Shown here: in pieces, positions 1 to 36,345 of the stretch
How positions within the stretch are numbered: position 1 is the first letter of the stretch
Layout of the letters: every line of letters starts with the position of its first letter
NCBI GenBank assembly: GCA_023659785.1
Contig: JAGXOR010000002.1
Coordinates: 1 to 36,345 of the forward strand
Length of the DNA stretch: 36,345 bases
Direction of reading: 5' to 3'
DNA from: Methanomicrobia archaeon LH_S13
Lineage (GTDB): Archaea; Halobacteriota; Syntropharchaeia; Alkanophagales; Methanospirareceae
The notes under the pieces: generated by a model
The model's input: the letters and a program-made list of their open reading frames with translations, nothing else
Told to the model about the DNA's origin: nothing
The model's database searches: none
Translations under genes and position numbers: made by a program

Positions 1-68
1 ATTGATAGCATCATACGAAGAGGTTTGAAACAAAATGGTTGAATCTCATAACCTCGCACCCATATATT

Positions 69-512
69 TCATACCTCATAATCTGCATCTTTAACCTTCC
101 TAATTACAATCTCAACGGTATAATTCTGGATTGGGAACTCAAACAAAAGCTTATTATTTATAAACCTCGTTAAACTCTCTTCGTTATCAAATAGGCCGAT
201 TGCGTTAATCGAGAACTGCCCCGTGGTCTGATATATCTTAATAAACTCGTCCAGCCCTGCCAATTTAGGTAATGTGCTCCCCATCTCCTTTGGTTCTACT
301 TCCAGATTGAATATCGCAAGGAGCTTCTTACCAAAGTTCCTGGGATTTAGCAATATCGTATAACTCTTAATAGAGCCTTCCTTCTCCAGCTTCTCAAGCC
401 GGTACCTCACGCCATTTTCACTCAAACCGACCTCTTTTGCGATTTTAGATATGGGCGTCCTTGCATCCTGCTGAAGTATCTCAAGTATCTTATTATCTTC
501 TTTGCTTACCAT
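69..512 (-). CDS. Lrp/AsnC-family transcriptional regulator
   Basis: The ORF track runs 69..590. The likely true start is the ATG at 510-512 (MVSKEDNKILEILQQDARTPISKIAKEVGLSENGVRYRLEKLEKEGSIK), a typical N-terminal HTH_AsnC. It is followed by an AsnC/RAM-type ligand domain (FNLEVEP...IKIYQTTGQFSINAIG). Confidence 0.85.
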   Translation of the reverse strand: MVSKEDNKILEILQQDARTPISKIAKEVGLSENGVRYRLEKLEKEGSIKSYTILLNPRNFGKKLLAIFNLEVEPKEMGSTLPKLAGLDEFIKIYQTTGQFSINAIGLFDNEESLTRFINNKLLFEFPIQNYTVEIVIRKVKDADYEV

Positions 513-610
513 TATTTGTATATAATAGCGCCTTTTATATAAAACTTCCGAAACTTCAGAATAATCCGTTTTTATCTTAATATTCCTCAAATAACCTTTT
601 TAGCACTGTA
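513..610. promoter_or_regulatory. AT-rich divergent intergenic region with TATA-like boxes, between the Lrp regulator and the methyltransferase
   Basis: The sequences tatataatagcgcc and ttttatataaaac lie between the two divergent starts, in archaeal BRE/TATA-like context. No transcription start site is known. Confidence 0.35.
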
Positions 611-1834
611 ATGATTTTAAAGAGATTGATGAAAGAGAAAGAAGATAAAGTTTATAAACGTAATGCGATAAGCTATTACAACCAGCCGATGAGGAGTTCT
701 CGATATGATCCGGTAAAGGTCCGCTGGGAAGACAAGATATGCCAGGACCATTATCGTGAGATGGTCAAGCGGCTGATAGAGCGAGGAGAGAAGTTAAAAA
801 TCCTCGATTTTGGATGTGGCATCGGGTATGGGTATCATCTCTTATCGAATATACTTGAGGTGGATGTGCCGGTCGAGGAAGATGATTGTAAGCTACTAAA
901 TAATAATGACATGGAGTATTATGTGGGTCTCGATACAAACCCCGATCTGCTGGAGATTGCGAATGATAGATATAAGAGTGATGAGAAAGTGACGACCCGC
1001 CAGTGTGATTTCTTGCGCGATGAATACCCAGAGAGACAATTCAATATCTATTTCTCTTCAGGCGTTCCATTCTCTCACCTAAATAACGATGATTTCAGCT
1101 TGCTCCTTGAGAAGATATTCAATCACATAAAAAGCTTTGAGCGGCCTGCATTTCTCGTGGTGGACGTCCTGGGAAGGTACTCCATAGAATGGCAAACTCA
1201 GTGGAACGAACCCTCATGGCATATCTATAATATGTCATTCTTCAGTGACGGGAAGGTAAAAGAGCAGGTGTACATGAAATTCTGGGGAAAAGAATTGAAT
1301 GATTTTGTGATAGAAGCAGCACAAGAAGCCGGTATTAAAGCAGAGCTCTTCGATACTTTCGACCGTTCAATCTTCATCGGCAGGCACATAGATACGGGCA
1401 GCTTCAATACACGCCTGAAGCCAATGAGGACGAGGGTGAACAGATTATTTTACCCGCTCGAGCGGACTCCTTTACCTGATATGTTTATGGACTACAAGTA
1501 TGGGGGTGCTCCCGAAGAGGTTCGCGCATATTACGAGCGGATAGCATATCTCTGGAATTATGCAGTTGTGACCGCATGTAGCTATCTTGATATACCTGTT
1601 CCAGATTGGTTTGAAGTTGAAGAGGTGTATGCCATTCCAGAATACTTGAAGAGCGACCTGGAACATCTCGGAGAGATCACCAAGGATAAAAAGGCATACA
1701 AGCACACTGACGACTTCAGAGCAGATGTCTTTGAGCCTTCTTTGGGTTATCTTCTGCGCAACATCGAGCGCGATTATTCAGAAGGTTTAGGGGCCGCACA
1801 CACGCTCATATCAATCTTCGAGGTGACGCCATGA
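611..1834 (+). CDS. Class I SAM-dependent methyltransferase with a long C-terminal extension
   Basis: Motif I is ILDFGCGIGYGYHLL (GxGxG) and the post-I acidic strand is YVGLDTNPDLLEIAN. The protein is 407 aa. Its stop overlaps the next start (ATGA at 1831-1834). Confidence 0.7.
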   Translation: MILKRLMKEKEDKVYKRNAISYYNQPMRSSRYDPVKVRWEDKICQDHYREMVKRLIERGEKLKILDFGCGIGYGYHLLSNILEVDVPVEEDDCKLLNNNDMEYYVGLDTNPDLLEIANDRYKSDEKVTTRQCDFLRDEYPERQFNIYFSSGVPFSHLNNDDFSLLLEKIFNHIKSFERPAFLVVDVLGRYSIEWQTQWNEPSWHIYNMSFFSDGKVKEQVYMKFWGKELNDFVIEAAQEAGIKAELFDTFDRSIFIGRHIDTGSFNTRLKPMRTRVNRLFYPLERTPLPDMFMDYKYGGAPEEVRAYYERIAYLWNYAVVTACSYLDIPVPDWFEVEEVYAIPEYLKSDLEHLGEITKDKKAYKHTDDFRADVFEPSLGYLLRNIERDYSEGLGAAHTLISIFEVTP

Positions 1835-2712
1835 GCCTGAACCTGAACCTGAACTTCCTGACCGAGGAGGGATATCTACCGCCAGATCAGTTGAATGATC
1901 GTGACTGGCGTGATATAACATTGAGCAGAGAGGATGAAAGGACTATAACATCGCATATATTCAGCATATGTAAAGATATAAACATAAACCATATCCAATT
2001 TTTATCCCTCAAAGATCGGCGAATTATGCTGTACTTTTATCGCGACCAAGATATCGATTATTCGTGGTTTAGCAGAAGACTGGAGGAAAGAGAAGAGTTC
2101 GCTGATAGATACAGAGCAAACTGCACAAACTACGGTACACTGGTCGCAAAGAGGAACATCCACAAAGGGAATGCGCTCACACAATTCGCTTCGATGATTA
2201 ATGTTCCAATAAATAGGATTGCAAAGTTCGGTGATCAGGGGCAGAAAGGAGGGAACGACCACGAACTTCTCGCATATCCTGGAAGTTTCTCTGTCTATCG
2301 CGCAGATGAAGCCAATAGCAATACCTTTAACAGTCATGAATTATTCAATATATCAAATGCTGCTGGAACTCTTTGGATGATAGAGCGATTGAACTTTGTA
2401 TCACCCGATAATTCAAGAATTAAGGCATCGATGGATATGCCTTTCATTCAGTTTAAAGCGACTTATCAGGCAGCAGCCTTTGATATGGACGGGACGCTCC
2501 TATCCCCCGGGCAGTCCAGACCTTCAGATGATATGTACAGGATGCTGGCATCGTTGCTTGAGAACGGAATACCAATCGTAATTATAACTGCGAGAAACGC
2601 AGAAGAAATGGACCGTGTGTTTTTACGTGGATTCAGGAGATACTTTGATGAGATACCAAAAAATCTCTTCCTCTTCTTGTGCAATGGTGCTGCGCTTCTA
2701 AACGGTCATTAA
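1831..2712 (+). CDS. HAD-superfamily-like protein with permuted/rearranged motif order, apparently 3'-truncated
   Basis: The N-terminal half carries Cof-type late HAD elements: KGNALTQFASMINVPINRIAKFGDQGQKGGNDHELL (motif III Lys and a motif IV GDxxxND-like element). The last ~80 aa carry the early motifs: AAAFDMDGTLLSP (DxDGT, nt 2482-2496), IVIITARN (motif II) and CNGAALL. The ORF then stops 3 nt before the direct repeat that starts at 2716. Confidence 0.5.
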   Translation: MSLNLNLNFLTEEGYLPPDQLNDRDWRDITLSREDERTITSHIFSICKDININHIQFLSLKDRRIMLYFYRDQDIDYSWFSRRLEEREEFADRYRANCTNYGTLVAKRNIHKGNALTQFASMINVPINRIAKFGDQGQKGGNDHELLAYPGSFSVYRADEANSNTFNSHELFNISNAAGTLWMIERLNFVSPDNSRIKASMDMPFIQFKATYQAAAFDMDGTLLSPGQSRPSDDMYRMLASLLENGIPIVIITARNAEEMDRVFLRGFRRYFDEIPKNLFLFLCNGAALLNGH

Positions 2713-2715
2713 TTG

Positions 2716-2932
2716 CCGAATCTTCAGAAAATCCCTTTAATTTCTTATTTTTCCTCAAACAACCTATTTAAGGGTGTATAAGAAATAAATAATTATTTAT
2801 GTGCTCGATATGCGGCTATTTTTCTGATGAAAAAGTGCCGACGCGTATCGTTACCGATATGCTTATGCTCAAAAAGACCAAGCATAGAGGTCCAGATGCG
2901 CAGGGATTGTATGCGGATGGAAAGATTCTGAG
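2716..2932. repeat. Direct repeat, copy 1 (duplicated asnB promoter plus the first ~44 codons)
   Basis: Near-identical to 6732..6942. By eye there are 3 substitutions in the first ~30 nt and a 6-bp tandem insertion (tatgct) at about 2863-2868. Weaker similarity continues for ~35 nt beyond the end. Confidence 0.95.
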
Positions 2933-2987
2933 AAATGATGAGATAGGGGCTTTGGAAGATAGAACCCAATTTAATAACTATTTCTAA
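2799..2987 (+). pseudogene. 5' fragment of asparagine synthetase (duplicate of the asnB N-terminus)
   Basis: MCSICGYFSDEKVPTRIVTDML(ML)KKTKHRGPDAQGLYADGKILR matches the first 44 aa of the 531-aa AsnB at 6815. After that it diverges and stops at 62 aa, 9 nt before the ectA-ectB start. Confidence 0.9.
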
Positions 2988-2996
2988 ATAGATACG

Positions 2997-4862
2997 ATGA
3001 AAGGTAATGATACTACTGGTGGAGTAGAAGAGGTAGGGACGTATGGTGAATTCCGCTTTCGTCATCCTACGGTAGAAGATGGCGATGCGATATGGCGGCT
3101 TGTCAAGTATTCACCGCCACTTGACTTGAATTCGCGGTATAGTTACTTGATTTTATGTAAGCACTTCAGAGAGACCTGTGTAATCGGAGAAAACGAGAAG
3201 GGAATTGTCGCTTTTCTCTCATCCTACAAACCTCCAGAGAAATCAGATGTCTTGTTCATCTGGCAGGTGGCGGTCGCGCGACATCAGCAGGGAAAAGGAG
3301 TCGCATCGGTGATGGTAAAATATTTGCTGTCCGAGGAATATTTAAAAGATGTGACCTATCTGGAGACGAGTGTAACACCACCCAACAGGAAGTCACTCGC
3401 ATTCTTCAAGTCTATTGCCGGCTACCTCAATACAACCATAGAGAAGCAGGAGTTTCTGAAAGGGGAAGAGTTCGGAGCCGACGAACACCCACCTGAAATT
3501 CTATTGCGCATAGGACCAGGACCTTTTACACATGCACCAGAGGAGGTCTCAGACGAAGGATCCGAGGGTTTAAAAGTGTTCAAGGAGAAGGAGTCAGAGG
3601 TAAGGTCGTATTTACGCGCTTTTCCCACCGTTTTTGACCACGCTCATGGGTCAATCATCTATGATGAAAGCAATAACCGATACATTGATTTCTTCGCAGG
3701 TGCAGGAGCTTTAAACTACGGACACAACAACCCCCTGGTAACAAAGGCTTTAATAGAATACCTACAAAATGACGGAATCGTACATGGTCTTGATAAAGCA
3801 ACGACGAGTAAACGGCGTTTCATTGAGTCTTTCTACTCGACCATCCTTGAACCGCGTGACCTCGACTACAAGATACAGTTCCCTGGACCTACGGGTACAA
3901 ACGCTGTTGAGACCGCATTGAAGCTCGCTCGTATGATAAAGGGTACATCCAACATCATCGCATTTACCAACGCATTTCACGGGTTGACTATGGGGTCGCT
4001 TTCTATAACCGGAAATGACTTCTACCGGGACGAGTCGTTTATCAGCCGAAACAACGTCGCTTTCATGCCTTACGATGGCTACTTTGGTGATAGTATCAAC
4101 ACCGTTGATTACTTGCGGAAGGTCCTGGAAGACAGCAGCAGCGGTCTGGATGATCCAGCAGCAGTAATTGTGGAGACGGTCCAGGGTGAAGGTGGGGTGA
4201 ATGTTTCAAGCATTGAATGGCTCAGGCAATTATCTGAACTCTGCCATGAGTTTGACATACTGTTGATTATAGACGATATTCAGGTGGGGAACGGACGTAC
4301 TGGGCGGTTCTTCAGTTTTGAACACGCCGGTATCAAGCCTGACATTATTACACTCTCAAAGAGCATTGGTGGTGGTCTCCCCCTGTCACTTGTATTGATG
4401 AAGCCGGAGTTAGATATATGGAAGCCCGGAGAACACACAGGTACTTTCCGGGGCAACAATCTGGCTTTCGTGGCTGCCACACAGTTATTCAATTACTGGA
4501 AGACGGATGAACTAACACGAGAGATTAACAAGAAGTCATCTATGTTAAGGAAACGTCTTGAAACTATTAGAGATCGATACCCCCAGCTGGAGGCGGACGT
4601 CCGAGGTCGCGGGTTTATATATGGGCTGGATATTCCACACAGAGGCTTCAGCAAGCACCTTGCGAATGCTGCTTTCGACCGGAATGTGATTATTGAGCTG
4701 GCAGGTGCTGAAGACAACGTCCTGAAATTCCTCCCGCCATTGATTATAGAAGAAGAGTTGTTGAGAGAGGGACTTGACATAATCGAGGAGAGTGTGGAAG
4801 ATGTCCTTAAAGAGGAAGTGTTAATACATCAAACCAGAACTTCCGGTGATATGGTGCTATGA
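2997..4862 (+). CDS. ectAB: Fused L-2,4-diaminobutyrate acetyltransferase (EctA) / diaminobutyrate-2-oxoglutarate transaminase (EctB)
   Basis: The N-terminal ~175 aa align by eye to EctA (LVKYSPPLDLNSRYSYLILCKHFRETCVIG, FIWQVAVARHQQGKGVA, ETSVTPPNRKS, HPPEILLRIGP). From about aa 195 onward the sequence is EctB (ESEVRSYLRAFPTVF, FFAGAGALNYGHNNP, PGPTGTNAVE, VIVETVQGEGG, LLIIDDIQVGNGRTG, LSKS with the PLP lysine). It is one uninterrupted ORF of 621 aa. Confidence 0.9.
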   Translation: MKGNDTTGGVEEVGTYGEFRFRHPTVEDGDAIWRLVKYSPPLDLNSRYSYLILCKHFRETCVIGENEKGIVAFLSSYKPPEKSDVLFIWQVAVARHQQGKGVASVMVKYLLSEEYLKDVTYLETSVTPPNRKSLAFFKSIAGYLNTTIEKQEFLKGEEFGADEHPPEILLRIGPGPFTHAPEEVSDEGSEGLKVFKEKESEVRSYLRAFPTVFDHAHGSIIYDESNNRYIDFFAGAGALNYGHNNPLVTKALIEYLQNDGIVHGLDKATTSKRRFIESFYSTILEPRDLDYKIQFPGPTGTNAVETALKLARMIKGTSNIIAFTNAFHGLTMGSLSITGNDFYRDESFISRNNVAFMPYDGYFGDSINTVDYLRKVLEDSSSGLDDPAAVIVETVQGEGGVNVSSIEWLRQLSELCHEFDILLIIDDIQVGNGRTGRFFSFEHAGIKPDIITLSKSIGGGLPLSLVLMKPELDIWKPGEHTGTFRGNNLAFVAATQLFNYWKTDELTREINKKSSMLRKRLETIRDRYPQLEADVRGRGFIYGLDIPHRGFSKHLANAAFDRNVIIELAGAEDNVLKFLPPLIIEEELLREGLDIIEESVEDVLKEEVLIHQTRTSGDMVL

Positions 4863-5248
4863 TAGTCCGTAATATCGAGGAGATCAAGGGCAGCGAGAGG
4901 GAAGTGACTGCCGAAAACAATAACTGGATTAGCAGGCGTTTATTGTTAAAAAGAGACGGAGTTGGCTTCTCACTCAATGAGACTATCATCAATGAGGGGA
5001 CTGAGACATATATATGGTATAAGAACCATGTTGAAGCGGTGTACTGTATAGAAGGAGAGGGTGAAGTTGAACGCGTGGACGATAATAAGGTATACAATAT
5101 AACGCCTGGTACTTTATACGTACTCAACAAGCATGAAAAGCACCTTCTTAGAGCGAAGAAACGTATGCGAGTGGTGTGTGTCTTCAACCCACCCCTTGTA
5201 GGTAGTGAAGTCCACCAGGAAGATGGCTCATACCCTCTAATAGAATGA
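4859..5248 (+). CDS. ectC: L-ectoine synthase
   Basis: MIVRNIEEIKGSEREVTAENNNW...EGTETYIWYKNHVEAVYCIEGEGEVE...KHEKHLLRA...VCVFNPPLVGSEVHQEDGSYP is a close match to canonical EctC cupins. The start overlaps the ectAB stop (ATGA). Confidence 0.95.
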   Translation: MIVRNIEEIKGSEREVTAENNNWISRRLLLKRDGVGFSLNETIINEGTETYIWYKNHVEAVYCIEGEGEVERVDDNKVYNITPGTLYVLNKHEKHLLRAKKRMRVVCVFNPPLVGSEVHQEDGSYPLIE

Positions 5249-6726
5249 ATATGGAATACAAAAGCGATTTAAGGGATTTTTTTGTAGAGAAAGCAATCCT
5301 TGACGGCGTTGATATAGGCGAAGATACGATAACATTTAAATATCTTCTTGACGGTGACATAAACACGCTGAAAGTTAACTATAAATCACTTTCACTAAAA
5401 GAACCAAAACTTACCCGCGATAAGGGCGCCTTAAAAACGTTTGCTGTTTCTCTTGGTGTGTTCGGTTTTTTTCGATTTGGTGCTGTACTGCCTGCTCAAT
5501 TAGACATTACAAAATACTGTGGATGGGTTCACCCGGACTTAGTAAAGTTCCTTGAATACAGTATTCCACATGAGTGGAGTGAACACAGATATCAAATCCA
5601 GAGGTTGGACTATAAAGGTCCGGAGATACTATATGAAGAAAAAGAACTTGGTGCCCGGATGCATGCATTGCCTATCTGGAAGATAGATTCTACTCAGTCA
5701 GAGAAGGTAATGTTGACTTCCGGCGCGGGAAAAGACAGCCTGCTTTGTGCTTTATTGCTTGATGAAGCCGAAGTACACTATGACGTTATAACATACCTGC
5801 ACACGTATTACGGTGGAATGGAAAGCCAGGAGGATTTGTTTTCCAACGCCTCTAACGTATTCAATAGTGAAAAGCAACATGTTATCCACATATATGACGA
5901 CTACTATCCTTGGCTGAGGGAACGGTTAAAGCGGTTCAAAGTCAGTGAACGGATTCCGAAGAGTCCGGTGAAGAAACAAAAGTTTAGGACGGAAGCAGGC
6001 GAGGTCCTTTTCGGCTCAATGTCTTTCATTCCAATACAGATACTATATGATATAGGGTTACAGGTATTAGGCAATGAGAAGAGCGCAGACGCGCCCAACC
6101 TCGTTGATGATGCGACGGGAGAAGAAATAAGTCACCAGTGGATGAAAAGTATATACGCAGAAAAAGAAATGTTCGATCTGTTTGGAAAGTTGTTTCAAGG
6201 CATAGAGAGGGTAAGCCTACTTAAACCGTTTCACGATGTCTGGATATTCAGGACCTTGTTTGAGAAGGTAGGCGACAAGGTTTACACAACCTACTCCTGT
6301 AACGTACAGAAGCCCTGGTGTGGTTTATGTGAGAAATGCGCGTATGTGTTTGCGGGTTTCTCGGCGTTTGGCAACCATGAAAAGACCGTAAAAGCATTCA
6401 GCAAAGACCTGTTCAGGGATGAAGAACTCATTCCAATTTGGAAGCAGCTTCTGGGTTTAGAAGGTTACATTCCCTGGGAGTGTGTAGGGCACCCAAAGGA
6501 AGTGCAATTGTATTTCTACAAAGCCTACAACTCTAATATGAGAGGAGCAGCCATACAGTTATTTCAGCAAGAGATACTGGACAGGCAACTAAAGGGAAAA
6601 GGGGTGGATGTTGAGAAATACTTCAACGAGATTGAAGAGAAGTATTCGAGGGTCTACGAAGAACACCACTACATGCCAGACAGATTATGGAAGAAAGTAC
6701 ATAAAATAGTAGTGCCAATCACTTAA
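5245..6726 (+). CDS. PP-loop (N-type ATP pyrophosphatase)-like protein of unknown function, MurL-like by recollection
   Basis: The 493-aa ORF starts in an ATGA overlap with the ectC stop. It has a PP-loop-like motif MLTSGAGKDSLLCALL (about nt 5713-5760), a Cys cluster SCNVQKPWCGLCEKCAYVF (about nt 6297-6350) and IPWECVGHPKE near the C-terminus. Confidence 0.6.
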   Translation: MNMEYKSDLRDFFVEKAILDGVDIGEDTITFKYLLDGDINTLKVNYKSLSLKEPKLTRDKGALKTFAVSLGVFGFFRFGAVLPAQLDITKYCGWVHPDLVKFLEYSIPHEWSEHRYQIQRLDYKGPEILYEEKELGARMHALPIWKIDSTQSEKVMLTSGAGKDSLLCALLLDEAEVHYDVITYLHTYYGGMESQEDLFSNASNVFNSEKQHVIHIYDDYYPWLRERLKRFKVSERIPKSPVKKQKFRTEAGEVLFGSMSFIPIQILYDIGLQVLGNEKSADAPNLVDDATGEEISHQWMKSIYAEKEMFDLFGKLFQGIERVSLLKPFHDVWIFRTLFEKVGDKVYTTYSCNVQKPWCGLCEKCAYVFAGFSAFGNHEKTVKAFSKDLFRDEELIPIWKQLLGLEGYIPWECVGHPKEVQLYFYKAYNSNMRGAAIQLFQQEILDRQLKGKGVDVEKYFNEIEEKYSRVYEEHHYMPDRLWKKVHKIVVPIT

Positions 6727-6731
6727 AACTT

Positions 6732-6942
6732 CCGAATCTTCATAAAATCCCGTTAATATCTTATTTTTCCTCAAACAACCTATTTAAGGGTGTATAAGAA
6801 ATAAATAATTATTTATGTGCTCGATATGCGGCTATTTTTCTGATGAAAAAGTGCCGACGCGTATCGTTACCGATATGCTCAAAAAGACCAAGCATAGAGG
6901 TCCAGATGCGCAGGGATTGTATGCGGATGGAAAGATTCTGAG
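6732..6942. repeat. Direct repeat, copy 2 (native asnB promoter plus 5' coding end)
   Basis: See copy 1 at 2716..2932. The offset between the copies is 4016 nt. Confidence 0.95.
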
Positions 6943-8410
6943 GGGTAGGAAGATAAGCGATTTGGAAAGCAGTGAAAAGGCAAAAGTATGTCTTGGGCAT
7001 TCCAGATTAAGCATCGTTGGAGGCGATGATGCGATACAACCATTTCGGTCTTGTGACGGCTCTTTATCGCTGGTGCACAATGGCGAGATATACAACTATC
7101 AAGAATTAAGGGGGCTATTGAGTAAAGACCATACGATAGAGGACGAGAATAATGATAGCGAGATTCTCTTGCATCTGATAGAGGAAATCTACGATGGCAA
7201 TCTGTTGAGAACCGTGCAATCCGCTGTAAAGATGTTAAACGGCATGTATACCTTCGCGGTTACCAATGGTGTGGAAATCGCAATCGCAAGGGACCCGGTC
7301 GGTATAAAGCCGCTATATTCTGTACAAGAGGATGGAGGTGTCTTTTTCTGTTCTGAGAAGAAGGGGCTTTATGATATTGAAGGCGAAATCAAAAGGATAG
7401 CACCCGGGAAGATATTGAGGGCAAATAAAGAGGGAATATCTATACATCAAGGCGTGAGAATCGAGAGGCCACAGGTTGATATTACAGATTTCGATAAAGC
7501 CATGAGTTATAAAGATGCTTTAACTGATGCGGTTGAGGGGATGTTGAGGGGATTAAGCGTGGATAAGGTTGGGATGATCTTCTCTGGTGGTGTGGACTCG
7601 GTATTGATAGCAAAGCTCATATCTGACTTTGGATGGAATCTCAGATGCTATTGTGTTGGGAAAGAGGATTCCGAGGATGTAAAGAATGCGGAAAAGATAG
7701 CCAAAGATTTAGGATTGGAGTTAAGCGTGATTTATATTGATGAGCGAAAAGTGGAGATGATACTGCCAGAGATTATCGAATCTATCGAGATTGAGGGTCT
7801 CCTTCAGGTCGAGGTCGCGGTTCCGATGTATCTTGCAGCAAAGGCGGCATCTGAAGACGGAATAAAGGTGATGTTCACGGGACAGGGTGCGGATGAGTTA
7901 TTTGCGGGTTATTGGTGGTATAAGGAAGTGGTAAGCAAGGATGGGTTCTTGAAACTGCACAATAAATTATGGGAAGATATTGGTTTATTGTATGACGATA
8001 CACTTGAAAGGGAAGATAAGGTTACAATGGGTCATTCTGTTGAGTTACGCGTTCCATACCTAGATAGAAATGTTGTACAATGTGCAATGAGGATTTCTCC
8101 AACTCTTAAGATAAAGGATGGTGAGGATTCGATCAGGAAATGGGTTCACAGAAGGGTTGCAGCAACGCTTGGTGTGCCGCACTATACAGCATATCGGGGA
8201 AAGGATATGGCACAGTCAGGGTCGGGTGTGCATGGTCTGGTAAAAAAGGTTGCAGATGAATATTTTGAAGGGAAAAAGGTTGACGAAGTCGAGATCGTGG
8301 ATAAGGGTTCGAACTATCGATATCTGGATGAGGATTATGGAACGCCAGAGATGCGGGCATATATGCATGAGATAACAGAGAACAATCAATGCCTTGGGGA
8401 TAATGCATAA
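6815..8410 (+). CDS. asnB: Asparagine synthetase (glutamine-hydrolysing)
   Basis: The N-terminal nucleophile Cys2 (MCSICGY) marks an Ntn glutaminase domain (HSRLSIVG, LVHNGEIYNY). The synthetase domain has the PP-loop FSGGVDSVLIAKL and FTGQGADELFAGY. Confidence 0.9.
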   Translation: MCSICGYFSDEKVPTRIVTDMLKKTKHRGPDAQGLYADGKILRGRKISDLESSEKAKVCLGHSRLSIVGGDDAIQPFRSCDGSLSLVHNGEIYNYQELRGLLSKDHTIEDENNDSEILLHLIEEIYDGNLLRTVQSAVKMLNGMYTFAVTNGVEIAIARDPVGIKPLYSVQEDGGVFFCSEKKGLYDIEGEIKRIAPGKILRANKEGISIHQGVRIERPQVDITDFDKAMSYKDALTDAVEGMLRGLSVDKVGMIFSGGVDSVLIAKLISDFGWNLRCYCVGKEDSEDVKNAEKIAKDLGLELSVIYIDERKVEMILPEIIESIEIEGLLQVEVAVPMYLAAKAASEDGIKVMFTGQGADELFAGYWWYKEVVSKDGFLKLHNKLWEDIGLLYDDTLEREDKVTMGHSVELRVPYLDRNVVQCAMRISPTLKIKDGEDSIRKWVHRRVAATLGVPHYTAYRGKDMAQSGSGVHGLVKKVADEYFEGKKVDEVEIVDKGSNYRYLDEDYGTPEMRAYMHEITENNQCLGDNA

Positions 8411-8672
8411 ATTACAAACGGTGAGTTTATTATCTGTGTGTAATTATTAATGTGATAGTTTTAAAGTTTATAAATACGGAATATATAAAAGGCGTGGTGG
8501 AATCCTTTAGAGGTCGCTTACAGCTAATCTTCGAGCCAGAAGGGCTTGAGAGGAGTACTGAACCATACAATATCGCCGAATATCTGCACATAACATCGAA
8601 AGGAAAAGAAGGTGTATGGAGTGATTGCAGCCGTAGATTAAACCGTTTCTTTTATCTGGGCAGAGGAAAAAA

Positions 8673-9440
8673 ATGAACAAAGCTAATTCTTCTGATGAGA
8701 GCATTTTAAAGCTAATAAAACTGCCTGATTTACTCTCGGTCCTCAATGCCTTGTTTGGCTTCTCTGCTATACTGTTTGTACTCGGTGGAAGTGGCATAAA
8801 TGAAAAAGCAATTGAAAATGCGCTCGTATTGATTTTAGTAGCGGCGGTTGTTGATGGGTTAGATGGCGTAGTAGCGAGAAATATAGAATGCTCACCCATA
8901 GGCAAATATCTTGATTCGCTTGCGGATATGGTGTCCTTTGGCGTTGCACCTGCAATTGTTGCTTATGCACTCATCAATAGCCATTTACATGTTTACGCTT
9001 ACGCTTACCTTTATATTACGTTGGCTCTCTGCGGTGCGTATGTGATAAGCGGGATGTTAAGACTTGCAAGGTTTTCTTTTAGCACAGGTTTTCTTTTGCA
9101 AAAAGAAAAAGTGTATTTTGAAGGATTTCCGATTACCGGAAGTGCAATTGTTTTAGCTTCTTTTATGCTTGTATTTATCGAATCACCTCTTCCATCTCAA
9201 CCTTGCTTTTTCCTTATGATTGTATTAATGGGTATTTTATGTGGCTTGATGGCCAGCAGAATAAAGTATGGGAATATAAGAGATAAGAGAATAGAGATAG
9301 CAGCAGGGATTGTTTTTTTCATGCTGTTCTTTTTCTATGCCTTCTCTTTGCCTTTCGTTTATCCCGCAGCCATTATTTTTACGTTAACCTTGTTTTATAT
9401 ATGCAGTCCATTTGTGCGTGCAGTTGCACCTGTGCGTTAA
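8673..9440 (+). CDS. pssA: CDP-alcohol phosphatidyltransferase (archaetidylserine synthase-like)
   Basis: The signature DGLDGVVARNIECSPIGKYLDSLADMVS fits D-x2-D-G-x2-A-R...G-x3-D-x3-D. The protein is polytopic and hydrophobic, 255 aa. Confidence 0.8.
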   Translation: MNKANSSDESILKLIKLPDLLSVLNALFGFSAILFVLGGSGINEKAIENALVLILVAAVVDGLDGVVARNIECSPIGKYLDSLADMVSFGVAPAIVAYALINSHLHVYAYAYLYITLALCGAYVISGMLRLARFSFSTGFLLQKEKVYFEGFPITGSAIVLASFMLVFIESPLPSQPCFFLMIVLMGILCGLMASRIKYGNIRDKRIEIAAGIVFFMLFFFYAFSLPFVYPAAIIFTLTLFYICSPFVRAVAPVR

Positions 9441-9587
9441 ATTTATTTCTCCTTTTCTATCCATTCCTCACTAACAATTTCTATGTTATTGCTCCAATAA
9501 CGACAGAGAGTAAAAAATCTCGCACAAGGATAAATGAGAGATACGCAATCACCAAAAAGGGGATTACTACAAACAATCTATTCAGAT

Positions 9588-9617
9588 CTTTTCTTTCTCT
9601 TTTTATTTTTATTTTTA
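9588..9617 (+). terminator. Oligo-T tract between the convergent pssA-like and gatC genes
   Basis: ttttctttctctttttatttttattttt is an archaeal-style poly-T termination signal. The assignment rests on composition only. Confidence 0.3.
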
Positions 9618-9621
9618 TGCT

Positions 9622-9903
9622 TCATAACATCCTCGGACTTTTGAAATATCCCTTCTCCTTCTTAGGTGCATTCCGCAACACTTCTGACTGGCTTAACGCC
9701 TCCTTCGGCTCGTCTTCCCTTACCACATCTTTTATGCCAATTACGTGATAAGTAGGTTCTACATCCTCAGTATCTAATTCATCCAGTACGGCGAAATAAT
9801 CCAATATCGAGCTCAATTGCTTCTCAAATAGTTCCTTCTCGGCATCGCTCAACTCTATCCTCGCTAACCACCCTATATGCTCTATCTCTTCTTTTCTTAT
9901 CAT
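9622..9903 (-). CDS. gatC: Asp-tRNA(Asn)/Glu-tRNA(Gln) amidotransferase subunit C
   Basis: MIRKEEIEHIGWLARIELSDAEKELFEKQLSSILDYFAVLDELDTEDVEPTYHV shows the typical GatC length (93 aa) and pattern. No gatA or gatB is adjacent. Confidence 0.85.
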   Translation of the reverse strand: MIRKEEIEHIGWLARIELSDAEKELFEKQLSSILDYFAVLDELDTEDVEPTYHVIGIKDVVREDEPKEALSQSEVLRNAPKKEKGYFKSPRML

Positions 9904-9956
9904 AACTCTTTTTCTTTTTAATCACGGTTTTTACCGAAGGTAAAAAAAGTTGTTGG

Positions 9957-10784
9957 TTAATCCAAATCCCCTACTTTTCCTATATACGTTCCATCCAACA
10001 AATACGCCTTCATATCATTTAAGCGAAGAAGCTTTGTGGCTATTGGTCCCAGAAGCCTTTTATTCGACGAGTTAAAGGTAACGCCACCACATATTTCGTT
10101 AAACGCGGGCATTATTATCACCCAGGGGTCACCCCAACTGCTTTCCTCTAACTCTGGATAATGTTTCTTTACTGCGTCATAATCGCATTTGGTACGAATC
10201 CATACGCTTTTCATGCTCCTATAATGCGAGCTTGGACTTACAAGTCTTATCCTCGGATGGTTGTGTCCAATCAGTATATATTTTGCAGAGAACAAATCTT
10301 GTGAGGGCCATGAATGCCCATGCGTGTACCCTACACCGTCAAACAAGAATCCCCTCGTACCTTTAATATACACCTCGTGCTTTGGCTTGCCTTCCCTCTC
10401 TGCCGCCATCTCTTTTGGCAACAGTTTGCTTAAATGTCCGTCATGGTTTCCTTTAGCCACATACACAGGTGCATACTCAGCCAACTCGGTCAAGAAAAAA
10501 GGCACTTCTCTTCTATCCATCCACGATATTTTTGGCACTGCGTGCTTCACATCACCCAATAGGATTATCACATCGGGCTCAGCAGCTTTTACACATTTTA
10601 GCGTGCTCTCTAACAACTTCTCCGTTTGACTGCCGATATTTATTCCTTTTAGTCTTAGCTCTGCTTCTATACCTAAATGCAGGTCTGCAATCACCAGAGT
10701 TTTAAATTCGTTCTCCACTATCATTGCCGCCTCGTCTATCAACGGTTTTGGTTTTATGCTTATGCCCATCGTTTTTTCTTTCAA
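9957..10784 (-). CDS. Calcineurin-like metallophosphoesterase (MJ0037/ICC-type)
   Basis: The motifs are LVIADLHLG, LLGDVKH, GNHDG and GHNHP. The start is ambiguous (10784, 10769 or 10724); the later starts reduce the overlap with the upstream DUF504 gene. Confidence 0.8.
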   Translation of the reverse strand: MKEKTMGISIKPKPLIDEAAMIVENEFKTLVIADLHLGIEAELRLKGINIGSQTEKLLESTLKCVKAAEPDVIILLGDVKHAVPKISWMDRREVPFFLTELAEYAPVYVAKGNHDGHLSKLLPKEMAAEREGKPKHEVYIKGTRGFLFDGVGYTHGHSWPSQDLFSAKYILIGHNHPRIRLVSPSSHYRSMKSVWIRTKCDYDAVKKHYPELEESSWGDPWVIIMPAFNEICGGVTFNSSNKRLLGPIATKLLRLNDMKAYLLDGTYIGKVGDLD

Positions 10785-11007
10785 ATAATACTTTCTCTTT
10801 ATATGAAATCTTGATGATGCGGTGATAGGGGATTTCCGCTCCTTTCAGACTGAGAAAAGATTTTCCTATATGTACTATTTCTCGCCCATAAATCTTTTTC
10901 AAATCAGATGGGGCGCCTCGATGTAGATAAACTACTTCTAATTGGTCGAAGTCAAAGTCCATCCTTCTATCCCACTTGACTTTATTCAATATTTCCCTGA
11001 CTTTCAT
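10702..11007 (-). CDS. DUF504/UPF0248-family small protein
   Basis: The internal ATG at 11005-11007 gives MKVREILNKVKWDRRMDFDFDQLEVVYLHRGAP...AEIPYHRIIKISYKEKVLFER, the archaeal UPF0248 pattern. The upstream part of the 132-aa ORF looks non-coding. Confidence 0.65.
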   Translation of the reverse strand: MKVREILNKVKWDRRMDFDFDQLEVVYLHRGAPSDLKKIYGREIVHIGKSFLSLKGAEIPYHRIIKISYKEKVLFERKNDGHKHKTKTVDRRGGNDSGERI

Positions 11008-11211
11008 AGTATCACATCCTTGATGATATCGAAGAAAAAACTTTGGCAAGGAATTAAGTAGCGTAATTGCAGAGGTTGAAGAAAGGGCAAAAAAAGACAA
11101 TAATTATTGCTCAAATCCTCCTGCTCGACCGGAATGGACTTCTGATTTTGCTGAATGTTCTTGAATCAAATCAAAATAAAAAAGAGAGGGAAAAAGATGT
11201 TTCTAAAGTTT

Positions 11212-12132
11212 TCACTCTACCACTTTCTTAAGTGCTGGTATTATCCTCGGATACCCCACAGCCATCATGTGGCATCCAGTCGCCGGTGTATCTTTTAGAT
11301 GCTCTAAGAAACCTGTGAAGTACTCCACATTGACTCTATCTACCTCTTCCTTCCTCTTCGCCTTATCCTTTATTTCTTTCGTCTTTTTCAGGTTTTTAAG
11401 ATAATCAGGTGGGACATCAACGCCTGCTACCGCCTCATCGAAGAACTTCGCCGCTCCATAACTCTTTGCTGGGAATATTCCAACAAAAACTGGAACACCC
11501 AAATCGCCTAATTCTTTAAAGAAATTATCCAGTACCTCAGGGAGGTAAATGACCTGAGTTTGTATGAATTCAGCTCCGGCTTTTACTTTCCTTTTCACTT
11601 TGTATGCTTCAGCCTGTAAAACAGCCGCTCCTGGAGCACCCGCCGCTCCTATATGCATTTTTGGTGGTTCCGCTATCTCATTTCCTGCAAGGTCTTTTCC
11701 CTCATCTACTATTTTCCTTATCATATAAGACAGCGTAGTTGAATCCAAATCATATACCGGCTTCGCATCTGGTGTATCCCCAAGTGCTACGTGGTCACCC
11801 GTTAATGCTAAAATGTTCTTTATTCCCATGACGCCAGCGCCAAGCACGTCAGCTTGAAGAGCTATACGATTCCTATCTGAGCACCTGAGCTGATATACCG
11901 CCTCCATACCCGCTTCTTCCTGTATTTTATAAGCTGCTACCAGACTGCTAAGAGTTGCAAAGCTCTGAGGGCTATCCGTCACGTTACAGGCAATAACATG
12001 TCCTTTTAGGTCTTTCGCTGCTTGTACTACTGATTCAACGCTGCCTGCCTTCTCAGGTTCTAATTCCCCCGTCCAGACAAATTTCCCTTCCTCTACTTCT
12101 TTCATCAATTCGCTATACACTTCTTTAGCCAT
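11212..12132 (-). CDS. metF: Methylenetetrahydrofolate reductase-like (MetF family)
   Basis: The protein is 306 aa with a TIM-barrel MTHFR pattern (ACNVTDSPQS, YQLRCSDRNRIALQADVLGAGVMGIKNILALTGDH, FIQTQVIY). It lies directly downstream of metV. Confidence 0.8.
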   Translation of the reverse strand: MAKEVYSELMKEVEEGKFVWTGELEPEKAGSVESVVQAAKDLKGHVIACNVTDSPQSFATLSSLVAAYKIQEEAGMEAVYQLRCSDRNRIALQADVLGAGVMGIKNILALTGDHVALGDTPDAKPVYDLDSTTLSYMIRKIVDEGKDLAGNEIAEPPKMHIGAAGAPGAAVLQAEAYKVKRKVKAGAEFIQTQVIYLPEVLDNFFKELGDLGVPVFVGIFPAKSYGAAKFFDEAVAGVDVPPDYLKNLKKTKEIKDKAKRKEEVDRVNVEYFTGFLEHLKDTPATGCHMMAVGYPRIIPALKKVVE

Positions 12133-12166
12133 TTTTTATCCCTTCCTCCAAACTCTCTTCTCTCCT

Positions 12167-12943
12167 TTACTCACCCTCTGCTTTTTCTTCGTGCTTTGGT
12201 GTAAAAGGTTTCCTGAGACCAAAAGATACGTATTCAGGAATAGACCCAAACATGGTGCGTCCAAGACTAATAGGTTTTTCTATCTTGAAAGTCCGTGGTC
12301 TTTTCATTTTACTCCATGCATGTGGTTCTCTCATTTTCAGGAGTTCATCGAGTTCGCCAAGTTTCTCCAATCGCTCATATATCTTAACCCATGCGCAGTC
12401 CTTTTCTGGGTCCGTTTCGCATTTCCCATCTTCTCGCACTCCTCCACAAGGACCGTTCATCAATCCTTTCCCGCACGCAGTCAAAGGGCAGATACCAGCA
12501 ATTTTTCCTAATTCACATTCTCCACATCCCTGACACGTCTCCTTAAAATCAGTAGGACCTCCACCTACATTCCCCATTGAATTATTTGCAGGATATACGG
12601 ACTTTGCGAGACCCATTTTGTCATCCAGATATTCTCGCACTACCTGCACACCCTCACCACAGCTTTGCACTAAAACCGCATCGCAGCCCTCAATCGCCTT
12701 TCGGTTCTTCTCCAAAAAGACCGAACTCATGTCAATCTCACAGGCAGAAATACCCAAAGGCAGGAAAATTTTGGTGACATCTTTCCCTTCTTTCGTAAGT
12801 TTCTCTGCCATCTCTTTTACTGCCTTTTTGTCGCCGGTTTGATAGAATGTAGCACACCCCCCACAGCCCATTGTTACTATCCTCTGTTTTCCCTCAAGGT
12901 AGCCCAGAATCTCGTCCATAGGCTTCTGCTCTTGCGCAATCAT
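12167..12943 (-). CDS. metV: MetV-type Cys-rich partner of MetF (MTHFR C-terminal-domain-like protein)
   Basis: The Cys clusters are MGCGGCATF, QSCGEG, CQGCGECELGKIAGICPLTACGKGLMNGPCGG and DGKCE. This pattern is characteristic of MetV next to MetF. Confidence 0.75.
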   Translation of the reverse strand: MIAQEQKPMDEILGYLEGKQRIVTMGCGGCATFYQTGDKKAVKEMAEKLTKEGKDVTKIFLPLGISACEIDMSSVFLEKNRKAIEGCDAVLVQSCGEGVQVVREYLDDKMGLAKSVYPANNSMGNVGGGPTDFKETCQGCGECELGKIAGICPLTACGKGLMNGPCGGVREDGKCETDPEKDCAWVKIYERLEKLGELDELLKMREPHAWSKMKRPRTFKIEKPISLGRTMFGSIPEYVSFGLRKPFTPKHEEKAEGE

Positions 12944-12996
12944 TTTACACTTTTATACCTCCATTAGGTATGTGGGAGAATGACAATATATAAACT
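12944..12996 (-). promoter_or_regulatory. Putative metV-metF promoter (TATA box plus RBS)
   Basis: Read on the minus strand: aaaagtttatatattgtc, then ~30 nt, then ggaggtataaaagtgtaaaATG. Confidence 0.4.
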
Positions 12997-12999
12997 TTT

Positions 13000-13131
13000 C
13001 TATTTTTTCCCTTTTTCGTACTTTCTTGCGCATGATTCTACTTTTATCAATATGTCGGCGTGGTTACAGGAGGGTATGTCTATGTCTTCTATCTCTAAAT
13101 CTCCGATTCCTTTCAAAACCGCTGCCTTCAT
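13000..13131 (-). pseudogene. N-terminal 43-aa fragment of a Zn-dependent (MDR) alcohol/threonine dehydrogenase
   Basis: My own translation of the minus strand gives MKAAVLKGIGDLEIEDIDIPSCNHADILIKVESCARKYEKGKK*. This is a canonical MDR N-terminus that ends where the catalytic C-G-x-D motif should begin. Confidence 0.55.
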
Positions 13132-13132
13132 T

Positions 13133-13872
13133 TTAATTTGCACCCTTTTCCCTTAACAGGCATTCAAGTTTGTTCTCACCATGTTCAGCGTCAGAATTTT
13201 GTTCCCTTATCCATTCTCGCAACTGCTCCATGCCACTCAATATCTTCAGGAAGTATCTACGATTTTCTCAAAAGTGCCCTTTCCATCCCAGGTCTTCCTC
13301 AGAGAATTATGTATTTCCGGATACGGCGAATCCAGTGTGGTTCCCACACTCACGCCATGCTTCTTAAGGAACTCCACATCATCTTCTCTGAAGAGAGTCC
13401 CATTTGTTTGAATGCCGAAGTATAATCGGTCTTCAAATTCTTCTATGGCATCGAAAATAAGCGTCTCAAAAAGTTGCTCCTTATCCATTTGCTGGTGGCT
13501 TTTCCTTATTTCTTGTGGTATATAGCAGTATGAGCAATTCAGATTACATCTGCTCACGGAATTCATGTAAATAACAGCGAGGGATGACTTGAACCGGAAT
13601 TCGTGCATCTCTTCTTCACACTCTCGCTTGACTCTGCCATACAGCGGGGGAATCTCCTGCCTTATCTTTGAATTGATATCCTCTCCCTTTGGAACCAGTG
13701 CCCAAAAGACGGTGTCCGGATCGATGACGAGCATGGTCTCCTCGTCAATGTCACAAAGCGTCAATTGCGGGTGATTTCCAGTATTGTAATGCACTTTAGA
13801 CCACCTAAGTGCGCTAAAAGAGCGCCTTGTCAGCAGGCGAGTCCCCGAACATGTAGTGCGACAAACCCCCAT
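13133..13872 (-). pseudogene. Radical SAM protein, degraded (frameshifted tail and probable internal loss)
   Basis: The CxxxCxxC box is RCNLNCSYCYIP and the later element is FGIQTNGTLF. Only ~40 aa separate them and no GGEP-type motif is visible. The ORF stops at 13246 (…GTFEKIVDTS*). A shifted frame continues (KILSGMEQLREWIREQ…) to a stop at 13133-13135. Confidence 0.5.
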
Positions 13873-14051
13873 TTGCTGTCCTATGACATTTCAATCTGTA
13901 CGCCATCACACTTTGCTTCTCTTCTTTTACTTCGCTATTCTTTGTGTTCATGATAGCTACGTTCGGACAATCTATATTTAAATGTAAATGTATCCTTTTG
14001 TATTACACACGTAATGCAAAATTTGTAGCGATGCTGAAAAGAGCAGGTGAA

Positions 14052-14384
14052 ATGGAACCCGTAAACATCAGAATACCAAAAACGAAAATACAGAAGATTG
14101 ACGAAATCGCAACCAGGAATGGCATTACCCGCTCCGAGGTAATAAGGCATGCACTGACAATTTATTTTCAGCTCTTAGAAAAAGAATTGAAAATAGGAAA
14201 GTCAATGAAAAATGATTTGATTGCTGCCATCGGTGAGCCAAAGGTAAGGGATGAAGTGCTAAACGCAGGGACCCGAAGCATCGTAATGGTGGAGGGCGTG
14301 CGGAAACTTTCAGAGAGGGAGTTTATCCATGAAAGTTTTTTCTTCCTGGAACTGTGGAAAGGAAAGTTGTCTTGCCTGCCATAA
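14052..14384 (+). CDS. Ribbon-helix-helix (CopG/Arc-type) DNA-binding protein
   Basis: MEPVNIRIPKTKIQKIDEIATRNGITRSEVIRHALTIYFQLL follows an RBS-like ggtga. The 3' end of the ORF runs into the Dph6-like fragment and may be read-through. Confidence 0.6.
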   Translation: MEPVNIRIPKTKIQKIDEIATRNGITRSEVIRHALTIYFQLLEKELKIGKSMKNDLIAAIGEPKVRDEVLNAGTRSIVMVEGVRKLSEREFIHESFFFLELWKGKLSCLP

Positions 14385-14499
14385 AGTACTATCAGAGGGC
14401 TTTGACGTTTCTTATCTACTTGATATTCAAAGAGGTGGTATATCTCCAGGCACAGCTTTCTACTACTTTCTATCCCTTGTCCTTGTCCTATCTGCCTGA
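14329..14499 (+). pseudogene. Decayed N-terminal fragment of a Dph6/MJ0570-type PP-loop ATPase
   Basis: My own translation (56 aa, below the track cutoff) is MKVFSSWNCGKESCLACHKVLSEGFDVSYLLDI. Compare RVFCSWSGGKDSSLACYKAMLDGFDVSHLLNL in the intact gene at 20967..21650. The PP-loop has degenerated from SGGKDS to NCGKES. Confidence 0.6.
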
Positions 14500-14543
14500 C
14501 TGCCATTTTCATCTCCTGCACTACTTTAGCAGCTTATACGGAC

Positions 14544-15050
14544 TTGAGCAGTTTTGCAATAGGAACTTCTGTTGATTTTGTCTTTTTCGTGACAATTATA
14601 ATAACTTCGTTGCTTTGCATGAAATTTAAGAAAAGTCCCGTTAACCTTGGAAATGTAATGATATTTATTGGAAGTTTAGCGCTATTGTATCCAGTGATAG
14701 CAGGGCTTCTTCTGCTTTTAGTCTCTTCATTTGCAGAAATAGGTGCGTTCTTCTCTGAATACACTTCCAGGAATCGCGATTTAAATAAGCTTAGAATAGG
14801 ATGTGGAGAGGGAAAAGAGTTTTTAGCGCGAGGCGAAATAGAAAAAGCTTCCGAAACCGTGATGAGCAGTGGTTCAAGTTATTTACTCTCTAAATTTATT
14901 AACGACCTCTCTGAGTTTATTGGAAAGTCGAATTTCAAAATAGAGACTGAAAAGCTTCTACAAGAGTATGAGATAACCGTATGGGAAAGAACCGAGAAGG
15001 AAAGGATGTTAATCAGGGTAGGACCGATGTTGGGGATCGGATATGTGTAG
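14544..15050 (+). pseudogene. Truncated paralogue of the ExbB/MotA/TolQ-like protein
   Basis: SLALLYPVIAGLLLL…EIGAFFSEY and LLQEYEITVWERTEKERMLIRVGPMLG parallel STSLLYPVIIILLG…EIGMFSCEG and LLQKCDSFITKRLERTKVMVRLGPMFGLMGT of 23510..24214. The fragment stops inside the conserved GPxxGLxGT motif and lacks the last two transmembrane helices. Confidence 0.7.
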
Positions 15051-15498
15051 GTGTTGAGGCATGTCTGAGACCCTGGCGGCGTGTAGATATCAGCCAGTGG
15101 CAAGGCGCCGATCTTATCGGGGAATCACAGTCCAGGTGCAAGTTCCGTGGGAGAAGGGACCCTGCATCCTGAAGTTGCCTCCAACTGACACTGAAGTAAC
15201 CCCTGAGACGCCAACTCCTGGTCCGGGTGAGCTGGTAAAGGGCAAGATAGCCCGCTTACTCTACGATGGTTGTGGTGACTTTACGGGATTGTCACCATCG
15301 TCCCAAGCGCGCAAAATGCTTCGTACATCTCTGGCATACAATACTCAAAGATATCCGCAACTTTTATTGCTAGAAAGAAAGAGACCCGCAGTACCCAGAC
15401 CCTTACATACAGCAAACCAGAGACTCACCAGCAGTTCTTCTGCGATCACAGACGGAATAAGAACCACCGAAACATCATATAAACAAGGATCTGATACC

Positions 15499-15778
15499 AT
15501 GGAGATCAATCAAAGAATCTTTGATGAATATGCAGATGAATTCGGACCTGAAAAGGTGATACACATATACGGTGTCATCTCATCACGGCTGCGGTCGAAT
15601 ACAGGCATGGAAGTGAGAAAGAGGCTTTTTCTGAGATAAAAGATAAAATAAGAAGCAATACAAAGGAAATACTTGATAAAACATACAGTGAAGGCATTTA
15701 TCCAAGAGAAGCAGCCGATATGATAGCGAAGAACGGGTACTGCGTGCTATGCGATATCATCGTTGGTATGGCTACTGA
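15499..15778 (+). pseudogene. Remnant of a Glu/Leu/Phe/Val-type amino-acid dehydrogenase (N- and C-termini only)
   Basis: The N-terminus is MEINQRIFDEYADEFGPEKVIHIY. Shifted frames give …ITAAVEYRHGSEKEAFSEIKDKIRSNTKEILDKTYSEGIYPREAADMIAK and ERVLRAMRYHRWYGY*, a typical C-terminal helix region. The whole catalytic core is missing. Confidence 0.5.
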
Positions 15779-15856
15779 TGAACTCAATCTTGAGCGCAAC
15801 GGTAAGATGAACGTTATAGGATCGCTATACACAGGCTCCGTACTTAAGTTTGGTGA

Positions 15857-16653
15857 CTATACTATAATGATTGCCCATACAACCAAACTCGCACATCCTG
15901 CGAGTTCGTTTGACGCCCCTATTACGTCCCCGCTTACGTCTACATCGCCGAAATTGCTTTTCGCAATACGAGAAACGAATAACGCGACTGCGATGCCTGT
16001 AAACACAATAAAGAAACGAAAGGAAAATGCAGTGAAAATGAGAGAGATAAGTATAGAAGAGAGGAGAGCTGTCACGTACCCGAATTTTGAGAACGAGTGA
16101 ATAAACAAAGCCCCATACCCATACCGTCCCCTGCGCCTTCTTTTGATTTCCCGGATATCATACATGTGTTCATGCTTATCTTTGCCGAAACTTCTGCAAT
16201 TACGAATACAGAAGCGAAATGATAAAAGGAGCGTAAATCAAAGCTGTGTACTGGAGCTGTTTTTGTTAAGCTCGTGCATACGGTTTCGATAGCGAAAAAG
16301 CTCAATAGGATAACAAAAACAGTGGCGAACAATCCCGCTATTCCTATTTTCTCGTCTTTCATCGCTCTTCTCTTGTCTTCCTTAGTTCCTCCTGCTATTA
16401 CGCCATCGAAGAAATCTGCTAAACCGTCCAGATGCATCAAACCCGTGACAAGGTAAATAGCGAGCAGAACGAGCAAAGCGGCAATCTCGGGTGCTGAACC
16501 TGAGCATTCAAAAACGACAGAAGCTACCGCAGTGACAAGCAAGCCAATCAACAAAGCGACAAAAGGGAAGAGGTAACTCTTGGCTGCTACTTCTTCTATT
16601 TTTGTTCCTTTTCTTACGGGTATTTGCGTTAAGAAACTAATTATATCAAGCAT
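15857..16653 (-). pseudogene. cobS: Adenosylcobinamide-GDP ribazoletransferase (cobalamin synthase), frameshifted
   Basis: The N-terminal 193-aa ORF (16072..16653) carries HLDGLADFFDG. The C-terminal part (LFIHSFSKFGYVTALL…FGDVDVSGDVIGASNELAGCA, i.e. GDxxGAxxE) is in another frame (15857..about 16110). The switch lies at or near the cccc run at 16111-16114. Confidence 0.75.
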
Positions 16654-16725
16654 TGTTTAATTGATAAATTATATATGTATTTAATATACGGTTGAAGACC
16701 TGAGAAAAGATTTTAGGGCCATTAA

Positions 16726-16929
16726 ATGATCGTATCCAATGCGACTCCATTGATCTATCTGGCAAAACTAGGGAGGTTACACCTTCTAAAAGACTTTTTT
16801 CAAGAAGTCATCATTCCCGAGGAGGTTAAAAGGGTAGTTGTAGACAGAGGAAAAGAGCAAAATAGCGTTGATGCTTTTGTGGTTGAAGAAGCGCTAAAAG
16901 AGGGATGGATAAAAATAAAAAAGTGTTAG
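16726..16929 (+). pseudogene. Truncated PIN-like (DUF3368-type) nuclease-domain gene
   Basis: MIVSNATPLIYLAKLGRLHLLKDFFQEVIIPEEVKRVVVDRGK matches the N-terminal half of DUF3368 proteins. The ORF stops at 67 aa, before the expected LDxGE…DD segment. No antitoxin partner is present. Confidence 0.55.
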
Positions 16930-17111
16930 CCCAACATCTTACTCATGCACCCCGCTATCAGTCCACCAATGGCATCGTCCATGAAAACACCCAATCGGCT
17001 TAATATCCCTGGTTTCCTCGTATCGTAATAGAAGAAATTAAAAAGCGCCTTTTTACCACCTATATACTCCGCTATGTCAATCCCTATTAGCTCATCAGCA
17101 ACTATTCCACG
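16926..17111 (-). pseudogene. 5'-truncated PgpA-domain (CobZ-like alpha-ribazole-phosphate phosphatase) fragment
   Basis: My own translation is RGIVADELIGIDIAEYIGGKKALFNFFYYDTRKPGILSRLGVFMDDAIGGLIAGCMSKMLG*. It parallels E. coli PgpA IVWDEFIG…FRILDMWKPWPI…GIMIDDIVAG. There is no start codon and no N-terminal GTxGS region. It is in frame with cbiZ directly after that gene's TAA. Confidence 0.55.
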
Positions 17112-17774
17112 TTATTCCAGCCTTTTTAGTATCGGTCTGTCCGCCCTTAACCTATTGTGACGAAAAAAAGCTTCCTTTATCCCCTCCCTTACCACATCGT
17201 ACACTGCACTTCCTAATCTCGTTGCCTTACCTGCAAATACCTCCTCCTTTGCTTCTGCGAACTGCAAAGCGTTTTTGATAAAACTTTTCCTAAAAGTTTT
17301 ACAGGCAACAACCACGGAATCAGTAGAATCACCTGTGAACAGGTCACCCTGCTCATCTCGCACATCAAGGTCAAATAAAGCAGCTGTTTTCGCTTCCGTC
17401 GCTACAATTATCATATTCACCATCGCAGATTGAGACAGGTCCTTTTCTATCAATAAAATTATGTTTATCGTTGATTTTGAAGGTGGCATACCAGCAGTTA
17501 TAACAGCCATTATACCTTCTTTCTTTAGAATCACCGCATTCTCCATTGACACCGCAGTCATCATTCCGACCACCTTTTCCCGTTCTAATTTTTTTTCCTC
17601 GATGAACGAATTAAAGACCGCAAAAGCATCGCCATGGAAATCCTCGCTCACATTCAAGTTTATTATCGTGCTGCTTGTCTTGACAAAACCACCGTTATAG
17701 ACCGCGGAACTCAAAACTTTGAAATCGCCATGCACCGCAATATATCTCGCCGCTCTTTCTATCTCTATTTCCAT
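17112..17774 (-). CDS. cbiZ: Adenosylcobinamide amidohydrolase
   Basis: The protein is 220 aa: LSSAVYNGGF…MMTAVSMENA…IIVATEAKTAALFDLDVRD…FTGDSTDSVVVA, the CbiZ family pattern. An RBS aaggag lies upstream. Confidence 0.8.
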   Translation of the reverse strand: MEIEIERAARYIAVHGDFKVLSSAVYNGGFVKTSSTIINLNVSEDFHGDAFAVFNSFIEEKKLEREKVVGMMTAVSMENAVILKKEGIMAVITAGMPPSKSTINIILLIEKDLSQSAMVNMIIVATEAKTAALFDLDVRDEQGDLFTGDSTDSVVVACKTFRKSFIKNALQFAEAKEEVFAGKATRLGSAVYDVVREGIKEAFFRHNRLRADRPILKRLE

Positions 17775-17810
17775 ACCATGCTCCTTTTATAACCACAGAT
17801 TACACAGATT

Positions 17811-18683
17811 TTAATTGTTTTGATTTTTGGATTCTTCCTTCCTCACTGAAAACCTTATATATGAAGGCAAGCCAAAGGAGGTGCAATCTCTCACCAAGAA
17901 CCCATGCTTCAAAAGCACTCTTTTCGCTTCTTTTGCTTTTCCATTCACCACATTCAGGATATAAAAATTAGCATCCTCTTCTGTGCAAACACGGTAACAC
18001 TCCAGGGAGCTTTTACTTTCCTCATCTCCCTTATGTTCTCCTCTAACGAAATCGCATATCCAAGTCTTATCCCCGGAATTGCATAAGATTTTGTCATAGA
18101 CCTTAAAATAACTAAATTTTGAGTTGAAAAAACATGCGATGGAAAAGCATTTCTTACAAAATCCACATACGCTTCGTCAATCACTAACAATGCATCAGCT
18201 CTCTCTGCTTCTTCTATTATCAGCTCCGTTTTCCTCTACAATTAGCGCAGGATATATTCGCAGACCAGGCATTTCTATTCGTTTGATTTCGGCACTAATC
18301 ATCTGCACTGCAACCCCATATTCTCCATAAGTGTGCTTCAGCATTAGCACCCTATCTTTTACAAAGGAGAGAGCTACAAGTTGTATTAGTTCAGAAACAC
18401 CAGCTCCTACTAACACTTCCTCCTCCTTGCATCCAAATCTTTTTGATATCTTCTCCCTCAATCCTTTGGATTCTGTGTCCGGATACATTTTTATTTCTGT
18501 CATCGCTTCTTTTATCGCAGTGAAAACAAAATCCGGAGGTCCATAAGGGTTTAAATTTACACTGAAGTCTATTACTCCCTTCACTTCATCTTTGTCCACT
18601 TCATCTTTACCCACTTTCCCTCCATGCTCACAAATTTCTATCCCATGTAAAGGTTTTCTTGGTTTCAATTTAGCCAGCTCCAT
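17811..18683 (-). pseudogene. cobD: L-threonine-O-3-phosphate decarboxylase (class I/II aminotransferase fold), broken into three frames
   Basis: Fragment 1 (18195..18683) has EHGGK…IDFSVNLNPYGPP…VGAGVSELI…KHTYGEYG. Fragment 2 (17954..about 18215) has [24 protein letters not shown]…[17 protein letters not shown]…APWSV. Fragment 3 (17811..about 17960) has [10 protein letters not shown]…[28 protein letters not shown]. No NPNNPTG-type segment is visible. The total is ~290 codons. Confidence 0.75.
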
Positions 18684-19597
18684 CCAGCAAAATAGAGAAT
18701 AGCCATGAGCACGATGCAGACAAAAGCGAAGAGAAAAGAGCTTATTTTTGCAATTCTTATTGATTCTCCTATATCCTCACTTCTCGCACCTTCAAAGTAT
18801 TCTCCCACGATGTACTGTCCAACCTTCTCCAGCTTCACTTTTAACGCACGGCTCATTGCCACTATTGTCAAAGGGGCAGTTTTGTTGTTCTCATAACCAC
18901 GATTTCTCAAATCCCCCTGTTTTGAACCACTCAGCAACAGGATCAATCCAGCTGCAATCTTCTCCGGTATGTAATTCATCACCTCATCGGCTTTCGCAGA
19001 GAACCAGCCAAAATGCTCGTATCTCCTGTTTTTATACCCGACAACCGCATCTAACGTATTTATCACTCGATAAACCATAGCACCAAAAACGCCGAATAAC
19101 GCGAAATATAAGAAAGGGGCTATGACGGAATCGGTCGTATTCTCAGCCACTGATTCTATGGCTGCAGAATCGAGGTGTTCCTCATCCAAATCCACTATTT
19201 CTCTACTGACTGTCTTTCCTACCGCTTCTCTCTTCTCTTCCAAGTTCCCTGCTTCCATCGTTTTTTTCCCGTATCTTTCCAATCCTTTTATTGTGAATGT
19301 CATTTTGAAAATGAGCGAGCCTAAAATAACGTATAAAAGTTCAGAATGTATAAACAGAAGCATTAAACAGGGTAAGCCAAAAATAGAGATTGTAAGCATT
19401 GCATACACCGCTCCGAGAATTTCTTCCTTTCTTACATTCCCCCTCTTCGTTATTGTATCAAACAAGCGCATTAGCCTGCTTATCCATACAATCGGGTAAT
19501 ACTTTTCCCTTCTCTCAGGGGGGTCGCCTACGGTCACGTCTATGAGTATAGCGATTATAAAAATAGCCAGATGAGCAAAAAGCAAATCTATTTGCAT
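18665..19597 (-). CDS. cbiB: Adenosylcobinamide-phosphate synthase
   Basis: A 310-aa membrane protein with LDSAAIESVAENTTDSVIAPFLYFALFG and NTLDAVVGYKN…FGWFSAKADEVMNYIP, the CbiB/CobD-membrane family pattern. It begins 2 nt after the permease stop. Confidence 0.8.
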   Translation of the reverse strand: MQIDLLFAHLAIFIIAILIDVTVGDPPERREKYYPIVWISRLMRLFDTITKRGNVRKEEILGAVYAMLTISIFGLPCLMLLFIHSELLYVILGSLIFKMTFTIKGLERYGKKTMEAGNLEEKREAVGKTVSREIVDLDEEHLDSAAIESVAENTTDSVIAPFLYFALFGVFGAMVYRVINTLDAVVGYKNRRYEHFGWFSAKADEVMNYIPEKIAAGLILLLSGSKQGDLRNRGYENNKTAPLTIVAMSRALKVKLEKVGQYIVGEYFEGARSEDIGESIRIAKISSFLFAFVCIVLMAILYFAGWSWLN

Positions 19598-19599
19598 TC

Positions 19600-20646
19600 T
19601 TACACGTAATAATGTCCTCCTTTCCTTTTCTTAAGCAGATAAATAAAGAAGGGAGCGCCGAAGAATGCAGTGATTATCCCTACTGGCATTTCGCCCAATA
19701 AACGAGCCAATGCATCTGTCCACACCAGAAAAATCCCACCTACCAAAGCAGAGGCAGGAAACAGAATTCGATGGTCTGGTCCAACTAATATCCTCGTTAT
19801 GTGTGGAATTATCAAGCCAACGAAGCCAATTGTTCCCACGAAACATACCGCAGCAGCGGTAATGAACGCCGTAAGAATCAGCAGGATTTTCTTCACATTT
19901 TCTACATTTATACCCAGTGTTTGCGCTGATTCTTCGCCGAGCAGCATTGCATTCAGATCCTTTGCAAAAAGGTAAATCAAAGAGAAGCAAACAAATATTG
20001 GTAAAATTGCTATTTCCACCTGTGCCCAGTTGGCAAGCCAGAATCCGCCCATCAACCAGAAAAAGATACCCGCCAAGTCATGACTGACTCGGTACATCAT
20101 GAAGGATAAAACAGCGCTTAAGAATAACGATACTGCTATTCCCGTAAGTAACAAAGTATCCACAGGTATTCTTCCCCCTACTCGCGCAATGCTGTAAACC
20201 AAAAAAGTGGCGAACACTGCACCCAGGAAAGCCATGAACGGAGTAGTGTAAATCGAGAAGAAATGCGGAAGTAAAGTTATCGAGAGAACAGCCCCAACAG
20301 CCGCTCCAGAGGCTATTCCTATTATGTACGGGTCTGCCATCGGGTTTTTAAATAGTCCCTGCAGCGTTGTACCTGCCGTTGCCAGTGCGAGACCGACCAA
20401 CAATCCAAGAAATATCCGCGGCAGTCTTATCTGTAAAATTATTACTTCATACTTATCTGGAATAGAAGAAGCCGCCCAGAGATGAAGTTTACTTCCTGCT
20501 AAAACGACAATGTCCAGCGGCGGTACATAAACAGGTCCGATTGCCGTTGTCAGCACGATACTCACGCCTAAAATCGCAACTAAGTAAATTATCACCATCT
20601 TCCAGTGGATAAACTTATTGAGATATGCGGTTTTTTGTTTTACCAT
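19600..20646 (-). CDS. FecCD/BtuC-family ABC transporter permease (corrinoid/iron-chelate type)
   Basis: The protein has about 9-10 transmembrane segments and the signature GTIGFVGLIIPHITRIL, plus ADPYIIGIASGAA. No ATPase gene follows it. Confidence 0.85.
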   Translation of the reverse strand: MVKQKTAYLNKFIHWKMVIIYLVAILGVSIVLTTAIGPVYVPPLDIVVLAGSKLHLWAASSIPDKYEVIILQIRLPRIFLGLLVGLALATAGTTLQGLFKNPMADPYIIGIASGAAVGAVLSITLLPHFFSIYTTPFMAFLGAVFATFLVYSIARVGGRIPVDTLLLTGIAVSLFLSAVLSFMMYRVSHDLAGIFFWLMGGFWLANWAQVEIAILPIFVCFSLIYLFAKDLNAMLLGEESAQTLGINVENVKKILLILTAFITAAAVCFVGTIGFVGLIIPHITRILVGPDHRILFPASALVGGIFLVWTDALARLLGEMPVGIITAFFGAPFFIYLLKKRKGGHYYV

Positions 20647-20995
20647 TATTGTTCTCGTTCATCTGGCAGAATATCAATAAATTTCACCTTCCTCGGCGTT
20701 TCCCGTATCTCTTTTATCTCTGAATACAATGGGTGATAGGACACCACATACAGGTGCTTCATCGCTCTCGATACCGCATCAATTAATCTGGGTCGAGCGT
20801 AGCTTCGTAACCGCCAAGATATATCCTGTACGGATTTAGCTTCTCTAATTCCTTTACTATGTTCTCAAAGTTCCAATCAATATATCTCCTCTCTTCTGCA
20901 TAGATGTCGTATTCGTTTTTTTCATAGCCGTGCTTGTATACAAAGTATAACTTTCTTCTGTTTAAGTTAAGACACGGATTTATTTTCCAGTTCAC
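20647..20995 (-). pseudogene. Radical-SAM(-activase)-like remnant, frameshifted
   Basis: ORF 20783..20995 ends …YRIYLGGYEATLDPD* (a GGEPTL-like motif). The CxxxCxxC region is degenerate (CLNLNRRKLY). The +1 frame continues LIDAVSRAMKHLYVVSYHPLY…. Confidence 0.4.
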
Positions 20996-21650
20996 CTCCT
21001 TTTATATCCAAAAACCACATCCCTTTCACATGCACTTTTTCCAGTTCACCCACCTTTATCCTTCTCTTAAATATCGGTCCGTCAACTACAAAAGTATGAT
21101 ACTCCCCTGATTCGCCGGACAGATGGAAATTGTACTTTTTCAGCTCTTCGATAAAGGATTCGTCAAATCTCCTGCCCAACCATTCTTCTTTTATTCTCGT
21201 CGCAACTACTATTGCTTCAAAGCCTTCTGCTATGAACTCCTGCACTATATCCCCTGGGTCGAGACCCCAAAGAGGGATGATTGGTTCTATTTCAAGGTCG
21301 CTGCAAACCCCCTCTATCCATTTCCGGTGCTCAATCAGGTCAATATCGCCGAAAACGCCTCCTTCCACGTCATCAAGTTTTAATTCTTTCACAGCTTCTT
21401 TGAATTTACTCTCATAGCCCTCCCATGAAGCATTCCCCTGAACTATTGGTATTCCTATGGCTTCTGATTGAAGCTTCAGTAGAAAAGGGCGAGTTCCATG
21501 TGCTCTTTCCCTCTTCCCATCCTCATCTAGCAAATTCAAGAGATGCGATACATCAAACCCGTCAAGCATTGCTTTGTAACATGCTAAACTGCTGTCCTTT
21601 CCTCCACTCCAGGAACAGAAAACGCGCTTCTTTTCTTTCACTTCTTTCAT
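20967..21650 (-). CDS. dph6: PP-loop ATPase of the diphthine-ammonia ligase (Dph6/MJ0570) family
   Basis: VFCSWSGGKDSSLACYKA, FGDIDLIEHRKWIE and GESGEYHTFVVDGPIF are present. The protein is 227 aa. The start overlaps the stop of the binding-protein gene (ATGA). Confidence 0.75.
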   Translation of the reverse strand: MKEVKEKKRVFCSWSGGKDSSLACYKAMLDGFDVSHLLNLLDEDGKRERAHGTRPFLLKLQSEAIGIPIVQGNASWEGYESKFKEAVKELKLDDVEGGVFGDIDLIEHRKWIEGVCSDLEIEPIIPLWGLDPGDIVQEFIAEGFEAIVVATRIKEEWLGRRFDESFIEELKKYNFHLSGESGEYHTFVVDGPIFKRRIKVGELEKVHVKGMWFLDIKGGELENKSVS

Positions 21651-23155
21651 TTGTTTTTTAGACTGTTTTTTCTCAAAAGATACGTTACCGCCAGCAATCC
21701 AACAACCGCTAACACCGTTTCAAATCCTGGTGTTTCTACATTCAACTCTGTTTCTGCTGTGTCACTTATGCTATCTGCCATTGCTGTAACTTTCGCTTTG
21801 TATGTTGCAGGAGGTGCATTCTCTGGAATTGTAGGATGAATGGTATGGTTTATGGGAGGCTCTAAACCTTCTGTGGGAATAGAGTGATTATAATGCTTGC
21901 TAATCCCCATTGCTCCTACCTCTACTTTTGCTTGTATATCCCCATTCCATGTTACAGGAGCCCAATTAGCTGTAATTGTGTATTCTATAGTATCTCCTGG
22001 TTTAGCTGTTACAGTCTTTGGATTAATATCCACGGATAGAGATTGTAGTGTAGGGGTTGGTGTTGTAGCGGGAGTTGGTGTTGGTGCTGCAGTGGATAGA
22101 GGTGTTGGTGTTACAGTAGGCTCTGATGTTGGACTTGGTGTTGCTGTCGGTGTCGGACTTGTAGTAGTAATAGCAGGAGAAGGAGTGGCAGTAGGCACTT
22201 CGTCAGTAACATTGAAAAATTCAGATAGATTCCCATAAACAGTTTCCGTGGCGTTCACTATCCTCGGACCTGCTCGGGAGATAACATCCGCATCTATGGC
22301 ATAAACCCTATCATTTTTGACTGCTTTCACCACTTTCAGCCTCTCCTCACTTAGTATATATTTATAAGGCTCCGTTCCCGCTGCTCCATGCCCCACTGAG
22401 ACAATTATCACATCAGGATTCCGGTCTATGAACTCCTCCAGACTTACCGTGTGCCAATCTTTAATGTCAGAAAAGGCATTCTCTCCTCCTGCTATCTTTA
22501 TCAATTCATTTTGCACTGTGCCCCCGCCTGCAACCCAGATAGGGTCGTGCCAGGTAACCTGAGCAACTGTTGGTCTTTTTACATCCCTCGTTTTGTTTTT
22601 AATCTCTTCCATCCTTTGAGTCATATTTGCGACTAAAGCAGTGGCATTCGTCTCTTCCCCCGTTATTCTACCCACCAGCATTATATCGTCCATTATTTCA
22701 CTGATGTTTACAGGATTCAAGCCTACAACCGTTATGTTCAGCTCTTCTAACCTTCCAAAAGTTTCTTCTCCGTTCAACTCATCCCCAAGAACAAGGTCAG
22801 GGTCTAAGGCTACTACCTTTTCTATGCTCACCGTAGAAACACCGCCAACCACGGGCTTCTCTTCTGCCTCTTCTGGATAATTGCAGTATTCGGTTACGCC
22901 AACGACCCTATTGCCAGCGCCGATGGCAAACAATATTTCCGTATTGGTTGGCGATAACGAGATAATTCTTGCCGGTATCTCCTCAATGGTTACATTTCTA
23001 CCGAAGTCGTCGGTTATTGTGAGCCCCTGCGTTTCTGCCCTTACCGGTATTTGTAAAGAAGAGAAAGCGGTTGTAGCTGTTAAAACAATTGTTAGCGCTG
23101 CGATTATAGCTATCCATTTCTTCATTTCTTCATTCTTTATCTTTATTTTTATCAT
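21647..23155 (-). CDS. BtuF/FhuD-type (Peripla_BP_2) substrate-binding protein with Pro/Thr linker, Ig-like domain and PGF-CTERM anchor
   Basis: The binding domain shows ITDDFGRNVTIEEIPARIISLSPTNTEILFAIGAGNRVVGVTEYCNYP…ALDPDLVLG. The PT-rich linker is TATPSPAITTTSPTPTATPSPTSEPTVTPTP… (about nt 22045-22192). The terminal ETPGFETVLAVVGLLAVTYLLRKNSLKNK is an archaeosortase-type PGF-CTERM. An alternative start is MKKWIAII at 23125. Confidence 0.85.
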   Translation of the reverse strand: MIKIKIKNEEMKKWIAIIAALTIVLTATTAFSSLQIPVRAETQGLTITDDFGRNVTIEEIPARIISLSPTNTEILFAIGAGNRVVGVTEYCNYPEEAEEKPVVGGVSTVSIEKVVALDPDLVLGDELNGEETFGRLEELNITVVGLNPVNISEIMDDIMLVGRITGEETNATALVANMTQRMEEIKNKTRDVKRPTVAQVTWHDPIWVAGGGTVQNELIKIAGGENAFSDIKDWHTVSLEEFIDRNPDVIIVSVGHGAAGTEPYKYILSEERLKVVKAVKNDRVYAIDADVISRAGPRIVNATETVYGNLSEFFNVTDEVPTATPSPAITTTSPTPTATPSPTSEPTVTPTPLSTAAPTPTPATTPTPTLQSLSVDINPKTVTAKPGDTIEYTITANWAPVTWNGDIQAKVEVGAMGISKHYNHSIPTEGLEPPINHTIHPTIPENAPPATYKAKVTAMADSISDTAETELNVETPGFETVLAVVGLLAVTYLLRKNSLKNK

Positions 23156-23156
23156 T

Positions 23157-23513
23157 TTATTTTACACCCTCCGTCATGTTTGATGGCACATATATCATCC
23201 CACCACCTCCTGTTTTATATATCCTTCCCACTTCACCCACAATTTCCTCCTGCACCGTCTCGTTCATCATATCCAGCTTTTCGATTCGTTCACCGCTTTT
23301 CACTATCACTTCCATGTTCTGCTGCCCCGGATTTTTGACAATGGTCATATCCGTCTGTGTTAAAACTTCGGGCATGCTGAGATACAGTAGCAGCATCACC
23401 ATCAACCCAAGCGCAAACACCATCGCCACGTCGAACAGATTTGCAACGCCTGATAGTGGGTCATCGTCGTCGTCTCCTTCTCTTCTTTTTCCTTTCCTAT
23501 TCATGTATTTCAT
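23157..23513 (-). CDS. ExbD/TolR-like single-pass protein (archaeal DUF2149 type)
   Basis: An acidic N-terminus (GDDDDDPLSG) is followed by one transmembrane helix (VANLFDVAMVFALGLMVMLLLYL) and a small extracytoplasmic domain. The start overlaps the ExbB-like stop. Confidence 0.65.
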   Translation of the reverse strand: MKYMNRKGKRREGDDDDDPLSGVANLFDVAMVFALGLMVMLLLYLSMPEVLTQTDMTIVKNPGQQNMEVIVKSGERIEKLDMMNETVQEEIVGEVGRIYKTGGGGMIYVPSNMTEGVK

Positions 23514-24214
23514 CTTCTTTCTTCACCTCCGAAGAGCACTTCACAAATGTATTTTATATCGTTCATGTCATCGTTATACCATCGCCTTCTCATCGTATAA
23601 ACGATGTATGAAACGGCACCGATGAGCAACCCTACGACTGTGGTGCCAAATGCAATGATTAAATTGTTTGCAAGCGTATCCACATCGCCCCTCGTAAGTG
23701 CTAATAATGCAGGACCCATCGGTATCAGCGTTCCCATAAGCCCGAACATCGGACCAAGTCTGACCATCACCTTTGTTCGTTCAAGCCGCTTTGTGATGAA
23801 TGAATCGCATTTCTGCAGTAACTTCTCAAGATTTATTGAAAACATGTCCGGATTTTGAGATGTTTTCTCCTCTTTTTTGTCTTTAAGCGCTAAAAGACCG
23901 TCTAAAAAGAGATGTATAAACCGCTTCTTTAAGGTGCATTCCATGAGAATGCTGATTCCTTCATCAAATTTGCCTTTATCTATCAGCGTCTTTGTTTCAA
24001 GCACGCTTTTCTCAAGGTCTTTCGGTTTATTATCTCCTATCTTTAATTTTAATCTACCAGCTCTCGCAAGCCCTTCACATGAGAACATACCGATTTCAAT
24101 AACAATAAACGCAGTCATACCGAGCAATATGATAATTACAGGATATAGTAACGATGTCGAGACGAGGTATATCGCAGATTGAAGAATATATGGCAGATTC
24201 AGGCTAAGAATCAT
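23510..24214 (-). CDS. MotA/TolQ/ExbB-family proton-channel protein
   Basis: The core is RLGPMFGLMGTLIPMGPALLAL…LANNLIIAFGTTVVGLLIGAVSYIVY (MotA_ExbB). An N-terminal transmembrane helix and a cytoplasmic helical insert are also present. The start overlaps the upstream stop (ATGA). Confidence 0.85.
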   Translation of the reverse strand: MILSLNLPYILQSAIYLVSTSLLYPVIIILLGMTAFIVIEIGMFSCEGLARAGRLKLKIGDNKPKDLEKSVLETKTLIDKGKFDEGISILMECTLKKRFIHLFLDGLLALKDKKEEKTSQNPDMFSINLEKLLQKCDSFITKRLERTKVMVRLGPMFGLMGTLIPMGPALLALTRGDVDTLANNLIIAFGTTVVGLLIGAVSYIVYTMRRRWYNDDMNDIKYICEVLFGGEERR

Positions 24215-27200
24215 CTTTTGCCCCTCCTATAAGCCCTCTTCTCTTTGCAATATCCGAAATAGAAAAGAGCTAATGCTAATACTATGAGTGCTATAATAAA
24301 CAAATGCAGCTTTTCTCCACTGCCTGATGCGCCAGAAGTGGCGTTTCCAAATGGGAATCCCGAAACTTCTTCCTTTTTATCGCTCGCAGATTTGCTTTCA
24401 TTTATTTGCGTTTGCGTTCCCCCTACCCCTACTCCTGTTCCGATTCCTGTTTCATTGGTTCCCTCTTCGTGTCCTTCACTTATCCAGTCTTCTCCTGAGT
24501 CTGAGCCACCACCACCCCTTGACCCGCCTATCCATCTTTTAGGCTCTTTTTCCTCCTCTTTCTCATATACTTTAACCTCCTTTGATATAACATTGTTTTC
24601 TTCATTTTTCTCTTCTATTTCATCTCCTGGGTCAATTTCCGCCTTTAGAATGAATTCCCCAGTTTTCTCTGGCATCCACGTGAATTCTGCACTTCCATTC
24701 TCAGCCGGATTTATCTTATCAATGAGCTTACTACCTATCTCGTTAATATCCGCTTTTAGTATAACGAGAACGCCATTTTCTTCCGTTTTCCCGATGTTCT
24801 TCACAATCACGGTTATAATATTTCCACTGTTTGCATAGATTTTATCCGCTGTTTTTATTTCAGCAGGCTTTAAATCTGGCTTCTCATATACTTCAACATC
24901 ACTGAACGCCTTATTATTGAGTGGATTCTCTTCGGTTATATTATCCCCCGAGTCAACTTCTGCAACAAGCCTGCAAGTCCCAACATCTTCCTGCCTTGCC
25001 GTCCATTTGAAACTTATCGTCTTCCCTTCACTTACATTTAGATACGAAATTGTTTCTATTCCGACATCCTCTCCATTCGCCCTCAATTCAACATTGAAAC
25101 TCTCGTTCACATCTCCATCACCGATATTCTTCACCGTAACGTTCACAAGCACATTTTCACCAACATAAACCCTTTCTGGCGCATCAAAAGAAGAAATATT
25201 CAAGTCAGGAGCATATGAAGAGCCGAAGCACCATACTTTGTCCTGCCCAATGGTATAAACCCTTCCGTTGGCAATAACAGCAGTCGAGCCACCGAAGGAT
25301 GAATTCCATATCTCTTCTCCAGTCAAGGCATTCAGGCAGTATGTGCCATCAGCTGCAAAAGCATCTCCTCCCTCCCCTATATTTCCGACAATCAGTTTAC
25401 CATCGCTCGAAACCACGGGTGAAGCTGTCCATCCACCTATATCAACTTTCCATATCTCATCGCCATTTTCGGGATTGAGGCAATAAGTTGCGATGTCAGA
25501 ATAACCTATGCAGCCACCACTGATATACATGTTTCCATAAGCATAAGCAGGCGTCGAATCTGTCCTTATCCCTCTTTTCTTCCATTTTACATCTCCATCC
25601 GCAGGATACATCGCATAATAGGTTGCATCTCCATCGAAATTGAATGTTCCAAAGTATAATATTCCGTGTATCGGTGTTATCGAGCCCCAGACGCCGTAAT
25701 CTGTTATATTATACCATTTTCTGGTCCCGTTTTTGTATAAGCAATAAATAGATCCGTGTGCTCCAGAACCAGAAGAGCCGATAGTGCAGGACCCGAAGCC
25801 AACAAAGACTTTTCCTTCATAAAAAGCAGGAGTAGCAGTGGCACGTGGATTTGTCATATTTGCTATTTCCCGCGCATCCGTCTCATTGAATACCCATAGA
25901 GTAGTCCCATTTTCTTCATCCAGGCAGTAATACTCCGGGTCGCTATCTGCTCCTCCATATCCACCAATAAATACTTTCCCAGATGCAATTGTGGGGCATG
26001 AGTTCGCCACCTTCTTTGGTAGAGTTGTAATCCACTCCTTTTCACCGCTTCCTGCATCTATCGCTGATATTTCTTTCCCAGAACCTATGAACACCTTTCC
26101 ATCGTGATAAGCCGGGGAAGACCATGAACCATCATACCTTTTATCCAATTCCCTATTCCATATGAATTTGCCATCACTTTCGTTAAGTGCGACCAAAAAC
26201 GTTCCCGATTCATTTTCACAATAAACAAAAACCTTTCCCCCTGCAACTATCAGCTGAGACGAATCAACCGCTCCTATATCTGTTGTGTTCCACGCAATCG
26301 CGTTTGTATCCGGAGCTTCGGAGAGAGAGAATCCTGCATTGTAATGGAATTGCGGTGCCTCTTTATGTGATTCTTTATTGCATATTGTAAAAGGCTCTAC
26401 GGTGGTATCAGAATCAGTAAAATTCCCATCGCTTGCTTCTACCATCAACATATATTCACCATCTGGCATGTCTTTTATATACCACGAGTGGCATCCATCA
26501 TTATCCTCATCCACCGCTATTTTTATCCAGCTCCTTCCATGATCTGGGCTGTAACTTATGCTTATATTCAAAAGATCGCCGTCGAGGTCTGTTGCATTCC
26601 ATTTCACATCGATGTAATCGGGATTAATGAAAGTTTCTCCACCTCTCGGATTTATAAGCTTTATCTCAGGTGCTCCAGCGATTACTTCAATATCTGCATA
26701 CCTCAAGTTGTTTGTTTCGTTCTCTTCGTAAACATTATTATCCGCATCTGCTACCACAAATACACTGTAAAAACCCTTTTCAATAGGAATCCACGAAAAG
26801 CTAACATTTTCCACACCAAAAATCCTTTGTATCTTCTTCTTTTCAATTAAAAATACCGAACTATCATTTGTTAAGTTGGTCAAACTCGTAAAATTCTCTT
26901 TATCCTTGTGATGATAAGCATATAAAGACACGTTGAAACTCTCTCCTGCTCCTTTTAGAGATACATTTATCAAATTGCTTTTATTCACTAACAGGAATTT
27001 ATTCTTGAAAGAAGCATTATTGGCAGGTGGCAGAAAAGTGATATTGGACGGGATAAGGTCTGGCAATGTCACATTTATTTCCCCAATCCCTGTATTGTTC
27101 TCCTCATCTGATTCTTTTACATCATCATCACAGTCAATATTGACCTTGGGGCTATAACTCCCTTTAAATTCGGGGTTCCAGGTAAAGTTCACAAGTTTCT

Positions 27201-29115
27201 CACCATAGCAAGTGATGTTCGTGAGATTATCCGTAAAGGATTTGCTATCAGTGATGTTATTTCTGAACTCTATGAGGATAGAGGAATTAAAATTCTCGCC
27301 AAATCCTTTTATCTCCACAGGCAGTTCATTTGAGAAGTTAGAATAGAAAGTTTTATTCTCGTTTAAACTTAAATTCGGATATAAGTCCGGTAATATTACC
27401 ATTATTCCCTTCTTAATCGTGTTGTTTACTTCATTCTCCTCTTCTATCTCCTCTTTTGTGTCCGCGGATATGGTGAGATTATGTTTCCCTGTATGAATAG
27501 GTTTCCACTCGAATTTTACTTCCGTATCTGCATTGCTACACTTTTCTATTACCCTTCTCTCCTGCAAAGCCTCGCCATCTTCAATAAAAGAGACATTGAA
27601 AGCGCCTCCATTGTTTCTTATCCTTGCAATCACATCGCTTTTGACATTTGCGTATGCGGTATCATTTAATGTTCCGTTTTCATTCTCTCCTTTTGGTCTT
27701 ACAGTAAAATCGAGGGGATAAATATCGGGTAAAGTTCTGTTTAATAATATCTGGTGAAAAGGCGGGAAGTATTCGCCATAAAGGGCGATGAGGGCATAAG
27801 AAGTGGCTCTTATACGATCATAATCGTTGAAGTAACCTTCTTCAGTTTGAACTTTTAGCAGGTAATCAGTGGCATTCTTTATGCTATCTTTATTTTCAGA
27901 CCGATTATACGCTAACAGAGCGGATAATGCGAGAGCTGTGGGGATAGGTCTGCCTTCTTCTCCCCCCTCATAAGGGAAACTACCCCGCTCATACTGATTG
28001 CTTTTCACAAATTCTATTGCTTTTCTGATAGATGCATTTTCCGAGCTGATGAGTCCAGTGGATAAAATCGCTTGTATAGCAAGGGATGTGTCAACAACTG
28101 AACTCCCTCCGTGGAAGCTCCATCTTCCATCTATTTCTTGCTTCTCCATCAAATTCGCAACCGTCTGATTAACTATTTTAGTTTTTCCTTCTCCTGATGC
28201 TGATAATGCGAGGAGAGCAAAGCAGTCGTCATCCGATCTCTCCTCATAGCCGATTTGTTCACTGTCAAAGAAGGAATTAAGCGAACCAATGAAGTTAATA
28301 TTGGAAAAATTTCTCGGATTTTCACCCGAGGATGCGATTGCGTGGGTTGCGCTTGCCCAATCGGTAGCATCATTGGAATTTATCATTTGAGTGCAATTAT
28401 TCTTAAGGTAATTGATGAGGTCTTGATCTGGCTCCTCATACAATGATATCGAAGTGATAGCGAGGCATGAAGAATAGAAGTTATTAATCTTCCCCTCTTC
28501 ATCCTTTTCATTTTTTAGATATGCTAAAGCTTTGTCGGTTGCATCTTTTATCTTCACACTGTAATTAAAATCGTATAGTTTCTGATGAGTAGTGATATTT
28601 AAGGTCACATTGTTGTTCTCTTTATTCTCCTCCTCTATCTTTCCATCCAGGTCTATTTTAAATATCAGTGAGACATTTTGCGATAGGTTTGTGAAATTAT
28701 ATCTGGTGTAGATGATTCTTTTACCTTTTTCAGGGATAGGTGATAACGTTAAATTAAGCACATCGAGGCAAGATGATTCGTTTTTTGTCTGATTTTCAGA
28801 GATATTTTCTGCTCTTAACGAGACATTGAAATCGCCTGAGAAGCTACCTCCTTCGTTTTTTATGCTGATGATTATCGGGTTATCTTCTGTAGCGTAAATT
28901 ACCGCAGGAATGGTTATTCTTTCTACAAGTAAATCCGGTAAAGAGGTATTGGTATTGGTATTGGTAGCGTTAAATTGTTCTTGCTTCCCACTCGCATAAG
29001 AAGGATATGCGAGAGAAGATAAGATTAAAAAGAGGAAAAAAATAAGGAATAGTGCTTGTGCTTGGGCTTGCAATGATTTACTGGCGCTCTTTTTATCTCT
29101 GCACATATTTACCAT
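24211..29115 (-). CDS. Giant membrane-anchored surface protein: signal peptide, CARDB-like repeats, alpha/alpha-toroid (prenyltransferase/terpene-cyclase-like) domain, BNR/Asp-box Ig domain, PQQ-like beta-propeller, CARDB repeats, Gly-rich linker, C-terminal TM anchor
   Basis: The likely start is the ATG at 29113-29115, overlapping the upstream stop (ATGGTAA), or the ATG at 29106. The signal peptide is LFLIFFLFLILSSLAYPSYASG. The CARDB pattern (V/I-x-N-x-G…E-x-N-E-x-NN) recurs at least 7 times. Toroid repeats include EIDGRWSFHGG, YERGSFPYEGG and TEEGYFND, at about nt 27770-28560. The Asp-box is YSPDHGRSW. The propeller repeats (GKVFVY…G.F.W, GKVFIGS…GEKEW, and so on) lie at about nt 25190-26330. 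The C-terminus is LFIIALIVLALALFYFGYCKEKRAYRRGKR. Confidence 0.8.
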   Translation of the reverse strand: MVNMCRDKKSASKSLQAQAQALFLIFFLFLILSSLAYPSYASGKQEQFNATNTNTNTSLPDLLVERITIPAVIYATEDNPIIISIKNEGGSFSGDFNVSLRAENISENQTKNESSCLDVLNLTLSPIPEKGKRIIYTRYNFTNLSQNVSLIFKIDLDGKIEEENKENNNVTLNITTHQKLYDFNYSVKIKDATDKALAYLKNEKDEEGKINNFYSSCLAITSISLYEEPDQDLINYLKNNCTQMINSNDATDWASATHAIASSGENPRNFSNINFIGSLNSFFDSEQIGYEERSDDDCFALLALSASGEGKTKIVNQTVANLMEKQEIDGRWSFHGGSSVVDTSLAIQAILSTGLISSENASIRKAIEFVKSNQYERGSFPYEGGEEGRPIPTALALSALLAYNRSENKDSIKNATDYLLKVQTEEGYFNDYDRIRATSYALIALYGEYFPPFHQILLNRTLPDIYPLDFTVRPKGENENGTLNDTAYANVKSDVIARIRNNGGAFNVSFIEDGEALQERRVIEKCSNADTEVKFEWKPIHTGKHNLTISADTKEEIEEENEVNNTIKKGIMVILPDLYPNLSLNENKTFYSNFSNELPVEIKGFGENFNSSILIEFRNNITDSKSFTDNLTNITCYGEKLVNFTWNPEFKGSYSPKVNIDCDDDVKESDEENNTGIGEINVTLPDLIPSNITFLPPANNASFKNKFLLVNKSNLINVSLKGAGESFNVSLYAYHHKDKENFTSLTNLTNDSSVFLIEKKKIQRIFGVENVSFSWIPIEKGFYSVFVVADADNNVYEENETNNLRYADIEVIAGAPEIKLINPRGGETFINPDYIDVKWNATDLDGDLLNISISYSPDHGRSWIKIAVDEDNDGCHSWYIKDMPDGEYMLMVEASDGNFTDSDTTVEPFTICNKESHKEAPQFHYNAGFSLSEAPDTNAIAWNTTDIGAVDSSQLIVAGGKVFVYCENESGTFLVALNESDGKFIWNRELDKRYDGSWSSPAYHDGKVFIGSGKEISAIDAGSGEKEWITTLPKKVANSCPTIASGKVFIGGYGGADSDPEYYCLDEENGTTLWVFNETDAREIANMTNPRATATPAFYEGKVFVGFGSCTIGSSGSGAHGSIYCLYKNGTRKWYNITDYGVWGSITPIHGILYFGTFNFDGDATYYAMYPADGDVKWKKRGIRTDSTPAYAYGNMYISGGCIGYSDIATYCLNPENGDEIWKVDIGGWTASPVVSSDGKLIVGNIGEGGDAFAADGTYCLNALTGEEIWNSSFGGSTAVIANGRVYTIGQDKVWCFGSSYAPDLNISSFDAPERVYVGENVLVNVTVKNIGDGDVNESFNVELRANGEDVGIETISYLNVSEGKTISFKWTARQEDVGTCRLVAEVDSGDNITEENPLNNKAFSDVEVYEKPDLKPAEIKTADKIYANSGNIITVIVKNIGKTEENGVLVILKADINEIGSKLIDKINPAENGSAEFTWMPEKTGEFILKAEIDPGDEIEEKNEENNVISKEVKVYEKEEEKEPKRWIGGSRGGGGSDSGEDWISEGHEEGTNETGIGTGVGVGGTQTQINESKSASDKKEEVSGFPFGNATSGASGSGEKLHLFIIALIVLALALFYFGYCKEKRAYRRGKR

Positions 29116-31913
29116 AATCTGATAGCAGGAATCCAGTTGTTGTAGACTTTTCTGTTTGCGTCGATGAATTGATTGCAAGTAATTGTTCCCCCAGTTGCAT
29201 TAAATGAGCTTTTGTGAATTATCTGAGGATAGGACCCTGTGCGGATGGTGTAGTTATAAACCACGCCTTCTTTCAATGTCAAAGTCCTGTTAAATGAGAT
29301 ATTGTGGTAGTCGCCCTGATAGCCGCTCCAGTTGGCAACTGCGCAATCGCCTGTCGTCTCATTCCATACCCTTGCGAATTCAGTATGCCCGCCGGTTCCG
29401 GAGCATGGATAAGTGTAAAGCTTGGACACAGTAATCGTTTGATTTGGCGTGATTGTTCCGTTATGCGTACCGAAGATGCTTGGGTATGGATTGTCAGGTG
29501 TGCCAGTATCAAATTGCAACATTTCCTTTTCCTCGAATGCATAAACCTTCCCATCACTGCCAATGCTCACAACTATACCTTCAGAAACCGATGGTGATGA
29601 ACCTGCATTATCATAGGACCAGGCTAACGTTCCTTTTGTTGAATTATATACGCAGATTCCACTCGCACTCGCACCCCGGATTCCAACCTTTCCTATGAAG
29701 AGCTTACCGTCTGCAACCGCTGGTGACATTGTCCAGCTTCCGCAAGGGGCATCCCAATGAAGCGTGCCTGTTGAATTAAAGCAGTATGTTGTTCCGGGTG
29801 CATTAACGCTTCCAGATACATAGATGTAATCGCCTGAGATTGCCGGTGTTGAATTGGTGTAGGTTATTTCTGCACTCCAAAGTAGTTCTCCCGTATCGAG
29901 TGCAAATGCAAAGAGCTTGCCAGTATCACTCCCATAATCAACACAAGTCGCGACATATACCCTGTTATTAGCCTCATCAATTGCAGCAGAACCCCAGATA
30001 CTGCCATTAACCGGTGTTGACCAGATTAAGTCTCCGGTTGACATATCAACACAATATAAATTGGCATTCCCACTCCAAACTGACTCACCGAAGACGACTT
30101 TGTTATCAGCAACTGCAGGAACTGAGTTTGCCCCTCCTGCAACAGTATAGTTCCAGACCACTGTGTTCAGATCATCCTCATCAAATGCGTAGTAATGCCC
30201 CTCGGAACCACTACCAGCAAAGACCATTCCATCAGCAACCGTTGGACCACCATTGCACGAGTATCCACCATCTGGGAATGCAATCTCCTGTAACTTTGCT
30301 CCAGTCGTTGCATTGAGCTTCGTTAGGTTATATCCTGCACTCACAAAGAGCATATCATCTTTATATACAGGCGATGCCCATGAGCCCCAGTCCTTTGTAT
30401 CACCTGGAATCGAGGTATTCCATAGAATTACACCAGAAGATTTATTCAACGCTACTACATGGTCATTCCCATAAACAAATACTTTATCCTCCACGATCAT
30501 CGCCTGCGACGACGCAACTGCACCGATATCGCCACTTATCCATTTTGTCTGGTTCGTATCAGGTGCGTTAGCAGGTGAATTACCGGTATTTGCTACATCA
30601 TAATGGAATTGCTCCCAATCCGTGGTGAGTTCCTTCACAGGTCCTACTTCTTTCAATCCGTAAACATAGCCGCCATCATTGCCGAAATATACATATCCAT
30701 CGGATATTGCCACACCTTGCAGGATATATCCACCAGAAGCCCCAGCTTCTTCTGTGGTGAAGTTCCACATCTCGTTTCCGTTTTCATCCACGCAGTAAGC
30801 CCTGCCATTTTCACAGTTCGTTGTGAAGTATAGATATGGCTTTCCATCTTGTATGCTTATCGCAGGAGATGCCTTCACTCCTCCATTTGGCTCAAAGCTC
30901 CATTCCTCTTCTCCATCCGAAGCATTTAAACAGTATAATTTACCTTCCGTAGCAAATGACCCATATCCAACATATACTCTTCCTCCATACACGACGGGCG
31001 TGCTATCTGAATATCCTATTTCATGAACCCATCCTTCTTCTGTAAATCCACCCCTGCTTTCATTAAATCCTGTTTTCCATACATACCCACCTTCAGATGT
31101 AAAGTAAGCAAATCCTTCGCTATAAGCCACAGAAGACTTGATACTACCAGCATCACTCTTGTTGAAGGAAATACTCCCACCATCTGTTATGTTTATTTCA
31201 TCTACTTTGGTCCCATTATCCTTATAAACGCTTGTCAAGACCGAATCACCGTCTCCATAAACGAGATAATTGTCAATCACACATGCTCCAGTCCAATAGT
31301 ATCCTTTTCCAGTATCTGACGGGCTGCTCCATAAGACATCCCCGCTAGAAGCATCCAAGCAGTAATATATACCTGTCGCATTTTCCCCGTTTTCGCTCTT
31401 ATACGAGCCTACATAGACATTTCCATCAGCATAGGTTACAGGCGTGTTTAATAGGTCATTAGTCGCCGCTATGTTATTAGTCCATAGCGTAGTTCCATCC
31501 TGAGGGTCCAATGCATAAATATGCCCGTCCTTCGTTGCGAAGAACACCTTTCCCTCGCCATACGCGGGTGTCGCCAACTGATATTGCCAACCTTCAGAGC
31601 TTAGCGATTTGTTCCATATCTCCTCACCTTTCTTCGCATCAAGTGCCCATGCACATCCCTTCGCATCTATCACAAATACTTTCCCCTCCGCCATGATTGG
31701 TGCCACATCTACGCCTGCCATCCCGGTAGATGTGGTGAACATCTTCCATGCTTTCGTCGCGTTGAGAGGAGCTAAATCGGTTGTCTTTCCTGTATTCACC
31801 TCATCCTTCTGGAATTGTTCCCAGGAACTCGCCATTGCTAACGCCGGTACGGCTATTAACAAAATACTGGCTAATAGCAGTGCGCAAACACACACACTTC
31901 CACTTCTTTTCAT
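29109..31913 (-). CDS. Secreted double PQQ-like beta-propeller protein with a conserved C-terminal beta-sandwich-like domain
   Basis: The best start is the ATG at 31911-31913, 6 nt after ggagtg. The track ORF begins at the GTG at 31922. The signal peptide is SVCVCALLLASILLIAVPALA. Two sets of propeller blades begin after WEQFQKD and WEQFHYD. The C-terminal domain is YPSIFGTHNGTITPNQTITVSKLYTYPCSGTGGHTEF…SYPQIIHK…NNWIPAIRLW, which I recall from Methanosarcinales surface proteins. Confidence 0.8.
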   Translation of the reverse strand: MKRSGSVCVCALLLASILLIAVPALAMASSWEQFQKDEVNTGKTTDLAPLNATKAWKMFTTSTGMAGVDVAPIMAEGKVFVIDAKGCAWALDAKKGEEIWNKSLSSEGWQYQLATPAYGEGKVFFATKDGHIYALDPQDGTTLWTNNIAATNDLLNTPVTYADGNVYVGSYKSENGENATGIYYCLDASSGDVLWSSPSDTGKGYYWTGACVIDNYLVYGDGDSVLTSVYKDNGTKVDEINITDGGSISFNKSDAGSIKSSVAYSEGFAYFTSEGGYVWKTGFNESRGGFTEEGWVHEIGYSDSTPVVYGGRVYVGYGSFATEGKLYCLNASDGEEEWSFEPNGGVKASPAISIQDGKPYLYFTTNCENGRAYCVDENGNEMWNFTTEEAGASGGYILQGVAISDGYVYFGNDGGYVYGLKEVGPVKELTTDWEQFHYDVANTGNSPANAPDTNQTKWISGDIGAVASSQAMIVEDKVFVYGNDHVVALNKSSGVILWNTSIPGDTKDWGSWASPVYKDDMLFVSAGYNLTKLNATTGAKLQEIAFPDGGYSCNGGPTVADGMVFAGSGSEGHYYAFDEDDLNTVVWNYTVAGGANSVPAVADNKVVFGESVWSGNANLYCVDMSTGDLIWSTPVNGSIWGSAAIDEANNRVYVATCVDYGSDTGKLFAFALDTGELLWSAEITYTNSTPAISGDYIYVSGSVNAPGTTYCFNSTGTLHWDAPCGSWTMSPAVADGKLFIGKVGIRGASASGICVYNSTKGTLAWSYDNAGSSPSVSEGIVVSIGSDGKVYAFEEKEMLQFDTGTPDNPYPSIFGTHNGTITPNQTITVSKLYTYPCSGTGGHTEFARVWNETTGDCAVANWSGYQGDYHNISFNRTLTLKEGVVYNYTIRTGSYPQIIHKSSFNATGGTITCNQFIDANRKVYNNWIPAIRLW

Positions 31914-31954
31914 TTTTTTCACTCCATTTTTATTGAGACCAGGTAGCAGGTTAG

Positions 31955-32022
31955 ACGTATATAAGGCTTTCTATTTTTAAATTTTTGGTAACAGTTGTAA
32001 CCCAAATGGGTAACAATAACCC
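31955..32022 (-). promoter_or_regulatory. Putative operon promoter (TATA boxes) preceded by clustered GTTAC/GTTAT direct repeats
   Basis: Read on the minus strand: GGGTTATTGTTACCCATTTGGGTTACAACTGTTACC-AAAAATTTAAAAATAG-AAAGCCTTATATACG, then ~35 nt to the RBS and ATG. There are four GTTAY pentamers within 35 nt. Confidence 0.35.
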
Positions 32023-32101
32023 TTTTAATGTCTGAGGTCGGCACTATCTAAAAATATAGATATAATGATTCCCCCATATCACCGCGGAGAGCGCCGAGTA
32101 T

Positions 32102-32305
32102 CTAAAACAGTCCCTCGTCCTTTTCATAACCTCGATTCAATCGCAGTGCAAGCTCGGCATTTTTCAATTCGATACTCAAATACGATGCATGCTCAAGCAT
32201 TGAAACCATATCCAAACGTAAGATTGTATCCATTACCCCCTTTGCCGTTTCCCCTACTATTCGCTTCCCGGTAGGCAAATGTTCCGCATATATTTTTCTA
32301 CAACC
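32102..32305 (-). pseudogene. C-terminal fragment of a DUF4346-type domain
   Basis: …KIYAEHLPTGKRIVGETAKGVMDTILRLDMVSMLEHASYLSIELKNAELALRLNRGYEKDEGLF* carries the xxHAxYLGxELxKAExAL…Y.QD pattern I associate with DUF4346. There is no N-terminal part, and it is fused to PQQ debris. Confidence 0.4.
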
Positions 32306-33790
32306 GGAGAAGAGCCGCCGTGCTCTGAGTGCCATGTAACAGTACCGCAGACATTCTTGAATGGTGCCAATGCTGTATTCCATATCTCTTTTCCACCCCA
32401 TGCATCCACACAGTACGCCCTCTCCTCATCCGAATAAGCAGTGCCGAAGTATGTGTTGCCGTAGCCGATCGCGGGCACGGATTGAGAATTTCCGGATACT
32501 GTAAAGTTCCATATCTCGATCCCATTTTGTTTATCTATGCAGTAGTAGCGGCATCCATCCCAGTCCCCGGCATAGACCGCTCTGCTTGTAACCGCGGGAC
32601 CACCGTTAACAGAACCTTTACCCCCGGGAATCTAAAATCCCATTCTTTCTCGCCGTCATCTGCATCTATGCGATAAACGTGGCTGCCACCTCCCGTTGAA
32701 CCACCAGAAGTTACAAAGACGCTATCATCCTTATAGGCTGGCGTTGCCCATAAGCCATACACTCGCGTTTTTATTGGCGTTCCCCCACAATATCTCTCCA
32801 TCCGAGTTATCCAGTGCAACAAGATATGTGTAATCAGAGTACTTTCCCTGCCCTCCAGTACAATATACAAATATCTTTAATGATACTCTAGAGGATTATT
32901 GCCGTTCTTAGTGTAGGTTAAGGGATCTTTCCCGGCAACAACGATCGCCTGAATCGCAGATGAGGTTGTCAGCACACCTAAAAATCCACCGTCATCCCCT
33001 TGTTTGCTTTTAAGATAGTCCAGTGCATCTTTTATCGTATCCGAATCTTTATCCTCTCCAGCAGCAACAAGTGCTTGAATCACATGCGAAGTTGTTTGAA
33101 CATCGCTCTCGCTACGACCCCATCCATCCTCCATCATCACAATTTTGTTTCGATTTTATGTAATCTGTTGCATTTATAATCATGTTATCGGTTGTTTGGT
33201 CTTTATCTCCACAGGATACGAGTGCAAGTATTGCATCATCCTTCAGGTCAAACAGGTCTTCAGGGACGCTAAACTGCTCGCCATCATAGTAGGATTTGAG
33301 CATTACGAGATAATTCACATCGCCATAATTCGTAGGGTCGTCTCCAGTCGCACTTATAACTATGACCATCCGTGCAAAGTCCTCAACGCTGCTGAGGCAG
33401 GGCGGGTTTGACCCGGGAGGAGCGTATATCACCTCATTCATTGGCTTGTTTCGCAGGTAGTCAATAATAGAATAATTGTAAGGCGTCCATCTCCCGGTTG
33501 AAGGATTCTCCCCCGCTGCTATCATATCAGCCGAGTGCAGCCCAGCCAGAGTTGGAGAATCCACTTATGCTACTCGTGGGAAGCAGTGATTTATTCGTGC
33601 TCAAAAGTCTAATGCGCGATCTAACTCGTCAGAATAGTTGTAGTAAGAGGTGACAGCACTAACGTCAACCTCAAGCTCGTTGTTTTTATAGCTTGCCTCC
33701 CTTATCTCATCTACTGGCTTTAGTTCGACCTTCAATTTATAATTATCTACCTTTGTAGTTTGTAGGCATCCATTCAAATCTTACAACCTG
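32257..33790 (-). pseudogene. Decayed paralogue of the giant surface protein (CARDB, then alpha/alpha-toroid repeats, then PQQ blades) with multiple frameshifts and stops
   Basis: The CARDB tail is FEWMPTNYKG / DNYKLKVELKPVDEIREASYKNNELEVDV. The toroid repeats are KQNCDDGGWMGS, MEDGWGRSESDVQTTSHVIQALVAAG and KQGDDGGFLG. The PQQ blades are WATPAYKDDSVFVTSGG…YRIDADDGEKEW and NTYFGTAYSDEERAYCVDAWGGKEIWN. These are spread over at least 5 ORF pieces in different frames. Confidence 0.75.
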
Positions 33791-33794
33791 CTCT

Positions 33795-33995
33795 TCATGG
33801 TCTTTCACAAGAAATATTAATCCTATTCAGCAAATATTCGATAATATACTCAAGAGTTTTTCCTCCTTTTTCATACAAATAACTTTCTTCTACCCTCTTG
33901 GCGAGTTCAAAAGAAGATTTTAGTTGGGCGGCTTTTGCCACTCCAATCCCTCTCACTTTGGACAGCTCTTCAACAGAAGCATTATTTTGATAAAT
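33795..33995 (-). pseudogene. RadC-like helix-hairpin-helix region fragment (no start, truncated)
   Basis: My own translation is IYQNNASVEELSKVRGIGVAKAAQLKSSFELAKRVEESYL…. It matches the RadC/UPF0758 HhH segment (as.eeL..v.GIG..KA..l.a..EL..R). The JAB/MPN domain is absent, and the fragment abuts the CARDB remnant. Confidence 0.5.
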
Positions 33996-34042
33996 CTAAT
34001 ACATTTACCAATGTATATTCTTTATAAAACCAGGAATTGAAA

Positions 34043-35821
34043 ATGAGCCTCATTAACCCGCATTTAATCTTGCTTCACCCACCAGCAGTATACGATTTCA
34101 GACAGTACTCTGTATTATACGGTCCAATCGCAGATGGTGTGCCTTCAACTCCGATATTCGAAATATACCCCATCGGCTTCTTTTCTATCATGGAATATCT
34201 GGAGAGAAATGGCATGCGCGTGAGAATAATCAATTTAGCAGCGAGAATGCTCGCCAGTGACGATTTCGATGTTGAGAAAATGATACGCTCCGTCGAACCA
34301 AAGGCTTTTGGAATTGACCTCCACTTTTTGCCTCATGCCCACGGGAGCATCGAAATAGCGAAGATATGCAAACGTTATCACCCCGACATACCCGTCATCT
34401 TCGGTGGGTTTTCCGCAACTTACTTCTATGAAGAGTTAATCCACTATCCCGAGGTGGATTTTATCCTAAGAGGTGATTCCGCAGAAGAGCCGCTTCTAAT
34501 GCTCATGCGCGCGATTATTCGACATTCCCGCGCCGCCTACGGCTTCAGCGATATTCCAAACCTCGTTTGGAAGGATGACAGCAGCGAGGTGCACACAAAT
34601 CCGTTCACTCACGTGCCAACCGAAATAAACAAATTTTCAAATAATTACGTCTATGCTTTCAAATCAGCACTGAAATACCGTGATATTGCGGGTCTCGCCC
34701 CTTACCACGGCTGGTCTTCCGAATGGATGCAATATCCCATCACGCCAGTGATAACCTGCCGTGGATGTGCGTATAACTGCATCTTCTGCGGGGGCTCGAG
34801 GAACGCGCTCGCAAATTACTGCAATCGAGAGCGACCTGCTTTTCGTGACCCTCATTTAATCGCAGAGGACATTGTAAAAATCACACGATATACCAAAGCG
34901 CCTGTATTCGTGATAGGCGACATCCGCCAGCCGGGGCAGGAATACGCTCGCACGGTCTTAGAAGGCGTGAAAAAAGCAAAATCGCAAATTGGCAATCATC
35001 TCGTTTTTGAGTTGTTCACGCCTGCACCAGAGGAACATTTTGAACTCGTGGCTGAATCCGTCGAAAACTTTAATTTCGAAATATCCCCGGACAGCCATGA
35101 TGAGTCAATAAGAGCTGCCATGGGGAAACGGTATAAAAACGCAGAAATTGAAGATAATATAAGGTGGGCTCTGGATTTGGGGTGCAACAGATTTGATCTG
35201 TTCTTCATGATTGGACTCGCTTTTCAGACATGCGAATCCGCGATGGCGACTGTTGATTGGTGTGGAAACCTGATGGATAAGTTTGGCACGAAAGCAGTCC
35301 CTTTTATTTTGGCTTACAGTCCTTTCCTCGACCCTGGCTGTATAGCATACGAGAATCTTGAAAAATTCGGATATAAAATCCTTTTCAAAACGCTCGAGGA
35401 ATATCGAAAGGCAATGCTCGCGCCGAGCTGGAAATATGCTCTGAATTACGAGACGGAGTGGATGACACGAGCACAAATCGTGGACTGCACCTATCGAGCC
35501 GGGCTGAAACTGAACAAACTGAAGGCGGAATATGGTTTGATTGACGGGCATTCGTTCACGACAACGGAAGAGCGGATAAAGCGTGCAATTGACCTTACTG
35601 CAAGGATAGACGAAATAAAAGGGATAAAAGACGCATCAGCCCAGCAAGAGCGATTGATGCAATTGAAACCTGAACTCGATACGATTTTCCTCTCGATTAT
35701 CAATGAGAAGAAGCAGATGGAGTGGCCTGTGCCTGTTGGAAAGAGGACTTTCAGGGTTTTTCGGCTCCTCAAACAGATGATGCTCGAATATTTACATGCA
35801 AAACACACAAAAATGTATTGA
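34043..35821 (+). CDS. B12-binding-domain radical SAM protein (class B)
   Basis: The N-terminal Rossmann-like B12-binding region is ILLHPP…IGFFSIMEYLERNGMRVRIINL…DIPVIFGGFSATYF…DFILRGDSAEEPL. The radical SAM box is TCRGCAYNCIFCGG. The ATG at 34043 is preferred over the TTG at 34037. Confidence 0.8.
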   Translation: MSLINPHLILLHPPAVYDFRQYSVLYGPIADGVPSTPIFEIYPIGFFSIMEYLERNGMRVRIINLAARMLASDDFDVEKMIRSVEPKAFGIDLHFLPHAHGSIEIAKICKRYHPDIPVIFGGFSATYFYEELIHYPEVDFILRGDSAEEPLLMLMRAIIRHSRAAYGFSDIPNLVWKDDSSEVHTNPFTHVPTEINKFSNNYVYAFKSALKYRDIAGLAPYHGWSSEWMQYPITPVITCRGCAYNCIFCGGSRNALANYCNRERPAFRDPHLIAEDIVKITRYTKAPVFVIGDIRQPGQEYARTVLEGVKKAKSQIGNHLVFELFTPAPEEHFELVAESVENFNFEISPDSHDESIRAAMGKRYKNAEIEDNIRWALDLGCNRFDLFFMIGLAFQTCESAMATVDWCGNLMDKFGTKAVPFILAYSPFLDPGCIAYENLEKFGYKILFKTLEEYRKAMLAPSWKYALNYETEWMTRAQIVDCTYRAGLKLNKLKAEYGLIDGHSFTTTEERIKRAIDLTARIDEIKGIKDASAQQERLMQLKPELDTIFLSIINEKKQMEWPVPVGKRTFRVFRLLKQMMLEYLHAKHTKMY

Positions 35822-35857
35822 GCAAAGGAAGACGGAAATCACACCAAAGAAGAAAAA

Positions 35858-36345
35858 ATGTTACCCAGTGAATTGCTCATCACAAAGACGAAAAAGGACA
35901 GAATCCATCCGGTTTTTGTTCCGCTTGATGCAGAGCATCTGGAATTGGCTGATGAACTTATAGACGTTATCATAACTTTACAGGTAAGCACGGCGAGCAG
36001 TGTTCGAGGAAGCAAGCGAAGCAAGCAGCAGATGAATTACAAATAGAGTAGAAAGAGAGAAGGTAATTGGTGTAGTTGCAAAGAAACTGAACGTTTCCAT
36101 TGCGGATTTTGAGCAGTCGTCATGGGCAGACCAGGAATCCGAAGTCATATTGCATAAAAATCTCCCAACAGTTTGGTCAATACCAGGACGTTGAACCTTG
36201 ATTGCCACTTCTTTTTGAGTTTTATACCAGCAGCATTTATATTTATAGGTTTGAGAAGCTTTTAAAATGGATAAGAGAGCATGGTAAAACAGGGTTCACA
36301 AATAAGCGGTCTTAAGTCCACCTAAGTGATCATTACCCGGCTTCT
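35858..36345 (+). pseudogene. Bax1/DUF790-like nuclease gene, multiply frameshifted; runs off the window
   Basis: The N-terminus MLPSELLITKTKKDRIHPVFVPLDAEHLELADELIDVI fits my recollection of DUF790. GKHGEQ, EEASEAS and MNYK then fall in three different frames within ~60 nt. A later piece, VIGVVAKKLNVSIADFEQSSWADQESEVILHKN (36063..36194), is in yet another frame. Confidence 0.4.

Follow-up and report, generated by a model that had tools for sequence, protein, structure and literature searches.

A MurL-family protein with a predicted QueC-type PP-loop fold encoded in an archaeal ectoine cassette

Ectoine gene clusters encode one of the best-studied osmoprotectant pathways, and the accessory genes accepted for them are limited to ectD, ask_ect and ectR (PMC5924519). 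These genes, like mscS in Nitrosopumilus, are found within or beside ectABC, are co-transcribed with it, and occur in a subset of the clusters (PMC5924519). MurL is an ATP-dependent unidirectional epimerase, for which a route through an α-carboxyl adenylate has been put forward, its mechanism and catalytic residues being themselves at the stage of proposals (PMC8788868). QueC (7-cyano-7-deazaguanine synthase), in turn, is recognized by its hallmark, a zinc-binding C(x)8CxxCxxC motif (PMC13329287). Here we describe a gene that lies in an archaeal ectoine cassette and encodes a protein with features of both of the latter enzymes; in the literature searched, no link between MurL and ectoine was found, nor anything specific on ANME-1 and ectoine.

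The window, by which we mean the whole 36,345-nt stretch of DNA that was analysed, has an archaeal gene content (MetF/MetV, Dph6, PGF-CTERM, GatC). Its forward strand carries a fused ectA-ectB gene (positions 2997 to 4862, 621 aa), which encodes a GNAT domain and a DABA transaminase (Acetyltransf_1 at residues 53-143, Aminotran_3 at residues 210-598; 638.6 bits to TIGR02407 ectB against a cut-off of 552), followed by ectC, the gene of ectoine synthase (4859 to 5248, forward strand; 129 aa; 199 bits to Pfam Ectoine_synth and 196 bits to NCBIfam PRK13290, cut-off 128). The third gene of the cassette is an ORF of 493 aa at 5245 to 6726 on the same strand. Just as the original prediction had it, this ORF starts inside the ectC stop codon (ATGA, 5245 to 5248, forward strand), an overlap that would couple the translation of the two genes, and it ends one base before the second copy of a direct repeat. 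The ORF can be regarded as a real gene on account of its approximately 69 homologues in the databases, the 2019 representatives of its family, and a dN/dS of ~0.2 between the archaeal copies. Its closest relatives are encoded in ANME-1/Methanosarcinales MAGs.

Against the NCBIfam MurL model the protein scores 81.5 bits (E 4.5e-23; curated cut-off 700), and the alignment covers residues 265-487 only (model positions 224-445). As the N-terminal half is unmatched, substrate recognition presumably differs from that of MurL and is not to be deduced from it. Four canonical-branch MurLs reach 350-390 bits to NF041275 over their full length. An hmmscan at E ≤ 0.01 with a Pfam model set that lacked both MurL families matched no family, including PF06508 of QueC and Asn_synthase; precomputed matches assign both MurL domains, PF26299 (MurL_N) and PF26298 (MurL_epimerase_C), to the ORF protein and all its homologues. 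An AlphaFold (AF2) model of the protein (pLDDT 92.6, pTM 0.91) was compared with known structures using Foldseek, which ranked QatC, QueC (2pg3) and Cap9 first, followed by TrmU, TtuA, NcsA, LarE, NAD synthetase and ThiI; the top PDB matches are mostly PP-loop enzymes (probability 0.9-1.0, best E-value 2.5e-4), with a global TM-score to QatC of just 0.37-0.41. At the sequence level, a phmmer search of the PDB returned nothing, and a profile search with the family gave E-values of 0.044-1 only, with one weak alignment at the PP-loop of TtuA. Judging from the profile matches and the modelled fold, the ORF product is a MurL-family protein with a predicted QueC-type PP-loop ATP-pyrophosphatase fold, in which a QueC-type PP-loop core, containing a Cys4 site (probably for zinc), would be flanked by a β/α domain on the N-terminal side and a helical domain on the C-terminal side.

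The three motifs that had drawn attention to the ORF, SGAGKDS, PWCGLCEKC and WECVGHP, are all present in the translation. They correspond to a PP-loop variant, S159-G-A-G-K-D-S165 (5719 to 5739), to a Cys4 cluster, C352-x6-C359-x2-C362-x2-C365 (6298 to 6339, including P357-WCGLCEKC-365), and to E412-C413-V-G415 (6478 to 6489, within W411-ECVGHP-417), all on the forward strand. Their conservation was assessed in 143 relatives, comprising 42 tier-1 and 101 tier-2 sequences, together with the four canonical-branch MurLs. Invariant throughout this set are GxGKDS, E278/S280, H297-Q298-K301, SCN..KPWCxxCxKC and C413xG415; in the alignment with the canonical branch the invariant residues are G160, G162, K163, D164, S165, E278, S280, H297, Q298 and K301 and, in the C-terminal part, S351, C352, N353, W358, C359, C362, K364, C365, C413, G415 and E419. 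In the window copy every catalytic motif is intact. The Cys4 cluster, invariant in all tiers, reads C352(x)6C359xxC362xxC365 and may be viewed as a variant of the QueC-type site, i.e. a candidate metal site, probably for zinc. Beyond it there is a fifth invariant cysteine, C413, conserved also in the canonical-branch MurLs, which, with E412, is a candidate acid/base residue. The original prediction had suggested a PP-loop enzyme and a relative of MurL; both suggestions stand, the former on the invariant motif and the fold matches to QueC, QatC, Cap9, TtuA, LarE and NAD synthetase, the latter on the NCBIfam match, the two Pfam domains and the catalytic motifs held in common with the canonical branch. 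The catalytic core common to the ORF protein, its 143 relatives and the canonical-branch MurLs argues for the type of reaction catalysed by MurL.

The likeness to canonical MurL thus extends to the two-domain Pfam architecture, to the motifs GxGKDS, ExS, HQ..K, SCN..WCxxCxKC and (E/D)CVG, and presumably to ATP-dependent activation of a carboxylate. However, the ORF protein is only 21-24% identical to the canonical-branch members, carries an insertion of about 25 residues (222-250), has more closely spaced cysteines, and is encoded in an ectoine operon of an archaeal host without murein or murD2. QueC and QatC/Cap9, the best structural matches, have in common with it the P-loop, the CxxCxxC zinc-type motif and, as far as can be judged for the ORF product, activation of a carboxylate with ATP. 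On the other hand, the ORF protein is longer (493 aa compared with ~220 aa of QueC), with additional domains at both termini, its P-loop reads SGAGKDS instead of SGGxDS, with one position altered, its cysteines are spaced C(x)6 and not C(x)8, PF06508 is not matched, and the window contains neither queD/queE nor Qat or CBASS partners. We therefore rejected the candidate of a canonical MurL (low score, archaeal host, no mur genes), that of QueC proper (no PF06508 match, no que genes) and that of an anti-phage QatC/Cap9 protein (no PADLOC match, partner genes absent). The notion that the ORF encodes a canonical MurL or a QatC-type defence protein, to which the match to the MurL model, the first rank of QatC in Foldseek and the automatic naming of tier-1 relatives as MurL epimerase in some sources (P0051) might seem to point, is effectively refuted by the bit score, which reflects the C-terminal half only, by the archaeal host, by the absence of mur genes from the 36-kb window, by the lack of a PADLOC match, by the absence of partner genes of the QatA/B/D or CBASS type, and by the low TM-score to QatC.

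The structural matches are also relevant to another function, that of a ligase converting a carboxylate to an amide or nitrile in the manner of QueC, Cap9 and QatC. A possible source of ammonia is the glutaminase of the asnB-type, glutamine-hydrolysing asparagine synthase encoded immediately downstream (6815 to 8410, forward strand; 531 aa; 328 bits to TIGR01536, cut-off 267; own promoter copy), and in other genomes a CN_hydrolase gene lies directly 3' of the MurL-like gene and might serve instead. QueC-family enzymes, which make amides from adenylated carboxylates, are the best fold matches, and the ORF protein carries QueC-type P-loop and Cys4 motifs. Yet we consider such a ligase unlikely, given the missing PF06508 match, the sharing of the motifs, the fifth cysteine included, with the MurL branch, described as an epimerase that needs no nitrogen donor, and the complete synthetase domain that the AsnB of the window already has of its own. 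Amidotransferases of the AsnB/β-lactam synthetase type likewise exert PP-loop chemistry on a carboxylate, and a genuine AsnB adjoins the ORF, but the ORF protein has neither a glutaminase domain nor an Asn_synthase match. AsnB-type enzymes are not known to carry a Cys4 site.

The order ectAB-ectC-ORF is identical in all nine other archaeal contigs that reach ectC (L001, L002, L008, L009, L011, L012, L088, L174 and L175). The ATGA overlap is kept in four of six archaeal lineages (the window, L008, L009 and L011/L088), while L001 and L012 exhibit a duplication of 22-23 nt at the ectC-ORF junction instead of the plain overlap, which is the ancestral state. The dN/dS of the MurL-like gene equals that of EctAB, and the gene is under purifying selection. 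Its dS is that of ectAB and ectC, 3-4 times lower than that of the flanking asnB, and this agreement, together with its position in a repeat-bounded block, bears out the original assignment of the ORF to the ectAB-ectC cassette. The ORF would be accessory to an ectoine cassette of the ANME-1 type, co-transcribed with ectC and, in most lineages, translationally coupled to it. In L011/L088, however, where ectAB and ectC are intact, it is broken by a 31-nt duplication and a stop codon, so that the MurL-like gene must be dispensable for ectoine synthesis as such; in L012 it is possibly disrupted too. These disruptions, and the sporadic, often transposase-flanked distribution of the bacterial homologues (L006, L019, L168, L171), could be taken to mean that the ORF plays no part in solute chemistry and is an unrelated hitchhiker or a decaying passenger of a mobile ect cassette. 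We find this quite improbable in view of the selection equal to that on EctAB, the intact catalytic motifs of the window copy, the retention of at least seven intact archaeal copies with translational coupling, and the independent associations of distant MurL-family lineages with EctC-type genes described below. Compared with ectD, ask_ect, ectR and mscS, with which it shares location and occurrence in a subset of clusters, the ORF represents another protein family, without a described role, is confined to one archaeal cassette type and a few bacterial EctC-type loci, and is absent from the closest bacterial ect clusters.

Sequence comparison revealed that the cassette is bounded by two direct repeats of ~250 nt on the forward strand, 96% identical over 217 nt: copy A (2711 to 2957), which comprises a promoter/operator and a remnant of the asnB 5' end (asnB'), and copy B (6727 to 6967), which comprises a promoter/operator and the true 5' end of asnB. 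The duplicated promoter claimed in the original prediction for asnB is thus real, but the repeat exceeds the promoter and also holds the first ~47 codons of asnB. The remnant is part of an ORF of 62 codons (2799-2987) upstream of ectAB. Copy A is located upstream of ectAB in every archaeal locus that extends that far, decayed in L001/L009 to ~15 nt of asnB; it is 96% identical to copy B in the lineage of the window and L008 vs 81% in L012, which weakly suggests gene conversion between the copies, and in the former lineage only. A third copy of the promoter/operator, 78% identical (522 to 602, forward strand), lies 5' of a methyltransferase-HAD unit, and therefore one element precedes ectAB, asnB and the gene of MT407, a SAM methyltransferase of 407 aa (611 to 1834, forward strand; Pfam Methyltransf_25). 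The core of the shared element reads CTTCCGAAnCTTCAGAA. MT407 would be co-regulated with the ect cassette and is a possible functional partner of the MurL-like enzyme. A divergent gene of an AsnC/Lrp-family protein (69 to 590, reverse strand; HTH_AsnC-type and AsnC_trans_reg domains), is found upstream of the cluster also in L001, L008, L009, L012 and L174, and its product may regulate the promoter element at all three copies. The three operons sharing one promoter/operator element would constitute an island, probably osmoregulated. Scans of the window for tRNAs and Rfam families gave nothing, and a scan for sigma-70 promoters and intrinsic terminators gave no excess over shuffled sequences, these bacterial models being uninformative for an archaeal host.

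Outside the archaeal cassette the ect link of MurL-like genes is not general. The association expected from the original prediction holds for the archaeal cassettes and two distant lineages, and fails for the tier-1 bacteria and the nearest ect clusters. In the bacterial subfamily closest to the window protein (tier-1, 41-56% identical), ect genes are absent from all 35 loci, where the neighbouring genes encode methyltransferases, AsnB, enzymes acting on amino acids and transporters of solutes, and none of the nearest bacterial ect clusters or of another archaeal ect lineage (L172, L173, L176) contains a MurL-like gene. An EctC-type gene is nevertheless found within 0-3.5 kb of a MurL-family gene in L074, L145/L148 and L159; the L074 and L145/L148 proteins are 59% identical to each other and 25-28% identical to the window protein, and L159 is 35% identical to L074. 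This amounts to two independent EctC-adjacent lineages among 90 tier-2 loci, where ~0.05 would be expected by chance on a rough estimate, and at two loci an orphan EctC-type protein is encoded together with a MurL-family protein and a transporter. In the tier of ~30% identity the neighbours include DUF427, OvoA/EgtB, EgtD, a radical-SAM family and OpuA, and canonical MurLs beside murD2 are ruled out there by these actual neighbours; neither murD2 nor a murein context was found in ~170 MurL-family loci sampled. The B12/radical-SAM gene of the window (34037-35821) is unrelated to the radical-SAM family that partners MurL-family genes elsewhere.

These neighbourhoods raise the possibility, in our view somewhat less likely than a role with EctABC, that the ORF enzyme works with AsnB and/or a SAM methyltransferase and not with EctABC, in making a separate amino-acid-derived solute (a betaine or an amide); its location in the ect operon would then reflect only that osmoprotection genes share one co-regulated island. 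Gene context speaks about as strongly for AsnB and methyltransferases as partners as it does for the ect genes. Tier-1 homologues have an AsnB-type gene beside them in three separate lineages, namely in the archaea (8/8 loci, and also L174 and L175), in Thiotrichaceae (L003-5) and in Calothrix (L015/L090/L168), and the bacterial AsnBs among them exceed the AsnB equivalog cut-off. In Calothrix a homologue of MT407 is encoded beside the tier-1 gene, as are AsnB and an OpuA-type transporter. Further SAM methyltransferases are neighbours at 10 of the 35 tier-1 loci, and L169-L171 contain aminotransferases, a decarboxylase and SSF and EamA transporters. Furthermore, MT407, ectAB and asnB have the same promoter element, and in L011/L088 asnB is defective alongside the MurL-like gene. 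However, the asnB truncation of L011 falls at the edge of a transferred segment, which makes this co-loss a single ambiguous case. The MT407-HAD unit is missing from L009, L012 and L174, which keep ectAB-ectC-ORF-asnB, and asnB is downstream of the MurL-like gene in archaea but upstream in bacteria. The ORF overlaps the ectC stop inside the repeat-bounded cassette and its dS follows ectAB and ectC rather than asnB, a pattern that, as far as these comparisons go, weakens the case for AsnB as the single conserved partner.

We tentatively favour the interpretation that the ORF encodes an accessory ATP-dependent carboxylate-activating enzyme, probably an epimerase, whose substrate would be a solute of the ectoine pathway or one related to it. 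For such an enzyme we infer that ATP would be bound at the PP-loop and the α-carboxylate of a small N-substituted α-amino acid adenylated with release of PPi; exchange of the α-proton, with Cys413/Glu412 as the candidate base, followed by hydrolysis of the adenylate, would by analogy with MurL result in unidirectional ATP-driven epimerisation. The likeliest class of substrate would be a molecule of the ectoine pathway, i.e. ectoine or an N-acetyl-diaminobutyrate. The original prediction, which is borne out in part, had put forward these and DABA as candidate substrates. We know of no ATP-dependent ectoine derivative and of no D-ectoine. A broader and more speculative view, to which we give correspondingly less credence, is that the MurL family may not serve mainly the cell wall but may be a broad group of ATP-driven enzymes that activate the α-carboxylate of small zwitterionic solutes, as epimerases or as ligases. 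From ectoine, or from an intermediate of the acetyl-diaminobutyrate type, its ANME-1 member would make an unknown ectoine-type solute, perhaps a D-epimer not catabolisable by neighbours or a derivative completed by AsnB, and sister subfamilies would act likewise beside orphan EctC-type genes and beside cyanobacterial ergothioneine genes (EgtD and OvoA-type EgtB).

The data suggest an extra step in the making or modification of ectoine-type protectants in uncultured methane-oxidising archaea of saline sediments. A conserved and selected enzyme joined to ectC, whose use of ATP is predicted from its motifs, would add a new step to ectoine-type chemistry, and a product that proved to be a new ectoine stereoisomer or derivative would be of biotechnological interest as well. 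The enzyme would also provide the first functional handle on the orphan EctC-type proteins and on the MurL family at large, in which the peptidoglycan branch alone has been characterized, although the family numbers ~2000 sequence clusters.

The gene under study (5245-6726 on the forward strand) encodes a protein of 493 aa with the motifs S159-GAGKDS-165, P357-WCGLCEKC-365 and W411-ECVGHP-417, and its ATG shares the tetranucleotide ATGA (5245-5248) with the TGA of ectC (4859-5248, +; PRK13290, 196 bits, cut-off 128). Upstream lies an ectA-ectB fusion (2997-4862, +; 621 aa), comprising a GNAT domain and a DABA transaminase (TIGR02407, 638.6 bits, cut-off 552). These features of the gene, including its end at a direct repeat, had been noted in the original prediction and are all borne out in the sequence; the interpretation built on them is supported in part. 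The ectA-ectB fusion is common to the ANME-type cassette (loci L002, L174 and L175 from other genomes or metagenomes), and ectA and ectB are separate genes in the bacterial ect clusters closest to it (L172, L173) and in another archaeal cluster (L176).

A Pfam hmmscan with the protein returned no match, and the sole match in NCBIfam was the MurL equivalog model (NF041275; E 4.5e-23), confined to the C-terminal half. Precomputed Pfam annotation assigns MurL_N (PF26299) and MurL_epimerase_C (PF26298) to the protein and to all its homologues. A sequence search against solved structures gave no match. A confident AlphaFold2 model (28 homologues; pLDDT 92.6, pTM 0.91) shows a predicted QueC-fold PP-loop core with the P-loop and the Cys4 site intact, and its top Foldseek matches in the PDB are QueC-type PP-loop enzymes, namely QatC (9y01, E 2.5e-4), QueC (2pg3), Cap9 (9nto) and YcfA, followed by TrmU/MnmA, TtuA, NcsA, LarE, NAD synthetase and ThiI. 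QueC is recognised by its SGGxDS loop together with a zinc site of the form C(x)8CxxCxxC (PMC13329287), whereas here the loop reads SG-A-GKDS and the cysteines are spaced C352(x)6C359xxC362xxC365. In an alignment of 42 close and 101 distant relatives, G160, G162, K163, D164, S165, E278, S280, H297, Q298, K301, S351-C352-N353, K356-P357-W358-C359, C362, K364-C365, C413 and G415 are invariant, and none of them varies in four members of the characterised MurL branch that reach 350-390 bits along the full length of NF041275. MurL itself is described as an ATP-dependent, unidirectional epimerase without recognised domains, for which adenylation of the α-carboxylate of the terminal glutamate has been proposed (PMC8788868); all motifs are common to it and to our protein. 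Because the fold is that of PP-loop enzymes, with the P-loop residues invariant, and the residues are those of the MurL branch, both the PP-loop and the MurL-like assignments made earlier were right, and we hold this family and fold assignment with high confidence. What the analysis contributes beyond them is the placement of the MurL family among PP-loop families with a QueC fold.

Two narrower identities were rejected. MurL proper would require 700 bits, against the 81.5 bits obtained; the window contains no mur genes, and the host is archaeal, as judged by a MetF/MetV-type methylene-tetrahydrofolate reductase pair (11212-12943), which we take to be consistent with ANME-1, Dph6 diphthamide synthase (20967-21650; a PP-loop enzyme unrelated to the MurL-like protein), a PGF-CTERM protein and GatC, the closest relatives of the protein being in ANME-1/Methanosarcinales MAGs. 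As for a defence protein, PADLOC gave no match for the gene, and Qat/CBASS partner genes are absent. The window also encodes two giant CARDB/PQQ β-propeller surface proteins (24211-31922; 1655 and 937 aa).

The order ectAB-ectC-MurL-like gene-asnB is the same in all nine further archaeal contigs that reach ectC (L001, L002, L008, L009, L011, L012, L088, L174, L175); L010 begins inside the MurL-like gene, so that only its junction with asnB is visible. The ATGA overlap is ancestral, and the ectC junction in L001 and L012 carries a duplication of 22-23 nt. Intact copies of the gene are under purifying selection (dN/dS 0.20-0.27), similarly to EctAB (0.16-0.22). Between the window and L001/L009, dS is 0.17-0.19 for the MurL-like gene and 0.12-0.25 for ectAB and ectC, versus 0.64-0.77 for the flanking asnB (6815-8410), 3-4 times that of the genes in 2997-6726, so the block between the repeats has been exchanged as a unit. 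Judging from these divergences, the exchange among these archaea was recent relative to the flank, and the MurL-like gene moves with the ect genes. EctC of the archaeal cassette forms a tight clade (about 30 variants, 91-100% identity), with Syntrophales-type proteins as the nearest bacterial relatives (about 70% identity). The gene is thus very probably a member of the ect operon and cassette.

In L011 (2420-4877) and L088 (2496-4974) the cassette occurs in a different genomic background: the contig is labelled Methanolliviera, and the genes 3' of the cassette encode β-oxidation-type enzymes. Here a 31-nt tandem duplication together with a TAG interrupts the MurL-like gene, and asnB stops at residue 296, but ectAB and ectC are intact, so the gene is accessory and dispensable for ectoine synthesis. 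This arrangement points to acquisition of the cassette by lateral transfer, after which the accessory gene decayed, or else it may be a chimeric assembly.

The direct repeat lies 5' of ectAB (copy A, 2711-2957) and again one base after the end of the MurL-like gene (copy B, 6727-6967), with 96% identity over 217 nt. It had been read as a promoter copy driving asnB; the repeat is there, but beyond the promoter it takes in the 5' end of asnB, ~47 codons in length, and ectAB is preceded by a 62-codon asnB' remnant (2799-2987), of which about 15 nt are left in L001/L009. Identity between the long copies is 96% in the window and L008, versus 81% in L012, and Campbell-type integration followed by gene conversion could account for the arrangement. 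The promoter part (~70 nt) occurs a third time at 522-602, ahead of MT407, a 407-aa SAM methyltransferase (611-1834, +), and all three copies are kept in related genomes, with the invariant core CTTCCGAAnCTTCAGAA...TCCTCAAA...CTATTTA. Given these conserved copies and a divergent AsnC/Lrp regulator (69-590), we infer that MT407 with the following HAD gene, ectAB-ectC with the MurL-like gene, and asnB form a single regulon, which is probably osmoregulated, since MscS and a CN-hydrolase come after asnB in other genomes. The HAD gene (1831-2712, 293 aa) ends exactly at the repeat boundary (2711) and looks permuted or truncated: HAD profiles align their C-terminal half to its N-terminal part, and HAD motif I (DMDGTL) is found near residue 215, with only about 80 residues of the domain after it. 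The nearest solved relatives of MT407 are, weakly, phosphoethanolamine N-methyltransferases (E about 1e-4), and it has a weak PADLOC 'mad2' match; its family also occurs in L015/L168 (8046-9299), L026, L090, L104 and L010.

One genome per species and JGI metagenomes were scanned, giving 167 loci in three groups: the archaeal clade, bacterial tier 1 (41-56% identity) and tier 2 (25-35%), with neighbours counted only at loci of at least 5 kb. The eight archaeal loci have ect genes wherever upstream sequence is available (7/7), AsnB in all cases and MscS in five. Tier 1 (35 loci) has no ect genes; ~250-aa SAM methyltransferases adjoin 10, sulfotransferase 5 and AsnB 5 (two lineages). These loci, often transposase-flanked, also include aminotransferases, Orn/DAP decarboxylase, an AlaDH-like gene, SDRs and SSF/EamA transporters. 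The order in Calothrix is AsnB, MurL-like gene, a homologue of MT407 directly 3' of it, and an OpuA-type ABC transporter; as an alternative reading, the enzyme may share a pathway with AsnB and the methyltransferases and not with EctABC. Among the 90 tier-2 loci, the neighbours, whose assignments Pfam and NCBIfam confirmed, are DUF427 (40), OvoA-type EgtB (26), a ~500-aa B12-like radical-SAM family (23), EgtD (21), OpuA-type betaine transporters (18) and EctC-type genes (4, two lineages). No murD2 was found beside the cyanobacterial genes (L033-L084 and L106-L166, mostly cyanobacteria), whose neighbourhoods suggest a tie to ergothioneine or betaine metabolism; we know of no description of such a link. 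The radical-SAM family also flanks a tier-1 gene of Thiotrichaceae: L003 (2021-6834, 12451-15607) has five paralogous copies, 50-61% identical to the cyanobacterial ones, plus two short fragments, arranged around AsnB and the MurL-like gene.

An association with ectoine synthesis is favoured by the tier-2 loci with EctC-type genes. L074 of Desulfonema limicola encodes a PBP-MscS fusion, an EctC-like protein, an SBP/'glycine transporter' fusion, the MurL-like protein and GDT1; L145 and L148 have the same fusion, with the EctC-like gene directly 5' of the MurL-like gene; and L159 reads MurL-like, PQ-loop transporter, EamA, EctB, GNAT, EctC. These MurL-family proteins are only 25-28% identical to that of the window, and those of L159 and L074 share only 35%, so that three separate lineages, the archaeal cassette included, adjoin EctC-type genes. 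By our rough estimate, assuming ectC in about 10% of genomes and once per ~4 Mb, chance would give roughly 0.05 such loci among 90. The expectation that homologues recur beside ectC thus holds for the archaeal contigs and four tier-2 loci, but not for tier 1, nor for L172, L173 and L176 (the last from a different archaeal lineage), where plain ectA, ectB and ectC stand without a MurL-family gene; as far as gene order indicates, the link is real but not general. A triad of solitary EctC-type cupin, SBP_bac_3/'Gly_transporter' membrane fusion and tier-2 MurL-family gene is kept in L074 (19-6750), L145 (281-4148) and L148, and offers a possible handle on the function of orphan EctC proteins.

Ectoine and N-α-acetyl-DABA resemble the N-acyl-glutamate terminus of the MurL substrate, each having a blocked α-nitrogen, a free α-carboxylate and a two-carbon side-chain spacer. 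An ectoine-pathway metabolite is a plausible substrate, though the odds are somewhat against it. ATP would adenylate the α-carboxylate of a small N-substituted α-amino acid, the activated α-proton would be exchanged as in MurL, with the invariant Cys413/Glu412 as candidate base, and hydrolysis of the adenylate would release the epimer. Epimerisation is a more tentative proposal still; the enzyme may instead form an amide, as QueC and Cap9, both among its structural matches, would suggest.

A literature search found no paper linking MurL with ectoine, and the accessory ect genes named in the main phylogenomic review are limited to ectD, ask_ect and ectR (PMC5924519). As the protein falls in a known family, it is not categorically new; the novelty lies in finding, in an archaeon that lacks murein, a MurL-type enzyme that is joined to an ectoine operon and turns up again next to orphan EctC-type genes. 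The hypothesis it raises is directly testable.

Follow-up and report, generated by a model that had tools for sequence, protein, structure and literature searches.

The 5:2 motors (MotAB, ExbBD, TolQR, GldLM and ZorAB) are known mainly from bacteria, mostly diderms, in which they send energy past the cytoplasmic membrane. Among them, the TonB-ExbB-ExbD/BtuB system resembles a locus that we analysed in a 36,345-nucleotide stretch of DNA (hereafter the window) from a methane-oxidising ANME-1 (Methanophagales) archaeon. In both, a subunit of the ExbB fold keeps the two channel threonines, its partner crosses the membrane once and has an Asp there, and a third protein on one transmembrane helix reaches outward; both are also linked to B12 uptake and a BtuF/BtuC-type importer. 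Unlike the TonB system, however, the window encodes neither TonB nor a TonB-dependent receptor (TonB_C, Plug and TonB_dep_Rec were absent from all scanned window ORFs), and we know of no outer membrane in ANME-1. As B subunit the window has DUF2149, for which homology to ExbD could not be detected. The helix of TonB is N-terminal and runs in-to-out; the candidate force recipient here is a 1634-aa type-I protein whose C-terminal helix runs out-to-in, the reverse of TonB and TolA. Bacteroides BtuG is a surface B12 binder, to which the beta-propeller surface protein described below is comparable by analogy only.

The same ExbB-like and DUF2149 families occur, in the same order, in HmuT-HmuU-HmuV (DUF2162, MotA/ExbB and DUF2149) of the hmu heme operons of Bacteroidota. 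These genes, and equivalent methanogen triads beside CobN-like genes, have a link to tetrapyrrole acquisition in common with the window operon, but DUF2162 and CobN are missing from the latter, in which the tail of a giant protein stands in the gene position of DUF2162. What HmuTUV itself does is unresolved (PMC12583661). In archaeal DUF71-B12/BtuFCD/CbiZ cobinamide salvage clusters, genes for BtuF, BtuC, DUF71-B12 (ExGE[FY]H), CbiB and CbiZ are adjacent, as they are here (PMC3541065). The published clusters (de Crécy-Lagard et al. 2012) differ in that no ExbB/DUF2149 motor or giant proteins are reported in them, and the window differs in lacking BtuD. Transcobalamin and intrinsic factor consist of an alpha6-alpha6 toroid and a DUF4430 beta domain. 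In transcobalamin proteins, DUF4430 belongs to the C-terminal part (PMC4350170). The giant of the window also has an alpha/alpha toroid, and partner proteins in its relatives have DUF4430; however, the toroid is nearer in sequence to squalene-hopene cyclase/TED repeats, in the clusters the two halves are parts of separate proteins, and the window has no DUF4430.

We found no prior description in the literature of an ExbB/DUF2149 motor tied to a giant protein and B12 genes. Because the conserved operon ties an ExbB/ExbD-like motor to a giant and to B12-type uptake and salvage genes, it suggests an energised nutrient-capture machine. We propose, with a probability of roughly 50%, that it is a surface corrinoid-scavenging system of ANME-1 in which the motor engages the giant. 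An earlier note on this DNA had read the locus as a proton-motive-force-energised machine for capture or uptake at the surface, a reading that comparative data and structural models support. We judge the system to be a new variant on the 5:2 motor theme.

Results

The operon comprises six genes at 20967-31922 on the minus strand, with ORFs and junctions read from the sequence. Its features and those flanking it are listed in window coordinates, with Pfam E-values where available.

31957..31990, minus: candidate archaeal promoter, predicted from BRE/TATA-like elements by reading the sequence
29109..31922, minus: secreted 937-aa PQQ_2/BamB-like protein (PQQ_2 7.8e-59, six stretches)
24211..29115, minus: giant 1634-aa surface protein (CARDB 2.2e-66, six stretches; PQQ_2 9.3e-24)
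24214..24363, minus: C-terminal tail module of the giant, proposed motor-coupling element (from conservation across giants)
23510..24214, minus: ExbB/TolQ-type motor A subunit, 234 aa, three transmembrane helices (MotA_ExbB)
23157..23513, minus: DUF2149 protein, 118 aa, ExbD/TolR-like B subunit analogue (DUF2149 1.2e-24)
21647..23155, minus: BtuF-like class III substrate-binding protein, 502 aa (Peripla_BP_2 4e-41, PGF-CTERM 8.8e-9)
20967..21650, minus: PP-loop ATP pyrophosphatase of the DUF71-B12 subgroup, 227 aa (PF01902 1.1e-56)
20658..20923, minus: remnant of the small radical-SAM gene of the cluster, with an internal deletion and a frameshift (tblastn)
19600..20646, minus: BtuC-like FecCD permease, 348 aa (FecCD 1.1e-90)
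16072..19597, minus: downstream cobamide salvage and assembly genes (Pfam), comprising the next four lines
18665-19597, minus: CbiB (CobD_Cbib 8.6e-66)
18195-18683, minus: CobD-like aminotransferase, truncated (Aminotran_1_2)
17112-17774, minus: CbiZ (CbiZ 1.5e-39)
16072-16653, minus: CobS (CobS 1.1e-32)

The six genes are coupled as the earlier note had described, through ATGGTAA at 29109-29115 and ATGA at 24211-24214 (where the ExbB-like start overlaps the stop of the giant), 23510-23513 and 21647-21650, and the 1-nt gap that it placed at 23156, between the DUF2149 and BtuF-like genes, is present. GGAGG-type Shine-Dalgarno motifs precede three internal starts. The domain assignments made in that note all hold in a Pfam profile-HMM search.

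The 234-aa protein matches MotA_ExbB (PF01618) with 44.5 bits (cut-off 22.9) across transmembrane helices 2-3. Its AF2 model (pLDDT 83.5) shows the ExbB/TolQ fold of three transmembrane helices and a long helical domain in the cytoplasm, and the Foldseek PDB matches at ranks 1-45 are all ExbB, TolQ or PomA (probability 1.00 for most, TM ~0.5, E ~1e-3); the family profile matches E. coli ExbB (5sv0_B) at E=6e-4. The channel residues on which its interpretation as a proton channel depended are kept, with T162 and T192 aligning with E. coli ExbB T148 and T181 (GLMGT162/GLFGT148; TT192VVGL/AT181AIGL), and both are invariant in 43 sequences. PADLOC models of anti-phage Zorya and other MotAB-based defence systems matched none of the six proteins.

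Of 89 loci, 81 have the DUF2149 gene right after the ExbB-like gene. In the DUF2149 protein, a charged N-terminus leads into a single transmembrane helix, which is followed by an extracellular domain of ~70 aa that is predicted to be beta-rich; P19, N25, L26 and D28 are invariant, the transmembrane Asp28 lying within DPLSGVANLFDVAMVFA. A 20-sequence DUF2149 profile retrieved no ExbD, TolR or MotB chain from the PDB even at E<=10, Pfam assigned the protein to no family besides DUF2149, and the AF2 model is of low confidence (pLDDT 60.3, pTM 0.25). By its layout and invariant residues, DUF2149 is a predicted ExbD-like single-pass partner with an invariant membrane Asp and without detectable ExbD sequence homology.

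Comparative evidence indicates that the motor derives from an HmuTUV-like DUF2162-ExbB-DUF2149 triad. In canonical triads, the ExbB-like gene always adjoins the gene for DUF2162, a polytopic membrane protein. In the window, the upstream neighbour of the ExbB-like gene is the giant and not DUF2162, and the sole DUF2162/ExbB trace elsewhere in the window is a decayed fragment at 14544-15050. The tail of the giant takes the gene position that in other loci belongs to the last DUF2162 helix (HmuT-like); the likeness between the two is only suggestive (hhalign probability 56%).

The giant starts with a signal sequence, CARDB, the toroid (aa ~177-460), CARDB-like repeats and Big_7, and continues with an 8-blade-type PQQ propeller (aa ~930-1300), two CARDB domains, a Gly/Ser/Thr-rich stalk and the conserved tail. 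It also matches SQHop_cyclase_C, TED and Prenyltrans in Pfam. The toroid is kept in relatives, and its profile retrieved squalene-hopene cyclase and TED structures and did not retrieve transcobalamin. With this, a Cobalamin_bind match below threshold (19.5 bits, cut-off 25) and no DUF4430 in the window, we rejected a transcobalamin-like binder. The 937-aa protein has a signal-peptide-like N-terminus, two PQQ_2/BamB-like beta-propeller regions, no membrane anchor and a ~130-aa C-terminal domain that matched no Pfam family. Its homologues, encoded upstream of the giant in relatives, often carry DUF4430 too, a domain common in relatives' clusters, Methanothrix included.

The tail module consists of an SG-rich stretch (GFPFGN…GGGG), a transmembrane helix and then FYFGYYKEKR, with LFYFGYCKEKRAYRRGKR following the helix in the giant of the window, and is conserved on giants with unrelated ectodomains. 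It occurs in 20 of the 5340 ORFs of the fetched loci, all within ExbB clusters, these loci having been gathered via ExbB. A set of 1.84 billion proteins has only 16 representatives with the module, which lies at the very C-terminus in 14. More generally, in nearly every locus the protein encoded immediately beside the ExbB-like one has a transmembrane helix and a basic tail at its C-terminus. The module is, as far as these sequences indicate, rare, conserved and restricted to proteins adjoining the ExbB motor, whatever their outer domains, which is a new point. Either the giant or the binding protein had been suggested as the recipient of force; since the giant bears this conserved, motor-specific tail, we regard it, rather than BtuF, as the likely recipient.

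As the earlier note had expected, the ExbB/DUF2149 pair recurrently adjoins giant surface protein and BtuF-type genes in ANME-1 and other archaea. ANME-1 retain the gene order, and GoM-Arc1, ANME-2 and Methanothrix retain part of it, Methanothrix encoding the same parts as separate genes beside a DUF2162 triad. The full order of PQQ/toroid giant, ExbB, DUF2149, BtuF, DUF71-B12, radical SAM and BtuC recurs in seven loci. In the window, the radical-SAM remnant matches only residues 35-80 and 213-255 of intact 255-aa homologues from two other loci (tblastn). In Argoarchaeum DUF2149 is followed by CobQ, in two bacteria by a BtuF-CbiZ fusion and in a further bacterial locus by a TonB-dependent receptor. 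The gene order of the window and the identical 4-nt overlap of giant and ExbB-like gene recur in independent contigs whose ExbB-like proteins share 46-84% identity with that of the window, and the cluster is therefore beyond chance.

The giant-linked ExbB-like proteins form one clade in a neighbour-joining tree without support values. This clade, with the tail, also lies beside beta-helix/NosD and CARDB/DUF3344 giants in four loci that have no BtuF/BtuC nearby. Since such beta-helix giants with the same motor have no B12 genes, B12 genes go with the cargo and not with the motor, and the motor is, by its genomic neighbours, a generic one. These loci also raise an alternative, in which the motor serves the giants themselves, through their export, insertion, positioning, movement or envelope upkeep (Tol-Pal-like or gliding-adhesin-like), and the B12 genes merely adjoin one type of cargo. 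Such a role would fit a sister clade whose motor is paired with DUF11/CARDB surface proteins and Methanobrevibacter triads in which DUF3344 surface proteins come next. However, it is the PQQ/toroid giants specifically that are repeatedly joined to B12 genes, often via overlapping codons, and canonical DUF2162 triads likewise lie near tetrapyrrole genes (CobN, BtuF-CbiZ and TonB-dependent receptors). We consider service to the giants alone a serious alternative, though a somewhat unlikely one.

The neighbours of the motor also bear on the ligand of the proposed scavenging system. In the BtuF-like protein, the binding domain leads into a linker rich in Thr and Pro, then an Ig-like domain and then the PGF-CTERM signal for a lipid anchor; the representative of its 90%-identity cluster has 362 aa only. 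The PP-loop gene overlaps the BtuF-like gene and adjoins the BtuC and CbiB genes. Its product was rejected as Dph6 (Dph6_archaeal 133.5, cut-off 197.3) and is instead a Dph6 paralogue with SGGKDS and ESGEYH. In the DUF71-B12 subgroup, predicted to act in B12 salvage, ENGE[F/Y]H replaces the Dph6 motif EGG[E/D]xE, and the genes cluster with btu and cbiB (PMC3541065). The motif of the window protein differs from ENGE[F/Y]H by one substitution (N to S), and the ESGEYH form is restricted to BtuF-linked PP-loop copies; by motif and gene context the protein belongs to this subgroup.

The captured ligand might not be a corrinoid but some other tetrapyrrole or metal chelate, for instance heme, a precursor of F430 or a complex of Ni or Co. 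The motor family is that of HmuU/HmuV in Bacteroidota heme operons and also lies beside methanogen CobN-like chelatases of unknown function. In addition, both transport components fall under B12 equivalog cut-offs, and F420-0 and heme binding-protein models score as well in NCBIfam. Nevertheless, B12 models are the top NCBIfam matches for both components (peripla_PGF_1 and BtuF for the binding protein, both under their cut-offs, with BtuF at 119.7 against 234; archaeal-type BtuC for the permease, 355 bits against 461), and the neighbours are corrinoid-specific (CbiZ, CbiB, CobS, the DUF71-B12 motif, CobQ and BtuF-CbiZ fusions). We therefore think a non-corrinoid ligand unlikely. The transcobalamin-type DUF4430 domains in the clusters of relatives also speak for a corrinoid. 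Of the two ligands that the earlier note had left side by side, a corrinoid is, from these gene and motif data, the most likely, and a generic metal chelate is not favoured.

A search of the 36-kb window, and of 10 kb on either side of the sampled clusters, gave no ABC signature/Walker A pair indicative of a BtuD-type ATPase. This result would suit a motor that drives transport across the cytoplasmic membrane itself, either as in the 'predicted transporter' role of DUF2162, the polytopic neighbour of ExbB in canonical triads, or as a stand-in for BtuD at BtuC, with no pull on a surface protein. We find such direct transport improbable: to our knowledge BtuC-type permeases occur solely with nucleotide-binding subunits, the gene for that subunit may be elsewhere in the genome, an ABC_tran gene starts ~6 kb downstream in one of the seven loci with the full gene order, and the motor is also found without any BtuC. 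Least probable is an accident of operon compaction or block transfer with no functional link, for although 4-nt overlaps are common in prokaryotic operons and recent horizontal spread within ANME-1 could explain part of the conservation, the gene order persists across taxonomic orders and at ExbB identities as low as 46%, the occurrence of the tail module follows that of the motor and not the ectodomain, and Methanothrix encodes the same parts separately.

Discussion

Based on these results, we propose that the secreted double-propeller protein and the membrane-anchored giant, with its toroid, propeller, CARDB domains and long stalk, would form an extracellular capture layer that may bind corrinoids. 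The ExbB-like and DUF2149 subunits would assemble in the cytoplasmic membrane as a motor of the 5:2 type that is driven by ions, and the motor would engage the giant by contact with its conserved C-terminal transmembrane tail. Work done by the motor could pass up the stalk, where it would force off a tightly bound ligand or move the ligand inward. The ligand would then be handed to the lipid-anchored, long-linker BtuF and from there to BtuC, and in the cytoplasm DUF71-B12, CbiZ, CbiB and CobS would remodel it into the cell's own cobamide.

More tentatively, we speculate that the operon is an archaeal counterpart of the Ton system, in which an ExbB/DUF2149 motor plugs into interchangeable giants via their tails and performs mechanical work outside the membrane, here stripping or relaying high-affinity corrinoids at the ANME-1 envelope. 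ANME-1, like Methanothrix, are reported to be sheathed, and the C1 metabolism of methane- and alkane-oxidising archaea is heavily cobamide-dependent. If true, the principle of sending energy beyond the membrane would extend to archaea through a conserved motor wired to giant surface proteins, and the tail module would be a new kind of coupling element. It would also give DUF2149, DUF2162 and the unexplained HmuTUV genes of gut Bacteroidota a testable role, and would reveal a means of competing for cobamides among uncultured archaea that oxidise methane and alkanes.

At the 5' end of the operon, the candidate promoter consists of a BRE/TATA-like element, CCAAAAATTTAAAAATAG, and a second TATA-like element, CTTATATAC, which lie ~45-65 nt 5' of the start codon. 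For the first gene, the ATG at 31913, with GGAGTG just before it, is a more likely start than the GTG at 31922.

Operon structure and gene content

The six coupled minus-strand genes described in the earlier note are borne out by the table of open reading frames and by the junction sequences, and together they span 20967-31922. The joints are ATGGTAA at 29109-29115, ATGA at 24211-24214, 23510-23513 and 21647-21650, and a 1-nt spacer at 23156, with GGAGG-type ribosome-binding motifs 5' of three internal starts. A candidate promoter lies upstream of the operon at 31957-31990, where a BRE/TATA-like CCAAAAATTTAAAAATAG is accompanied by a second TATA-like element. For the first gene, ATG 31913, with GGAGTG ahead of it, is a more probable start than GTG 31922. 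Profile searches against Pfam matched the families that the note had assigned to all six products:

29109-31922, minus strand: PQQ_2 propellers
24211-29115, minus strand: the giant surface protein, with CARDB in six stretches, a PQQ_2 propeller and an alpha/alpha toroid (SQHop_cyclase_C, TED, Prenyltrans)
23510-24214, minus strand: MotA_ExbB (ExbB-like protein)
23157-23513, minus strand: DUF2149
21647-23155, minus strand: Peripla_BP_2 and PGF-CTERM (BtuF-like protein)
20967-21650, minus strand: PF01902 (PP-loop protein)
Downstream of the operon, same strand: FecCD, CbiB, a truncated CobD-like gene, CbiZ and CobS

Clustering at 90% identity groups proteins of the window with ones named 'Methanophagales archaeon' or 'ANME-1 cluster archaeon', which places the window in ANME-1. 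A defence-system identity for the operon found no support in PADLOC, in which its six proteins had zero matches. Rfam likewise gave zero matches across the window, and we therefore find no cobalamin riboswitch there. In the 937-aa first product, the last ~130 aa (29109-29520, minus strand) form a conserved-looking domain (…PSIFGTHNGTITPNQTITVSKLYTYPCSGTGGHTEF…) without a match in Pfam, even at E<=1.

Conservation across archaea and bacteria

The gene neighbourhood recurs across orders, as the note had asked to be checked. In contigs encoding relatives of the ExbB-like protein (46-84% identity), the order PQQ protein(s), giant, ExbB, DUF2149, BtuF-PGF-CTERM, DUF71-B12, small radical SAM and BtuC is repeated (loci L001, L006, L008 and L009), extended in one case by CbiB and CobD. 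A one-genome-per-species scan added 80 ExbB-like loci. In a neighbour-joining tree without support values, all giant-linked ExbB proteins form one clade, with members from ANME-1, GoM-Arc1 (Argoarchaeum), ANME-2, Syntrophoarchaeum and Alkanophaga, and this clade is nested among archaeal ExbB-like proteins encoded after DUF2162. Outside it, the canonical unit is the triad DUF2162-ExbB-DUF2149, often followed by a CobN-like chelatase, by a TonB-dependent receptor (a Desulfobacterales genome) or by a BtuF-CbiZ fusion (two bacteria). In the heme operons of Bacteroidota, the same triad goes by the name HmuT/U/V, and the literature still calls its role unclear (PMC12583661).

The BtuF-CbiZ fusion is a single 660-690-aa protein, encoded in a Syntrophobacterales genome (L052) and a Proteobacteria MAG (L063). 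In a sister ExbB-like clade (L023, L024, L027, L032 and L035), the protein carries a ~200-aa C-terminal extension, for a total of 407-452 aa. Its gene is followed in L023, L024 and L035 by DUF2149 and then by a gene for a 510-524-aa protein, which in L024 is a DUF11/CARDB/BatD-like surface protein by Pfam. In ANME-2/ANME-3 and GoM-Arc1, the sister clade appears to connect the motor with surface proteins in a different way.

The predicted motor

The ExbB-like protein scores above the Pfam threshold. Its AlphaFold model (pLDDT 83.5, from an alignment of 69 sequences) retrieved only ExbB, TolQ or PomA chains from the PDB at Foldseek ranks 1-45, aligned over nearly the full length with moderate statistics (E about 1e-3, TM about 0.5). 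Against PDB sequences, a profile of the narrow ExbB clade retrieved no motor proteins, and a profile of the broader family retrieved E. coli ExbB (E=6e-4), followed by TolQ, PomA and MotA. The broader alignment places T162 and T192 of the window protein at E. coli ExbB T148 and T181, which we take to be the channel-lining threonines; the conserved channel residues, whose absence would have spoken against the note's proposal, are thus present.

DUF2149 is encoded directly after the ExbB-like gene in 81 of the 89 sampled loci. It has a charged N-terminus, one transmembrane helix with an invariant Asp within DPLSGVANLFDVAMVFA, and a short beta-rich outer domain. Its profile retrieved no motor proteins from PDB sequences, and its predicted structure is of low confidence (pLDDT 60). 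Because a sequence relation to ExbD/TolR is not detectable and the model is too poor, we treat DUF2149 as an analogue of ExbD on the grounds of its topology, its key residue and the position of its gene, and not as a demonstrated homologue.

A tail module shared by giants with unrelated outer parts

At almost every locus, the product of the gene that adjoins the start of the ExbB-like gene has a transmembrane helix and then a short basic tail at its C-terminus. In the giants this C-terminal module consists of G[FY]P[FM]G, a Gly-rich stretch, the helix and then (L)FY(F/L)GY(Y/H)KE(K/R)R, and it is common to giants whose outer parts are unrelated, namely PQQ/toroid, beta-helix/NosD (L003, L011 and L013) and CARDB/DUF3344 (L036). 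Within the fetched loci, the module is specific to ExbB clusters: a motif search of 5340 ORFs from the fetched loci returned 20 instances, every one within an ExbB cluster and 19 of them immediately 5' of the ExbB-like gene. Most of these 19 overlap or abut the ExbB start, and the gap is ~200 nt in L011 and L013. Among 1.84 billion representative proteins, the motif has just 16 matches, 14 of them at the extreme C-terminus.

Read most simply, the tail would be the element by which the motor engages its cargo, standing in for the DUF2162 of the ancestral arrangement. Aligned with hhalign, the giant tail and the last DUF2162 helix have a conserved Gly-aromatic in register, at a probability of only 56%. 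The helix of TonB and TolA, in contrast, is oriented opposite to the out-to-in helix of the giant tail. The motor might alternatively serve the biogenesis or positioning of the giant proteins themselves.

Corrinoid genes and the likely ligand

De Crécy-Lagard et al. (PMC3541065) set the DUF71-B12 salvage subgroup, whose genes cluster with those for btuCDF and cbiB, apart from true Dph6 by an E-N-G-E-[F/Y]-H signature. The PP-loop protein of the window (motifs SGGKDS and ESGEYH) scores below the NCBIfam Dph6 cut-off, and its ESGEYH fits this signature. From the motif and the published clustering, we therefore consider this part of the operon to be a known kind of corrinoid salvage cluster. The top NCBIfam models for the binding protein and the permease are B12 ones, both scoring below their equivalog cut-offs; the ligand could alternatively be a different tetrapyrrole.

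Across the loci, the presence of B12 genes follows the type of cargo and not the motor: after PQQ/toroid giants come BtuF (seven loci) or CobQ (Argoarchaeum), and neither is next to beta-helix giants. PP-loop genes near the beta-helix loci L004 and L036 were rejected as a B12 link; they carry the Dph6-type motif EGGE[FL]E and are therefore regarded as unrelated housekeeping genes.

The DUF4430 domain belongs to the C-terminal region of transcobalamin proteins (PMC4350170). Partner proteins in the relatives' clusters frequently carry it, and in Methanothrix the toroid, DUF4430, BtuF and PQQ proteins are separate genes adjoining a DUF2162 triad. Three points nevertheless count against a simple 'transcobalamin-like' label: the structures found with the toroid profile are those of squalene-hopene cyclase and thioester domains, not of transcobalamin; the Cobalamin_bind match of the giant in Pfam is sub-threshold; and the window lacks DUF4430 altogether. 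A word-indexed search for homologues of the toroid domain returned one protein.

Proposed mechanism

We propose that the ExbB-like protein and DUF2149 would form a 5:2 ion-driven motor touching the tail of the giant, which, with the secreted propeller protein, would bind corrinoids outside the cell. Very tight extracellular binders require energy input for ligand release, which would give the motor its rationale: its work may free the ligand or relay it to BtuF. BtuF, which here has an additional Ig-like domain and a Thr/Pro linker of unusual length, would then hand the ligand to BtuC, and DUF71-B12, CbiZ, CbiB and CobS would remodel what is imported. A second rationale is that ANME-1 and Methanothrix are reported as sheathed, and a barrier outside the membrane may therefore exist.

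Direct energisation of membrane transport by the motor is a competing explanation, in favour of which no signature of BtuD, the ABC-transporter ATPase, was found in the window (1-36345) or within ±10 kb of clusters L001, L006, L008, L009, L010, L014 and L016. These clusters do have BtuF and BtuC, and the BtuD gene may be located elsewhere in the genome.

The association of BtuF, BtuC, DUF71-B12 and CbiZ is already known (published in 2012), and the ExbB/DUF2149 pair is already annotated in hmu operons. Our literature search found no description of the archaeal motor-giant pairing, the tail module or the corrinoid-salvage link.

Gene remnants and other genes of the window

A decayed second giant gene lies immediately upstream of the operon (32299-33759, minus strand). 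In tblastn it aligns with two parts of the 2670-aa giant of L001, residues 964-1240 in the toroid and 1995-2305 in the propeller (48-53% identity), and the alignments are interrupted by frameshifts and by a large internal deletion. Between the PP-loop gene and BtuC, an 'intergenic' gap of 320 nt holds a remnant of the small radical-SAM gene (20658-20923, minus strand), which is intact in L008 and L018 (255 aa) and has a similar short form in L006 and L009 (131-132 aa). CobS (16072-16653, minus strand; 193 aa, partial Pfam coverage) and the CobD-like aminotransferase (18195-18683, minus strand; 162 aa) both look truncated, and CobD is similarly split in L009. Seen alongside the other remnants, these truncations point either to genuine gene decay in the lineage or to assembly frameshifts.

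On the plus strand, 13944-16100 holds a ribbon-helix-helix (NikR/CopG-like) gene, a fragment (14544-15050) joining a DUF2162 end to an ExbB-like loop, and ORFs without a family, and it looks like a degraded canonical DUF2162-ExbB-DUF2149 locus. The ORFs at 15061-16100 were tested as a second ExbB/DUF2149 pair and proved to be gene debris beside the DUF2162/ExbB fragment. The BtuF-like protein (21647-23155, minus strand) has 502 aa against 362 aa in its 90%-identity cluster representative, the extra ~140 aa being a Thr/Pro-rich linker and an Ig-like domain before the PGF-CTERM signal. Elsewhere, 2997-8410 (plus strand) and 11212-12943 (minus strand) encode an ectoine cluster (a GNAT-aminotransferase fusion, ectoine synthase, an unknown 493-aa protein and an AsnB-like amidotransferase) and a MetF-type methylenetetrahydrofolate reductase pair, and a B12-binding radical-SAM gene occupies 34037-35821 (plus strand).
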